Source of the DNA: Parasynechococcus marenigrum WH 8102
Lineage (GTDB): Bacteria > Cyanobacteriota > Cyanobacteriia > PCC-6307 > Cyanobiaceae
DNA length: 32,000 nucleotides
NCBI RefSeq assembly: GCF_000195975.1
Contig: NC_005070.1
Coordinates: 420,001-452,000 of the forward strand
Reading direction: 5' to 3'
Both the position numbers and the translations under genes were made by a program. Below, piece after piece: positions 1 to 32,000 of the stretch. How positions within the stretch are numbered: position 1 is the first letter of the stretch; each line of letters opens with the position of its first letter. The notes under the pieces are model-generated. The model had not been told where the DNA came from. It did not search any database and saw only the letters and a list, made by a program, of their open reading frames with translations.

Positions 1-700
1 CAATCGTGAAATTGAACGGTGACCCTTCGCCGCTGAGGCTGTGCATGGTCCAGTGCAGATCAAAACTCAGGGCTGGTGAGTTCCACAAGCGAACCCGCGC
101 TTCCAGCATTCCGTCGGCGCATTGGTCGAGAAAATCACCAGTTCGGCAATTCGGGGGACCAATGCGGGAGTCATCGATCGCAATCAGCGCAGCATTCACC
201 CAGCTGTCTGGGTGACGCTGGAGCGCATTAAAGCCAAGATTGGGATAAACAGTGTCCCCAATCTGAATCATCGACCCTCGGGAATAGGCTGTGCGGTAAT
301 AAATCTGATCAGCTTCGCTCATTAGCTGACCGTTGGGCCAGCGAAAACCTTCTTCATTGACTTCCTGATTTGATTTGTCTCCTTCAGTCTCTTCATCCGC
401 AATGGCGATATTTCCTCTTTCATCTGAAGCATCTTGATCAACAGTTGGTTCCGTCCAGACCAACTGATCTGGCTCCAATCGTTCTTCTTCAGGGCTCAGT
501 GGCTCCCAGATCTGAGCATTGGCCGGTGCATCTGTTGTGGGAACAGGTTTCCAGGAGTTGACCGTAGTCGTTCCAAGGGTGCTGGGCTCGACCGTCTGCC
601 ATTGGGTCTGGGCCTGCAAGGCAGGGACACATCCCATGGGGACTGCAAGAGACACAGCCGCAACGCGGCGGTACAGCGACAACCGAACCCGAGACAACAA
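1..700 (-). CDS. Hypothetical secreted protein, N-terminal part only (3' end lies beyond the left edge of the window)
   Basis: The minus-strand frame is open across 1..700. It is absent from the supplied track because no stop lies in the window, so I translated it by hand. A TTG at 700, one nt after the stop of the upstream co-polymerase gene, gives MLSRVRLSLYRRVAAVSLAVPMGCVPALQA/QTQW. That is a basic n-region, a hydrophobic core and an AxA-like cleavage site. An E/D-rich linker follows, then a Y/W/G-rich region (YYRTAYSRGSMIQIGDTVYPNLGFNA...). Alternative in-frame ATG starts are at 637 and 322. Confidence 0.45.
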   Translation of the reverse strand, partial: MLSRVRLSLYRRVAAVSLAVPMGCVPALQAQTQWQTVEPSTLGTTTVNSWKPVPTTDAPANAQIWEPLSPEEERLEPDQLVWTEPTVDQDASDERGNIAIADEETEGDKSNQEVNEEGFRWPNGQLMSEADQIYYRTAYSRGSMIQIGDTVYPNLGFNALQRHPDSWVNAALIAIDDSRIGPPNCRTGDFLDQCADGMLEARVRLWNSPALSFDLHWTMHSLSGEGSPFNFTI

Positions 701-701
701 C

Positions 702-2387
702 TCAGGCCTCCAGCGTTGGATCAATCAGCAACCACCCGGCTAGTGGCGTTCCTTGCAGAGCCAGTTGCTCCCGTAGTTGTTGCAGTTGTTGGCGCTGGGG
801 GGCGCCGGGTGCTGTGACCAGCAGCTGAGTGCTGCAGGTGCGACTGGCGAGCAGGTCGCGGCTGACTAGGAGCTTTCGATTGCCAAGAGCTGCGACGAGG
901 GCCTGCTGAAGCTGCTCAATTTGGTTGTTGGGGAAGTTGCCTACGGGAATCAGAGCGACTGACTGAGCATCAGCGAGGGGACCCTCTGCCAGCAGCTGTG
1001 CTGTGCTGCTCCATTGCTCTGGAGCCATTGCCGGCAGACGCTCCAGCATTGGGCAAGGGAGCAAGGTTTTGAGCTCGTCTTCGCTGAAGACAAGGCCGCT
1101 GCGGCGATCGCGGATCAGGGCGGCGCCACAGCCCAGGACGAGCCCTCCAAACAGTCCCAAAGCCACCATCCGTTTCTTGCGGGGCGCAACTGGCTTGTCG
1201 AGCACAGTGGGGGTTGAAATCAACTCCCATGGATCGGTCTGACGGGCCTGATCGAGCTTGAGGCTTTGCAGCTGCACCTCAAGTTCAGCCAGGGTTTTCT
1301 CGTCCCTCAGTGCCGCCCGCACCAATTCGCGGTGTTTGAGCACCACCTCGCGAGGCCTCGTGAGAGACGCTAGCTGGGCCTCCGCTGTGATCAATTCGCC
1401 TTGCAGCAGTCCGATGGTCTGCTGGTTGATGTAAGCGATCAACCCACTGCGTTCGCGTTGAAGGCGTTGAATCGACTGATCCTGCGGGGTGAGCAGCGCT
1501 GACTGCTGCTGAAGTCTGGTTTCGACGCGCTGGAGCTGTGAGTAGATCTCAGTGTTTGCGGCCAGCTGGGGGGCTTTGTAAAGGGTGGTGTTTCCTGAAC
1601 GTTGTGCTGCAGCAATCCGCTGACGCAGGGCATTCACCTGATTCTGTGCTGCTTCGCGGCTGGCTTCCACAGACCCACCGTTCGTGCTTCCAGTCGCTCC
1701 CGTGGGCATGCCGTCTTGAATGCCAAGCCCATTCGCCAGGGCGTAGGCCTGAGCAGTGCGCATGGAGGTGGCGGATTGCTGGCGCAGCTTGTCGATTTCC
1801 TGTTCGAGGTAAGCCACGCCCTGGGTTAGGCCCCGGCGACGGTCTTTGCCGGAATACTCCTGGTAGGTGCGGGTGATGCGTTCCAGCACCGGCAGGATCA
1901 AATCTTCATCGGTGTCGCGATAGGTCAATGACAACACCGATGTGCCTTTCACCAGTTCAATCTCCAAGCTCCTGGTCCAATCGGTAATCACCCATTTGCT
2001 GACGTCTGCTCCAGCAGCGGCTTTGCTGGCTTTGACAAAGTCGTAGGTGGGCCTGAGCACCGAAGGACTTTCCAGAATCTTGACCTCGGTTACAAGCGAA
2101 CTTTCACCAGCACTCACGCCGGCAAGCCCCGCGAGCATCGGATTGGCTGCAGCCAGTTTTGCCAGACGGCCGCCCCCTACATCCTGGTTTTCCAGCACGA
2201 TCTGAAAACTTCCTTCCCACACCGGTTTGCGCGTGAAGGCGTAGATCCCACTCAGCAGCACCGTAGCGGCGGTGATGCCACCGATCAGTAGCCACTGGCG
2301 CTTGAGGGCTGCAGCAACCTGGCGCAGATCAATCTCGTCGTTGTCCAGCTGCTGGGGCTGAAGCGTCTGCGATGGGCTGCTCGTCAT
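702..2387 (-). CDS. Polysaccharide co-polymerase (Wzz/Wzc/GumC-type chain-length determinant) with a degenerate C-terminal nucleotide-binding-like tail
   Basis: 561-aa ORF. The N-terminus is Wzz-like with TM1 (IDLRQVAAALKRQWLLIGGITAATVLLSGIYAF). A long Q/L/R-rich, coiled-coil-like periplasmic region follows, then TM2 (RMVALGLFGGLVLGCGAALIRDRR). The cytoplasmic tail has no GxxxxGK[ST] Walker A. The start overlaps the stop of the upstream wza-like gene (ATGA). Confidence 0.75.
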   Translation of the reverse strand: MTSSPSQTLQPQQLDNDEIDLRQVAAALKRQWLLIGGITAATVLLSGIYAFTRKPVWEGSFQIVLENQDVGGGRLAKLAAANPMLAGLAGVSAGESSLVTEVKILESPSVLRPTYDFVKASKAAAGADVSKWVITDWTRSLEIELVKGTSVLSLTYRDTDEDLILPVLERITRTYQEYSGKDRRRGLTQGVAYLEQEIDKLRQQSATSMRTAQAYALANGLGIQDGMPTGATGSTNGGSVEASREAAQNQVNALRQRIAAAQRSGNTTLYKAPQLAANTEIYSQLQRVETRLQQQSALLTPQDQSIQRLQRERSGLIAYINQQTIGLLQGELITAEAQLASLTRPREVVLKHRELVRAALRDEKTLAELEVQLQSLKLDQARQTDPWELISTPTVLDKPVAPRKKRMVALGLFGGLVLGCGAALIRDRRSGLVFSEDELKTLLPCPMLERLPAMAPEQWSSTAQLLAEGPLADAQSVALIPVGNFPNNQIEQLQQALVAALGNRKLLVSRDLLASRTCSTQLLVTAPGAPQRQQLQQLREQLALQGTPLAGWLLIDPTLEA

Positions 2388-3580
2388 GGCTGGATATCTC
2401 GATAGATCGAATAAACGGAGTAGAGACCCACAGCGGGGGCTGTGATCTCATTCAGCACCTCAATGCCGGCACTGGCGATGGACTCGCGCAGGCGCACTAC
2501 ATCACCGGCCATCAACACGGGGTTGCGGTAGTCATCTGCGGGGGCGTCGCTCTTGAAGCCGAAGATGCGCCGGTCGATTTCGCCCTCACGGTTGAAGCGG
2601 ATGAACTCCACCTTGCCGTGCAGCAGTTTGGTGCCACCGGCCAGGTCGATCGCCTGCACCAAGGACGACCCCTGCGGCAGCGTCACGGCGCCTGGATTTC
2701 TGACACGTCCGCTGACGTACACCTGCATGAACTGCGGTGTGAGGTTTGTCTGGCCAGCTTTGAGCAGCTGTTCACGCAACACCTCAGGGCTCTTGGCCAC
2801 GCTCACCACATCTCCGTCGAAGAGGCGGATGTTCTGGCTTTCATCGCCGGTGGTGATCAGCGAGAGGAAATTGAGGTTGGTGCGGATGCGACCACCGCCG
2901 GAACTGGCGGCCTGGCGACGGGTCACCTGCACTTTGGAGAGGTCGGTGAAGGGGGTGATGCCCTGGGCAGCACGGATTGCGTCGAACACGGTGGGGAACT
3001 GCAAGCCAAAGGTGCTGAGGCCGCCTCCACTGGTTATCGCCGTGGCACCTCCGGGGACCTGATTCAGGCCGCCGCGCGACGTTCCTGGGGCAGACAGGCC
3101 ATCCAAGGTGGTCTGCTCGGCGGATTCCGAAATACGCTGAAGTTCATTGTCTTTACTGAGGGAGTAGTACCCGGGACGTTTGACCTCACCGCCCACGTAC
3201 ACGCGAATGGGCCTATAGCGGACTGGACGGATGTACACCTCCGGATCGCGCACGTAGGGGCGGAACTGCTCGGTAAGGAACAGCCGCAGCTCCTCAATCG
3301 TGAGGCCTTCCACGTAGAGGGCTCTCAGCCGAGGCAGGTAGATGGTTCCGTCTGGGCCGATGATGACCCTGCCGCTGAGTTCAGGCAGATCCAGCAGCTC
3401 AATGTCCAGTCCATCACCGGGGCCGAGGATGTAGGCATCAAAGCTGACGCGACTGCGCTCTTCACTGGTGAGGCTGGGAGCCTGACTGGTTTCAGAAGAT
3501 TCAGGCTGAGCTCTCAGCGACAGAGGTGTCAACACCAAGCTGGCTGCGAGTGCTCCGATGGACAGCCAGGACCGAAACAC
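2384..3580 (-). CDS. wza: Outer-membrane polysaccharide export protein (Wza/GumB/KpsD family)
   Basis: 398 aa with signal peptide MFRSWLSIGALAASLVLTPLSLRAQ. It has a Poly_export-type segment (YILGPGDGLDIELLDLPELSG...IGPDGTIYLPRL...LYVEGLTIEEL). SLBB-like repeats are present (VYVGGEVKRPGYY, VYVSGRVRNPGAV). It is coupled to the co-polymerase gene downstream. Confidence 0.85.
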   Translation of the reverse strand: MFRSWLSIGALAASLVLTPLSLRAQPESSETSQAPSLTSEERSRVSFDAYILGPGDGLDIELLDLPELSGRVIIGPDGTIYLPRLRALYVEGLTIEELRLFLTEQFRPYVRDPEVYIRPVRYRPIRVYVGGEVKRPGYYSLSKDNELQRISESAEQTTLDGLSAPGTSRGGLNQVPGGATAITSGGGLSTFGLQFPTVFDAIRAAQGITPFTDLSKVQVTRRQAASSGGGRIRTNLNFLSLITTGDESQNIRLFDGDVVSVAKSPEVLREQLLKAGQTNLTPQFMQVYVSGRVRNPGAVTLPQGSSLVQAIDLAGGTKLLHGKVEFIRFNREGEIDRRIFGFKSDAPADDYRNPVLMAGDVVRLRESIASAGIEVLNEITAPAVGLYSVYSIYRDIQP

Positions 3581-3658
3581 GTGCTTTGTTCTGATAAGCG
3601 TGAAGCTATGGCTTGAAGGGCTGTGATCAAGCCCTCAGTGGGCAGGCTTTTGGCTGGC

Positions 3659-4696
3659 TCAGGTATATCGCTCAGGGTTCTGCTGCTGCCAGGCCCAGCC
3701 GTCTCGGCAGATGTCTTCAAGGCTTCGCTGGGTGCGCCAGCCCAGGCGCTGAGCGGCATCGCCAGGCCGACGGTCCGTGATCGTGTTGGGGATGGAACGG
3801 CCGCTGGCGGCTTGCATGGACTGCACCACCTCCAGGACGGACTGTCCTTGGCCGCTGCCCAGGTTGAGGGTGACCATTTGTGTCGCTTCCGCCAGCAGGC
3901 AGTCCAGGGCGGCGCGGTGGCCATCCGCGAGATCCATCACGTGGATGTAGTCACGCACACCGGTGCCATCGGGGGTGGGCCAGTCGCCGCCGAACACCTG
4001 GAGCTGTTCTCTGCGTCCGTTAGCCACCTGACTCACGAAGGGGAAGAGGTTGTTGGGAATGCCCAGCGGGTTTTCGCCAATGCGGCCGGACGGATGGGCC
4101 CCGACGGGGTTGAAATAGCGCAAGCAAGCGATCCGCCAGGCGTCCTGAGCACTGGCATGCAGATCGGACAGCATTCGCTCAACAGCGGCCTTGGTGTGGC
4201 CGTAGGGGTTGATCGGAGAAATGGGAGCTGTCGCAGGGATCGGAACGGTTTCTGGATTTCCGTAGACCGTAGCGCTGCTGCTGAAGACAAGGGTGTGGCA
4301 GCTATGGGCATCCATGGCCTCCAGCAGGCAGCGACTGCCGTTCAGGTTCACATCCCAGTAGTGAAGTGGCTTCTCCACGGACTCTCCAACAGCTTTGAGG
4401 CCGGCGAAATGGATTACGGCATCAATCCCAGACGGCGCCTTGGTGAAGGCTTGCTCAAGATTCCTGGGGCTGCGGATGTCTCCTTGCATCTGCCGCAACC
4501 GAGGAGCGGCCGCAGGTCCAGCGAGCTCGCGCACACGCTCAAGTGCGATCGGGCTGCTGTTGCTGAAATCGTCGAAGACCAGCAGCTCATGGCCCGCCTC
4601 CAGCAGCACCAGGCCGGTATGGCTGCCGATGAAGCCTGCCCCGCCTGTAATCAAGAGCTGCGCCAATGGGTTGGTAACGCAGTGGACTCCCATCAT
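3659..4696 (-). CDS. galE: UDP-glucose 4-epimerase
   Basis: Rossmann motif LITGGAGFIGSH, catalytic YGHTK (YxxxK) and the GalE signature NPVGAHPSGRIGE. The track ORF extends to 4831, but the Rossmann motif follows the MM pair at 4696/4693 after about 15 residues. That gives the usual ~345-aa length, so I place the start at 4696. Confidence 0.9.
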   Translation of the reverse strand: MMGVHCVTNPLAQLLITGGAGFIGSHTGLVLLEAGHELLVFDDFSNSSPIALERVRELAGPAAAPRLRQMQGDIRSPRNLEQAFTKAPSGIDAVIHFAGLKAVGESVEKPLHYWDVNLNGSRCLLEAMDAHSCHTLVFSSSATVYGNPETVPIPATAPISPINPYGHTKAAVERMLSDLHASAQDAWRIACLRYFNPVGAHPSGRIGENPLGIPNNLFPFVSQVANGRREQLQVFGGDWPTPDGTGVRDYIHVMDLADGHRAALDCLLAEATQMVTLNLGSGQGQSVLEVVQSMQAASGRSIPNTITDRRPGDAAQRLGWRTQRSLEDICRDGWAWQQQNPERYT

Positions 4697-4932
4697 CCAA
4701 CGGGCTGACCAGCTAATGGCTTCAGCGCCTTCCTTCCATTGGAATAATTGGACTTTCCTGAGTGGGGAACTCTGGTTCCGATCGGCTGAACCTGTCGATG
4801 CCAATGCGAGCAGGACTGAGTTCCATGACAAACTCCGTTGATAACGTCACAGTCGAGTTGATCGAGCTCAGCTCTCGACCGCTGTGACTGCAGGCAGCCG
4901 TGGTGTGCCTGCAAGACGTTCTGAAAGATTTC
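4697..4932. promoter_or_regulatory. Divergent intergenic region between galE (minus) and gmd (plus); presumed bidirectional promoter region
   Basis: This is inferred from gene arrangement only. I could not pick out convincing -10/-35 elements by eye. Confidence 0.3.
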
Positions 4933-6096
4933 ATGCCCTCCTCCGCCACTAGAGCTGCCAAAACTGCCCTGATCACAGGCATTACAGGCCAAGACGGCAG
5001 TTACCTGGCGGAGCTTCTGCTGGAGAAGGGCTATTTGGTGCACGGGATCAAGCGCCGGGCCAGCAGCTTCAACACCACTCGGATCGATCACCTGTATCAG
5101 GATCCGCACGAGAGCGATCCTCGACTGGTGCTGCACTACGGCGATCTCACCGACAGCACCAACCTGATCCGGATCATCCAGCAGGAGCAACCGGACGAGA
5201 TCTACAACCTTGGTGCTCAAAGCCATGTGGCCGTGAGCTTTGAGGCGCCGGAATACACGGCAAACAGCGATGCCCTTGGCACCCTGCGCATCCTCGAGGC
5301 GGTGCGGATGCTCGGGCTCATAGGAAAAACCCGGATCTATCAGGCCAGCACTAGCGAGCTCTACGGCCTAGTGCAGGAGGTGCCGCAGAAGGAGTCGACA
5401 CCCTTTTATCCGCGCAGCCCCTACGGCGTCGCCAAGCTTTACGCCTACTGGATCACGGTCAATTACCGCGAGGCCTACGGGATGTATGCCTGCAACGGCA
5501 TCCTGTTCAACCATGAGAGTCCGCGGCGCGGCGAGACGTTTGTGACCCGCAAGATCACCCGGGGTCTGGCGCGGATCGATGCGGGGCTGGAGCAGTGCCT
5601 GTTCATGGGCAACCTCGATTCCCTACGCGACTGGGGCCATGCGCGCGACTACGTGGAGATGCAGTGGCGGATGCTCCAGCAGGAAGGTCCGCCGGAAGAC
5701 TTCGTGATCGCCACCGGCCGGCAGGAGTCGGTGCGGCGCTTTATTGAGCTAGCAGCATCCGAACTCGGTTGGGGCAGCATCCAGTGGCAGGGCAGAGGCT
5801 TGCAGGAAACTGGATCTCGCGCCGACACCGGCGATGTGGTGGTGCGTATTGATCCGCGCTATTTCCGCCCGGCAGAGGTTGAAACGCTGCTTGGTGATCC
5901 CACCAGAGCAAAAGAGAAGCTTGGCTGGATCCCCACCACCACCCTGGAGGAACTTGTGGCCGAGATGGTTGCCACGGATCGGGAGGACGCCAAGAAAGAT
6001 GCACACCTCAAACGCAAGGGTTTTGCGGTTGTTGGTTCGATGGAGAACCCGCCTACAAACCCTGAAGCGATCAAAGCGGCTGGAGGCGCAGAGTGA
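4933..6096 (+). CDS. gmd: GDP-mannose 4,6-dehydratase
   Basis: Canonical N-terminus [44 protein letters not shown], plus SELYG and [11 protein letters not shown]. The ATG at 4933 fits the family N-terminus better than the GTG at 4900 listed in the track. Confidence 0.92.
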
Positions 6097-7064
6097 GCCC
6101 CCTGATCACCCCAGCTGACAGGATCTACGTTGCCGGCCATCGCGGTATGGCTGGCAGCGCCATATTCAGAGCTCTGGAACGAGGTGGCTACCACCAACTG
6201 CTGACAGCCAGCCGCTCTGAGCTCGACCTACTCGATGGACCTTCGGTGCAAGCCTGGTTCACAAAGCACCAACCCACGGTGGTGGTTCTGGCGGCAGCGA
6301 AGGTGGGCGGCATCCAAGCCAATAGCAGCTATCCGGCTGACTTTCTGCTGGAAAACCTCAAGATCCAGACACATGTGATCGAAACTGCCTGGCGCTCTGG
6401 TGTGCAGCGGCTGTTGTTCCTTGGCAGCAGCTGCATCTACCCGAAGTTCGCCGAGCAGCCGATCAAGGAGGAAGCGCTGCTTTCAGGTGCTTTGGAGCCC
6501 ACGAACGAGTGGTACGCCATTGCCAAAATCGCAGGAATCAAGCTGTGCGAATCGCTCAGGCGGCAGCATGGTTTTGATGCGATCAGCCTGATGCCCACCA
6601 ACTTGTATGGGCCGGGCGACAATTACCACTCCACTAATAGCCATGTGCTGCCTGCGCTGATTCGCCGCTTTCATGAGGCAACGAAGGCGAATGCTGAGAC
6701 CGTCACGTGTTGGGGCACGGGGTCACCCCTGCGTGAATTTTTGCACGTCGATGATCTCGGGGAAGCTTGTTTGTTTGCTTTGGAGCAGTGGAGCCCAGCG
6801 CCAAGTGAGCTCAGCTATTTAAATGTTGGTACGGGTGTGGACCTGAGTATCCGTGAGCTTGCTGAAGCAGTAGCAATTGCTACTCACTACCAGGGGGAGA
6901 TCTGCTGGGACATCACCAAGCCCGATGGAACTCCAAAGAAACAGCTTGATGTCAATCGACTCAAAGCTTTGGGTTGGAGTTCGCGAATTCCTTTGGCAGA
7001 AGGTTTGGCTAGGACAGTGGAGATATTCCGGCATGAGCTAGCTCAACAACTAGTTCGACTTTAG
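6093..7064 (+). CDS. fcl: GDP-L-fucose synthase (GDP-4-keto-6-deoxy-D-mannose 3,5-epimerase/4-reductase)
   Basis: [35 protein letters not shown] and [13 protein letters not shown] are typical of Fcl/WcaG. The GTG start overlaps the gmd stop (GTGA). Confidence 0.9.
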
Positions 7065-7232
7065 CTTTAGAGAATAAAACTGATGAAAATCTCTGAAATT
7101 AAATCTTGCATGAATTCTCCTAGACTTCCTGAGAAATTTATCCAAAAATTTTGTGCTGTCGTGTCAAAAGTTGCCTTGGCTGCTATCTTTCTCAATATTC
7201 TGCTAAATGATTATTCTGTGATCTGAAGACTA

Positions 7233-8855
7233 ATGAGTAATGAAAGAACCTTTAAAATTTTAGATTGCACCCTCCGTGATGGCGGATACTATAATAACTG
7301 GAACTTTAGCGATGAGTTAATAGAAAATTACGTTCGTGCCAGTTTGGCTGCCAAGATTGATGTTATAGAAATTGGATTCCGATCTTCTTTGAATAATAAG
7401 TTCAAAGGGGCATGTGCATATAGTTCAGATTTATTTCTAGAGAATTTACCTTTCTTGAATGGTACTGATATCGCTGTGATGGTTAACGGATCTGAGATCT
7501 GTAGAACTGATTCTATACCGCGCCTATTAGAAAAACTTTTTCCGAAGCCCGCCATATCATCAATTGTTTCAATAGTTCGTATTGCATGCCATTTTTCAGA
7601 ATTATCTAGAGTTTTATCTGCTACACGATGGCTTGCGGATCATGGGTATAAGATATGCATCAATATAATGCAAATATCAGATCGAAAATACGCTGATATT
7701 AAGGAAATAACATCAATGGCTTCTGATTGCCCCATTGATGTTCTTTATTTCGCTGACTCAACCGGATCGCTGAAGCCGGATGACATCTCTAGAATTGTCG
7801 AATGGTTCCGTACTGGTTGGCAGAGAGAACTCGGTATACATACCCACAACAATATGGGAATTGCACTTCAAAATACTTTACGTGCTTATGAAGAGGGTGT
7901 TAATTGGTTGGATTCAACTGTGAGTGGTATGGGCAGAGGTCCAGGTAATGCGAAAACAGAAGAACTTGTCATAGAAACTGAGACTTTACGCGATGGCAAT
8001 GTCAATTACGTGCCACTGATGGCTCTAAGTAGACAGAAATTTGATAAACTCAAAGCTCAGTACGGGTGGGGACCTCATCCATATTATTATTTGTCTGGCA
8101 AGTATGGTATACATCCAAGTTATATTCAAGAAATGATTAATGATGCTCGTTATGACGACGAAGACATCATTGCAGTGACAAATCAATTAAAATCTGAAGG
8201 AGGCAAAGTTTTTAGTCTTGATTCTTTAGACCTCGCACGTCAATTTTATATCGACAAAGCAAATGGATCTTGGTCACCAACTGAAATATTTAATGGTCGA
8301 GAAGTACTGATTTTAGGGTCTGGCCCAGGGGTTCGTGAACATTCATCTGCCCTAGAACTATATATACAAAAGCAATCACCTCTTGTACTTGCACTCAATA
8401 CACAGTCAGCAATCGATTCGTCTTTGATTGATCTTAGAATTGCCTGTCACCCTGTTCGCCTAATAGCTGATGTAGAGGAATACAATCAACTAGCCGAGCC
8501 ATTAATTATCCCAGTTTCTTCACTACCAAAATCTTTAAGAAATGAATTGGCCAATAAAAAAGTTTTTGATTACGGCTTAGGTATATCCGCGAATAAGTTT
8601 CAATGCAATAATACGTATTGCATTATTCCCTCACCTCTGGTTCTCGCTTATGCGCTAGCTGTTGCTACAAGTGGTAAGTCAAAGAACATTCTTTTGGCAG
8701 GCTTTGACGGTTATGCTCCAGGTGATCCAAGAAATGAAGAAATTGAAAATATATTTTTAACTTATTTTAATTCATATCCTAATGCTTTACTCCATTCGAT
8801 AACTTCAACGAATTTTAAGACCATAGCTTCTAAAAGCTTATATGGAATGTTTTGA
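7233..8855 (+). CDS. DRE-TIM metallolyase (HMGL-like / DmpG-type pyruvate aldolase) domain fused to a C-terminal MptE/DUF115-like domain
   Basis: The N-terminus has LDCTLRDGGY (the DxTLRDG motif). It also has GIHTHNNMGIALQNTLRAYEEGVNWLDSTVSGMGRGPGNAKTEEL, which carries the HxH metal site and GxGxxAGN-like motif of the HMGL-like family. The C-terminal ~185 aa carries VLILGSGPG and, about 130 aa later, KNILLAGFDGYAPG. That motif pair recalls MptE/DUF115 (Maf) and Cst-type folds. Confidence 0.6.
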   Translation: MSNERTFKILDCTLRDGGYYNNWNFSDELIENYVRASLAAKIDVIEIGFRSSLNNKFKGACAYSSDLFLENLPFLNGTDIAVMVNGSEICRTDSIPRLLEKLFPKPAISSIVSIVRIACHFSELSRVLSATRWLADHGYKICINIMQISDRKYADIKEITSMASDCPIDVLYFADSTGSLKPDDISRIVEWFRTGWQRELGIHTHNNMGIALQNTLRAYEEGVNWLDSTVSGMGRGPGNAKTEELVIETETLRDGNVNYVPLMALSRQKFDKLKAQYGWGPHPYYYLSGKYGIHPSYIQEMINDARYDDEDIIAVTNQLKSEGGKVFSLDSLDLARQFYIDKANGSWSPTEIFNGREVLILGSGPGVREHSSALELYIQKQSPLVLALNTQSAIDSSLIDLRIACHPVRLIADVEEYNQLAEPLIIPVSSLPKSLRNELANKKVFDYGLGISANKFQCNNTYCIIPSPLVLAYALAVATSGKSKNILLAGFDGYAPGDPRNEEIENIFLTYFNSYPNALLHSITSTNFKTIASKSLYGMF

Positions 8856-9603
8856 TGATTCTTCTAGCATGAAAGTCTGCGTTGTAATTCCTGCACGATA
8901 TTCATCATCTCGTTTTCCCGGGAAGCCCTTAGTCAACTTATTATATAAACCGATGATTATATGGGTTGCGGACATAGCAGCCCGTGCGGTTGGTATTGAG
9001 CATGTTTATGTTGCTACTGATGATACTCGCATAGCAGATGCCGTTACTTCATATGGATATAAATTCATAGAAACAAGTCCTCATGCTCTTACAGGTACAG
9101 ATCGTGTTGCTGAAGCCTCTAAACAAATAGATTATGATATTTACATTAATGTGCAGGGAGATGAACCAACGATTGACCACTTGGAAATTTTAAAATGTAT
9201 TCAACTGAAGAAAGAAAACTTTGATTGCGTTGTTAATGGATATTGCACCATCAGCACTAACTCAAACCCTTCCTCCAAAAACATCCCTAAGGTTGTCAAG
9301 ACAGAGAAAAACAGATTAGTTTATATGTCGCGCTCATTAGTTCCAGGCTTTAAAGACCTCAACATTATGCCTAAAGAATACTTAAAACAAGTGTGTATTT
9401 ATGGGTTTAGTTTTGAAGAGCTTCAGTTATTTAGTAATTATGGCCGTAAAAGCTTGTTAGAGCAGTCTGAAGATATCGAAATACTACGCTTCTTGGACCT
9501 GGGAAAACAAGTGTTAATGTATCAGTGTGCAAAAGAAAGCCTGGCTGTTGATGTTCCAAGTGACATCCAAATTGTTGAGGATTACCTTCAGCCCAATAAA
9601 TGA
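8842..9603 (+). CDS. KdsB-family cytidylyltransferase (CMP-3-deoxy-ulosonate synthetase-like)
   Basis: VVIPARYSSSRFPGKPL...KPMIIWV...TGTDRVAEA...INVQGDEPTI closely follows the KdsB pattern (IPARYxSxRxPGKPL, GTxR, QGDEP). The more likely start is the ATG at 8869 (MKVCVVIPARY). The ATG at 8842 overlaps the upstream gene. Confidence 0.8.
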   Translation: MECFDDSSSMKVCVVIPARYSSSRFPGKPLVNLLYKPMIIWVADIAARAVGIEHVYVATDDTRIADAVTSYGYKFIETSPHALTGTDRVAEASKQIDYDIYINVQGDEPTIDHLEILKCIQLKKENFDCVVNGYCTISTNSNPSSKNIPKVVKTEKNRLVYMSRSLVPGFKDLNIMPKEYLKQVCIYGFSFEELQLFSNYGRKSLLEQSEDIEILRFLDLGKQVLMYQCAKESLAVDVPSDIQIVEDYLQPNK

Positions 9604-10211
9604 TCAATTCTCTCGATAAGTACAACAGCTTCGTGTTTGACTGTGATGGAGTCGTCCTAAATTCGAATTCGATTAAAACCAATGCATTCTATGATACCGC
9701 CTTGCCTATGGGGCAAGAGATTGCAAATGAGCTAAAAAGATATCATCTAAGACACGGTGGTATATCTCGGTACGAAAAATTTTCCCATCTTTTAAAGAAT
9801 ATTGCGCCAAAGTATAACAAAGCATCAGTGCCAAGTATTGAACATCTTCTATATACTTATTCAAGCATAGTAGAAAAAGCTTTGCTTGATTGTGAAATAG
9901 CAAAGCATCTCGCATTGCTTCGTGAGCGTACAAAGAAAAGCTCCTGGACAATTGTTTCAGGGAGCGACCAATTAGAATTAAGAAAGATCTTTAACGAAAG
10001 AAACATAGATAAGTTATTTGATGGTGGTATTTTTGGAAGTCCTGATAATAAACACCGTATATTAGCCAGAGAATTAAAGAATCGATCTATTCTGAAACCA
10101 GCTTTAATGCTTGGCGATAGTTTATATGATTATGAAGCAGCTTCTAAAGCTGGCTTGGATTTTATCTTTGTATACAATGGTCAGAAGTTGATCAATGGCA
10201 GAGTTTTGTAA
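9600..10211 (+). CDS. HAD-superfamily hydrolase/phosphatase
   Basis: HAD motif I FVFDCDGVVLNSN, motif II IVSGSD and motif IV GDSLYDYEAASKAG. There is an ATGA overlap with the upstream cytidylyltransferase gene. The C-terminus is uncertain (see findings). Confidence 0.75.
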   Translation: MINSLDKYNSFVFDCDGVVLNSNSIKTNAFYDTALPMGQEIANELKRYHLRHGGISRYEKFSHLLKNIAPKYNKASVPSIEHLLYTYSSIVEKALLDCEIAKHLALLRERTKKSSWTIVSGSDQLELRKIFNERNIDKLFDGGIFGSPDNKHRILARELKNRSILKPALMLGDSLYDYEAASKAGLDFIFVYNGQKLINGRVL

Positions 10212-10358
10212 AAAAAAATCAACTTCCTTATATTGAATGCCTATCCAATCTTCTGCCATAGTGCCTTCTTGAAATTCTTGAGGTTGATTTAATTGACCAA
10301 TAGCTTTTTGTATCACTTCTTAATTAACTACTTTTATCTTCAAATTTAACCACAACTA

Positions 10359-12161
10359 GTGAATATCTTCTTCTTTTACTTAAATCAATTTGTCAACCAC
10401 CTTCCTCGTGCCCGCCTATTTCAGTTATTGACTGCATTACCATTAATAATCGTTGGTAGCTTTCTTGAAGTCTTTTCTTTGGCTTTAGTCGTTCCATTTT
10501 TAACATCAATATCTTCAGAAGAGATAATAATCAGTAATTCTTCATTAAATTCTTTCATTTCTTGGCTAAACATTTCTACAAATGATGAGATAATAATCAT
10601 CTTAGGTATTTTGTTTGTTTCTGCAGTTATTCTAAGTGGGGTCACAAGACTATATATCATTTGGTTTAGTAACTTGTTGTCAGCAAATATTGGACATGAC
10701 ATGAGTATACAGGCGTATGAAAATACCCTCAAAAAACCTTTTATTGAGCATAAGCTAAGCAATTCTGGCGATGTAATTGCAGCAATTATCACGCATATCC
10801 ATATCACTGTACTAGTAATTAATTCACTATTGACAGCTGCGAGTTCATTCTTTACCGTTCTTGCTGTAGGTATTGGATTGGCAATAATTAATCCAATTGA
10901 AACATCTATAATTGCAGTAACACTGTTTTTGTCTTATTTACTAATAACTCGAATATTTAACAAGCGTGTCGAATATTATGGTAATATTATTGCAGAAAAT
11001 AAGAATAAAAAAATAAAGTTAATACAGGAGAGCCTTGGTGGAATAAGAGATGTTTTAATGAATAATAGATTTAAAGATTACGTGGAATCTTATAATATTT
11101 TGGATTATCAAGAACGAAATTTGCTTGCAAAACTAACGTTTTTGAATAGAACTCCGAGGGTTTTAGTTGAGATCATATTTATAAGTATACTCATCATCGC
11201 TGGATTGATAATAGCAGTTGTTTTTCAAGAAAAACAACTTTTGATACCAACGCTTGGTTTATTTGCACTAGCCTCCCAAAAGTTGTTGCCAAATACTCAA
11301 AATATATTTAATGCCTGGGTAACTGTCAGAAGCTCGAAGGTGCAAATCGATGAGACATTAAAATTACTTAATCAACCTGCATATTCAAATTTTAATGCTT
11401 TAAGCTCACATCAAAATTTAGTGTTTCAAGACTGCATTGAATTCAATTGTGTTTCCTATCAATACCCTAATAACCCTCATGAATCTCTTGCTGACATTAA
11501 TCTTAAAATATATAGAGGCGATAAGATCGGAATTATAGGAACAACAGGTAGCGGTAAAAGCACTTTCATCGATCTATTGATTGCATTGCTGGAACCATCA
11601 AAAGGATCCATTATGATTGATGGTCAAATTTTGGCCGGAGAAATTTCTAGACAATGGCAATCTCTAATATCACATGTACCACAGGAGATATTCCTTTTTA
11701 ACAAGAGTTTGGCCGAAAATATTTCATTGAGCAAAATATATGATTATGAAAAAATTCGAGATGCGGCTGAAAAATCGTTGATTACATCATTGCTCGAGGA
11801 CTGCTTGGGTGAGAATGTACATAAGACTTTAACTGAGAGAGGCAGTAATCTAAGTGGTGGCCAAAAGCAAAGAATAGGGATAGCTCGAGCTATTTATCAA
11901 AATAAGCCAATACTTATTTTAGATGAAGCTACAAGTGCATTAGATTTATATACTGAAGAGTCTATCCTAACTGCACTACGAGAGTCTTCCGTTAAATTGA
12001 CAATAATCATGATCTCACACAACCTTCGGACTTTAGAAATGTGCGATAAAATTATTTGGCTTGAAGATTCCAAACTAGTAGGATATAGCGACTCAAAAGT
12101 AATTTTAAGTAAATACAAAGAGAAAATAGCAAAATTTCGATCTTTCAATAAGACCTCATAA
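10359..12161 (+). CDS. ABC exporter, fused TMD-NBD half-transporter (MsbA/PglK type)
   Basis: The N-terminal ~300 aa is hydrophobic with multiple TM segments. Walker A is GIIGTTGSGKST, the ABC signature is LSGGQKQRIGIARA and Walker B is ILILDEATSALD. The GTG start is the first start codon after an in-frame stop at 10347. Confidence 0.85.
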   Translation: MNIFFFYLNQFVNHLPRARLFQLLTALPLIIVGSFLEVFSLALVVPFLTSISSEEIIISNSSLNSFISWLNISTNDEIIIILGILFVSAVILSGVTRLYIIWFSNLLSANIGHDMSIQAYENTLKKPFIEHKLSNSGDVIAAIITHIHITVLVINSLLTAASSFFTVLAVGIGLAIINPIETSIIAVTLFLSYLLITRIFNKRVEYYGNIIAENKNKKIKLIQESLGGIRDVLMNNRFKDYVESYNILDYQERNLLAKLTFLNRTPRVLVEIIFISILIIAGLIIAVVFQEKQLLIPTLGLFALASQKLLPNTQNIFNAWVTVRSSKVQIDETLKLLNQPAYSNFNALSSHQNLVFQDCIEFNCVSYQYPNNPHESLADINLKIYRGDKIGIIGTTGSGKSTFIDLLIALLEPSKGSIMIDGQILAGEISRQWQSLISHVPQEIFLFNKSLAENISLSKIYDYEKIRDAAEKSLITSLLEDCLGENVHKTLTERGSNLSGGQKQRIGIARAIYQNKPILILDEATSALDLYTEESILTALRESSVKLTIIMISHNLRTLEMCDKIIWLEDSKLVGYSDSKVILSKYKEKIAKFRSFNKTS

Positions 12162-12172
12162 TTTCTCGACTT

Positions 12173-13045
12173 ATGATTGGGATCCATCGTCTTTTTAAGT
12201 TCGCGAAAAAGCTTACTAGATTTTTGTGTCAAAAACTACATGAGAAATCTTCATTGCCATACAATTATTATCAATGGATAGGGATTTTCAATAAGTTTCG
12301 CCCTCTTTATTCATTTTTAGCTGACGCTGAGAAAATTTGCATTGTAAGCAAGGGAGCTTCTTTGGCAGAACTGCCAGATGAAAAAATTTATTTTGAGATT
12401 ACGCAGGCTGATTTAACAATTCTAGTAAGTTCAGTTGATATACAAAATCATCCTGTGTTGTCTAAATTGACTTATGACATGCAGGTAGTTGGAAGAGTGG
12501 ATGAAATTGAGGGTTATGTACCAGTTTTCCCGAAACAAATTTTAGACCATTTTGAAATCGGGGCTCTCTGTGTTAATTCAAATTCCAAATACCTTTCAGG
12601 ATTAGCCCTGTATAGATTTTACAAATTTTTCTCTAAGTTGGGTCTACCCCTTTACTCAACTGAAGGTGGCATTTCTTTCGTTTCAGAAGATGCACGGATT
12701 TATAATGGCAAAGGTTTGACTATCATCCAAAAAATTATTTCCCATTGCCTAATGTCAAAAAAACTTAAAACAATTACATTCTTGGGTGTTGACTTTTATG
12801 GAACAGGTTATTTGGATTCGTTGAGAGATAAAGAAAAAAATGAATTGTCGCTCTTTCCTGAAATTAATACACTATCTACTGACCCCCGAAACAATAGAGG
12901 TATACCACTAATTAGATACTTAATTGCATTAGCGAACTCCCCGAAAATGTCTGTTCAATTGTGCTTCCCAGAAGAAATTGTTAAATTTATTCCACATTTG
13001 TATAAGCGAGACTTTGAGACAGCCAAGAAAATCACCATATTTTAA
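12173..13045 (+). CDS. Hypothetical protein; possible Cst-type (GT42-like) / DUF115-like ulosonic-acid transferase
   Basis: KICIVSKGASLAEL resembles the N-terminal IIAGNGPSL motif of Campylobacter Cst sialyltransferases. KTITFLGVDFYGTGY resembles their YLSGIDFY segment. The same two-motif layout occurs in the C-terminal domain of the 7233..8855 protein. This is motif-level recognition only. Confidence 0.4.
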   Translation: MIGIHRLFKFAKKLTRFLCQKLHEKSSLPYNYYQWIGIFNKFRPLYSFLADAEKICIVSKGASLAELPDEKIYFEITQADLTILVSSVDIQNHPVLSKLTYDMQVVGRVDEIEGYVPVFPKQILDHFEIGALCVNSNSKYLSGLALYRFYKFFSKLGLPLYSTEGGISFVSEDARIYNGKGLTIIQKIISHCLMSKKLKTITFLGVDFYGTGYLDSLRDKEKNELSLFPEINTLSTDPRNNRGIPLIRYLIALANSPKMSVQLCFPEEIVKFIPHLYKRDFETAKKITIF

Positions 13046-13160
13046 GTGATATTCTGCAAGTCTTTCCCATTCCTTTCTAAATTTATTCAATGACTCATAC
13101 GACTTTCTTCAACCTCAACGCTCTGATTTCAAATTACTAATCAAGGAGCTATAAATACTC

Positions 13161-14051
13161 ATGCTTAAATCTAAAAAACATATGAAGTTTTCCACTATTC
13201 TAAAAAAAATAATTAGAAAAACTTCCCTTGCCTTTGTCAATTGTGTTTTCCCTGCTCCGAATGCTAAGCACGTAGATGCATCAAAAGTAGGTGAATTTAT
13301 TAATGCAACAAGTGGATGTCACTTTCAGTTTAACTACGGTTTGAAGTTAAACTCTGGGGTATCAAATCCTCACATTAGACATCTATCTGTTTGTAACGAT
13401 ATTTTATTCTCATTGGCCTTCAATAGACGACGAGTTAATTTCCTTGAGTGTTGCTGTATGGACGGGTATCTTTCTTGGCGACTGTCTGGGCAAAGATCAA
13501 AATACTTTTTTAATAGCCTGACTGCCAATGATATAGACACTCGTAATATCAATAAAATCATTGCATATAATATTGCATTTGGCATAAATGTGAATCAGAT
13601 ATCTGGCGATATGAATAACCTTGAAGGCCGATATGACATTTGTACTATATTGGGATCAAGTTATTTTCTCGACTATCCTTTGAGTACGCTTAGTAGGATA
13701 ATTGAGAGAAATCTTGCAAAAAACGGAGTTTTATATATTGATTTTAGGTGCCATCCTGAGGATAACTTTCTACCGAGACATATTTTAGCGGACCCAGAAA
13801 GCATAAAGCTTTATACAGAGGGACTTGATAAACCTATAGGTTTAAGATTTGAGTTTTGCCCTGCGTCAGAAGATCTGGCTTTTATCAATCGCCCGGAAAA
13901 ATACACTTGTGGAATATATTATCATTATCGTGATATTTTGAAATTTATAGAAAAACTACCAAGAATTAAAAGTGTAAGGCCTATTTATCTAGAAAATGAA
14001 GAAACTGAAACTTGTTCAGCTACTTGGGTGATCCTTAAAATAACCACCTAA
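13161..14051 (+). CDS. Hypothetical protein (possibly a very divergent class I methyltransferase-like fold)
   Basis: 296-aa ORF in the island frame context, with an AAGGAG about 12 nt upstream. The order of segments loosely matches methyltransferase motifs I, post-I, II and III: VNFLECCCMDGYL, LTANDID, YDICTILGS and LAKNGVLYIDF. The Gly-rich loop is replaced by a Cys-rich one. Confidence 0.45.
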   Translation: MLKSKKHMKFSTILKKIIRKTSLAFVNCVFPAPNAKHVDASKVGEFINATSGCHFQFNYGLKLNSGVSNPHIRHLSVCNDILFSLAFNRRRVNFLECCCMDGYLSWRLSGQRSKYFFNSLTANDIDTRNINKIIAYNIAFGINVNQISGDMNNLEGRYDICTILGSSYFLDYPLSTLSRIIERNLAKNGVLYIDFRCHPEDNFLPRHILADPESIKLYTEGLDKPIGLRFEFCPASEDLAFINRPEKYTCGIYYHYRDILKFIEKLPRIKSVRPIYLENEETETCSATWVILKITT

Positions 14052-14315
14052 TGCCATTCTATCGCTTCTAATTTAATGCCATCCCCGTTTCTTGAATTTT
14101 TTGCGACACTTAAAATTACTTTTTTGGGGTAATTGTAGTTGTCTTGGGTGTGATTTTAATTATCTTGGGATCACAATATAGTCCCATTAATTATTGTCAT
14201 GCTCAAGCAATGCTTGTCAGGCCCATGATTAATTTATAGTGTACTAAAATACATTGTGGCTAGCGAAACTCATTTCGCTTAAATTAATGTTTCAAGCACA
14301 ACTCTCATTTTTTAG

Positions 14316-14945
14316 ATGACTTTTTTTCAAAGGATTACAAACAAACTGAAAAGATCCTTCGGACTGGGTGTCCGCAAAACAGAACCTTGGTTTGAGCTAG
14401 CAGAAGCCGCGCTTATATATAAAGCTGAAAGCTATAAATCATATGACTTAAAGTTGTTAAAACTTACTGGGGTTGAAATTGGAGCCCACAGAGGTAATCA
14501 TGCTGCTCGCATCCTTTCAAGACTTCCAATTTCTTCTCTATGCCTGATCGATCCTTGGTCTGTTTATTCTGGCGATGAAGACTATTTTCAAAATCAGAAC
14601 ATTCAGGAATCCTTTTATTTAGAGACTTGCTCCAGGTTTAAGTCTGATCCCAGGGTAATGATATCAAGAAAATCATCACTTGAGGCTATACATGATTTTG
14701 CTGACTCTTCCTTGGATTTTGCGTATATTGATGGAGACCACTCCTATCAAGCTGTTTCCCAGGATCTCAATCTATGGTGGCCTAAAGTTAAGCACCGCGG
14801 CCTTCTTGTTGGCGATGACTATAAGTTTAAATTCCCAGGAGTCATGAAAGCTATAGAGGAATTTCAAGCACTTCATCAAGTTTCGCTGTATAAACTCGAC
14901 CGTGGGCAATATAGTTTTCTAAAGATTGAGAAGGATTTACTATGA
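14316..14945 (+). CDS. Class I SAM-dependent methyltransferase (Methyltransf_24 / TylF-like type)
   Basis: GVEIGAHRGNHA (motif I-like) and LDFAYIDGDHSYQAVSQDLNLWWPKVKHRGLLVGDDY. The latter is characteristic of the small sugar/macrolide O-methyltransferase-like family. Confidence 0.7.
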   Translation: MTFFQRITNKLKRSFGLGVRKTEPWFELAEAALIYKAESYKSYDLKLLKLTGVEIGAHRGNHAARILSRLPISSLCLIDPWSVYSGDEDYFQNQNIQESFYLETCSRFKSDPRVMISRKSSLEAIHDFADSSLDFAYIDGDHSYQAVSQDLNLWWPKVKHRGLLVGDDYKFKFPGVMKAIEEFQALHQVSLYKLDRGQYSFLKIEKDLL

Positions 14946-15856
14946 CTATGTCATCTTTCAGTAAAGAACATTTGAGCATCTTAAGCTCATCGCCAAGTAT
15001 ACAGGTCTCACACGATCCATTTCCCCATGTAATAATCAGAAATTGTCTCTCAAGTGAAATTTATAACCAATTAGAAAGCTCCTATCCATCTGACAGTTTT
15101 CTCCAAAATTGGCAACCAGAGAGAACTGGCGAGAATGTTCGCCAAAAAGTAGAGTTCCATTCTATTCTCCAAAAAGATGCCTGCTGGGAAGGGGCAGAGA
15201 TTTGGCGAGAGTTTGTTTCCTTACATTTGTCAAATTATTTTTTTCAGCAAGTATTAGATCTATTTAGAAAAGAAATCCTAACTACTTCACCCCTTCTAGA
15301 GACTCTCTTAGGTTGCAGCATTGAAAAAGCTAGGATCTCTACACATATTCCTGATATACCTCTTTCAAAAAAAGATGAAGAAAAAACTATTTTTCTAGAA
15401 GGCGATGTTGGGATAAACACTCCATTAAGCTTGCCTACTTCCGTTCGAGGTCCACATGTAGATGGTATGCAAAAAATATTTGCTGGTCTTCTTTATTTTA
15501 GAAGATCATGTGACTTATCGTCTGGTGGTGATCTTGAATTGTCTTCGTGGAGATACAATCAACAGCCCATCTTTCGTGGAACCATGAGTGTTAATTCGAA
15601 GCATGTTGTCACGAGATGTACAATTCCTTATGCCGCAAATACAGCCATATTATGGGTCAATTCCCCTAATGCCATACATTCGGTCACTCCTCGATCGCCT
15701 TCAAAGCATTCACGTAGGCTAGTTTACTTTAGTGGTCGGGTTGGCACCCAGCATGTTTTCAAACAAGGCTTGTTTCCATTGGCAACAAGAAAATCGTTCG
15801 TTGAGAAAGTTGTTGCAAAGTCCAAATATATCGTAAGAAAAAAATTTTTGCGATAG
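14942..15856 (+). CDS. Putative 2OG-Fe(II) oxygenase-superfamily protein
   Basis: GPHVDG (HxD) followed by LLYFR...SGGDLEL and a distal His in AIHSVTP fits the HxD...H facial-triad layout of prolyl-hydroxylase-like 2OG oxygenases. There is an ATGA overlap with the upstream methyltransferase gene. Confidence 0.55.
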   Translation: MTMSSFSKEHLSILSSSPSIQVSHDPFPHVIIRNCLSSEIYNQLESSYPSDSFLQNWQPERTGENVRQKVEFHSILQKDACWEGAEIWREFVSLHLSNYFFQQVLDLFRKEILTTSPLLETLLGCSIEKARISTHIPDIPLSKKDEEKTIFLEGDVGINTPLSLPTSVRGPHVDGMQKIFAGLLYFRRSCDLSSGGDLELSSWRYNQQPIFRGTMSVNSKHVVTRCTIPYAANTAILWVNSPNAIHSVTPRSPSKHSRRLVYFSGRVGTQHVFKQGLFPLATRKSFVEKVVAKSKYIVRKKFLR

Positions 15857-15966
15857 CTTAATTGATCAATTAGCCTCTTGTTAGTTACGGCTCTAACTCC
15901 ATGCTTTGTTTTTTAAAGAATCCAATTTCACTCTATGAAATTTCGCACCAGTGCATCTAAATTAGT

Positions 15967-16776
15967 ATGAACTCAAAAAATATTTTTCAAATGCTCGATA
16001 TGTCTAATCGAGCCAGTCTTATTACAGGTGGAGCAGGGCATATTGGTGTTGAGATGGCCCTTTCTCTTGCTGAGCTGGGTTCAAATATTATTTTAATAGA
16101 TAAAGACTTTAATGGCCTCCAGTTGGCAAAGGAGTCGATTCTAAATGTTTTTAATGCTCAAGTTGTGACAATTGCGGCTGATCTAGAAGATGAGCAATCC
16201 CCTTCGAAAATAGCTTCTATTGTTGATAATAAATTTGGTAAAGTCGATGTACTCATTAACAACGCGGCGTTCGGCGGGACTACAGTTCTTGAGGGGTGGA
16301 CTACTACATTTGCTCATCAATCTCTCAGCACCTGGCGGAGAGCATTGGAAGTTAACTTGACATCTGCATTTGCGTTGTCACAAGCATGTATTTCGCTACT
16401 CAATCAATCTAAAAGTGCTTCTATTATTAATATCGGTTCTATCTATGGATTCCTTGGTCCAGATCTTTCCCTTTACGAGGGAACTGCGATGAATAATCCA
16501 GCCGCTTACGCCGCGAGCAAGGGGGGCTTACTGCAACTAACTCGTTGGATGGCGACGGTGCTTGGTCCTGATATTCGTGTCAACGCGATTTCTCCTGGAG
16601 GTGTGGCACGCGGGCAGCCTCAAGCTTTTGTTGATCGCTATGTTTCACGCACTCCTTTGAAGCGAATGGGGCGTGAAGAGGACTTTAAAGGGGCTATCGT
16701 CTATCTGGCTTCAGATATGTCTGCTTGGGTCACCGGCCAAAATTTAGTGGTTGACGGTGGCTGGTCAGTTTGGTGA
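15967..16776 (+). CDS. Short-chain dehydrogenase/reductase (SDR)
   Basis: ITGGAGHIGVEMA (TGxxxxxG), NNAAFGG, catalytic YAASKGG (YxxxK) and PGGV. The GGAGxIG variant recalls PtmA-type flagellin-modification SDRs. That comparison comes from memory, not from a search. Confidence 0.85.
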   Translation: MNSKNIFQMLDMSNRASLITGGAGHIGVEMALSLAELGSNIILIDKDFNGLQLAKESILNVFNAQVVTIAADLEDEQSPSKIASIVDNKFGKVDVLINNAAFGGTTVLEGWTTTFAHQSLSTWRRALEVNLTSAFALSQACISLLNQSKSASIINIGSIYGFLGPDLSLYEGTAMNNPAAYAASKGGLLQLTRWMATVLGPDIRVNAISPGGVARGQPQAFVDRYVSRTPLKRMGREEDFKGAIVYLASDMSAWVTGQNLVVDGGWSVW

Positions 16777-17103
16777 CCCCGAATGTTTTGAGATTATTTT
16801 TAAATAATACGACGTTTTGCAGCTTTTTCTCTGGACTAATGTGCAATGTATGATTGTCATTTTATTAAATGCAACGATAAATAAAGCATCCAACTCCTAA
16901 GCATAATTCAAATTGTGCCAATTTTAGTTCAATACCTGCTTTGATTGTTGGTTATAGCCAATATATAATTTTAGCTTATTCACGGATAAATTTTGAGTTG
17001 GAGCGCCACCAATTTCCAAATTTAGAGATACTTTATTGCTTGGCAAAGGGCTGTTTTGCTGTTATCTCCCCCTATTCATTGCCTTCCTGTTAACGTCTAG
17101 CCA

Positions 17104-18288
17104 ATGCGAGTAACAAGAAAAATCTCAAACAAATTATTTCTCATTTACATCCATTCCAACTTTTTGACGCCAGGCTCAATCAATGTTTCCCCTTTATATC
17201 AGCCTTTGCTTAACCAACTACGTGATGATGGATATACTTTTTTTTATTGGTATAGGCAAACATCATTACTTAATAAGAATTCAGCCAGATATTCCCCTTG
17301 GTCTGCAGCTATTCATGATGTCGCCGTAACACTAGATGCCTACGCTAATAAAATATTTAATAGTATTTTGCCAATATCTTTTCATTTTTCCTTCTTTGAA
17401 CGCTTTCTTTGGTTTGCTATTCTCCTCTTTCTAAGACCTTCGTTCGTCGTAGGTATCGAACCCTCTCAGGAGTTATGTTATATTGCCCGATTATTAAATA
17501 TTTCATGTATTGACGTTGAACACGGGCTTAGATCTCCGGATACTTATTATTATAGATCCAGCTATCGCTATACATCTTCAGGATACCCTAGATTTTTGCT
17601 TTATACCAACATTGCCGACTCCCGACTGCTTGAAGGATTACTTCCATCTTATAGTTTGACCTTGAGTGCACCATGCATGGAGTTTTTATATGAATATAAT
17701 AATATTACAACCAGAGTTCAGGAAAAATCAAAGTCTAACTCTCTTTCTATACTTTTCCTTTCTCAATACTTAAAACGAGGCAGTGAACTTGCTCATCCAC
17801 TGCCAAAAGAAATGCTTTTATCTCTCAAATCTATTGATATACCAGTCATACTCAAAATTAGGCTTCACCCAAAACTTATAGTTAATCAAGAAACGGTGCA
17901 AAAATTAGAGCATTCTTTTAATAAACAGATAAACTTTTGCTGCGCTAATGTCACAGCAGAATTTTCTTGCGCAAAAAGATCTTCAATATTTGAAGACTTG
18001 CTTGATTCAAGTGGCTTGATAACACTTGCTAGTTCAGGTTATCGTTACGCGCAACTATTGTCAATACCTATTATGATCTACTCTGAATTGCTTAATGATT
18101 TTGATAATTGTGACCATGATAATGGATTGTACGGGTTTACAGATAATCCAACTTTGGATGAGTGGAAAGGGTTTATTACAGCATGCGCTACTTTCATGCC
18201 AATTAATATAAATCAATTGCGCAACATAAAAGAAATTCATGAAAAAAGGTTGACAAGTTTAATCTCAACCTTGCGCGAAGCCGCTTAA
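17104..18288 (+). CDS. Hypothetical protein; possible GT-B-like / capsule-polysaccharide-biosynthesis-like protein
   Basis: 394-aa ORF. The segment SILFLSQYLKRG...PVILKIRLHPK and the later LITLASSGYRYAQLLSIPIMIY resemble the C-terminal half of KpsS/LpsZ-type capsule proteins and GT-B transferases. The evidence is weak and motif-level. Confidence 0.4.
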   Translation: MRVTRKISNKLFLIYIHSNFLTPGSINVSPLYQPLLNQLRDDGYTFFYWYRQTSLLNKNSARYSPWSAAIHDVAVTLDAYANKIFNSILPISFHFSFFERFLWFAILLFLRPSFVVGIEPSQELCYIARLLNISCIDVEHGLRSPDTYYYRSSYRYTSSGYPRFLLYTNIADSRLLEGLLPSYSLTLSAPCMEFLYEYNNITTRVQEKSKSNSLSILFLSQYLKRGSELAHPLPKEMLLSLKSIDIPVILKIRLHPKLIVNQETVQKLEHSFNKQINFCCANVTAEFSCAKRSSIFEDLLDSSGLITLASSGYRYAQLLSIPIMIYSELLNDFDNCDHDNGLYGFTDNPTLDEWKGFITACATFMPININQLRNIKEIHEKRLTSLISTLREAA

Positions 18289-18328
18289 ATCTTATGTTAA
18301 AATTATCCTACTTCCTCTAGATCTTTTG

Positions 18329-19429
18329 ATGCAGCCAAAATTTTGTACTCGATGTCTTGCTATGTCTACGAGACCACGCATTACTTTTAATAGGGATGGG
18401 GTATGTAATGCTTGTTTGTGGCAAGAACAAAAGTCATCTGTTGATTGGGATGATAGAAACTCAAAGCTTCTTTCTCTTCTAGATTCTCATCGATCTAAAA
18501 ATAATTCATATGATGTTATTGTTCCTGTAAGTGGTGGCAAAGACGGAAGTTATGTAGCTTACAACCTTAAACATAAGTTCAACATGAATCCTCTGTGTGT
18601 TACCGTAACTCCACCTTTAGAAACACAACTTGGTGCTCAGAATCTTAAGAACTTTATTAAATCTGGTTACGATCAAGTTTCCATAAATATCAATCCTGAA
18701 ACCATTCGCAACATTAATCGTGCGGGCTTTGTTCATCATGGTTTTCCATATTTTGGATGGCTGGTTGCCATCGTGACTTCAGTTACAAGAGTCGCTCAAC
18801 AAATGAATGTACCACTGATAATGTATGGTGAGGATGCTGAAATGGAATACGGAGGTAGCTCTGAAAAGGCAAATCTTACTACTTTCGGTATTGAATATAT
18901 GAAACGTGTCGGATTTGAGGCAGGCTATGAAAAAGTATTCTCTACGCTTGATTTATCAGACTCTGATCTTTACTGGTTGACTTTCGCTGAACAGGATAAG
19001 ACTCAAGTATTGTTCTCTCACTGGTCATACTTCGAAAATTGGGATCCTTACCGGAACTATTTAGTAGCTAAAAAGCAATGTGGTCTTCAGGAAGCTGACG
19101 ACACTAACTTCGGTACGTTTACTAACTTTGCCCAAAATGATCAGTATCTTTATGTTCTTCATACCTATTTGATGTATCTCAAATTTGGATTTGGTCGTTC
19201 AAACCAAGATGCTTGCATAGAAATAAGACGTGGTGCAATGAAAAGAGAGCAGGCTATAAATCTTGTACGTCTATATGATGGCCAGTTTCCTGATGAATTT
19301 CTTCAAATGTATTTAGAGTATTATCAAATGTCAGAAGCAGAATTTAATGCAACATTAGCTCGTTGGGTGAATAAGGATCTTTTTGAACTAAAGGATGGCT
19401 TATGGTCCCCAACTTTTACTATACAGTAA
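18329..19429 (+). CDS. N-acetyl sugar amidotransferase (WbuX/WbpG/PseA family, PP-loop ATP pyrophosphatase)
   Basis: N-terminal Cys pairs CTRC...CNAC form a zinc-ribbon-like element, and the PP-loop is VPVSGGKDGSYVA (SGGxDS type). The length (~365 aa) and the neighbouring HisH/HisF-like pair are typical of this family. The track start is a TTG at 18326, and an ATG follows at 18329. Confidence 0.85.
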   Translation: MQPKFCTRCLAMSTRPRITFNRDGVCNACLWQEQKSSVDWDDRNSKLLSLLDSHRSKNNSYDVIVPVSGGKDGSYVAYNLKHKFNMNPLCVTVTPPLETQLGAQNLKNFIKSGYDQVSININPETIRNINRAGFVHHGFPYFGWLVAIVTSVTRVAQQMNVPLIMYGEDAEMEYGGSSEKANLTTFGIEYMKRVGFEAGYEKVFSTLDLSDSDLYWLTFAEQDKTQVLFSHWSYFENWDPYRNYLVAKKQCGLQEADDTNFGTFTNFAQNDQYLYVLHTYLMYLKFGFGRSNQDACIEIRRGAMKREQAINLVRLYDGQFPDEFLQMYLEYYQMSEAEFNATLARWVNKDLFELKDGLWSPTFTIQ

Positions 19430-19438
19430 TTTATTAAT

Positions 19439-20071
19439 ATGTCAAAAATTGCAATTGTTGATTATGGAATGTGTAATCTTTGGTCCATTAAGTCTGCCAT
19501 TCAATTCATAGGTTATGATTCGATTTTGACTTCTGATCCCAAAGATATTTTAAACTCGTCTGCTATAATATTACCTGGTGTTGGTTCATTTAAGACTGGA
19601 ATGGATAATCTTTTATCTTTAGGTCTATCACAAGCAATTATTGATGCTTGTATGTTTAGGTCAATTCCAATCTTAGGAATATGCTTAGGTTTTCAATTAT
19701 TGTGCTGTAGCAGTGAAGAGCCTTCGTATACGAAAGGGCTTTCACTATTACCAATCCAGATTGTTCCACTGTGCCGACATATTGATGCTTCATTTGTTCT
19801 TCCACATGTAGGTTTTACTTCAGTTTATACATCAAAGAATGATCCTCTCTTCAAGAATATTGCTAACAAATCAGATTTTTATTTTGTTCATTCATATGGG
19901 GCGTTTAATGTTCCCCATGACTTTACTACCTACTCATATTGTAATTATGATGCAAAAATCATCTCTTCAGCCAATGTTAATCACATAATGGGTGTTCAGT
20001 TTCATCCCGAAAAGAGTCAGACCAATGGCCTTATTCTATTAGATAACTTCTTGTCTTTTTCCAATGTCTAA
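19439..20071 (+). CDS. HisH-like class I glutamine amidotransferase (WbuY-type, glycosyl amidation-associated)
   Basis: IAIVDYGMCNLWSI, ILPGVGSF, nucleophile elbow ILGICLGFQLL and GVQFHPEKS (the His/Glu of the triad). Confidence 0.85.
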   Translation: MSKIAIVDYGMCNLWSIKSAIQFIGYDSILTSDPKDILNSSAIILPGVGSFKTGMDNLLSLGLSQAIIDACMFRSIPILGICLGFQLLCCSSEEPSYTKGLSLLPIQIVPLCRHIDASFVLPHVGFTSVYTSKNDPLFKNIANKSDFYFVHSYGAFNVPHDFTTYSYCNYDAKIISSANVNHIMGVQFHPEKSQTNGLILLDNFLSFSNV

Positions 20072-20873
20072 AAAGCGTATTATCTTTGTTCTTCTTTATT
20101 GTGATGGTTTCTTTTGTTTAAGTAGAAACTTTAAGCTTCAACGCATAGGGGATTTTCGATGGCTCCAGCGCAACTATAATTTCAATTATTCAGCCACTTT
20201 TATTGACGAGCTTATCATTCTTGACATCTCAAGAAAGTCTCGAGATATAAATAAGTTTGCCACCCTATTGTATAATTTGTCCGAAAATATATTTGTTCCC
20301 ATTACTGCAGGTGGCGGTATAAGATCCTTCGAAGATGCCAAAGTTTTATTTGAAAATGGTGCTGATAAGGTCTGCTTAAATACTTCATTAATTCAATGCC
20401 CTCATGTTTCCGAGAAAATCTCTTCTGTTTATGGGCAGCAGTCTTTAGTGGCATCTATTGACTTTAAGCATGATCATGGCGATTTTAAGTTTTTTATTGA
20501 CAATGGTTTGATAGAAGTCCAGTACAATATACAAGAGCTAATATCTTTCCTAGATCCATTACCATTTTGTGAGATCCTTCTACAATCTGTTGATAGGGAT
20601 GGAACTGGTACAGGTTTTGATCTTACCTTAGCAAATACATTTAGAGATCAGTTGTCTAAACCAATTATATTGCTTGGTGGAGCAGGCCACTCTGATCACC
20701 TTGTTGAGGGTTTACTACATCAGTCAACAGATGCCGTTGCCACAGCTCATCTATTGAATTTTGTTGGCGATGGTCTCAAACTATCTCGTGAACAGGCTCA
20801 GAGACATTCTGAAGTTAGCTTGGCGAGATGGCCATTACTTAGCTCTACTTCTTTCTCCACTACTAAGCACTAG
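20064..20873 (+). CDS. HisF-like cyclase subunit (WbuZ-type, glycosyl amidation-associated)
   Basis: The (beta/alpha)8 HisF pattern is present: DELIILDI, ITAGGGIRS, GADKVCLNT, VASIDF, SVDRDGTGTGFD and LLGGAG. It overlaps the hisH-like gene by 8 nt. Confidence 0.8.
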   Translation: MSKKRIIFVLLYCDGFFCLSRNFKLQRIGDFRWLQRNYNFNYSATFIDELIILDISRKSRDINKFATLLYNLSENIFVPITAGGGIRSFEDAKVLFENGADKVCLNTSLIQCPHVSEKISSVYGQQSLVASIDFKHDHGDFKFFIDNGLIEVQYNIQELISFLDPLPFCEILLQSVDRDGTGTGFDLTLANTFRDQLSKPIILLGGAGHSDHLVEGLLHQSTDAVATAHLLNFVGDGLKLSREQAQRHSEVSLARWPLLSSTSFSTTKH

Positions 20874-20875
20874 TT

Positions 20876-21826
20876 ATGTCAAGCATTGATCTACGTCTTA
20901 ACTCATCTTCAGACAATTGGCTAATCACCTTAGCTATAGGATCTGAGTACTTAAGGAGATTTGACACGTTTATTTACCCCCTTGTTAAGCAATATTGTAT
21001 TTTTCATCATCTCGGTCTTGCCGTTATTGTTGACGATATAACTGCTGATTGCCCTACTAATTGCATCGGCAAAAAAAAGACTTGGCAGAAATTTCTTGCT
21101 CCACATGCTCTATCATCAATTTTATCTAAAAATATAAACGTCTGTTATTTCGACTCTGACATCTTATTTAACCCCTATGGTAAAAATATATTTAATACTT
21201 ATGACTTTAATTCGCTTGGTATAGTTAGTCAGCTAAATGGCTTGCCTGGAGATGATTTATTGGCGAGAAAAATAATGAGCTTTCATAGACATCATGATTA
21301 TTCTGATTCCTACCCTCTTGATTCCGCTATTTTTATGAGCATTAAGGACTATTATACTTACCATAATTATGAACCTTATGACGATGTTTCTTGTGCAGGG
21401 CTATTTGTTTGCAATTCTTTTCTTCATTCTCAAGGGCTTCGAGAGATATACATAAAGTATGATGATTCTATCAAATCAATTACAGATAGTGGAGATGAAC
21501 CCGCTTTTAACTTTGAGATCAGGAATAATTTTAATTGCCAAATTTTACCATATGAGTTTCAGGCTATATGGAACTATGAAATGGCATGGAACTATCGCCA
21601 TCTTTATCTTCGTAAAGATACTATCGATGAATCGGTTATTGCATCGGTTGTAAGTTGTTTGTCCAAGTACACCGCTTTACACTTTGCTGGCTCTTGGTAT
21701 GAATCTAAACTTTGCTATGATTTGAGAATTGTAGATATATTATTGGGTTCTGATTTCAAAAAATTTAGTGATTACCTTTCTGTACAGCCATCGGGTATAC
21801 CTGTCGGCCGCATTCTTCCGTGTTAG
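20876..21826 (+). CDS. Putative GT-A fold glycosyltransferase (GT8-like, DxD)
   Basis: VCYFDSDILFNP contains a DSD (DxD) motif in the context typical of GT8 or nucleotide-diphospho-sugar transferases. There is no TM segment. It starts 2 nt after the hisF-like stop. Confidence 0.5.
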   Translation: MSSIDLRLNSSSDNWLITLAIGSEYLRRFDTFIYPLVKQYCIFHHLGLAVIVDDITADCPTNCIGKKKTWQKFLAPHALSSILSKNINVCYFDSDILFNPYGKNIFNTYDFNSLGIVSQLNGLPGDDLLARKIMSFHRHHDYSDSYPLDSAIFMSIKDYYTYHNYEPYDDVSCAGLFVCNSFLHSQGLREIYIKYDDSIKSITDSGDEPAFNFEIRNNFNCQILPYEFQAIWNYEMAWNYRHLYLRKDTIDESVIASVVSCLSKYTALHFAGSWYESKLCYDLRIVDILLGSDFKKFSDYLSVQPSGIPVGRILPC

Positions 21827-21901
21827 ATTTAACTATTAATCGTAATCTGATTTTTCAAAGAAATATATATAGTTCGTGATTTATAAAAAATTAATTTTGC
21901 T

Positions 21902-22885
21902 CTATTTAGCCAATGGATTTTTTGGCATCTTTTTTTCGTTATTCCACCAATCATTTGTGTCCCACCTTTTTAACCGATATCTTCCTTGATCCATATGTGC
22001 TTCACCCCAATCTGTTGTTAGTCCAAACGTGATTTTATTCTCTTGCATTAATCTGATTGTCTCTTCATCAAAACTTCCGTAAGGATATGAATACCAATCC
22101 CTGACAATATATTCCCTAATCACATTTTCTAGTGCTTTGATTGATAGTTCTATATCTTGACTTTGAATCTTTTCGTTTTGGGTACCTAACCACACGTGAT
22201 TGTATCCGTGAGGGCCCATTGCATGCCCATCGACAGATAGTTTTTCTATATCTGTGTTCTTCATGTATAAAGTTTTCATTTCATGAAGATCTAACTCATC
22301 GCCAAGTTTGTTAAATAACTCATTGATTGCATATGCCCTTTCCGTTGAATCCGTAATGTCTCTTTGCAGCAATCTTTTGATTGCTAGTGTGTACCCATTG
22401 TCAAAACCATTGTCGTTGATTAATTCTTGGATGTAATTTTCTATTGACACATACTCTTTGCATGCTTTATCCTGTGTCCTTATTTTCATTTTCTCTTTCC
22501 TGATTGTTGTCTCAAGCCTTGATAGTAATTTTTCACAACTTATACCGCTATAAGTTAATAGATGAATTCTATTGACTTCTAATTCTTTTCCTTCAATGAC
22601 CTTGCCTGGGATGAAAAATAATCCCCTTACTCCGTAGCATTTTAAAATCTGAGATGCTACAACATGATCTTTGTATCCATCGTCGAATGTAAATATTACA
22701 CCTTTGTTCTTGTTGGATTTTAGGCAATCTTGCACCTTTTCGATATCATTAGGATCTATAATGTCAAAATTTTTGTTTAAGTATTCAACTTGCATTATAA
22801 ATTCTTCCACTGTTCTTGCGTATGGTTTGAATGTGCTATGATTGCTATTTCTGATGTAGTGGTATGTAATAAAGGAGATTGACAT
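21902..22885 (-). CDS. Polysaccharide deacetylase (NodB-homology domain)
   Basis: ITYHYI...F..QVEYLNKNFDII then GVIFTFDDGYKDH (TFDDG motif) and later His residues (GPHGYNHVW). It is the only minus-strand gene inside the low-GC block. Confidence 0.75.
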   Translation of the reverse strand: MSISFITYHYIRNSNHSTFKPYARTVEEFIMQVEYLNKNFDIIDPNDIEKVQDCLKSNKNKGVIFTFDDGYKDHVVASQILKCYGVRGLFFIPGKVIEGKELEVNRIHLLTYSGISCEKLLSRLETTIRKEKMKIRTQDKACKEYVSIENYIQELINDNGFDNGYTLAIKRLLQRDITDSTERAYAINELFNKLGDELDLHEMKTLYMKNTDIEKLSVDGHAMGPHGYNHVWLGTQNEKIQSQDIELSIKALENVIREYIVRDWYSYPYGSFDEETIRLMQENKITFGLTTDWGEAHMDQGRYRLKRWDTNDWWNNEKKMPKNPLAK

Positions 22886-23029
22886 GCGTAATGCGTTTTA
22901 TTTATTTTACCATATTTCTTTTACCCTCATGGTCTACCCATTTGAAATCAGATGTTAAATACATCTTAATTGACTTTCGTTAATTTATCTCCGAGCCACC
23001 ATTTCTCTTGCAACACACTCTGATTTATT
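22886..23029. promoter_or_regulatory. Divergent AT-rich spacer between the deacetylase gene (minus) and the methyltransferase-ACP cassette (plus); presumed promoters
   Basis: Inferred from arrangement only. No elements were identified with confidence. Confidence 0.25.
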
Positions 23030-23929
23030 ATGAACAATTTTGTTTCAGAGCTCCAGTCTTACTTTGCTTCAAAGTATCCATTTCTTTCAGCAAATATTCC
23101 GCGTCAACAACAGCTTCTAGGTGATTCTTGGTCCCAGGAATTTGATGGTGAATTAATCAAACATTTTGGAACTATCGAGGAGTTGCGAACCGCCGCAGAT
23201 GGATATGCCAAATTTGCTATGGATTCTCTTCTTTTGACTGCAAAGTTTCAAAAGACTAAGGACTATGATAATAAGACTTACGCCGAATGTGCCTCAGAAG
23301 TCTACCAATCTGAGTCGTATATGCATTCCTTATATCTTCCTGGAATCCTGCTTTCTCACTATTTATGGAAGCATCATTATGCTATGTATCAATTCTATAA
23401 ATCAATAGTTGTCCCAGTGTTACCTAAGTCTGGACTATTCATTGATGTTGGAGTCGGTACTGGTTTTTATTCACGTAATCTTTTACGTGATTCCCAAATG
23501 ACTGGTATTGGTTGTGATATGAGCCCTCATTCACTTTCATATACTCGATCTACTCTAAGTAAGTTCGGTACAGTCGATAAATATTCCTTTTGCTTATGTG
23601 ATTATTATCATTTCAACCAATATTTTCAATCTACTGCTGATTTCATACTTAGTATTGAGGTACTTGAACATCTTGAAGATCCTATGAAAATGCTTGAATC
23701 GCTCTACAAATCTTTGAAGCCTGGCGGGCTTGGACTTATCTCAGCTGCTGTTAATGCACCAAATGCTGACCATATTTATTTGTATAGGTCCTGCGAAGAT
23801 GTTAGACATCAATTAATCAAGGCTGGATTTGAAATTCGTCATGATACCTGTGACGAAGCTTATGAGGCTCGAACCATCGGTGAGGTCGTTCCAGTAAACT
23901 ACGGTGCGCTTGTGTGCAAGCCTTCCTGA
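23030..23929 (+). CDS. Class I SAM-dependent methyltransferase
   Basis: Motif I FIDVGVGTGFYS, then DFILSIEVLEHLEDP and LKPGGLGLIS. It has a ~130-aa N-terminal extension. Confidence 0.75.
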   Translation: MNNFVSELQSYFASKYPFLSANIPRQQQLLGDSWSQEFDGELIKHFGTIEELRTAADGYAKFAMDSLLLTAKFQKTKDYDNKTYAECASEVYQSESYMHSLYLPGILLSHYLWKHHYAMYQFYKSIVVPVLPKSGLFIDVGVGTGFYSRNLLRDSQMTGIGCDMSPHSLSYTRSTLSKFGTVDKYSFCLCDYYHFNQYFQSTADFILSIEVLEHLEDPMKMLESLYKSLKPGGLGLISAAVNAPNADHIYLYRSCEDVRHQLIKAGFEIRHDTCDEAYEARTIGEVVPVNYGALVCKPS

Positions 23930-24178
23930 TTGACTGTTATGACTGAGAACGAATTGATCTCCTTCCTGCAGCCTCACTATCGCGAGATATTGGGTGCTCC
24001 TGATCTAGTACTGACAAGATCGCTTAGTGCAAATGATGTTGAATCATGGGATTCGCTTAACCACATTCTACTGATTGTTAAATGTCAAGAACTCTTTGAT
24101 ATTACATTTACGGCTGATGAGCTTGTCTCACTCCAAAATTTTGGAGAGTTTATAGACTTAATGCTTCCCAAAATATGA
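23930..24178 (+). CDS. Acyl carrier protein-like protein
   Basis: About 80 aa with the phosphopantetheine attachment context VESWDSLNHILLI (DSL). An alternative ATG start lies at 23939. Its stop overlaps the ATG at 24175 of the next gene (ATGA). Confidence 0.7.
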   Translation: MTVMTENELISFLQPHYREILGAPDLVLTRSLSANDVESWDSLNHILLIVKCQELFDITFTADELVSLQNFGEFIDLMLPKI

Positions 24179-24566
24179 GAAATTTTAAGTGGCAGCATGT
24201 ATTCACCGACTTTGACTTAATTCTTTTGTGCAGTTAAGCACAGATTGTGCATATTTTCATGTTTCTGATGCTGTAGCTCAAAATTATGGCTTTTCTCGTC
24301 GTATCTGCCATGGAGTAATGACGCTAATGCCATTTTCTCGGCATCTAGGTATGGAATATCCCGGTGATTACTTTGTGATTCTAGAGGCATCATCTAAATT
24401 TCGCCATCCAGTTTATACAAATGATGAGCTATTGTACGAGCTTAATGAGATTTTTTTCAACGAATCGCTCGGTGTATCCAAGCTAAAAGGTTCAATTAGT
24501 CACGATACTCTTGTTTTGGTTGATGTTTCTTTTACTTGCAAGCGATTGAATTGTGAAGTTACTTAA
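24175..24566 (+). pseudogene. MaoC-like (hot-dog fold) dehydratase, apparently interrupted by a 1-nt frameshift at a T4 run (24224-24227)
   Basis: The track ORF 24228..24566 begins mid-domain (LSTDCAYFHVSDAVAQNYGFSRRICHGVMT, compared with the family pattern SGDxNPIHxD...A...GF...IAHG). The missing N-terminus (MRNFKWQHVFTDFDLIL...) is encoded from the ATG at 24175 in another frame, which stops at 24235-24237. Adding one T to the run restores a ~130-aa hot-dog protein. Confidence 0.6.
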
Positions 24567-25642
24567 GTTCCCGTCTATTCAGTACAAAACTCTTATCCAG
24601 AGCTTTATTTCCTCGACGCACCATAAGTGCCATCCTCTGTTGTCCGACGAACTTTTTAATTGGTTTTATATAAGATCTGAAATTAATTCTAAGATGTCAT
24701 TTTATATTGCTACTGAAAGTGATGCGTTGGTATCAATACTGGGATTTTATGCCTGCGATTTTTTAATTGATTCACGAATAGTACCGGGATTATGGACTGC
24801 TATGTGGTTCACTCTGCCACAATATAGAAACGGTATTGGAGCTCTATTAATGAAAGAACTAGTGGATACTAATTCGTGTAGTATGTGGCCTAGGCGCATC
24901 AAACATGAATTTACCAATAGCTAAGGCTCTTGGCTATAAAACTGTAGATAAGATATATAATTATACTTTCATTCTCGATCCAAATTCTGTTGGTAATCTT
25001 TTTAACTGGGAGCCATCTTACGCCAGCAAAACCCCCCTTCTTGATATTAAGAACTACAGCAATTTAAAGCCTTTTTGTAATCATACTTCTGTTGGATCTA
25101 CTCGTTTTTCATTTTCTCCAAGCCTCAAGCCTAAGCATAAATCCAATATAATCTTAGAAACATTCAAATCGCGTGATTATATTAAGTGGAGGTATATTGA
25201 CCATCCTTTCTTTGATTATCAGGTCAGTTTTATTACAAATGTCGATGAAAAGGTTATCTTCTATCTTGTGTGGCGTCTTGTAGATTTTAATGGAGCTTCG
25301 CTTTGTCGTGTTGTCGACTGTGATTATATTCCAGACCACACCTCAATCAATATTTTTGCTGGTTGCCTTATTTACGATCTAGTTCTTCACCTTCAGAGTA
25401 TGGATGTGAGTTATATTGATTGCTTTACCAATAATTTATTTTTGTCTCAAGCCCTCTTGAATGTTGGTTTTTTATGTGATGTTGACTCAATTTTTCCAAA
25501 TCTAATTGACCCTCTTGACTTTACACGCCCTAAGCTTAATTGTGAGTATTATGTAGATCCAAACATTTGCTCTTGCCCTACCATGATTAACATGCGTGGT
25601 GATGGCGATCAAGATCGACCTAATCAGAGTATTTTTTCATGA
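24553..25642 (+). pseudogene. GNAT-like acyltransferase split into two ORFs (24553..24924 and 24905..25642) by an apparent +1 frameshift near 24875-24881
   Basis: ORF1 ends just after an acyl-CoA-motif-like PQYRNGIGALLMKELVDTN. The second frame is open from 24863 and continues with VVCGLGASNMNLPIAKALGYKTV, the expected next strand and helix of a GNAT fold. The joined protein would be about 363 aa. Confidence 0.5.
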
Positions 25643-27312
25643 AAATAGATTACTCACTTTCAGAAATTTCTGCATTCCGTTCTATTCGGGATAATCAGAC
25701 TCTAGATTCTTCTTCTAGACGCATCCGTTTTGTGTCTAATTATTCTATTCAATATCTTGAATGGGCTTTGGCTGGTCACTTATCGTTCGATTTGCGAGCT
25801 CATTTTTTTATTGATGAATCTTATTTTGATGACTTCTTTACTTATACTCCAGACCCCAGCAATCTTTCAGACATCCTTGTTATTACTCTTAGTTTAGATC
25901 TTCTCAAATCTTCCCCTTTTTTAGAGGGTTCTTCTGATCCTTCTTGTATACACGACTATATAGTTTCAAGGCTTAACTTCTTTAGTTCCTTTGCATTTCA
26001 GCATGTTTATTTTGTTTTGCCCGAATTGGATTCTGAACCTGTATCGATTTTCACATCTTCTTTTGATTGGAACTTTGTGTTTCGTCCAAAGCTTTACCAT
26101 TACTCGATTAAATGTGGGATAGTTCCAATTGTTATTGATGATATCTTTATTAACGGGTCTAAGCCTATGACTAACAGTTTTCTAAGAACTAGCTCCATTG
26201 CAATAGATCCTTTTTACGTTGGTTCTGTTGCCCTTCGTATTTCTATGGAGGTTTTAAATCGAATTTTACCTATAACAAAGCTGATAGCTGTTGACTTTGA
26301 TAATACTCTTTGGCAGGGTACTATCGCAGAAGATGGTGTTGAAAATATTAAATTGCCCGATAACTATTTTCGCTTCCAACATTTTCTATTGGAAGCCGTT
26401 CGCAAAGGAATTGTTCTTATTGGTGTTACTAAAAATTATCCATCTGTGGTAAATAATGTTTTTGATATTCGTACTGACTTTCCTTTGAGTACGTCTTCTT
26501 TTTATAAAATATACTCAGGCTGGGACAGTAAATACTCTTATATCTTCAATTGTCTTGGAGAACTAAACCTAACCAACTCTGGCATTATTTTTCTTGATGA
26601 TTCATCTCTAGAGCGTGAAGAGATGAACATCTATTCATCCGAGATTGAAGCCCCTGTCTTGGACTTTTCTTGTGATATTGTTCAACAGCTTTTATTCAAT
26701 TCTTGCGTTAGATTGACCTCTTCAACCGCTGAGGATGAGAATAGAAATAAATTTTATCTGGAAAACTCAAAGAGAAACTTACTAGTCGACCGGCATCTGA
26801 CGAAGTCTGAGATTAACAATAAACTTCAATTGTGTTTACATTCTTTTGTTGTATCAGACCCTTCAGATATTACCCGTGCAATTCAACTTATTAATAAAAC
26901 AAATCAATTTAATGTTTCTACCTCCCGTATCACTAAAGAGCAGTTCGATAATTTTTCTGCTCAAGGTCACGTTTTTCTTGCATATCGTCTTTCAGATTCT
27001 GTTGGCGATTACGGTATTATTGCGATTGTGCAGATTCAACCTTGTCCATTCAGTATCATTTCTTTTGTGATGTCTTGTCGAGCTATGGGTAGAAAAGTCG
27101 AATCTGCAATATTCTTTGATCTGCAAAGCCGCTTTCACCCCGACTATTTTAAACTTATCTATATAGAGTCACCGAAAAATAAAATTCTTCCAGATATCTT
27201 TGCTGAACTTCAATTTAACTTAGATGGAAATATGTTTACTGCAGATGCGGCCTTGTTTGCACGTAATGAATGTTTATTCTCCATGAATTTATCTCAAGAT
27301 TTGGTGCCTTGA
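25639..27312 (+). CDS. FkbH-like HAD-IIIC family protein (candidate glyceryl-ACP-forming phosphatase/loader)
   Basis: VDFDNTLWQGTIAEDG matches the HAD-IIIC/FkbH motif DxDNTLWxGxxGEDG. LINKTNQFNVSTSR matches the conserved NQFN segment. There is an ATGA overlap with the upstream GNAT-like gene. Confidence 0.8.
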   Translation: MKIDYSLSEISAFRSIRDNQTLDSSSRRIRFVSNYSIQYLEWALAGHLSFDLRAHFFIDESYFDDFFTYTPDPSNLSDILVITLSLDLLKSSPFLEGSSDPSCIHDYIVSRLNFFSSFAFQHVYFVLPELDSEPVSIFTSSFDWNFVFRPKLYHYSIKCGIVPIVIDDIFINGSKPMTNSFLRTSSIAIDPFYVGSVALRISMEVLNRILPITKLIAVDFDNTLWQGTIAEDGVENIKLPDNYFRFQHFLLEAVRKGIVLIGVTKNYPSVVNNVFDIRTDFPLSTSSFYKIYSGWDSKYSYIFNCLGELNLTNSGIIFLDDSSLEREEMNIYSSEIEAPVLDFSCDIVQQLLFNSCVRLTSSTAEDENRNKFYLENSKRNLLVDRHLTKSEINNKLQLCLHSFVVSDPSDITRAIQLINKTNQFNVSTSRITKEQFDNFSAQGHVFLAYRLSDSVGDYGIIAIVQIQPCPFSIISFVMSCRAMGRKVESAIFFDLQSRFHPDYFKLIYIESPKNKILPDIFAELQFNLDGNMFTADAALFARNECLFSMNLSQDLVP

Positions 27313-27521
27313 TCCTTAAGTCTAGCGATTTACGTTTCTTTTTGCTTTCTTTGTTGCTTGTAACTCGTAGCCTGTGGTGAACTATTTTCTCCTGTGTTTT
27401 GATTTTATATCATCTGTCCATATTCGTCTAAGAGTATTCTCCTCATGTTGTTGTTGATTCTTTTGCCTGTATGATTTCACATTCGACTTTTGGTGTTTGT
27501 ATATCTTACTCGTAGTTTTTT

Positions 27522-28502
27522 ATGAGGATTGCTATTGCTGGCACGGGTTCTATTGGACGTCGCCATGTTGAGCAACTAATGCTTTTAATCCCTGATATTA
27601 GTTGGGTTTTTGTTCGTGATTGTGTTCGCAATGATGTCTTCGCTGAGTCTCTAAAGGCTGAATTGGTCCCTAATCTGCAAGCAGCTTTGGATATCCCTCT
27701 TGATGCTTTGATTATCGCCAATCCTTCGTCTCTTCACGCTGAGTTTGTGTTAAGTGCCTTACAGTTTGGGTTGCCAATGTATATAGAGAAACCAGTGGCA
27801 ATAAGCTTGTTGCAAATAGAGTCTCTACAGCAATGTCTTTCTGCTGCCAGTAAGGTGCCAGTTACCCAGGTTGGCTGTAACCTTAGGTTTCTACCTTCCC
27901 TGCAGCGGCTTAAGCAACTTATTTGTGCTGGTGTCATAGGACGAGTGGTGAGGGCTTCCTTTGATGCTGGTCAGTGGCTACCCGATTGGCGACCCCAGCA
28001 AGATCATCGTGAAAGCTATAGTGCTGATCCCGCTCGGGGAGGGGGGGTATTGTTTGACCTGATTCATGAAATTGATGCCGCTTATTGGATTCTTGGTGAA
28101 TTAACCCCTTTGGCTTGTGCTGTCGAGAATGTTCCGCGTCTTGAGATAAAGTCAGAGTCAGTTGCAACAGCCCTTTTGCGGGCTCATAGTGGTGCACTTG
28201 TCCAGATTGGCCTAGACTATGTCTCTCGATCTCCCCTGCGTCGTTATCAGTTTGTGGGTGAAACTGGCACCTTGGTTTGGGACTTGTCTGCAAAAGTCCT
28301 GTCTCTTCATACTGCTGATAGAAGTCAAATTTTAGATTCTGGCGATAGTGGCTTTGATGTTTCTTCTACTTACTACTCTGCAATGAAGGCATTCGTCGAG
28401 AGCTTGCTGACGCAACAGCAGCAAGTTCACCCTCTGTCTGAGGGCCTTGCTGTTTCAGCAATTACAGTTGGTCTTAAACGAATGGCATTAGTCCAATGTT
28501 GA
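27522..28502 (+). CDS. Gfo/Idh/MocA-family NAD(P)-dependent oxidoreductase
   Basis: The N-terminal Rossmann motif is MRIAIAGTGSIGRRHV, followed by the EKP motif (YIEKPVA). The length is typical at ~325 aa. Confidence 0.8.
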   Translation: MRIAIAGTGSIGRRHVEQLMLLIPDISWVFVRDCVRNDVFAESLKAELVPNLQAALDIPLDALIIANPSSLHAEFVLSALQFGLPMYIEKPVAISLLQIESLQQCLSAASKVPVTQVGCNLRFLPSLQRLKQLICAGVIGRVVRASFDAGQWLPDWRPQQDHRESYSADPARGGGVLFDLIHEIDAAYWILGELTPLACAVENVPRLEIKSESVATALLRAHSGALVQIGLDYVSRSPLRRYQFVGETGTLVWDLSAKVLSLHTADRSQILDSGDSGFDVSSTYYSAMKAFVESLLTQQQQVHPLSEGLAVSAITVGLKRMALVQC

Positions 28503-29197
28503 CGATTGCAACCATTTGTGCTCGTGGAGGCTCCCAAGGTGTTCCGGGCAAAAACATACGCCCGTTGCTTGGACAGCCATTGATTGTTCACACCATTCAG
28601 CAGGCTATTTCCCATCTTGAGATCGATCGCGTCTTTGTTTCAACTGACTCAGTCGACATTGCCGCTGTGGCTCGTTCCGCTGGTGCAGAGGTACCATTTA
28701 TTCGTCCAAGCGAGTTGTCAGGTCATTCTGCACCGAAGCATCCAGTGATAGAACACCTGGTAGATTGGGTTGCTGAACATGTTGGTCCTGTATCACGTAT
28801 AGTTGATCTTGATCCAACGTCGCCTCTCCGCAACGCTTCTGATATTTCCGCTTGTTTGGATCTTCTTGATGCGAACACCGATGTTGTAATCACAGGCTAT
28901 GAAGCTGAGAAAAATCCTTATTTCAACATGGTAGAGCTGAGCGGAGATCACGGTTGTGTTCAAGTCGTCAAGACCCTTCCTGCTGATGTTACATCTCGTC
29001 AGCAAGCCCCCCGTGTTTACGCTATGAATGCTTCGATTTATTGTTGGCATTATCATTCTCTCGCCCTCGGGCTATGGCAGGGAAGAGCGAGGTTACATGT
29101 GATGCCGCGAGTTCGTTCTGTTGATATCGATGAGCTAATAGATTTTCAACTGGTTGAATTGCTCATGCGTCAACAACAGCAGGAGCTTAATCGATGA
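28496..29197 (+). CDS. Acylneuraminate (nonulosonate) cytidylyltransferase, NeuA/LegF family
   Basis: ICARGGSQGVPGKNIRPLLGQPLIVHTI matches the IPARGGSKGIPxKN motif of CMP-NeuAc synthetases. DPTSPLR is also present. It overlaps the upstream gene by 7 nt. Confidence 0.85.
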   Translation: MLTIATICARGGSQGVPGKNIRPLLGQPLIVHTIQQAISHLEIDRVFVSTDSVDIAAVARSAGAEVPFIRPSELSGHSAPKHPVIEHLVDWVAEHVGPVSRIVDLDPTSPLRNASDISACLDLLDANTDVVITGYEAEKNPYFNMVELSGDHGCVQVVKTLPADVTSRQQAPRVYAMNASIYCWHYHSLALGLWQGRARLHVMPRVRSVDIDELIDFQLVELLMRQQQQELNR

Positions 29198-30189
29198 ACG
29201 TACTTGTCACTGGTGCTGATGGTTTTATCGGTTCTCACCTTGTTGAGGCATTATTAGTTTCTGGACATCATGTGCGTGCTTTTTGTCTTTATAACTCCAA
29301 CGGTAGTTGGGGCTGGTTGGATACTTTGCCGGAATCCGTCAAGGCTGAGCTAGAGGTTGTTCTGGGTGATATCCGTGATCCTCTCTTTGTCAGAGAAGCA
29401 ATGACCGGCTGTGATCAGGTTTTCCACCTGGCAGCCTTGATTGCTATTCCTTACAGTTATCTTGCCCCCGCTAGCTATGTGGATACCAACATTCATGGCA
29501 CCTTGAATGTTGTCCAGGCTGCCCGTGATTTGGGTGTTAGCCGCGTTGTTCATACCTCAACTTCTGAAACCTACGGCTCTGCCCAGTTTGTACCGATTAC
29601 AGAAGAGCATCCGCAGGTTGGTCAGTCGCCCTATGCCGCCAGCAAGATCGGTGCCGATCAGATAGCACTGAGCTATTGGCGTAGTTTTCAAACACCTGTT
29701 TCAGTTTTACGACCGTTCAATACCTACGGCCCACGTCAGAGTGCCCGTGCTGTTATCCCGACGATCATCACGCAAGTCGCCGCTGGCCAGCGTCAAATCC
29801 GTTTAGGGGCTCTCTCGCCAACGCGTGATTTCAACTTTGTTGCTGATACCTGTGCTGCCTTTCAGGCCATCGCTGATTGTGATCCTGCACTTGGTCAGGT
29901 TGTGAATGCTGCCAGCAACTTTGAGATTTCAATTGGGGATACGGCTTCGTTGATCGGTGAGGTGATGAATGTTCAGCTAGAGATCTTGACGGATGAACAG
30001 AGAATGCGGCCGGAGGGTTCAGAGGTGAATCGTTTGTTTGGTGATAACACCCTCTTGCGTCAGCTCACTGGATGGAAGCCGGTTTATGGCGGCCTCGATG
30101 GCTTTCGACGTGGTTTGGCTCAAACCGCAGAATGGTTCAGTGATCCTGCCAACCTTGCGCGTTATCGCCCTGGCACTTATGCGGTCTGA
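29194..30189 (+). CDS. legB: NAD-dependent sugar-nucleotide 4,6-dehydratase, LegB-like
   Basis: VLVTGADGFIGSHLVEALL..GH.VRAF..YNSNGSWGWLD closely resembles my recollection of the Campylobacter LegB N-terminus (YNSFNxWGxL). STSETYG and YAASK (YxxxK) are present. The symbol is tentative. Confidence 0.65.
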   Translation: MNVLVTGADGFIGSHLVEALLVSGHHVRAFCLYNSNGSWGWLDTLPESVKAELEVVLGDIRDPLFVREAMTGCDQVFHLAALIAIPYSYLAPASYVDTNIHGTLNVVQAARDLGVSRVVHTSTSETYGSAQFVPITEEHPQVGQSPYAASKIGADQIALSYWRSFQTPVSVLRPFNTYGPRQSARAVIPTIITQVAAGQRQIRLGALSPTRDFNFVADTCAAFQAIADCDPALGQVVNAASNFEISIGDTASLIGEVMNVQLEILTDEQRMRPEGSEVNRLFGDNTLLRQLTGWKPVYGGLDGFRRGLAQTAEWFSDPANLARYRPGTYAV

Positions 30190-30192
30190 GAC

Positions 30193-31404
30193 ATGACAAC
30201 TCTTGGAGCTGCCAACGTGGATTCTGTTCTTGAGGCCATTCAACAGGTGGTGGGTCCCAGCTCAAAGGAGCATCCCATCAGCTTGCATGAACCTGATTTT
30301 ACTGGCACCCAGGCCTGGGCCTACGTTAAGGAGTGCCTTGATTCCGGCTGGGTGAGCACAGCAGGCAGCTGGGTGAGTCGTTTTGAGGAAGAGCTGTGCA
30401 CCTTTACTGGTGCAAGCCATGCGGTGGTTGTCAGCAATGGCACTGTCGCGCTGCGCTTGGCTCTGCATCTGGTGGGGGTTGGTTACAGCGATGAAGTGTT
30501 GTTACCTCCGTTGAGTTTTGTTGCTACGGCCAATGCCGTTGCTCATCTGGGGGCTTTTCCTCATTTTGTTGACGTCGCGCCTAACGCGCTAGGGATGTGT
30601 CCCATTTCCTTGGCTGCTCGTCTGGAGACCATTGCGGAGCGACGCGAAGACATTCTGGTGAATAGAGAAACAGGGCGTCGTATAGCTGCGGTGTTGCCTG
30701 TGCATGTGTTCGGCCACCCGGCTGAGGTAGATCAGCTCCTGGCAGTGTCTGACTCCTGGGGGCTACCACTGGTTGAAGATGCTGCTGAAGCCCTCGCGAG
30801 CTGGCGAGGAAGCACTCATTGCGGTCTCTTTGGGGCGGTGGGCACACTCAGCTTCAACGGAAACAAGTTGATTACAACTGGAGGTGGTGGTGCTCTGCTC
30901 ACCAATGACGCCGACTTAGCCAAGCGTGCACGTCACTTGTCCACTACCGCAAAGCAGCCTCACCCTTGGGCTTTTGACCACGACGCCATCGGCTGGAATG
31001 ACCGACTGCCCAACCTCAATGCCGCACTTGGTGTAGCCCAGCTAGAGGATTTGGATCGTCGGCTTGATGCCAAACGTCAGCTTGCTCAGCGCTATGCAGA
31101 TGCCTTTGCTGATTTGGAGGGTGTGGAGTTGGTGGCCGAACCAACAGATTGCATCAGTAACCATTGGTTGGTGAGCTTACGCTTTACGGCAGAAGATCCA
31201 CGAGCTGTACAAGCTGAGCGGTTGCAGCTACTCGAACGTGCACACTCAGTAGGTCTGTTGCTGCGCCCAATCTGGACCCCATTGCATCAGCTCCCCATTT
31301 ACGAGGCTTGCCCTGCAGGATCACTTGTTGTGTCCGAGAACCTGGCACCGCGTCTCGTCAACCTGCCAAGTAGCCCTCAGCTCCTGGACGGATGTGCGGC
31401 ATGA
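30193..31404 (+). CDS. legC: DegT/DnrJ/EryC1/StrS-family PLP-dependent sugar aminotransferase, LegC-like
   Basis: Family pattern including SFNGNKLITTGGGGALLT (PLP-lysine segment) and HVFGHP. It sits between the dehydratase and acetyltransferase genes, as in leg/pgl-type pathways. The symbol is tentative. Confidence 0.7.
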   Translation: MTTLGAANVDSVLEAIQQVVGPSSKEHPISLHEPDFTGTQAWAYVKECLDSGWVSTAGSWVSRFEEELCTFTGASHAVVVSNGTVALRLALHLVGVGYSDEVLLPPLSFVATANAVAHLGAFPHFVDVAPNALGMCPISLAARLETIAERREDILVNRETGRRIAAVLPVHVFGHPAEVDQLLAVSDSWGLPLVEDAAEALASWRGSTHCGLFGAVGTLSFNGNKLITTGGGGALLTNDADLAKRARHLSTTAKQPHPWAFDHDAIGWNDRLPNLNAALGVAQLEDLDRRLDAKRQLAQRYADAFADLEGVELVAEPTDCISNHWLVSLRFTAEDPRAVQAERLQLLERAHSVGLLLRPIWTPLHQLPIYEACPAGSLVVSENLAPRLVNLPSSPQLLDGCAA

Positions 31405-32000
31405 AGCAGCTTCTGCTGATTGGTTGCGGTGGCCATGCTCGATCACTCATTGAGCTGATTGAATCGTCTTCGGAGTGGCAGATATATGGGTTGGTGGGAT
31501 TGCCAGAGCAGGTTGGTCGTCGAGTTCTCGGTTACCCGGTGATTGGCTGTGATGACGACTTACCATCGCTGCGTGAGAAATGCTCGGCTGCGGTGTTGGC
31601 GATCGGTCAGGTACCAGATGCTGCTCCACGTGTTCGCCTTGCCGAACAGCTTGATCAGTTTGGTTTTCAATTCCCTGTTTTGATATCACCCCATGCGGTG
31701 GTTAGCAGTCATGTGCAGCTTGGCCTTGGAACTACCTTGGGCCATGGTGTGATCGTGAATGCAGGCGCGGTTATCGGTGATCATTGCATCATTAATAGTC
31801 GCGCATTGGTTGAACACGATGTGCAAATAGGTCATCACTGTCATATAAGCACCGGAGTTTTGGTTAATGGAGGAGTACAGATTGGATCCGAAAGCTTCAT
31901 TGGCAGTGGTGCCATTATTCGAGAAGGGCTGATTTTGCCTCCCCTATCGGTGATTGGGGCCGGTAAACGCGTTATGGGTTGGCCTTTAAGGGATCAATGA
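31392..32000 (+). CDS. NeuD/PglD-family hexapeptide-repeat sugar N-acetyltransferase (LegH-like)
   Basis: The N-terminus is LLLIGCGGHARSLIELI (Rossmann-like NeuD head). Left-handed beta-helix hexapeptide repeats follow (IGDHCIINSRALVEHDVQIGHHCHISTGVLVNGGVQIGSESFIGSGAII). The stop codon is the last three bases of the window. Confidence 0.8.
   Translation: MCGMKQLLLIGCGGHARSLIELIESSSEWQIYGLVGLPEQVGRRVLGYPVIGCDDDLPSLREKCSAAVLAIGQVPDAAPRVRLAEQLDQFGFQFPVLISPHAVVSSHVQLGLGTTLGHGVIVNAGAVIGDHCIINSRALVEHDVQIGHHCHISTGVLVNGGVQIGSESFIGSGAIIREGLILPPLSVIGAGKRVMGWPLRDQ

What the first reader, a model, noticed from the sequence alone, without database searches (positions are those of the whole stretch)
7233..10211. 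Candidate KdsA/NeuB-independent ulosonic-acid module: DmpG-type pyruvate aldolase + KdsB-like cytidylyltransferase + HAD phosphatase
The three genes are translationally coupled, with overlaps at 8842/8855 and an ATGA at 9600. Canonical CMP-Kdo and CMP-nonulosonate routes use a PEP-dependent synthase (KdsA or NeuB), a HAD phosphatase and a KdsB/NeuA cytidylyltransferase. Here the synthase slot is filled by a DRE-TIM metallolyase (DxTLRDG, HxH, GxGxxAGN-like motifs). The aldolase members of that family (DmpG type) interconvert pyruvate plus an aldehyde with 4-hydroxy-2-oxo acids. A 4-hydroxy-2-oxo acid built on a sugar aldehyde is chemically a 3-deoxy-2-ulosonic acid, which is the substrate class of KdsB-like enzymes. 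A pyruvate-aldolase entry into an activated ulosonic acid would be a non-canonical pathway. I do not know of a characterised example, but I cannot exclude one.
Basis: inference. Interest (0 to 1): 0.75.

Follow-up and report, generated by a model that had tools for sequence, protein, structure and literature searches.

The report
Aldolase-led CMP sugar-acid synthesis module
Three tightly packed genes in a foreign, AT-rich sugar island of marine Synechococcus WH8102 form an uncharacterised module found in hundreds of bacteria, which most likely makes a CMP-activated keto-deoxy sugar acid with a pyruvate aldolase instead of the usual PEP-dependent synthase.

Summary
Three co-directional ORFs lie at 7233-8855, 8842/8869-9603 and 9600-10211. 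They encode a DRE-TIM (HMGL-like) protein, a KdsB/KpsU-like cytidylyltransferase and a type-IA HAD hydrolase.

The 540-aa "aldolase" is a two-domain fusion, with a second, equally conserved MptE/Maf-like nucleotide-binding domain at residues ~326-540.

The module recurs in the same gene order across Proteobacteria, Cyanobacteria, Bacillaceae, SAR11 and candidate phyla, inside otherwise variable glycan loci. Of 64 loci with the aldolase next to a cytidylyltransferase, 56 have no NeuB/KdsA-type synthase within 8 kb.

The aldolase domain is closest to DmpG-type pyruvate aldolases, not to Claisen condensases.

Closely related aldolases pair with either KdsB-like or NeuA-like cytidylyltransferases. 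As far as I know, the characterised members of both subfamilies activate 2-ulosonic acids.

One Bacillus locus carries a complete KdsB-KdsA-KdsD-KdsC set beside the triad, so the triad is probably not a spare Kdo route.

I found no characterised member.

Best reading (confidence ~0.5): a PEP-independent route to a CMP-3-deoxy-2-ulosonic acid of unknown identity. The role of the fourth domain is open; my guess is a kinase. No biochemistry exists for any step.

The parts
7233..8207 (+). N-terminal half (residues 1-325) of the 540-aa protein: a DRE-TIM barrel plus helical 'communication' domain. It is a 4-hydroxy-2-oxovalerate-aldolase-like (DmpG-like) class II pyruvate aldolase.
   Evidence: Family assignment: Pfam HMGL-like E 2.8e-25. 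NCBIfam PRK08195 scores 105.8 bits, below its 229-bit cut-off. The PDB hit 3dxi ('N-terminal domain of a putative aldolase BVU_2661') scores E 6e-42 by sequence and TMt 0.90 by fold. DmpG-type aldolases follow at E 1e-16, TMt 0.75-0.79.

Active site: the metal and enolate ligands R15, D16, H203 and H205 are invariant. DmpG His21 is replaced by invariant Tyr19. Invariant His294 aligns, in a low-confidence tail, with the position I take to be DmpG Tyr291.
8208..8855 (+). C-terminal half (residues 326-540) of the same protein: an MptE/Maf-like Rossmann-type nucleotide-binding domain of unknown activity.
   Evidence: Sequence: Pfam MptE-like E 0.0027, 17.9 bits, below the 34.6-bit cut-off, and found only in 1 of 13 homologs. 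A profile against PDB sequences gives archaeal HPPK/MptE 8sd5 as the best hit, E 0.058, at the GREVLILGxGPGV motif.

Structure: the AF2 model has pLDDT 82 alone and ~95 in the full-length model. Foldseek hits are SteA 9hmz E 1.9e-4, MptE 8sd5 E 3.7e-4, Maf glycosyltransferase 5mu5 TMq 0.48, and ST8SiaIII. TM scores are only ~0.4.

Conservation and distribution: it is about as conserved as the TIM barrel, with mean pairwise identity 0.52 against 0.55. The domain is almost confined to this fusion: 647 representatives at E<=1e-10, most of the listed ones ~530-550 aa with the domain at ~325-540, and most shorter ones apparently fragments.
8842..9603 (+). KdsB/KpsU-like CTP:ulosonate cytidylyltransferase. 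The likely true start is the ATG at 8869.
   Evidence: Family assignment: Pfam CTP_transf_3 E 4e-36. NCBIfam subfamily NF009905 scores 292 bits, above its 255-bit cut-off, but equivalog TIGR00466 kdsB scores 130 bits, below its 155-bit cut-off. The best PDB hit is the E. coli capsule-specific CMP-Kdo synthetase KpsU 1gq9, E 9e-39.

Catalytic residues: the P-loop R/K and the equivalents of KpsU Q96, D98 and D225 are kept. The roles of these residues are taken from PMC2901514 and PMC3149649.

Clade-specific changes: QVCxY(A/G)F and EDIEILRF in the C-terminal domain, which PMC3149649 assigns to Kdo binding and dimerisation, replace HxGxYAY and ESLEQLR of KpsU and A. baumannii KdsB.
9600..10211 (+). 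HAD-superfamily hydrolase, subfamily IA (DxD nucleophile motif FDCDGV). Presumed sugar-acid phosphate phosphatase.
   Evidence: Pfam Hydrolase E 1e-10 and HAD_2 E 1e-8. NCBIfam HAD-SF-IA-v1 is above its cut-off. There is weak similarity to the beta-PGM/YqaB family and no KdsC hit. No close solved structure exists. Its start overlaps the upstream stop in ATGA. The same family is found within -3 to +7 kb of the aldolase gene's end in 50 of 74 loci, and a different HAD in 5 more.

Best explanation
**Proposed function.** The three genes (four domains) are a self-contained precursor module. It builds a 3-deoxy-2-ulosonic (2-keto-3-deoxy) sugar acid and activates it as a CMP-sugar for the surface-glycan machinery encoded around it.

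**Proposed order of steps.**
1. The DmpG-like metal-dependent aldolase domain binds pyruvate at its Asp/His/His metal site. It adds the pyruvate enolate to the aldehyde of an aldose or aldose phosphate from central metabolism. This gives a 4-hydroxy-2-oxo acid, which is a 3-deoxy-2-ulosonate.
2. A phosphate ester on the sugar chain is removed by the HAD-IA phosphatase. The phosphate either comes in with the aldose phosphate or, as my guess for the fused MptE-like domain, is put on with ATP. Its removal makes the otherwise reversible aldol step irreversible. This mirrors kinase -> synthase -> phosphatase in the animal sialic acid pathway.
3. The KdsB/KpsU-like enzyme (a NeuA-like enzyme in other genomes) attacks CTP with the anomeric C2 hydroxyl of the cyclised keto acid, giving the CMP-ulosonate.

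**Identity of the product.** The product is probably neither Kdo nor legionaminic acid. The island has its own LegB/LegC/LegF-type genes for the latter.

**Shown here.**
- Gene order and coupling.
- Family assignments.
- Conservation of the catalytic residues.
- Wide recurrence of the module.
- Lack of a PEP-dependent synthase nearby.
- Interchange of the two cytidylyltransferase types.

**Inferred.**
- Every chemical step.
- The direction of the aldolase reaction.
- The substrate.
- The kinase role of the fourth domain (about 0.25-0.3 on its own).
For: **Recurrence of the module.**
- In the best 80 loci plus the window, a CTP_transf_3 gene is present in 68 and the HAD in ~50-55. The usual order is aldolase -> cytidylyltransferase -> HAD, immediately downstream of the aldolase.
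- The remaining genes in these loci are variable glycan genes: glycosyltransferases, flippases, ABC exporters, sulfotransferases, O-antigen ligase.

**No canonical synthase nearby.** 56 of 64 loci with the aldolase next to a cytidylyltransferase have no NeuB or KdsA homolog within +-8 kb.

**Aldolase-type affinity of the DRE-TIM domain.** The metal and enolate ligands are invariant.

**Interchange of cytidylyltransferase types.**
- KdsB-like and NeuA-like partners are interspersed among closely related aldolases.
- Established knowledge of the two subfamilies, partly restated in PMC2901514, is that their characterised members activate 2-keto-3-deoxy sugar acids.

**Cytidylyltransferase residues.** The KdsB-like enzyme keeps the residues that hold CTP, the metals and the sugar O2/carboxylate.

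**Not a Kdo route.** A complete canonical Kdo gene set lies beside the triad in L032.

**The fourth domain.**
- It is as conserved as the catalytic domain and essentially specific to the fusion.
- It stays constant while glycan contexts differ completely. This points to a small-molecule role rather than an acceptor-specific transferase.
- Its nearest relatives by sequence and fold include an ATP-dependent pyrophosphokinase acting on a hydroxymethyl group.
Against: - No enzyme of this family has been assayed, and no glycan from a triad-bearing strain has been tied to it. My literature searches were limited to open-access text.
- DmpG's catalytic His21 is replaced by Tyr, so the chemistry could differ.
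- All DRE-TIM enzymes bind a 2-oxo acid at the metal. The fold alone therefore does not fix pyruvate as the nucleophile.
- The MptE-like assignment is weak: below the Pfam cut-off and TM ~0.4. It fits a Maf or sialyltransferase-type CMP-sugar-binding domain equally well.
- The HAD is missing from about 15 loci that are not contig ends, mostly SAR11 and candidate phyla.
- Six variant loci add an HpcH/HpaI pyruvate aldolase next to the cytidylyltransferase. That enzyme could be the true ulosonate synthase there.
- The KdsB-like gene passes NCBI's subfamily cut-off for CMP-Kdo synthetase.
Confidence: 0.5

Rival explanations
1. Tailoring or transfer reading. The cytidylyltransferase activates an ulosonic acid made by other genes (Kdo, legionaminic acid or a relative). 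The 540-aa protein is not the synthase. Its Maf/sialyltransferase-like C-terminal domain binds the CMP-sugar and either transfers it, hydrolyses it or senses it for feedback control. The DRE-TIM domain adds or removes a pyruvate-derived unit.
For: - The C-terminal domain shows fold similarity to the Maf glycosyltransferase (5mu5) and ST8SiaIII, and a weak Pfam hit to the family that also holds Maf.
- The window has a legionaminic acid pathway with its own cytidylyltransferase.
- Eight triad loci also have NeuB.
- Variant loci have an HpcH aldolase that could be the synthase.
- C-terminal end-product-binding regulatory domains are known in DRE-TIM condensases such as LeuA and CimA (from my own knowledge).
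Against: - 56 of 64 loci have no other candidate synthase within 8 kb.
- The C-terminal domain is invariant across LPS-core, O-antigen, capsule and Gram-positive contexts whose acceptors must differ. This is unlike an acceptor-specific glycosyltransferase.
- Its closest hits are MptE and SteA rather than GT42 or Maf.
- An aldolase cannot act at C3-C4 once C2 is locked as the CMP ketoside (chemical reasoning).
Confidence: 0.2
2. Ordinary product, unusual route. The module supplies CMP-Kdo for a capsule or O-antigen, like KpsF/KpsU in group 2 capsule loci. The aldolase condenses pyruvate with arabinose 5-phosphate or arabinose, and the HAD acts as a Kdo-8-P phosphatase.
For: - The cytidylyltransferase is closest to KpsU (E 9e-39) and passes the NCBIfam CMP-Kdo-synthetase subfamily cut-off.
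- PGAP names it 3-deoxy-manno-octulosonate cytidylyltransferase in Leisingera.
- The window gene is followed by an ABC exporter.
- Kdo-containing polymers are reported from marine Halomonadaceae (PMC11766843).
Against: - A full KdsB/KdsA/KdsD/KdsC set sits beside the triad in L032, so the triad would be redundant there.
- The KdsB-like gene falls below the kdsB equivalog cut-off (130 against 155 bits).
- It carries clade-specific substitutions in the Kdo-binding half of the protein.
- It is replaced by NeuA/PseF-like enzymes in ~21 loci.
- The HAD is not KdsC-like.
- No KpsF/KdsD accompanies the triad in most loci.
Confidence: 0.12
3. Non-sugar product. The DRE-TIM domain is a Claisen condensase or lyase that makes a small hydroxy-acid (citramalate- or malate-like). 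This acid is then phosphorylated and nucleotide-activated as a non-carbohydrate substituent of the glycan.
For: - The DRE-TIM superfamily includes many acetyl-CoA condensases, which give weaker but real hits.
- A GT-B protein with a weak Glyphos_transf hit lies near the triad in Roseovarius and in L069. This would fit phosphodiester-linked substituents.
Against: - Sequence and fold rank the domain with HOA aldolases, not with condensases.
- The RDGEQ signature of the condensases is RDGGY here (the condensase signature is from my own knowledge).
- As far as I know, both alternative cytidylyltransferase types are known only on 2-ulosonic acids.
- A CMP ester of a plain alcohol has no good leaving-group chemistry for transfer (chemical reasoning).
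Confidence: 0.08

Closest known systems
CMP-Kdo pathway (KdsD, KdsA, KdsC, KdsB; capsule copies KpsF/KpsU)
   Same: - The end logic is the same: a 2-keto-3-deoxy sugar acid, a phosphatase step, then CMP activation.
- The cytidylyltransferase is a homolog of KpsU, with the catalytic residues conserved.
   Different: - No KdsA-type PEP-dependent synthase. A DRE-TIM aldolase fused to an MptE-like domain takes its place.
- The HAD is subfamily IA, not the KdsC (C0) type.
- There is no isomerase.
- The triad co-exists with a full Kdo set in one locus.
Sialic acid / Kdn routes with a phosphorylated intermediate (animal GNE kinase-NANS-NANP-CMAS; Bacteroides Kdn-9-P synthase, Kdn-9-P phosphatase, CMP-Kdn synthetase)
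   Same: - The proposed order kinase -> condensation -> HAD phosphatase -> cytidylyltransferase is the same.
- In about a third of loci the partner cytidylyltransferase is NeuA-like.
   Different: - The condensing enzyme there is NeuB-like and uses PEP. Here it is an unrelated fold that would use pyruvate.
- The phosphatase subfamily differs.
- The kinase role of the fourth domain is only a guess.
DmpG/BphI 4-hydroxy-2-oxovalerate aldolase with its partner dehydrogenase DmpF
   Same: - Same fold, including the helical communication domain (TMt 0.75-0.79).
- Same metal ligands and Arg.
- Like DmpG, it is coupled to a Rossmann-type nucleotide-binding partner, here fused.
   Different: - Well below the family cut-offs (86 bits against 286).
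- Catalytic His21 is replaced by Tyr19.
- No DmpF homolog is present.
- The setting is glycan biosynthesis, not aromatic catabolism.
- The presumed direction is synthesis with a polyhydroxy aldehyde.
BVU_2661 of Bacteroides vulgatus (PDB 3dxi; the 'HOA-like, function unknown' DRE-TIM subgroup as I recall it from CDD)
   Same: Same family: E 3e-54 to the family profile and TMt 0.90. The PDB title says only the N-terminal domain was crystallised.
   Different: It is a structural-genomics entry with no function assigned, so it gives no functional anchor.
MptE (archaeal 6-hydroxymethyl-dihydropterin pyrophosphokinase) / Maf flagellin glycosyltransferases (Pfam PF01973)
   Same: - Shared GxGP(S/G) nucleotide-loop motif.
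- Shared Rossmann-like fold.
   Different: - Below the Pfam cut-off, with TM only ~0.4.
- Fused to an aldolase.
- The substrate is unknown.

Membership tests
DRE-TIM metallolyase superfamily (Pfam HMGL-like) | Pfam PF00682 above the gathering score, and a TIM barrel with an N-terminal xRDG metal Asp and an HxH metal pair | tested here: met
   The Pfam score is 89.6 bits against a cut-off of 29. D16, H203 and H205 are invariant in 71 homologs. Foldseek matches 3dxi and DmpG.
4-hydroxy-2-oxovalerate aldolase (DmpG/BphI equivalog) | Score above the TIGR03217 / PRK08195 cut-offs | tested here: not met
   The scores are 86.3 bits against a cut-off of 286, and 105.8 bits against 229.
4-hydroxy-2-oxovalerate aldolase (DmpG/BphI equivalog) | Catalytic His (DmpG His21) after the RDG motif, and the Tyr291 partner | tested here: not met
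   The motif RDGSH in DmpG is RDGGY here, giving invariant Tyr19. Invariant His294 aligns with the 4lrs Tyr that I take to be DmpG Tyr291. That correspondence comes only from the weak tail of one pairwise alignment and an assumed numbering offset.
4-hydroxy-2-oxovalerate aldolase (DmpG/BphI equivalog) | Adjacent acylating acetaldehyde dehydrogenase (DmpF) | tested here: not met
   No such gene is in the window or in the 80 related loci.
Acetyl-CoA-dependent Claisen condensases (IPMS, citramalate and homocitrate synthase) | Best similarity to these families, and their cut-offs passed | tested here: not met
   All hits are partial and score 69 bits or less against cut-offs above 400. None falls below E 1e-10 with the family profile.
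CMP-Kdo synthetase (KdsB/KpsU) | CTP_transf_3 fold with the P-loop R/K and the Q-x-D and D metal/sugar-O2 ligands | tested here: met
   PARYSSSRFPGKPL, NVQGDEP and AVDVPSD align with KpsU R10/K19, Q96/D98 and D225.
CMP-Kdo synthetase (KdsB/KpsU) | Score above the family cut-offs | tested here: inconclusive
   Subfamily NF009905 is passed at 292 bits against 255. Equivalog TIGR00466 is failed at 130 bits against 155.2, and NF003948 is failed at 145 bits against 281.
CMP-Kdo synthetase (KdsB/KpsU) | Activity on Kdo | not testable with these tools
   There is only indirect evidence against Kdo as the substrate. A canonical Kdo set co-occurs with the triad in L032, and the gene is displaced by NeuA-like genes in other loci.
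KdsC / NANP-type (C0) ulosonate-phosphate phosphatases | Match to TIGR01670 / KdsC models | tested here: not met
   There is no KdsC hit. The best matches are HAD-IA variant 1 and the beta-PGM/YqaB family. The KdsC of L032 scores 167 bits on the same model.
HAD superfamily phosphatases | DxD nucleophile motif, and Pfam HAD above its cut-off | tested here: met
   The motif is FDCDGV at residues 13-18. Hydrolase scores 42.8 bits against 26.4, and HAD_2 scores 35.8 against 23.8.
MptE-like / Maf (Pfam PF01973) | Score above the gathering cut-off | tested here: not met
   The score is 17.9 bits against a cut-off of 34.6, and only 1 of 13 homologs hits. Fold and profile give MptE as a top but weak match.
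Canonical CMP-ulosonate modules (NeuB- or KdsA-type synthase present) | A PEP-dependent synthase gene in the module | tested here: not met
   None is in the triad, and none lies within +-8 kb in 56 of 64 loci.

The most novel reading that the evidence does not exclude
A widespread, PEP-independent and ATP-driven route to a so far undescribed CMP-activated 3-deoxy-2-ulosonic acid, which is neither Kdo nor a known nonulosonic acid.

In this reading the fused enzyme first phosphorylates an aldose or the aldol product through its MptE-like domain. It also condenses the aldose with pyruvate through its DmpG-like domain. A HAD-IA phosphatase then makes the step irreversible, and a KdsB- or NeuA-like enzyme adds CMP.

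The sugar would decorate the surfaces of abundant marine bacteria (Synechococcus, Prochlorococcus, SAR11, roseobacters, Marinobacter, Halomonas) and some Bacillaceae.
Probability: 0.3. Interest if true: 0.85.

Novelty: new variant of a known kind. Interest (0 to 1): 0.7.

Why it matters
**Why it would be new.** To my knowledge, every characterised bacterial route to a CMP-activated keto-deoxy sugar acid uses a PEP-dependent KdsA- or NeuB-type synthase. This covers Kdo, Kdn, sialic, legionaminic and pseudaminic acids. A pyruvate aldolase of a different fold in that slot, fused to a dedicated nucleotide-binding domain, would be a second and independent solution.

**Practical consequences.**
- Genome surveys that score ulosonic acid capacity by NeuB/KdsA would miss these organisms.
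- The module sits in hypervariable surface-glycan islands of very abundant ocean bacteria. There the surface sugars are thought to shape phage and grazer susceptibility.
- The enzymes would be useful biocatalysts for keto-deoxy sugar acids and their CMP donors.

**Testability.** The finding turns a 'function unknown' family with a solved structure (3dxi) into a directly testable hypothesis, using four purifiable activities and several culturable hosts.

Tried and rejected
**Searches that found nothing or gave nothing useful.**
- Nine full-text literature searches found no characterised member. One was wasted on an ambiguous term ('3DXI'). The tenth went to KdsB structure papers.
- hhalign of the C-terminal domain against the neighbouring 290-aa ORF (12173-13045) was not significant. 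That ORF shares a GxDxYxxG-like motif with the domain. BLASTP of the same pair was also not significant.
- No homolog in 5,426 complete E. coli genomes by DNA search, so no link to a known O or K antigen structure. Only one partial, unannotated phage-collection hit.
- The promoter and terminator scan of 6900-10500 gave fewer promoter-like sites than shuffles and no convincing terminator.

**Leads I withdrew or weakened.**
- A seeming KdsB-like + HAD gene fusion in L043 was an artefact of my ORF caller, which extended the HAD ORF in the wrong frame. It is not used as evidence.
- I considered using the clade-specific loss of the HxGxY and LEQLR motifs as proof of a non-Kdo substrate. This is weakened because the KdsB next to KdsA/KdsD/KdsC in L032 also lacks them.
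- I considered a phosphonate route (HMGL-like phosphonomethylmalate synthase plus cytidylyltransferase). No PEP mutase is found in the island.
[quoted passage not shown] It does not mention an aldolase, so this is a lead only.

Full report
**Source and setting.** The 540-aa protein is 100% identical to a protein of Parasynechococcus marenigrum (Synechococcus sp. WH8102), found on a 2.43-Mb contig. The window is about 56-62% GC up to ~7000 and about 32-42% GC from ~7000 to ~28000. The drop begins at the stop codon of a GDP-fucose synthase gene (6093-7064). Upstream lie gmd (4900-6096) and a Wzz-like gene. The triad is therefore the first operon-like unit of a ~21-kb compositionally foreign glycan island.

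The rest of the island holds:
- an ABC exporter (10359-12161);
- several ORFs with no family hit;
- three methyltransferases;
- a PtmA-like SDR;
- a WbuX/HisH/HisF-like amidotransferase set;
- a polysaccharide deacetylase;
- an FkbH-domain protein.

At its right edge, in DNA of intermediate GC, lie a GFO/IDH/MocA-family oxidoreductase and a second, NeuA/PseF-like cytidylyltransferase. LegB, LegC and a PglD-like acetyltransferase follow. The island thus already has a legionaminic-acid-type pathway with its own CMP-transferase. The triad is an additional CMP-sugar unit.

**Observation.** The three ORFs, their coordinates, family assignments and the quoted motifs are confirmed. The ATGA overlap at 9600-9603 is real. 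The 8842 start that creates the 14-nt overlap is probably not the true start. The conserved N-terminus and the starts of homologs correspond to the ATG at 8869, 13 nt after the aldolase stop.

**Anatomy of the first gene.** The 540-aa protein has two parts.

Residues 1 to ~325 are a DRE-TIM barrel plus a helical domain.
- Sequence and fold put it closest to BVU_2661 (3dxi), whose PDB title says that only the N-terminal domain was crystallised.
- Next come the DmpG-type 4-hydroxy-2-oxovalerate aldolases 1nvm, 4lrs, 4jn6 and 8ih7.
- These all rank ahead of isopropylmalate, homocitrate and citramalate synthases and the carboxyltransferases.
- It fails the HOA equivalog cut-offs by a wide margin, so it is a distinct subfamily.
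- R15, D16, H203 and H205, the enolate-stabilising Arg and the metal ligands in DmpG numbering, are invariant.
- DmpG His21 is replaced by invariant Tyr19.
- Invariant His294 aligns with a Tyr of 4lrs that I take to be DmpG Tyr291. This suggests a swapped acid/base pair. It rests on the low-confidence tail of one pairwise alignment and on my recollection of the DmpG numbering.

- It is as conserved as the barrel.
- It is modelled with high confidence: full-length pLDDT 92, pTM 0.79.
- Across 1.84 billion representatives it occurs almost only in this fusion.
- Its only relatives are weak: Pfam MptE-like E 0.0027, below cut-off; the archaeal pyrophosphokinase MptE 8sd5 by profile, E 0.058; and by fold SteA, MptE, the Maf glycosyltransferase and a sialyltransferase, with TM about 0.4.
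- It is a Rossmann-like nucleotide-binding domain. The data do not settle whether it binds ATP or a CMP-sugar.

**The other two genes.** The second protein is a KdsB-family cytidylyltransferase.
- It is closest to the capsule-specific CMP-Kdo synthetase KpsU.
- It keeps the P-loop and the equivalents of KpsU Q96, D98 and D225. Papers PMC2901514 and PMC3149649 describe these as ligands of the two Mg ions and of the sugar O2.
- It passes NCBI's subfamily model but not the kdsB equivalog model.
- The 38 triad-linked homologs share substitutions in the C-terminal domain, which PMC3149649 assigns to Kdo binding and dimerisation.

The third protein is a DxD HAD of subfamily IA. It has weak similarity to the beta-phosphoglucomutase/YqaB sugar-phosphatase group and none to KdsC.

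**Recurrence.**
A gene can match two patterns, so this means hundreds of genes, not an exact count.
- The best 80 loci come from Gamma- and Alphaproteobacteria, Cyanobacteria (Prochlorococcus, Cronbergia), Bacillaceae, Microthrix, SAR11, Bdellovibrionota-like, Omnitrophota, Elusimicrobia and others.
- Clustering all ORFs of these loci shows that only three families recur: the aldolase, a CTP_transf_3 protein (68 of 81 loci) and the HAD (48 to ~55). They usually lie in that order directly after the aldolase.
- Everything else is variable glycan machinery.
- On Leisingera plasmids PGAP annotates the triad as 'aldolase catalytic domain-containing protein', '3-deoxy-manno-octulosonate cytidylyltransferase' and 'HAD family hydrolase'. 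It sits in an ABC-transporter locus with sulfotransferases, gmd and fcl.

**Three findings that bear on function.**
1. 56 of 64 loci with the aldolase next to a cytidylyltransferase have no NeuB or KdsA homolog within 8 kb.
2. In about 21 loci the middle gene is a NeuA/PseF-like enzyme rather than a KdsB-like one. The two kinds are interspersed among closely related aldolases in a neighbour-joining tree. The cytidylyltransferase has therefore been exchanged repeatedly while the aldolase and HAD stayed. As far as I know, the characterised members of both subfamilies activate 2-keto-3-deoxy sugar acids.
3. In Bacillus coreaensis (L032) a complete canonical set lies 2-5 kb upstream of a triad that has its own KdsB-like and HAD genes. 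The set comprises KdsB-like, KdsA (417 bits), KdsD and KdsC (168 bits). This argues that the triad makes something other than Kdo.

**Mechanism.** The fourth domain needs a role.
- It is invariant while the acceptors and transferases around it change completely. I therefore think it acts on a small molecule, not on a glycan acceptor.
- My preferred guess (about 0.25-0.3) is an ATP-dependent phosphoryl or pyrophosphoryl transfer to a hydroxymethyl group of the aldose or of the aldol product.
- With the HAD phosphatase, this would pull the reversible aldol condensation forward. It parallels the kinase, synthase, phosphatase, cytidylyltransferase order of the animal sialic acid pathway.
- Alternatives I cannot exclude: a feedback sensor for the CMP-sugar end product, as in the regulatory domains of LeuA-type DRE-TIM enzymes; a nucleotide-sugar hydrolase that frees the aldose; or a true transferase.

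**Complications.**
- About 15 loci with enough flanking DNA lack a recognisable HAD.
- Six loci (L007, L034, L066, L067, L069, L071) carry an HpcH/HpaI pyruvate aldolase, with a more distant KdsB-like or other CTP_transf_3 gene. Five of them (all but L007) also carry an LdpA-like Fe-S protein between the aldolase and the cytidylyltransferase. In those loci the ulosonate synthase could be the HpcH enzyme.
- A few SAR11, Magnetospirillum and candidate-phyla loci place a B12-binding radical SAM gene next to the aldolase.

**What is known.**
- I found no characterised member in nine full-text searches.
- From memory, CDD lists this subgroup as HOA-like with unknown function.
- The closest known systems are the Kdo and sialic/Kdn pathways (same logic, different synthase), DmpFG (same fold, different context) and MptE/Maf (weak fold relatives of the fourth domain).
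- I rate it a new variant of a known kind. The pathway logic is familiar, but the condensing enzyme and its fused domain are not.

**Verdict.**
- Interest is 0.7.

Noticed in passing
window 7065-~28000: A ~21-kb island of ~32-42% GC sits in a genome of roughly 56-62% GC. It starts exactly at the fcl stop codon and grades back up (44-50% GC) across the leg genes. No tRNA gene is found anywhere in the window. It looks like a horizontally acquired surface-glycan cassette.
   Followed up: partly
window 27522-32000: This stretch carries a legionaminic-acid-type pathway:
- a GFO/IDH/MocA-family oxidoreductase;
- a NeuA/PseF-like cytidylyltransferase (28496-29197);
- LegB (518 bits);
- a LegC-family aminotransferase (495 bits);
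- a PglD-like acetyltransferase that runs off the window.

The island therefore encodes two different CMP-transferases.
   Followed up: partly
window 18326-20873: A WbuX-type N-acetyl sugar amidotransferase (411 bits) is followed by HisH-like and HisF-like genes. This is the set usually linked to acetamidino (acetimidoyl) groups on amino sugars or nonulosonic acids. The same set lies next to the aldolase in L069.
   Followed up: no
window 24228-27312: An FkbH-domain / HAD-IIIC protein (25639-27312, 184 bits) is preceded by three short or unassigned ORFs. FkbH enzymes load glyceryl units, so this may be a glyceroyl-type acyl decoration.
   Followed up: no
window 12173-13045, 13161-14051, 14942-15856, 17104-18288, 20876-21826, 24905-25642: Six ORFs have no Pfam hit, and none had an NCBIfam hit where scanned; the 304-aa ORF (14942-15856) was scanned only with Pfam. 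By eye:
- the 290-aa ORF has ICIVSKGASL and GVDFYGTGY motifs that recall sialyltransferase-like enzymes;
- the 304-aa ORF looks like a 2OG-Fe(II) oxygenase;
- the 316-aa ORF has a DxD motif.

hhalign of the 290-aa ORF against the aldolase C-terminal domain was not significant.
   Followed up: partly
L032 2997-6132 (Bacillus coreaensis): A Gram-positive Bacillus carries a complete KdsB-like/KdsA/KdsD/KdsC gene set inside a glycan locus, next to the triad and to three paralogous unknown ~270-aa genes. The KdsB-like gene in that set has NGDEP instead of QGDEP.
   Followed up: partly
L007, L034, L066, L067, L069, L071 (e.g. L069 9661-12973): Variant modules. In five of these loci the order is aldolase-MptE fusion, LdpA-like 4Fe-4S/DUF561-like protein, a different HAD, an HpcH/HpaI aldolase, then a more distant KdsB-like gene. 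In L069 a large GT-B protein with weak Glyphos_transf/Epimerase_2 hits follows. L007 has the HpcH aldolase, a CTP_transf_3 gene, an SDR and the HAD, but no LdpA-like gene.
   Followed up: partly
L043, L056, L057, L074, L075, L076: A B12-binding radical SAM gene (~470-630 aa ORFs) lies near the aldolase in SAR11, Magnetospirillum, Omnitrophota and a nitrite-oxidiser MAG; in four of the six it directly follows the aldolase position. A 2026 preprint reports unassigned CMP-linked C10 ulosonic acids in Magnetospirillum gryphiswaldense. A link between the two is speculation.
   Followed up: no
L016 9606-10877, L023 11506-12780 (Marinobacter): A 423-aa protein with a sialyltransferase-like motif (IAVVGP..S..G.DIDGYDVVVK) lies next to the triad. 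With it are WaaP/Kdo-kinase-like proteins, a GT4 and an O-antigen-ligase-like protein. This suggests an LPS-core setting. The assignments were made by eye.
   Followed up: no
L084 (Paraburkholderia phenoliruptrix symbiotic plasmid) and the Mesorhizobium plasmid hit H6 (region not inspected): In L084 a stand-alone ~340-aa relative of the aldolase domain (32% identity, no C-terminal domain) sits with two SDRs, a phosphoserine-aminotransferase-like gene, a 514-aa HAD-IA protein and a DMT transporter. This is another uncharacterised aldolase + HAD pairing. The Mesorhizobium hit is a similar stand-alone relative whose neighbours I did not look at.
   Followed up: no
window 2384-6197, both strands: Long ORFs overlap the gmd region and the 2372-3616 region, most of them antisense (for example 2384-3580, 3659-4831, 4693-5226 and 5741-6197). 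They are the usual spurious ORFs of high-GC DNA.
   Followed up: no

What the first reader, a model, noticed from the sequence alone, without database searches (positions are those of the whole stretch)
21902..27312. Deacetylase + methyltransferase-ACP-MaoC-GNAT-FkbH cassette: an ACP-dependent, glycerate-derived N-acyl decoration system for an amino sugar
Five plus-strand genes are tightly coupled. The ACP start follows the methyltransferase stop directly, there are ATGA overlaps at 24175 and 25639, and there is a 14-nt overlap at 24553. They are transcribed divergently from a NodB-type deacetylase. FkbH-like HAD-IIIC proteins are known from polyketide pathways (methoxymalonyl-ACP, tetronates) to take a glycolytic C3 unit and load glyceryl onto an ACP. 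Here the ACP is stand-alone and is accompanied by a hot-dog dehydratase, a methyltransferase and a GNAT-like transferase, with no ketosynthase. A coherent reading has three steps:
- The deacetylase frees an amine on an (acetamido) sugar.
- FkbH and the ACP build a glyceroyl unit, which is optionally dehydrated or O-methylated.
- The GNAT-like enzyme transfers it to the sugar amine.
O-methyl-glyceroyl groups have been reported on Campylobacter pseudaminic acid, but I am not aware that an FkbH/ACP route for such decoration has been worked out.
Basis: inference. Interest (0 to 1): 0.75.

Follow-up and report, generated by a model that had tools for sequence, protein, structure and literature searches.

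The report
Glycerate-derived acyl cassette for legionaminic acid
A six-gene block in the marine cyanobacterium Synechococcus WH8102 most likely removes an acetyl group from a sialic-acid-like surface sugar and replaces it with a three-carbon acyl group built on a small carrier protein; the same uncharacterised block sits beside such sugar genes in many bacterial phyla.

Summary
The genes are real. The window is the Synechococcus sp. WH8102 reference genome (SYNW0438-0442), inside a low-GC surface-polysaccharide island. HMMs, conserved motifs and two AlphaFold models confirm six proteins:
- a CE4 deacetylase;
- a class I methyltransferase;
- an ACP;
- a MaoC dehydratase;
- a 362-aa tandem-GNAT acyltransferase;
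- a full three-domain FkbH.

In the window, the MaoC and GNAT genes are each broken by a 1-bp indel. These indels occur only in the 2003 reference. More than 60 resequenced assemblies carry intact genes, and all cassette genes are under purifying selection (dN/dS 0.03-0.22).

The tandem GNAT defines a large unannotated family. In 63 loci from many phyla it sits with an ACP (41 loci), FkbH (37), a deacetylase (29) and nonulosonic-acid genes. FkbH is sometimes replaced by FabH plus a ketoreductase. The five-gene order MT-ACP-MaoC-GNAT-FkbH recurs beside legionaminic-acid genes in unrelated marine bacteria.

No chemistry has been tested and the exact acyl group is open. The searchable literature calls the genes for N-glyceroyl nonulosonic acids 'elusive'.

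The parts
21902..22885 (-). CE4/NodB-type deacetylase, SYNW0438, 327 aa. Proposed to free one amino group of the nonulosonic acid or of its precursor.
   Evidence: PF01522, E 2.8e-15. TFDD and H-x-x-x-H are invariant in 30/30 relatives from related loci. A homologue lies within 8 kb of the tandem GNAT in 29/63 loci. dN/dS is 0.22 against L070.
22886..23029 (.). 144-bp AT-rich divergent intergenic region between the deacetylase and the methyltransferase operon.
   Evidence: Read from the sequence. One promoter-like site lies at 22879-22908, but the scan is at chance level: 22 sites found against 21.8 expected.
23030..23929 (+). Class I SAM methyltransferase, SYNW0439, 299 aa. Proposed to tailor the ACP-bound C3 unit.
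   Evidence: Methyltransf_11/25/31 at about 1e-13; weak BioC, UbiG and CmoM similarity. It holds the same position (MT-ACP-MaoC-GNAT-FkbH) in L005, L006, L007, L068, L070 and a JGI contig. dN/dS is 0.11.
23939..24178 (+). Stand-alone acyl carrier protein, 79 aa from ATG 23939 (an alternative TTG start lies at 23930). It is not annotated in the reference genome.
   Evidence: W-D-S39 is invariant in 48/48 relatives. The family profile hits 42 solved ACPs, best 2LML at 2.2e-27. dN/dS is 0.033. The single sequence is below the Pfam cut-off.
24175..24566 (+). MaoC-type hot-dog dehydratase, 130 aa when intact. In the window it is frameshifted by a missing G after 24219.
   Evidence: PF01575 scores 34.5 bits against a cut-off of 27 on the intact form. 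The indel and the premature stop are shown. The intact form is on 110 contigs. Asp24 and His29 of the hydratase-2 motif are invariant in 22/22. dN/dS is 0.12.
24553..25642 (+). Tandem-GNAT acyltransferase, 362 aa when intact. The reference annotates it as SYNW0440 plus CAE06956, split by an extra G at 24876. Proposed to transfer the acyl group from the ACP to the sugar amine.
   Evidence: GNAT motif A (R92-x-G94-x-G96-A97) and a C-terminal DGDQDRPN motif. AF2 model: pLDDT 75.7, pTM 0.77. Best Foldseek matches are 3n7z, N-myristoyltransferases and Eis2, at E 1e-11 to 1e-9. The family has 3,623 cluster representatives. dN/dS is 0.13.
25639..27312 (+). FkbH-like glyceryl transferase/phosphatase, 557 aa (CAE06957 / WP_083810616). 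It has three parts: an N-terminal domain, a HAD-IIIC phosphatase and a C-terminal GNAT-like domain carrying Cys480.
   Evidence: TIGR01686 scores 184 bits against a cut-off of 146.65, E 3.9e-54. D219, D221 and T223, and S479-C480-R481, are conserved in 155-156 of 156 sequences. AF2 pLDDT is 89.7. 3SLR matches at E 9.6e-20, and the C-terminal domain matches GNAT acetyltransferases.
18326..20873 (+). Context: WbuX / HisH / WbuZ amidotransferase set, which converts an N-acetyl group into an acetamidino group.
   Evidence: TIGR03573 scores 411 bits, TIGR01855 185 bits and TIGR03572 279 bits. The same set lies next to FkbH and the tandem GNAT in L009, L014, L043, L049 and L068.
27522..32000 (+). 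Context: legionaminic-acid genes. In order: a GFO/IDH/MocA oxidoreductase, a PseF/LegF-like CMP-transferase, LegB, LegC and LegH (31401-32000). LegI, LegG and a PtmE-like nucleotidyltransferase follow beyond the window.
   Evidence: LegB TIGR04180 scores 518 bits against a cut-off of 475. LegC TIGR04181 scores 495 against 420. Pfam labels for the downstream genes come from L001.

Best explanation
This is an 'acyl-editing' cassette for a legionaminic-acid-type nonulosonic acid. The proposed steps are:
1. FkbH takes a phosphoglyceryl unit from glycolysis. By analogy with the characterised family this is 1,3-bisphosphoglycerate. FkbH dephosphorylates it and loads glyceryl onto the dedicated 79-aa ACP.
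2. The MaoC dehydratase removes the 3-hydroxyl, giving 2-hydroxyacryloyl-ACP (equivalent to pyruvoyl-ACP). The methyltransferase then fixes this intermediate. The most likely product is 2-methoxyacryloyl-ACP. The alternatives are O-methylglyceroyl-ACP or a C-methylated 2-oxobutanoyl-ACP.
3. The divergently transcribed CE4 deacetylase removes one N-acetyl group from legionaminic acid or from a nucleotide-linked precursor.
4. The tandem-GNAT enzyme transfers the acyl group from the ACP to the freed amine.
5. The neighbouring WbuX/HisH/WbuZ set converts the other N-acetyl group to acetamidino. The predicted surface sugar is therefore Leg carrying one acetamidino group and one C3-derived acyl group. 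This parallels Pse5Am7Gra of Tannerella forsythia and the 5-N-(2,3-di-O-methylglyceroyl)-Pse of Campylobacter jejuni.

Shown here by computation only:
- gene and domain identities;
- catalytic motifs and predicted folds;
- intact frames in the living strain;
- purifying selection;
- conserved linkage to nonulosonic-acid genes.

Inferred: every chemical step, the order of steps, which nitrogen is acylated, and the exact acyl group.
For: **Parts**
- FkbH has the full three-domain build, with a GNAT-like C-terminal domain carrying the invariant Cys.
- The acyltransferase folds like N-acyltransferases built from two GNAT domains.

**Linkage**
- The most distant sequence relative of the GNAT (28% identity, L005) lies in the same arrangement: a divergent deacetylase, then MT-ACP-MaoC-GNAT-FkbH, followed by LegB, LegC, LegH, NeuB, LegG and a nucleotidyltransferase.
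- Two look-ups that started from FkbH relatives (28% identity) gave the same five-gene order. They lay next to Leg genes, WbuZ/HisH and a deacetylase.
- In 63 loci from Proteobacteria, Bacillota, Verrucomicrobiota, Acidobacteriota, Gemmatimonadota, Fibrobacterota, Elusimicrobiota and Patescibacteria, the tandem GNAT has these within 8 kb:
  - ACP in 41;
  - FkbH in 37;
  - a deacetylase in 29;
  - MaoC in 21;
  - a CMP-transferase in 20;
  - LegG in 16;
  - NeuB in 14.
- Among the 41 loci with at least 6 kb on both sides, 34 have FkbH or a FabH-like gene, and only one has both.

**Tailoring logic**
- MaoC comes with a short-chain ketoreductase in 15 of 21 loci and with the methyltransferase in 3 of 21.
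- This mirrors two polyketide loading modules: DH-KR-FkbH-ACP (bryostatin, from my memory) and DH-MT-FkbH-ACP (OocJ, PMC4552970).

**Function in the organism**
- All cassette genes have dN/dS of 0.03-0.22 against an 85%-identical relative whose frames are intact.

**Literature**
- In cyanobacterial peptides, carrier-bound glycerate is O-methylated and then joined through an amide bond (PMC13122637).
- N-glyceroyl and di-O-methylglyceroyl nonulosonic acids exist. In C. jejuni the acyl group replaces an N-acetyl group (PMC3068675).
- A C. jejuni strain whose fkbH-domain gene cj1302 is a pseudogene lacks these sugars (PMC7099621).
Against: - There is no biochemical or glycan-structure evidence for WH8102. 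No paper in the searchable library links WH8102 to nonulosonic acids or names SYNW0438-0443.
- In the window as given, two genes are frameshifted.
- GNAT motif A normally binds the CoA pyrophosphate, so the donor could be an acyl-CoA rather than an acyl-ACP.
- CE4 enzymes can also act as O-deacetylases.
- Only 22 of the 41 fully flanked loci showed a nonulosonic-acid gene within 10 kb. The search used single-sequence phmmer with Leg-type queries, and several Oscillospiraceae loci showed none.
- The methyltransferase gives no hint of its substrate. Its PDB matches are generic.
- The locus also makes other sugars that could be the acceptor: GDP-fucose and a second CMP-transferase module.
Confidence: 0.65

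Rival explanations
1. The chemistry is the same, but the acceptor is different. The acyl group goes onto another amino sugar or another polymer made by this island. Alternatively it is attached as an O-ester rather than an amide.
For: The island also encodes GDP-fucose synthesis, a second KdsB-like CMP-transferase with an aldolase and a HAD hydrolase, and several proteins with no family match. CE4 enzymes include O-deacetylases. Some tandem-GNAT loci showed no nonulosonic-acid gene within 10 kb.
Against: The cassette lies directly beside Leg or Pse-type genes in unrelated phyla, often between them. The closest structural relatives of the GNAT are N-acyltransferases. The known glyceroyl-type decorations of nonulosonic acids are N-linked and replace an acetyl group.
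Confidence: 0.12
2. There is no deacetylate-then-reacylate cycle. The tandem GNAT acylates the 4-amino pathway intermediate directly, competing with or replacing LegH. The deacetylase has a separate role, for example trimming the finished polysaccharide.
For: 34 of 63 tandem-GNAT loci showed no deacetylase within 8 kb. The aminotransferase step of the Leg pathway already produces a free amine (established pathway knowledge).
Against: A deacetylase is present in 29 of 63 loci and is adjacent on the same strand in 8. WH8102 keeps a LegH gene as well. In the cassette variant closest to WH8102 the deacetylase is always present.
Confidence: 0.15
3. In WH8102 the cassette is a decaying, non-functional remnant. 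Two of its genes are pseudogenes.
For: The window shows two frameshifts, and both lie inside the cassette. They are the only two differences in 16.4 kb, which is unlikely for random sequencing errors.
Against: The split products are on record only on the single NCBI reference contig. The intact 130-aa and 362-aa products are on 110 and 62 contigs from resequencing runs. The intact frames are conserved, with dN/dS of 0.12-0.13, in an 85%-identical relative.
Confidence: 0.05
4. FkbH here is only a HAD phosphatase of sugar-phosphate metabolism, for example a nonulosonate-9-phosphate phosphatase. In that case the ACP, MaoC and GNAT genes are unrelated to it.
For: The HAD core resembles KDN-9-phosphate and Kdo-8-phosphate phosphatases in fold.
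Against: The protein matches the full FkbH model end to end, profile positions 1-320 of 323. It has the family-specific C-terminal domain with an invariant S-C-R. The gene lies next to an ACP and the tandem GNAT on the same strand, within 4.5 kb, in 27 loci.
Confidence: 0.03

Closest known systems
FkbH / OzmB-type glyceryl-ACP loaders of polyketide and non-ribosomal peptide pathways (methoxymalonyl-ACP, tetronates, glycerate starter units)
   Same: - It has the full FkbH domain with DxDxT and the conserved Cys.
- It has a dedicated stand-alone ACP.
- The dehydratase and methyltransferase accessories parallel the DH-MT-FkbH-ACP module of OocJ (PMC4552970).
- They also parallel the FkbH-OMT loading module of the suomilides (PMC13122637).
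   Different: - There is no ketosynthase, condensation domain, FkbK/FkbI dehydrogenase or FabH-like tetronate synthase in the window.
- The unit is handed to a tandem-GNAT transferase inside a glycan locus, not to an assembly line.
- The dehydratase is a free MaoC hot-dog protein, not a PKS DH domain.
Campylobacter jejuni NCTC 11168 flagellin glycosylation: 5-N-(2,3-di-O-methylglyceroyl)-pseudaminic acid, Cj1295 and the fkbH-domain gene cj1302
   Same: - A glycerate-derived, O-methylated acyl group replaces an N-acetyl group on a nonulosonic acid.
- A hydrolase is proposed to remove the acetyl group first (PMC3068675).
- An FkbH-domain gene, ACP genes and a methyltransferase lie in the locus. 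cj1302 is cited from PMC7099621; the other gene names are from my memory.
   Different: - The proposed de-acetylase there is aminopeptidase-like (Cj1295), not CE4.
- I know of no tandem-GNAT homologue in that locus.
- The sugar there is Pse on flagellin. Here it is Leg in a polysaccharide island of a non-flagellated cyanobacterium.
- The role of cj1302 has not been tested in the papers I could read.
Tannerella forsythia Pse5Am7Gra (5-N-acetimidoyl-7-N-glyceroyl-pseudaminic acid)
   Same: The predicted product type is the same: a nonulosonic acid with one acetamidino group and one glycerate-derived N-acyl group.
   Different: - The T. forsythia genes for the glyceroyl group are reported as 'elusive', with no candidate identified (PMC6120980, PMC6388019).
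- Whether T. forsythia has this cassette was not tested here.
ACP-dependent N-acylation of other amino sugars: the 3-deoxy-L-glycero-tetronyl group on perosamine in Vibrio cholerae O1 (RfbK-O), and the 3-hydroxybutyryl group on viosamine in Pseudomonas syringae flagellin (both from my memory)
   Same: A small carrier protein and acyl-building enzymes are encoded inside a glycan locus. They supply an unusual N-acyl group for an amino sugar.
   Different: - Those systems use different acyl-building enzymes (ligase/reductase or FabH/FabG types) and different transferases.
- Neither uses FkbH or a tandem GNAT.
Tandem-GNAT N-acyltransferases: Eis, N-myristoyltransferase, and the structural-genomics entries 3n7z and 2i00
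   Same: They share the two-GNAT fold, and GNAT motif A lies in the first domain.
   Different: - Sequence identity is only 8-13% and TM-scores are about 0.45-0.55.
- No Pfam or NCBIfam family covers the protein.
- It has its own C-terminal DGDQDRPN motif.
- Its genomic partner is an ACP, whereas those enzymes use acyl-CoA.

Membership tests
FkbH family (TIGR01686; glyceryl transferase/phosphatase) | End-to-end match to the FkbH domain model above the curated cut-off | tested here: met
   184 bits against a cut-off of 146.65, covering profile positions 1-320 of 323.
FkbH family (TIGR01686; glyceryl transferase/phosphatase) | HAD-IIIC phosphatase motif I, DxDxT | tested here: met
   The sequence reads VDFDNT. 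D219 and D221 are conserved in 156/156 and T223 in 155/156. TIGR01681 scores 44.2 bits against a cut-off of 35.75.
FkbH family (TIGR01686; glyceryl transferase/phosphatase) | Conserved cysteine in the C-terminal domain. Its role as the acyl-enzyme site is from my memory of the OzmB work and was not verified in a paper here. | tested here: met
   S479 and C480 are conserved in 155/156 sequences and R481 in 156/156. The C-terminal domain model matches GNAT acetyltransferases.
FkbH family (TIGR01686; glyceryl transferase/phosphatase) | Loads glyceryl from 1,3-bisphosphoglycerate onto a partner ACP | not testable with these tools
   Only the genomic pairing with an ACP was seen.
Acyl carrier protein | Protein of about 80 aa with the phosphopantetheine serine in a D-S-L motif | tested here: met
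   W37-D38-S39 is invariant in 48/48. The family profile hits 42 solved ACPs, best at 2.2e-27.
Acyl carrier protein | Single-sequence Pfam PP-binding score above the gathering cut-off | tested here: not met
   15.9 bits against a cut-off of 20.8. The profile-level evidence outweighs this.
MaoC / (R)-specific hydratase-dehydratase hot-dog family | Pfam match above cut-off, and the Asp and His of the hydratase-2 motif | tested here: met
   34.5 bits against a cut-off of 27 on the intact 130-aa form. D24 and H29 are invariant in 22/22. WH8102 reads TDCAYFH where relatives read GDxxPxH.
MaoC / (R)-specific hydratase-dehydratase hot-dog family | Uninterrupted reading frame in the window | tested here: not met
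   A stop falls at 24237 after a 1-bp deletion. The frame is intact on 110 other contigs.
GNAT superfamily (tandem-GNAT N-acyltransferases) | Motif A, (Q/R)-x-x-G-x-(G/A), and a GNAT fold | tested here: met
   R92, G94, G96 and A97 are invariant in alignment A1. Foldseek E-values are 1e-11 to 1e-9 against 3n7z, N-myristoyltransferases and Eis2.
GNAT superfamily (tandem-GNAT N-acyltransferases) | Pfam GNAT family score above cut-off | tested here: not met
   Acetyltransf_9 scores 15.7-19.1 bits against a cut-off of 25. There was no NCBIfam hit.
Carbohydrate esterase family 4 (NodB-type metal-dependent deacetylases) | Pfam PF01522 above cut-off, with motif 1 (TFDD) and motif 2 (H-x-x-x-H) | tested here: met
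   56.8 bits against a cut-off of 23.1. Both motifs are invariant in 30/30.
Methoxymalonyl-ACP pathway (FkbG/H/I/J/K) | The two dehydrogenases (FkbK-type and FkbI-type) that oxidise glyceryl-ACP to hydroxymalonyl-ACP | tested here: not met
   No acyl-CoA or 3-hydroxyacyl-CoA dehydrogenase was found among the window ORFs. This is not a member.
Tetronate 'glycerate utilisation operon' | A FabH-like tetronate-forming ketosynthase next to FkbH and the ACP | tested here: not met
   No FabH- or FabF-like segment was found in any frame of the window at E<=1. The FabH probe did find 33 ORFs in other loci; the FabF probe found nothing anywhere and so is unvalidated.
Legionaminic acid biosynthesis locus | LegB and LegC equivalogs, together with a PglD-like acetyltransferase, NeuB, a hydrolysing 2-epimerase, a CMP-transferase and a PtmE-like nucleotidyltransferase | tested here: met
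   LegB scores 518 bits against a cut-off of 475, and LegC 495 against 420. Pfam labels for the downstream genes come from L001. PseF-type CMP-transferase similarity is 109 bits, which is below the PseF cut-off.

The most novel reading that the evidence does not exclude
The tandem-GNAT family would define a widespread, modular and so far undescribed 'N-acyl editing' system for nonulosonic acids. It would combine three parts:
- a deacetylase;
- a dedicated ACP;
- a swappable acyl-building module.

The acyl-building modules seen, with their predicted products, are:
- FkbH alone, giving glyceroyl;
- FkbH with MaoC and a ketoreductase, giving lactyl;
- FkbH with MaoC and a methyltransferase, giving an enol-ether 2-methoxyacryloyl group or another new C3/C4 group;
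- FabH with a ketoreductase, giving 3-hydroxybutyryl.

On this reading the WH8102 variant puts a chemically unprecedented acyl group on legionaminic acid at the surface of an abundant marine cyanobacterium. There it could shape recognition by phages and grazers.
Probability: 0.3. Interest if true: 0.85.

Novelty: new variant of a known kind. Interest (0 to 1): 0.7.

Why it matters
N-glyceroyl, O-methylglyceroyl and hydroxybutyryl groups on pseudaminic and legionaminic acids are known from pathogens such as Tannerella forsythia and Campylobacter jejuni. They shape immune recognition and phage recognition. The papers I could read state that the genes for the glyceroyl group are 'elusive' (PMC6120980) and that knowledge of the modifying enzymes is 'scarce' (PMC6388019).

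This cassette offers three things:
- It gives a concrete, testable gene set and mechanism.
- Its tandem-GNAT protein is a searchable marker, with about 3,600 cluster representatives, for finding such decorations across bacteria.
- It extends FkbH chemistry from polyketide and peptide assembly lines to surface glycans.

In Synechococcus the cassette lies in a low-GC island of the kind linked to phage and grazer escape. It may therefore bear on surface variation in a major ocean primary producer.

It also shows that the WH8102 reference annotation of this region (SYNW0440/0441, the MaoC fragment and the missing ACP) should be corrected.

Tried and rejected
- **Promoter and terminator scan of 21700-27700.** It found 22 promoter-like sites against 21.8 expected by chance, so it says nothing.
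- **The search for related loci with the 40-sequence alignment A2.** A1 was used instead.
- **Third homologue search, with A2.** It returned only 12 proteins, none from a named organism.
- **PDB sequence searches.** The methyltransferase and the deacetylase gave only generic or marginal hits, so they do not indicate a substrate.
- **Literature.**
  - No paper names SYNW0438-0443.
  - No paper links WH8102 with nonulosonic acids.
  - FkbH and 'polysaccharide' co-occur in only three papers. Only the C. jejuni FlaGrab paper is relevant.
  - Two broad searches were swamped by common terms.
  - Two nonulosonic-acid cluster surveys (Clostridium, Vibrionaceae) mention no ACP, GNAT or deacetylase accessory genes.
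- **Models considered and rejected.**
  - Methoxymalonyl-ACP and tetronate pathways: the dehydrogenases and the FabH-like enzyme are absent.
  - Phase variation by homopolymer slippage as the cause of the two indels: neither indel lies in a homopolymer run (ACTTA[G]ATTC and AATTC[G]TGTAG).
- **Not done.**
  - I could not scan the rest of the WH8102 genome for PKS genes.

Full report
**Where the window comes from**

The FkbH-like protein is identical to CAE06957 / WP_083810616 of Parasynechococcus marenigrum (Synechococcus sp.) WH8102. The neighbouring products are SYNW0438, SYNW0439 and SYNW0440.

The region lies in a low-GC island. GC is 0.32-0.42 from about 7000 to 27500, in a genome whose flanks run at 0.56-0.62. 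The island is a surface-polysaccharide locus. In order it contains:
- Wzc-like and Wza-like export genes;
- gmd and fcl;
- an aldolase, a KdsB-like CMP-transferase and a HAD hydrolase;
- a PglK/MsbA-like ABC exporter;
- methyltransferases and an SDR;
- a WbuX/HisH/WbuZ amidotransferase set;
- the cassette;
- a legionaminic-acid pathway.

In the Leg pathway, LegB scores 518 bits against a cut-off of 475, and LegC scores 495 against 420. LegH, LegI, LegG and a PtmE-like nucleotidyltransferase follow, the last three just beyond the window.

**Checking the observation**

- The methyltransferase stop is followed directly by a TTG. The start conserved in relatives is the ATG nine bases further on.
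- ATGA overlaps lie at 24175 and 25639.
- There is a 14-nt overlap at 24553.
- The deacetylase is divergent, across a 144-bp spacer.

Four domain calls pass curated cut-offs: the deacetylase, the methyltransferase, MaoC and FkbH. The ACP and GNAT calls are sub-threshold as single sequences.

- The frame from ATG 24175 stops at 24237.
- The GNAT is split into 123-aa and 245-aa ORFs.

**The frameshifts belong to the reference sequence, not to the organism**

- Four public assemblies that carry the identical FkbH protein align to the window over 16,363 bp. There are no mismatches and exactly two 1-bp gaps: a G missing after 24219 and an extra G at 24876.
- The split products are on record on one contig only, the 2.43-Mb NCBI genome.
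- The intact 130-aa MaoC is on 110 contigs and the intact 362-aa GNAT on 62.
- A diverged relative, L070 (FkbH 85% identical), has the same gene order with both frames intact.
- Against L070, every cassette gene is under purifying selection. dN/dS values are:
  - ACP: 0.033;
  - methyltransferase: 0.11;
  - MaoC: 0.12;
  - GNAT: 0.13;
  - FkbH: 0.13;
  - deacetylase: 0.22.

I therefore treat the cassette as intact and functional in WH8102. The two indels are either reference errors or mutations of the sequenced clone. It is odd that the only two differences in 16 kb both fall inside the cassette, and I cannot explain that.

**The parts**

- **FkbH.**
  - It matches the full model.
  - In 156 relatives the DxDxT phosphatase motif and a Ser-Cys-Arg motif are essentially invariant.
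  - Its AlphaFold model (pLDDT 89.7) has three parts. An N-terminal domain and a HAD core superpose on 3SLR (E 9.6e-20). A C-terminal domain matches GNAT acetyltransferases and carries the conserved cysteine.
- **ACP.** W-D-S is invariant in 48 relatives. A profile of the family finds 42 solved ACPs, the best at 2.2e-27.
- **MaoC.** It keeps the Asp and His of the hydratase-2 motif at the canonical spacing.
- **Deacetylase.** It keeps TFDD and HxxxH.
- **The 362-aa protein.**
  - It has GNAT motif A and its own C-terminal DGDQDRPN motif.
  - Its model (pLDDT 75.7, pTM 0.77) is a tandem GNAT. The closest solved folds are Eis-type acetyltransferases and N-myristoyltransferases.
  - No Pfam or NCBIfam family covers it. 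An exhaustive profile search finds 3,623 cluster representatives, 172 of them at E<=1e-30. It is a large unannotated family.

**Comparative genomics**

This is the main evidence for function.

The most distant word-search relative of the GNAT (28% identity) lies in a locus with the same layout. A divergent deacetylase is followed by MT-ACP-MaoC-GNAT-FkbH, and then by LegB, LegC, LegH, NeuB, LegG and a nucleotidyltransferase. Two look-ups that started instead from FkbH relatives gave the same five-gene order beside Leg genes, WbuZ/HisH and a deacetylase. One of these relatives was seen on 18 marine contigs.

A scan of species-representative genomes returned 62 loci from at least eight phyla. 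I called ORFs in these loci and labelled them with phmmer, using the WH8102 and L005 proteins as queries.

| Gene within 8 kb of the tandem GNAT | Loci (of 63) |
|---|---|
| ACP | 41 |
| FkbH | 37 |
| Deacetylase | 29 |
| MaoC | 21 |
| CMP-transferase | 20 |
| LegG | 16 |
| NeuB | 14 |
| FabH-like KS III | 12 |

Further points from these loci:
- Of the 41 loci with at least 6 kb on both sides, 34 have FkbH or FabH, and only one has both.
- An unbiased Pfam scan of 148 unlabelled neighbours put short-chain reductases first (25 members). It also found flagellin genes.
- Within 5 kb the loci sort into types:
  - FkbH alone: 15;
  - FkbH with MaoC and an SDR: 14;
  - FabH with an SDR: 9;
  - FkbH with MaoC and a methyltransferase: 3 (WH8102, L068, L070 and the JGI contig belong to this type as well).

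The caveats are these:
- A few loci are near-duplicates (L005/L007, L036/L048, L037/L038).
- Single-sequence searches with Leg-type queries under-detect distant Pse genes.

**Mechanism**

The pattern fits a modular system. A dedicated ACP receives a small acyl group from a swappable builder. A tandem GNAT delivers that group to an amino group of a nonulosonic acid. A deacetylase often frees the amine first.

- **Tailoring.**
  - MaoC is almost always accompanied by either a ketoreductase or the methyltransferase.
  - This suggests that both act on the dehydration product, 2-hydroxyacryloyl-ACP (equivalent to pyruvoyl-ACP).
  - Reduction of that intermediate would give lactyl.
  - Methylation would give 2-methoxyacryloyl or, if it falls on carbon, 2-oxobutanoyl.
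  - The same domain sets occur in polyketide loading modules: DH-MT-FkbH-ACP in OocJ (PMC4552970) and DH-KR-FkbH-ACP in bryostatin (my memory).
  - Carrier-bound O-methylation of glycerate followed by amide formation is proposed for cyanobacterial suomilides (PMC13122637).
- **Product.** With the neighbouring WbuX/HisH/WbuZ set, the predicted WH8102 sugar is legionaminic acid with one acetamidino group and one glycerate-derived acyl group.

All of these chemical steps are inferred.

**Comparison with what is known**

- N-glyceroyl Pse (T. forsythia) and 5-N-(2,3-di-O-methylglyceroyl) Pse (C. jejuni 11168) are established structures. In C. jejuni the acyl group replaces the N5 acetyl group, and a hydrolase, Cj1295, was proposed to remove that acetyl group (PMC3068675).
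- The only link between FkbH and a glycan that I found is one remark. The fkbH-domain gene cj1302 is a pseudogene in a C. jejuni strain that also lacks the dimethylglyceroyl sugars (PMC7099621).
- Every other FkbH paper in the library concerns polyketides or peptides.
- A 2026 nucleotide-sugar survey mentions a glyceroyl-type CMP-nonulosonate but does not mention acyl carrier proteins in that context.
- The library covers open-access papers only, so earlier work in subscription journals cannot be excluded.

**Verdict**

The target can be narrowed to legionaminic acid, and the cassette can be generalised to a family of loci.

I file it as a new variant of known kinds (FkbH/ACP chemistry; ACP-dependent N-acylation of amino sugars). 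It is not a member of the methoxymalonyl or tetronate pathways, whose defining enzymes are absent.

Confidence that this is an ACP-dependent acyl decoration system for the nonulosonic acid is about 0.65. Confidence in any particular acyl structure is much lower.

Noticed in passing
window 24219/24220 and 24876: The WH8102 reference differs from at least four independent assemblies by exactly two 1-bp indels in 16.4 kb, and both lie inside the cassette. As a result the reference annotation splits the GNAT gene (SYNW0440 plus CAE06956), truncates MaoC and omits the ACP. Why both differences fall in adjacent genes is unexplained.
   Followed up: yes
window 7233-12161: A 540-aa DRE-TIM (HMGL/DmpG-like) aldolase, a KdsB-like CMP-transferase (292 bits against a cut-off of 255) and a HAD-IA hydrolase are followed by a PglK/MsbA-like ABC exporter. 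This could be a second module for a CMP-activated acidic sugar in the same island.
   Followed up: no
window 17104-18288 and 20876-21826: Two ORFs (394 aa and 316 aa) have no Pfam or NCBIfam hit. Both are conserved in the diverged relative L070, and the 316-aa ORF has dN/dS of 0.065. No homologue of the 316-aa ORF was found in the other 63 loci. They are candidate glycosyltransferases or nonulosonate transferases.
   Followed up: partly
window 1-32000: There is a sharp drop in GC, from 0.56-0.62 to 0.32-0.42, between about 7000 and 27500. The Leg genes downstream rise gradually from 0.41 to 0.56. The cassette block and the Leg genes may therefore have different histories.
   Followed up: no
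L020, L024, L037, L038, L044, L047, L050, L053, L061, L063, L065, L067: In Lachnospiraceae, Eubacterium and Roseburia genomes the tandem GNAT sits with an ACP, FabH-like KS III genes and short-chain reductases instead of FkbH. The pooled Pfam scan of neighbours found flagellin genes in 2 ORFs and PF02522 (aminoglycoside 3-N-acetyltransferase-like) in 4; which loci carry them was not resolved. This suggests a 3-hydroxybutyryl-type version of the same system in flagellin glycosylation islands.
   Followed up: partly
L017, L040, L045, L046, L052, L055, L057, L060, L062, L066: Oscillospiraceae-type loci carry FkbH-ACP-MaoC-SDR-GNAT as a compact operon, with a predicted lactyl product. No nonulosonic-acid gene was detected within 10 kb with my Leg-type queries. 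The acceptor there is unknown.
   Followed up: no
L068 1295-3556: A marine contig encodes a fused 753-aa protein with Epimerase_2, NeuB and SAF domains (a LegG-LegI fusion) just upstream of the same five-gene cassette.
   Followed up: no
window 13161-15856: Upstream of the SDR lie a weak methyltransferase-like ORF, a Methyltransf_24/TylF-like O-methyltransferase (E 9.7e-17) and a weak 2OG-Fe(II) oxygenase-like ORF. These are further tailoring enzymes of the island and are unrelated to the cassette.
   Followed up: no
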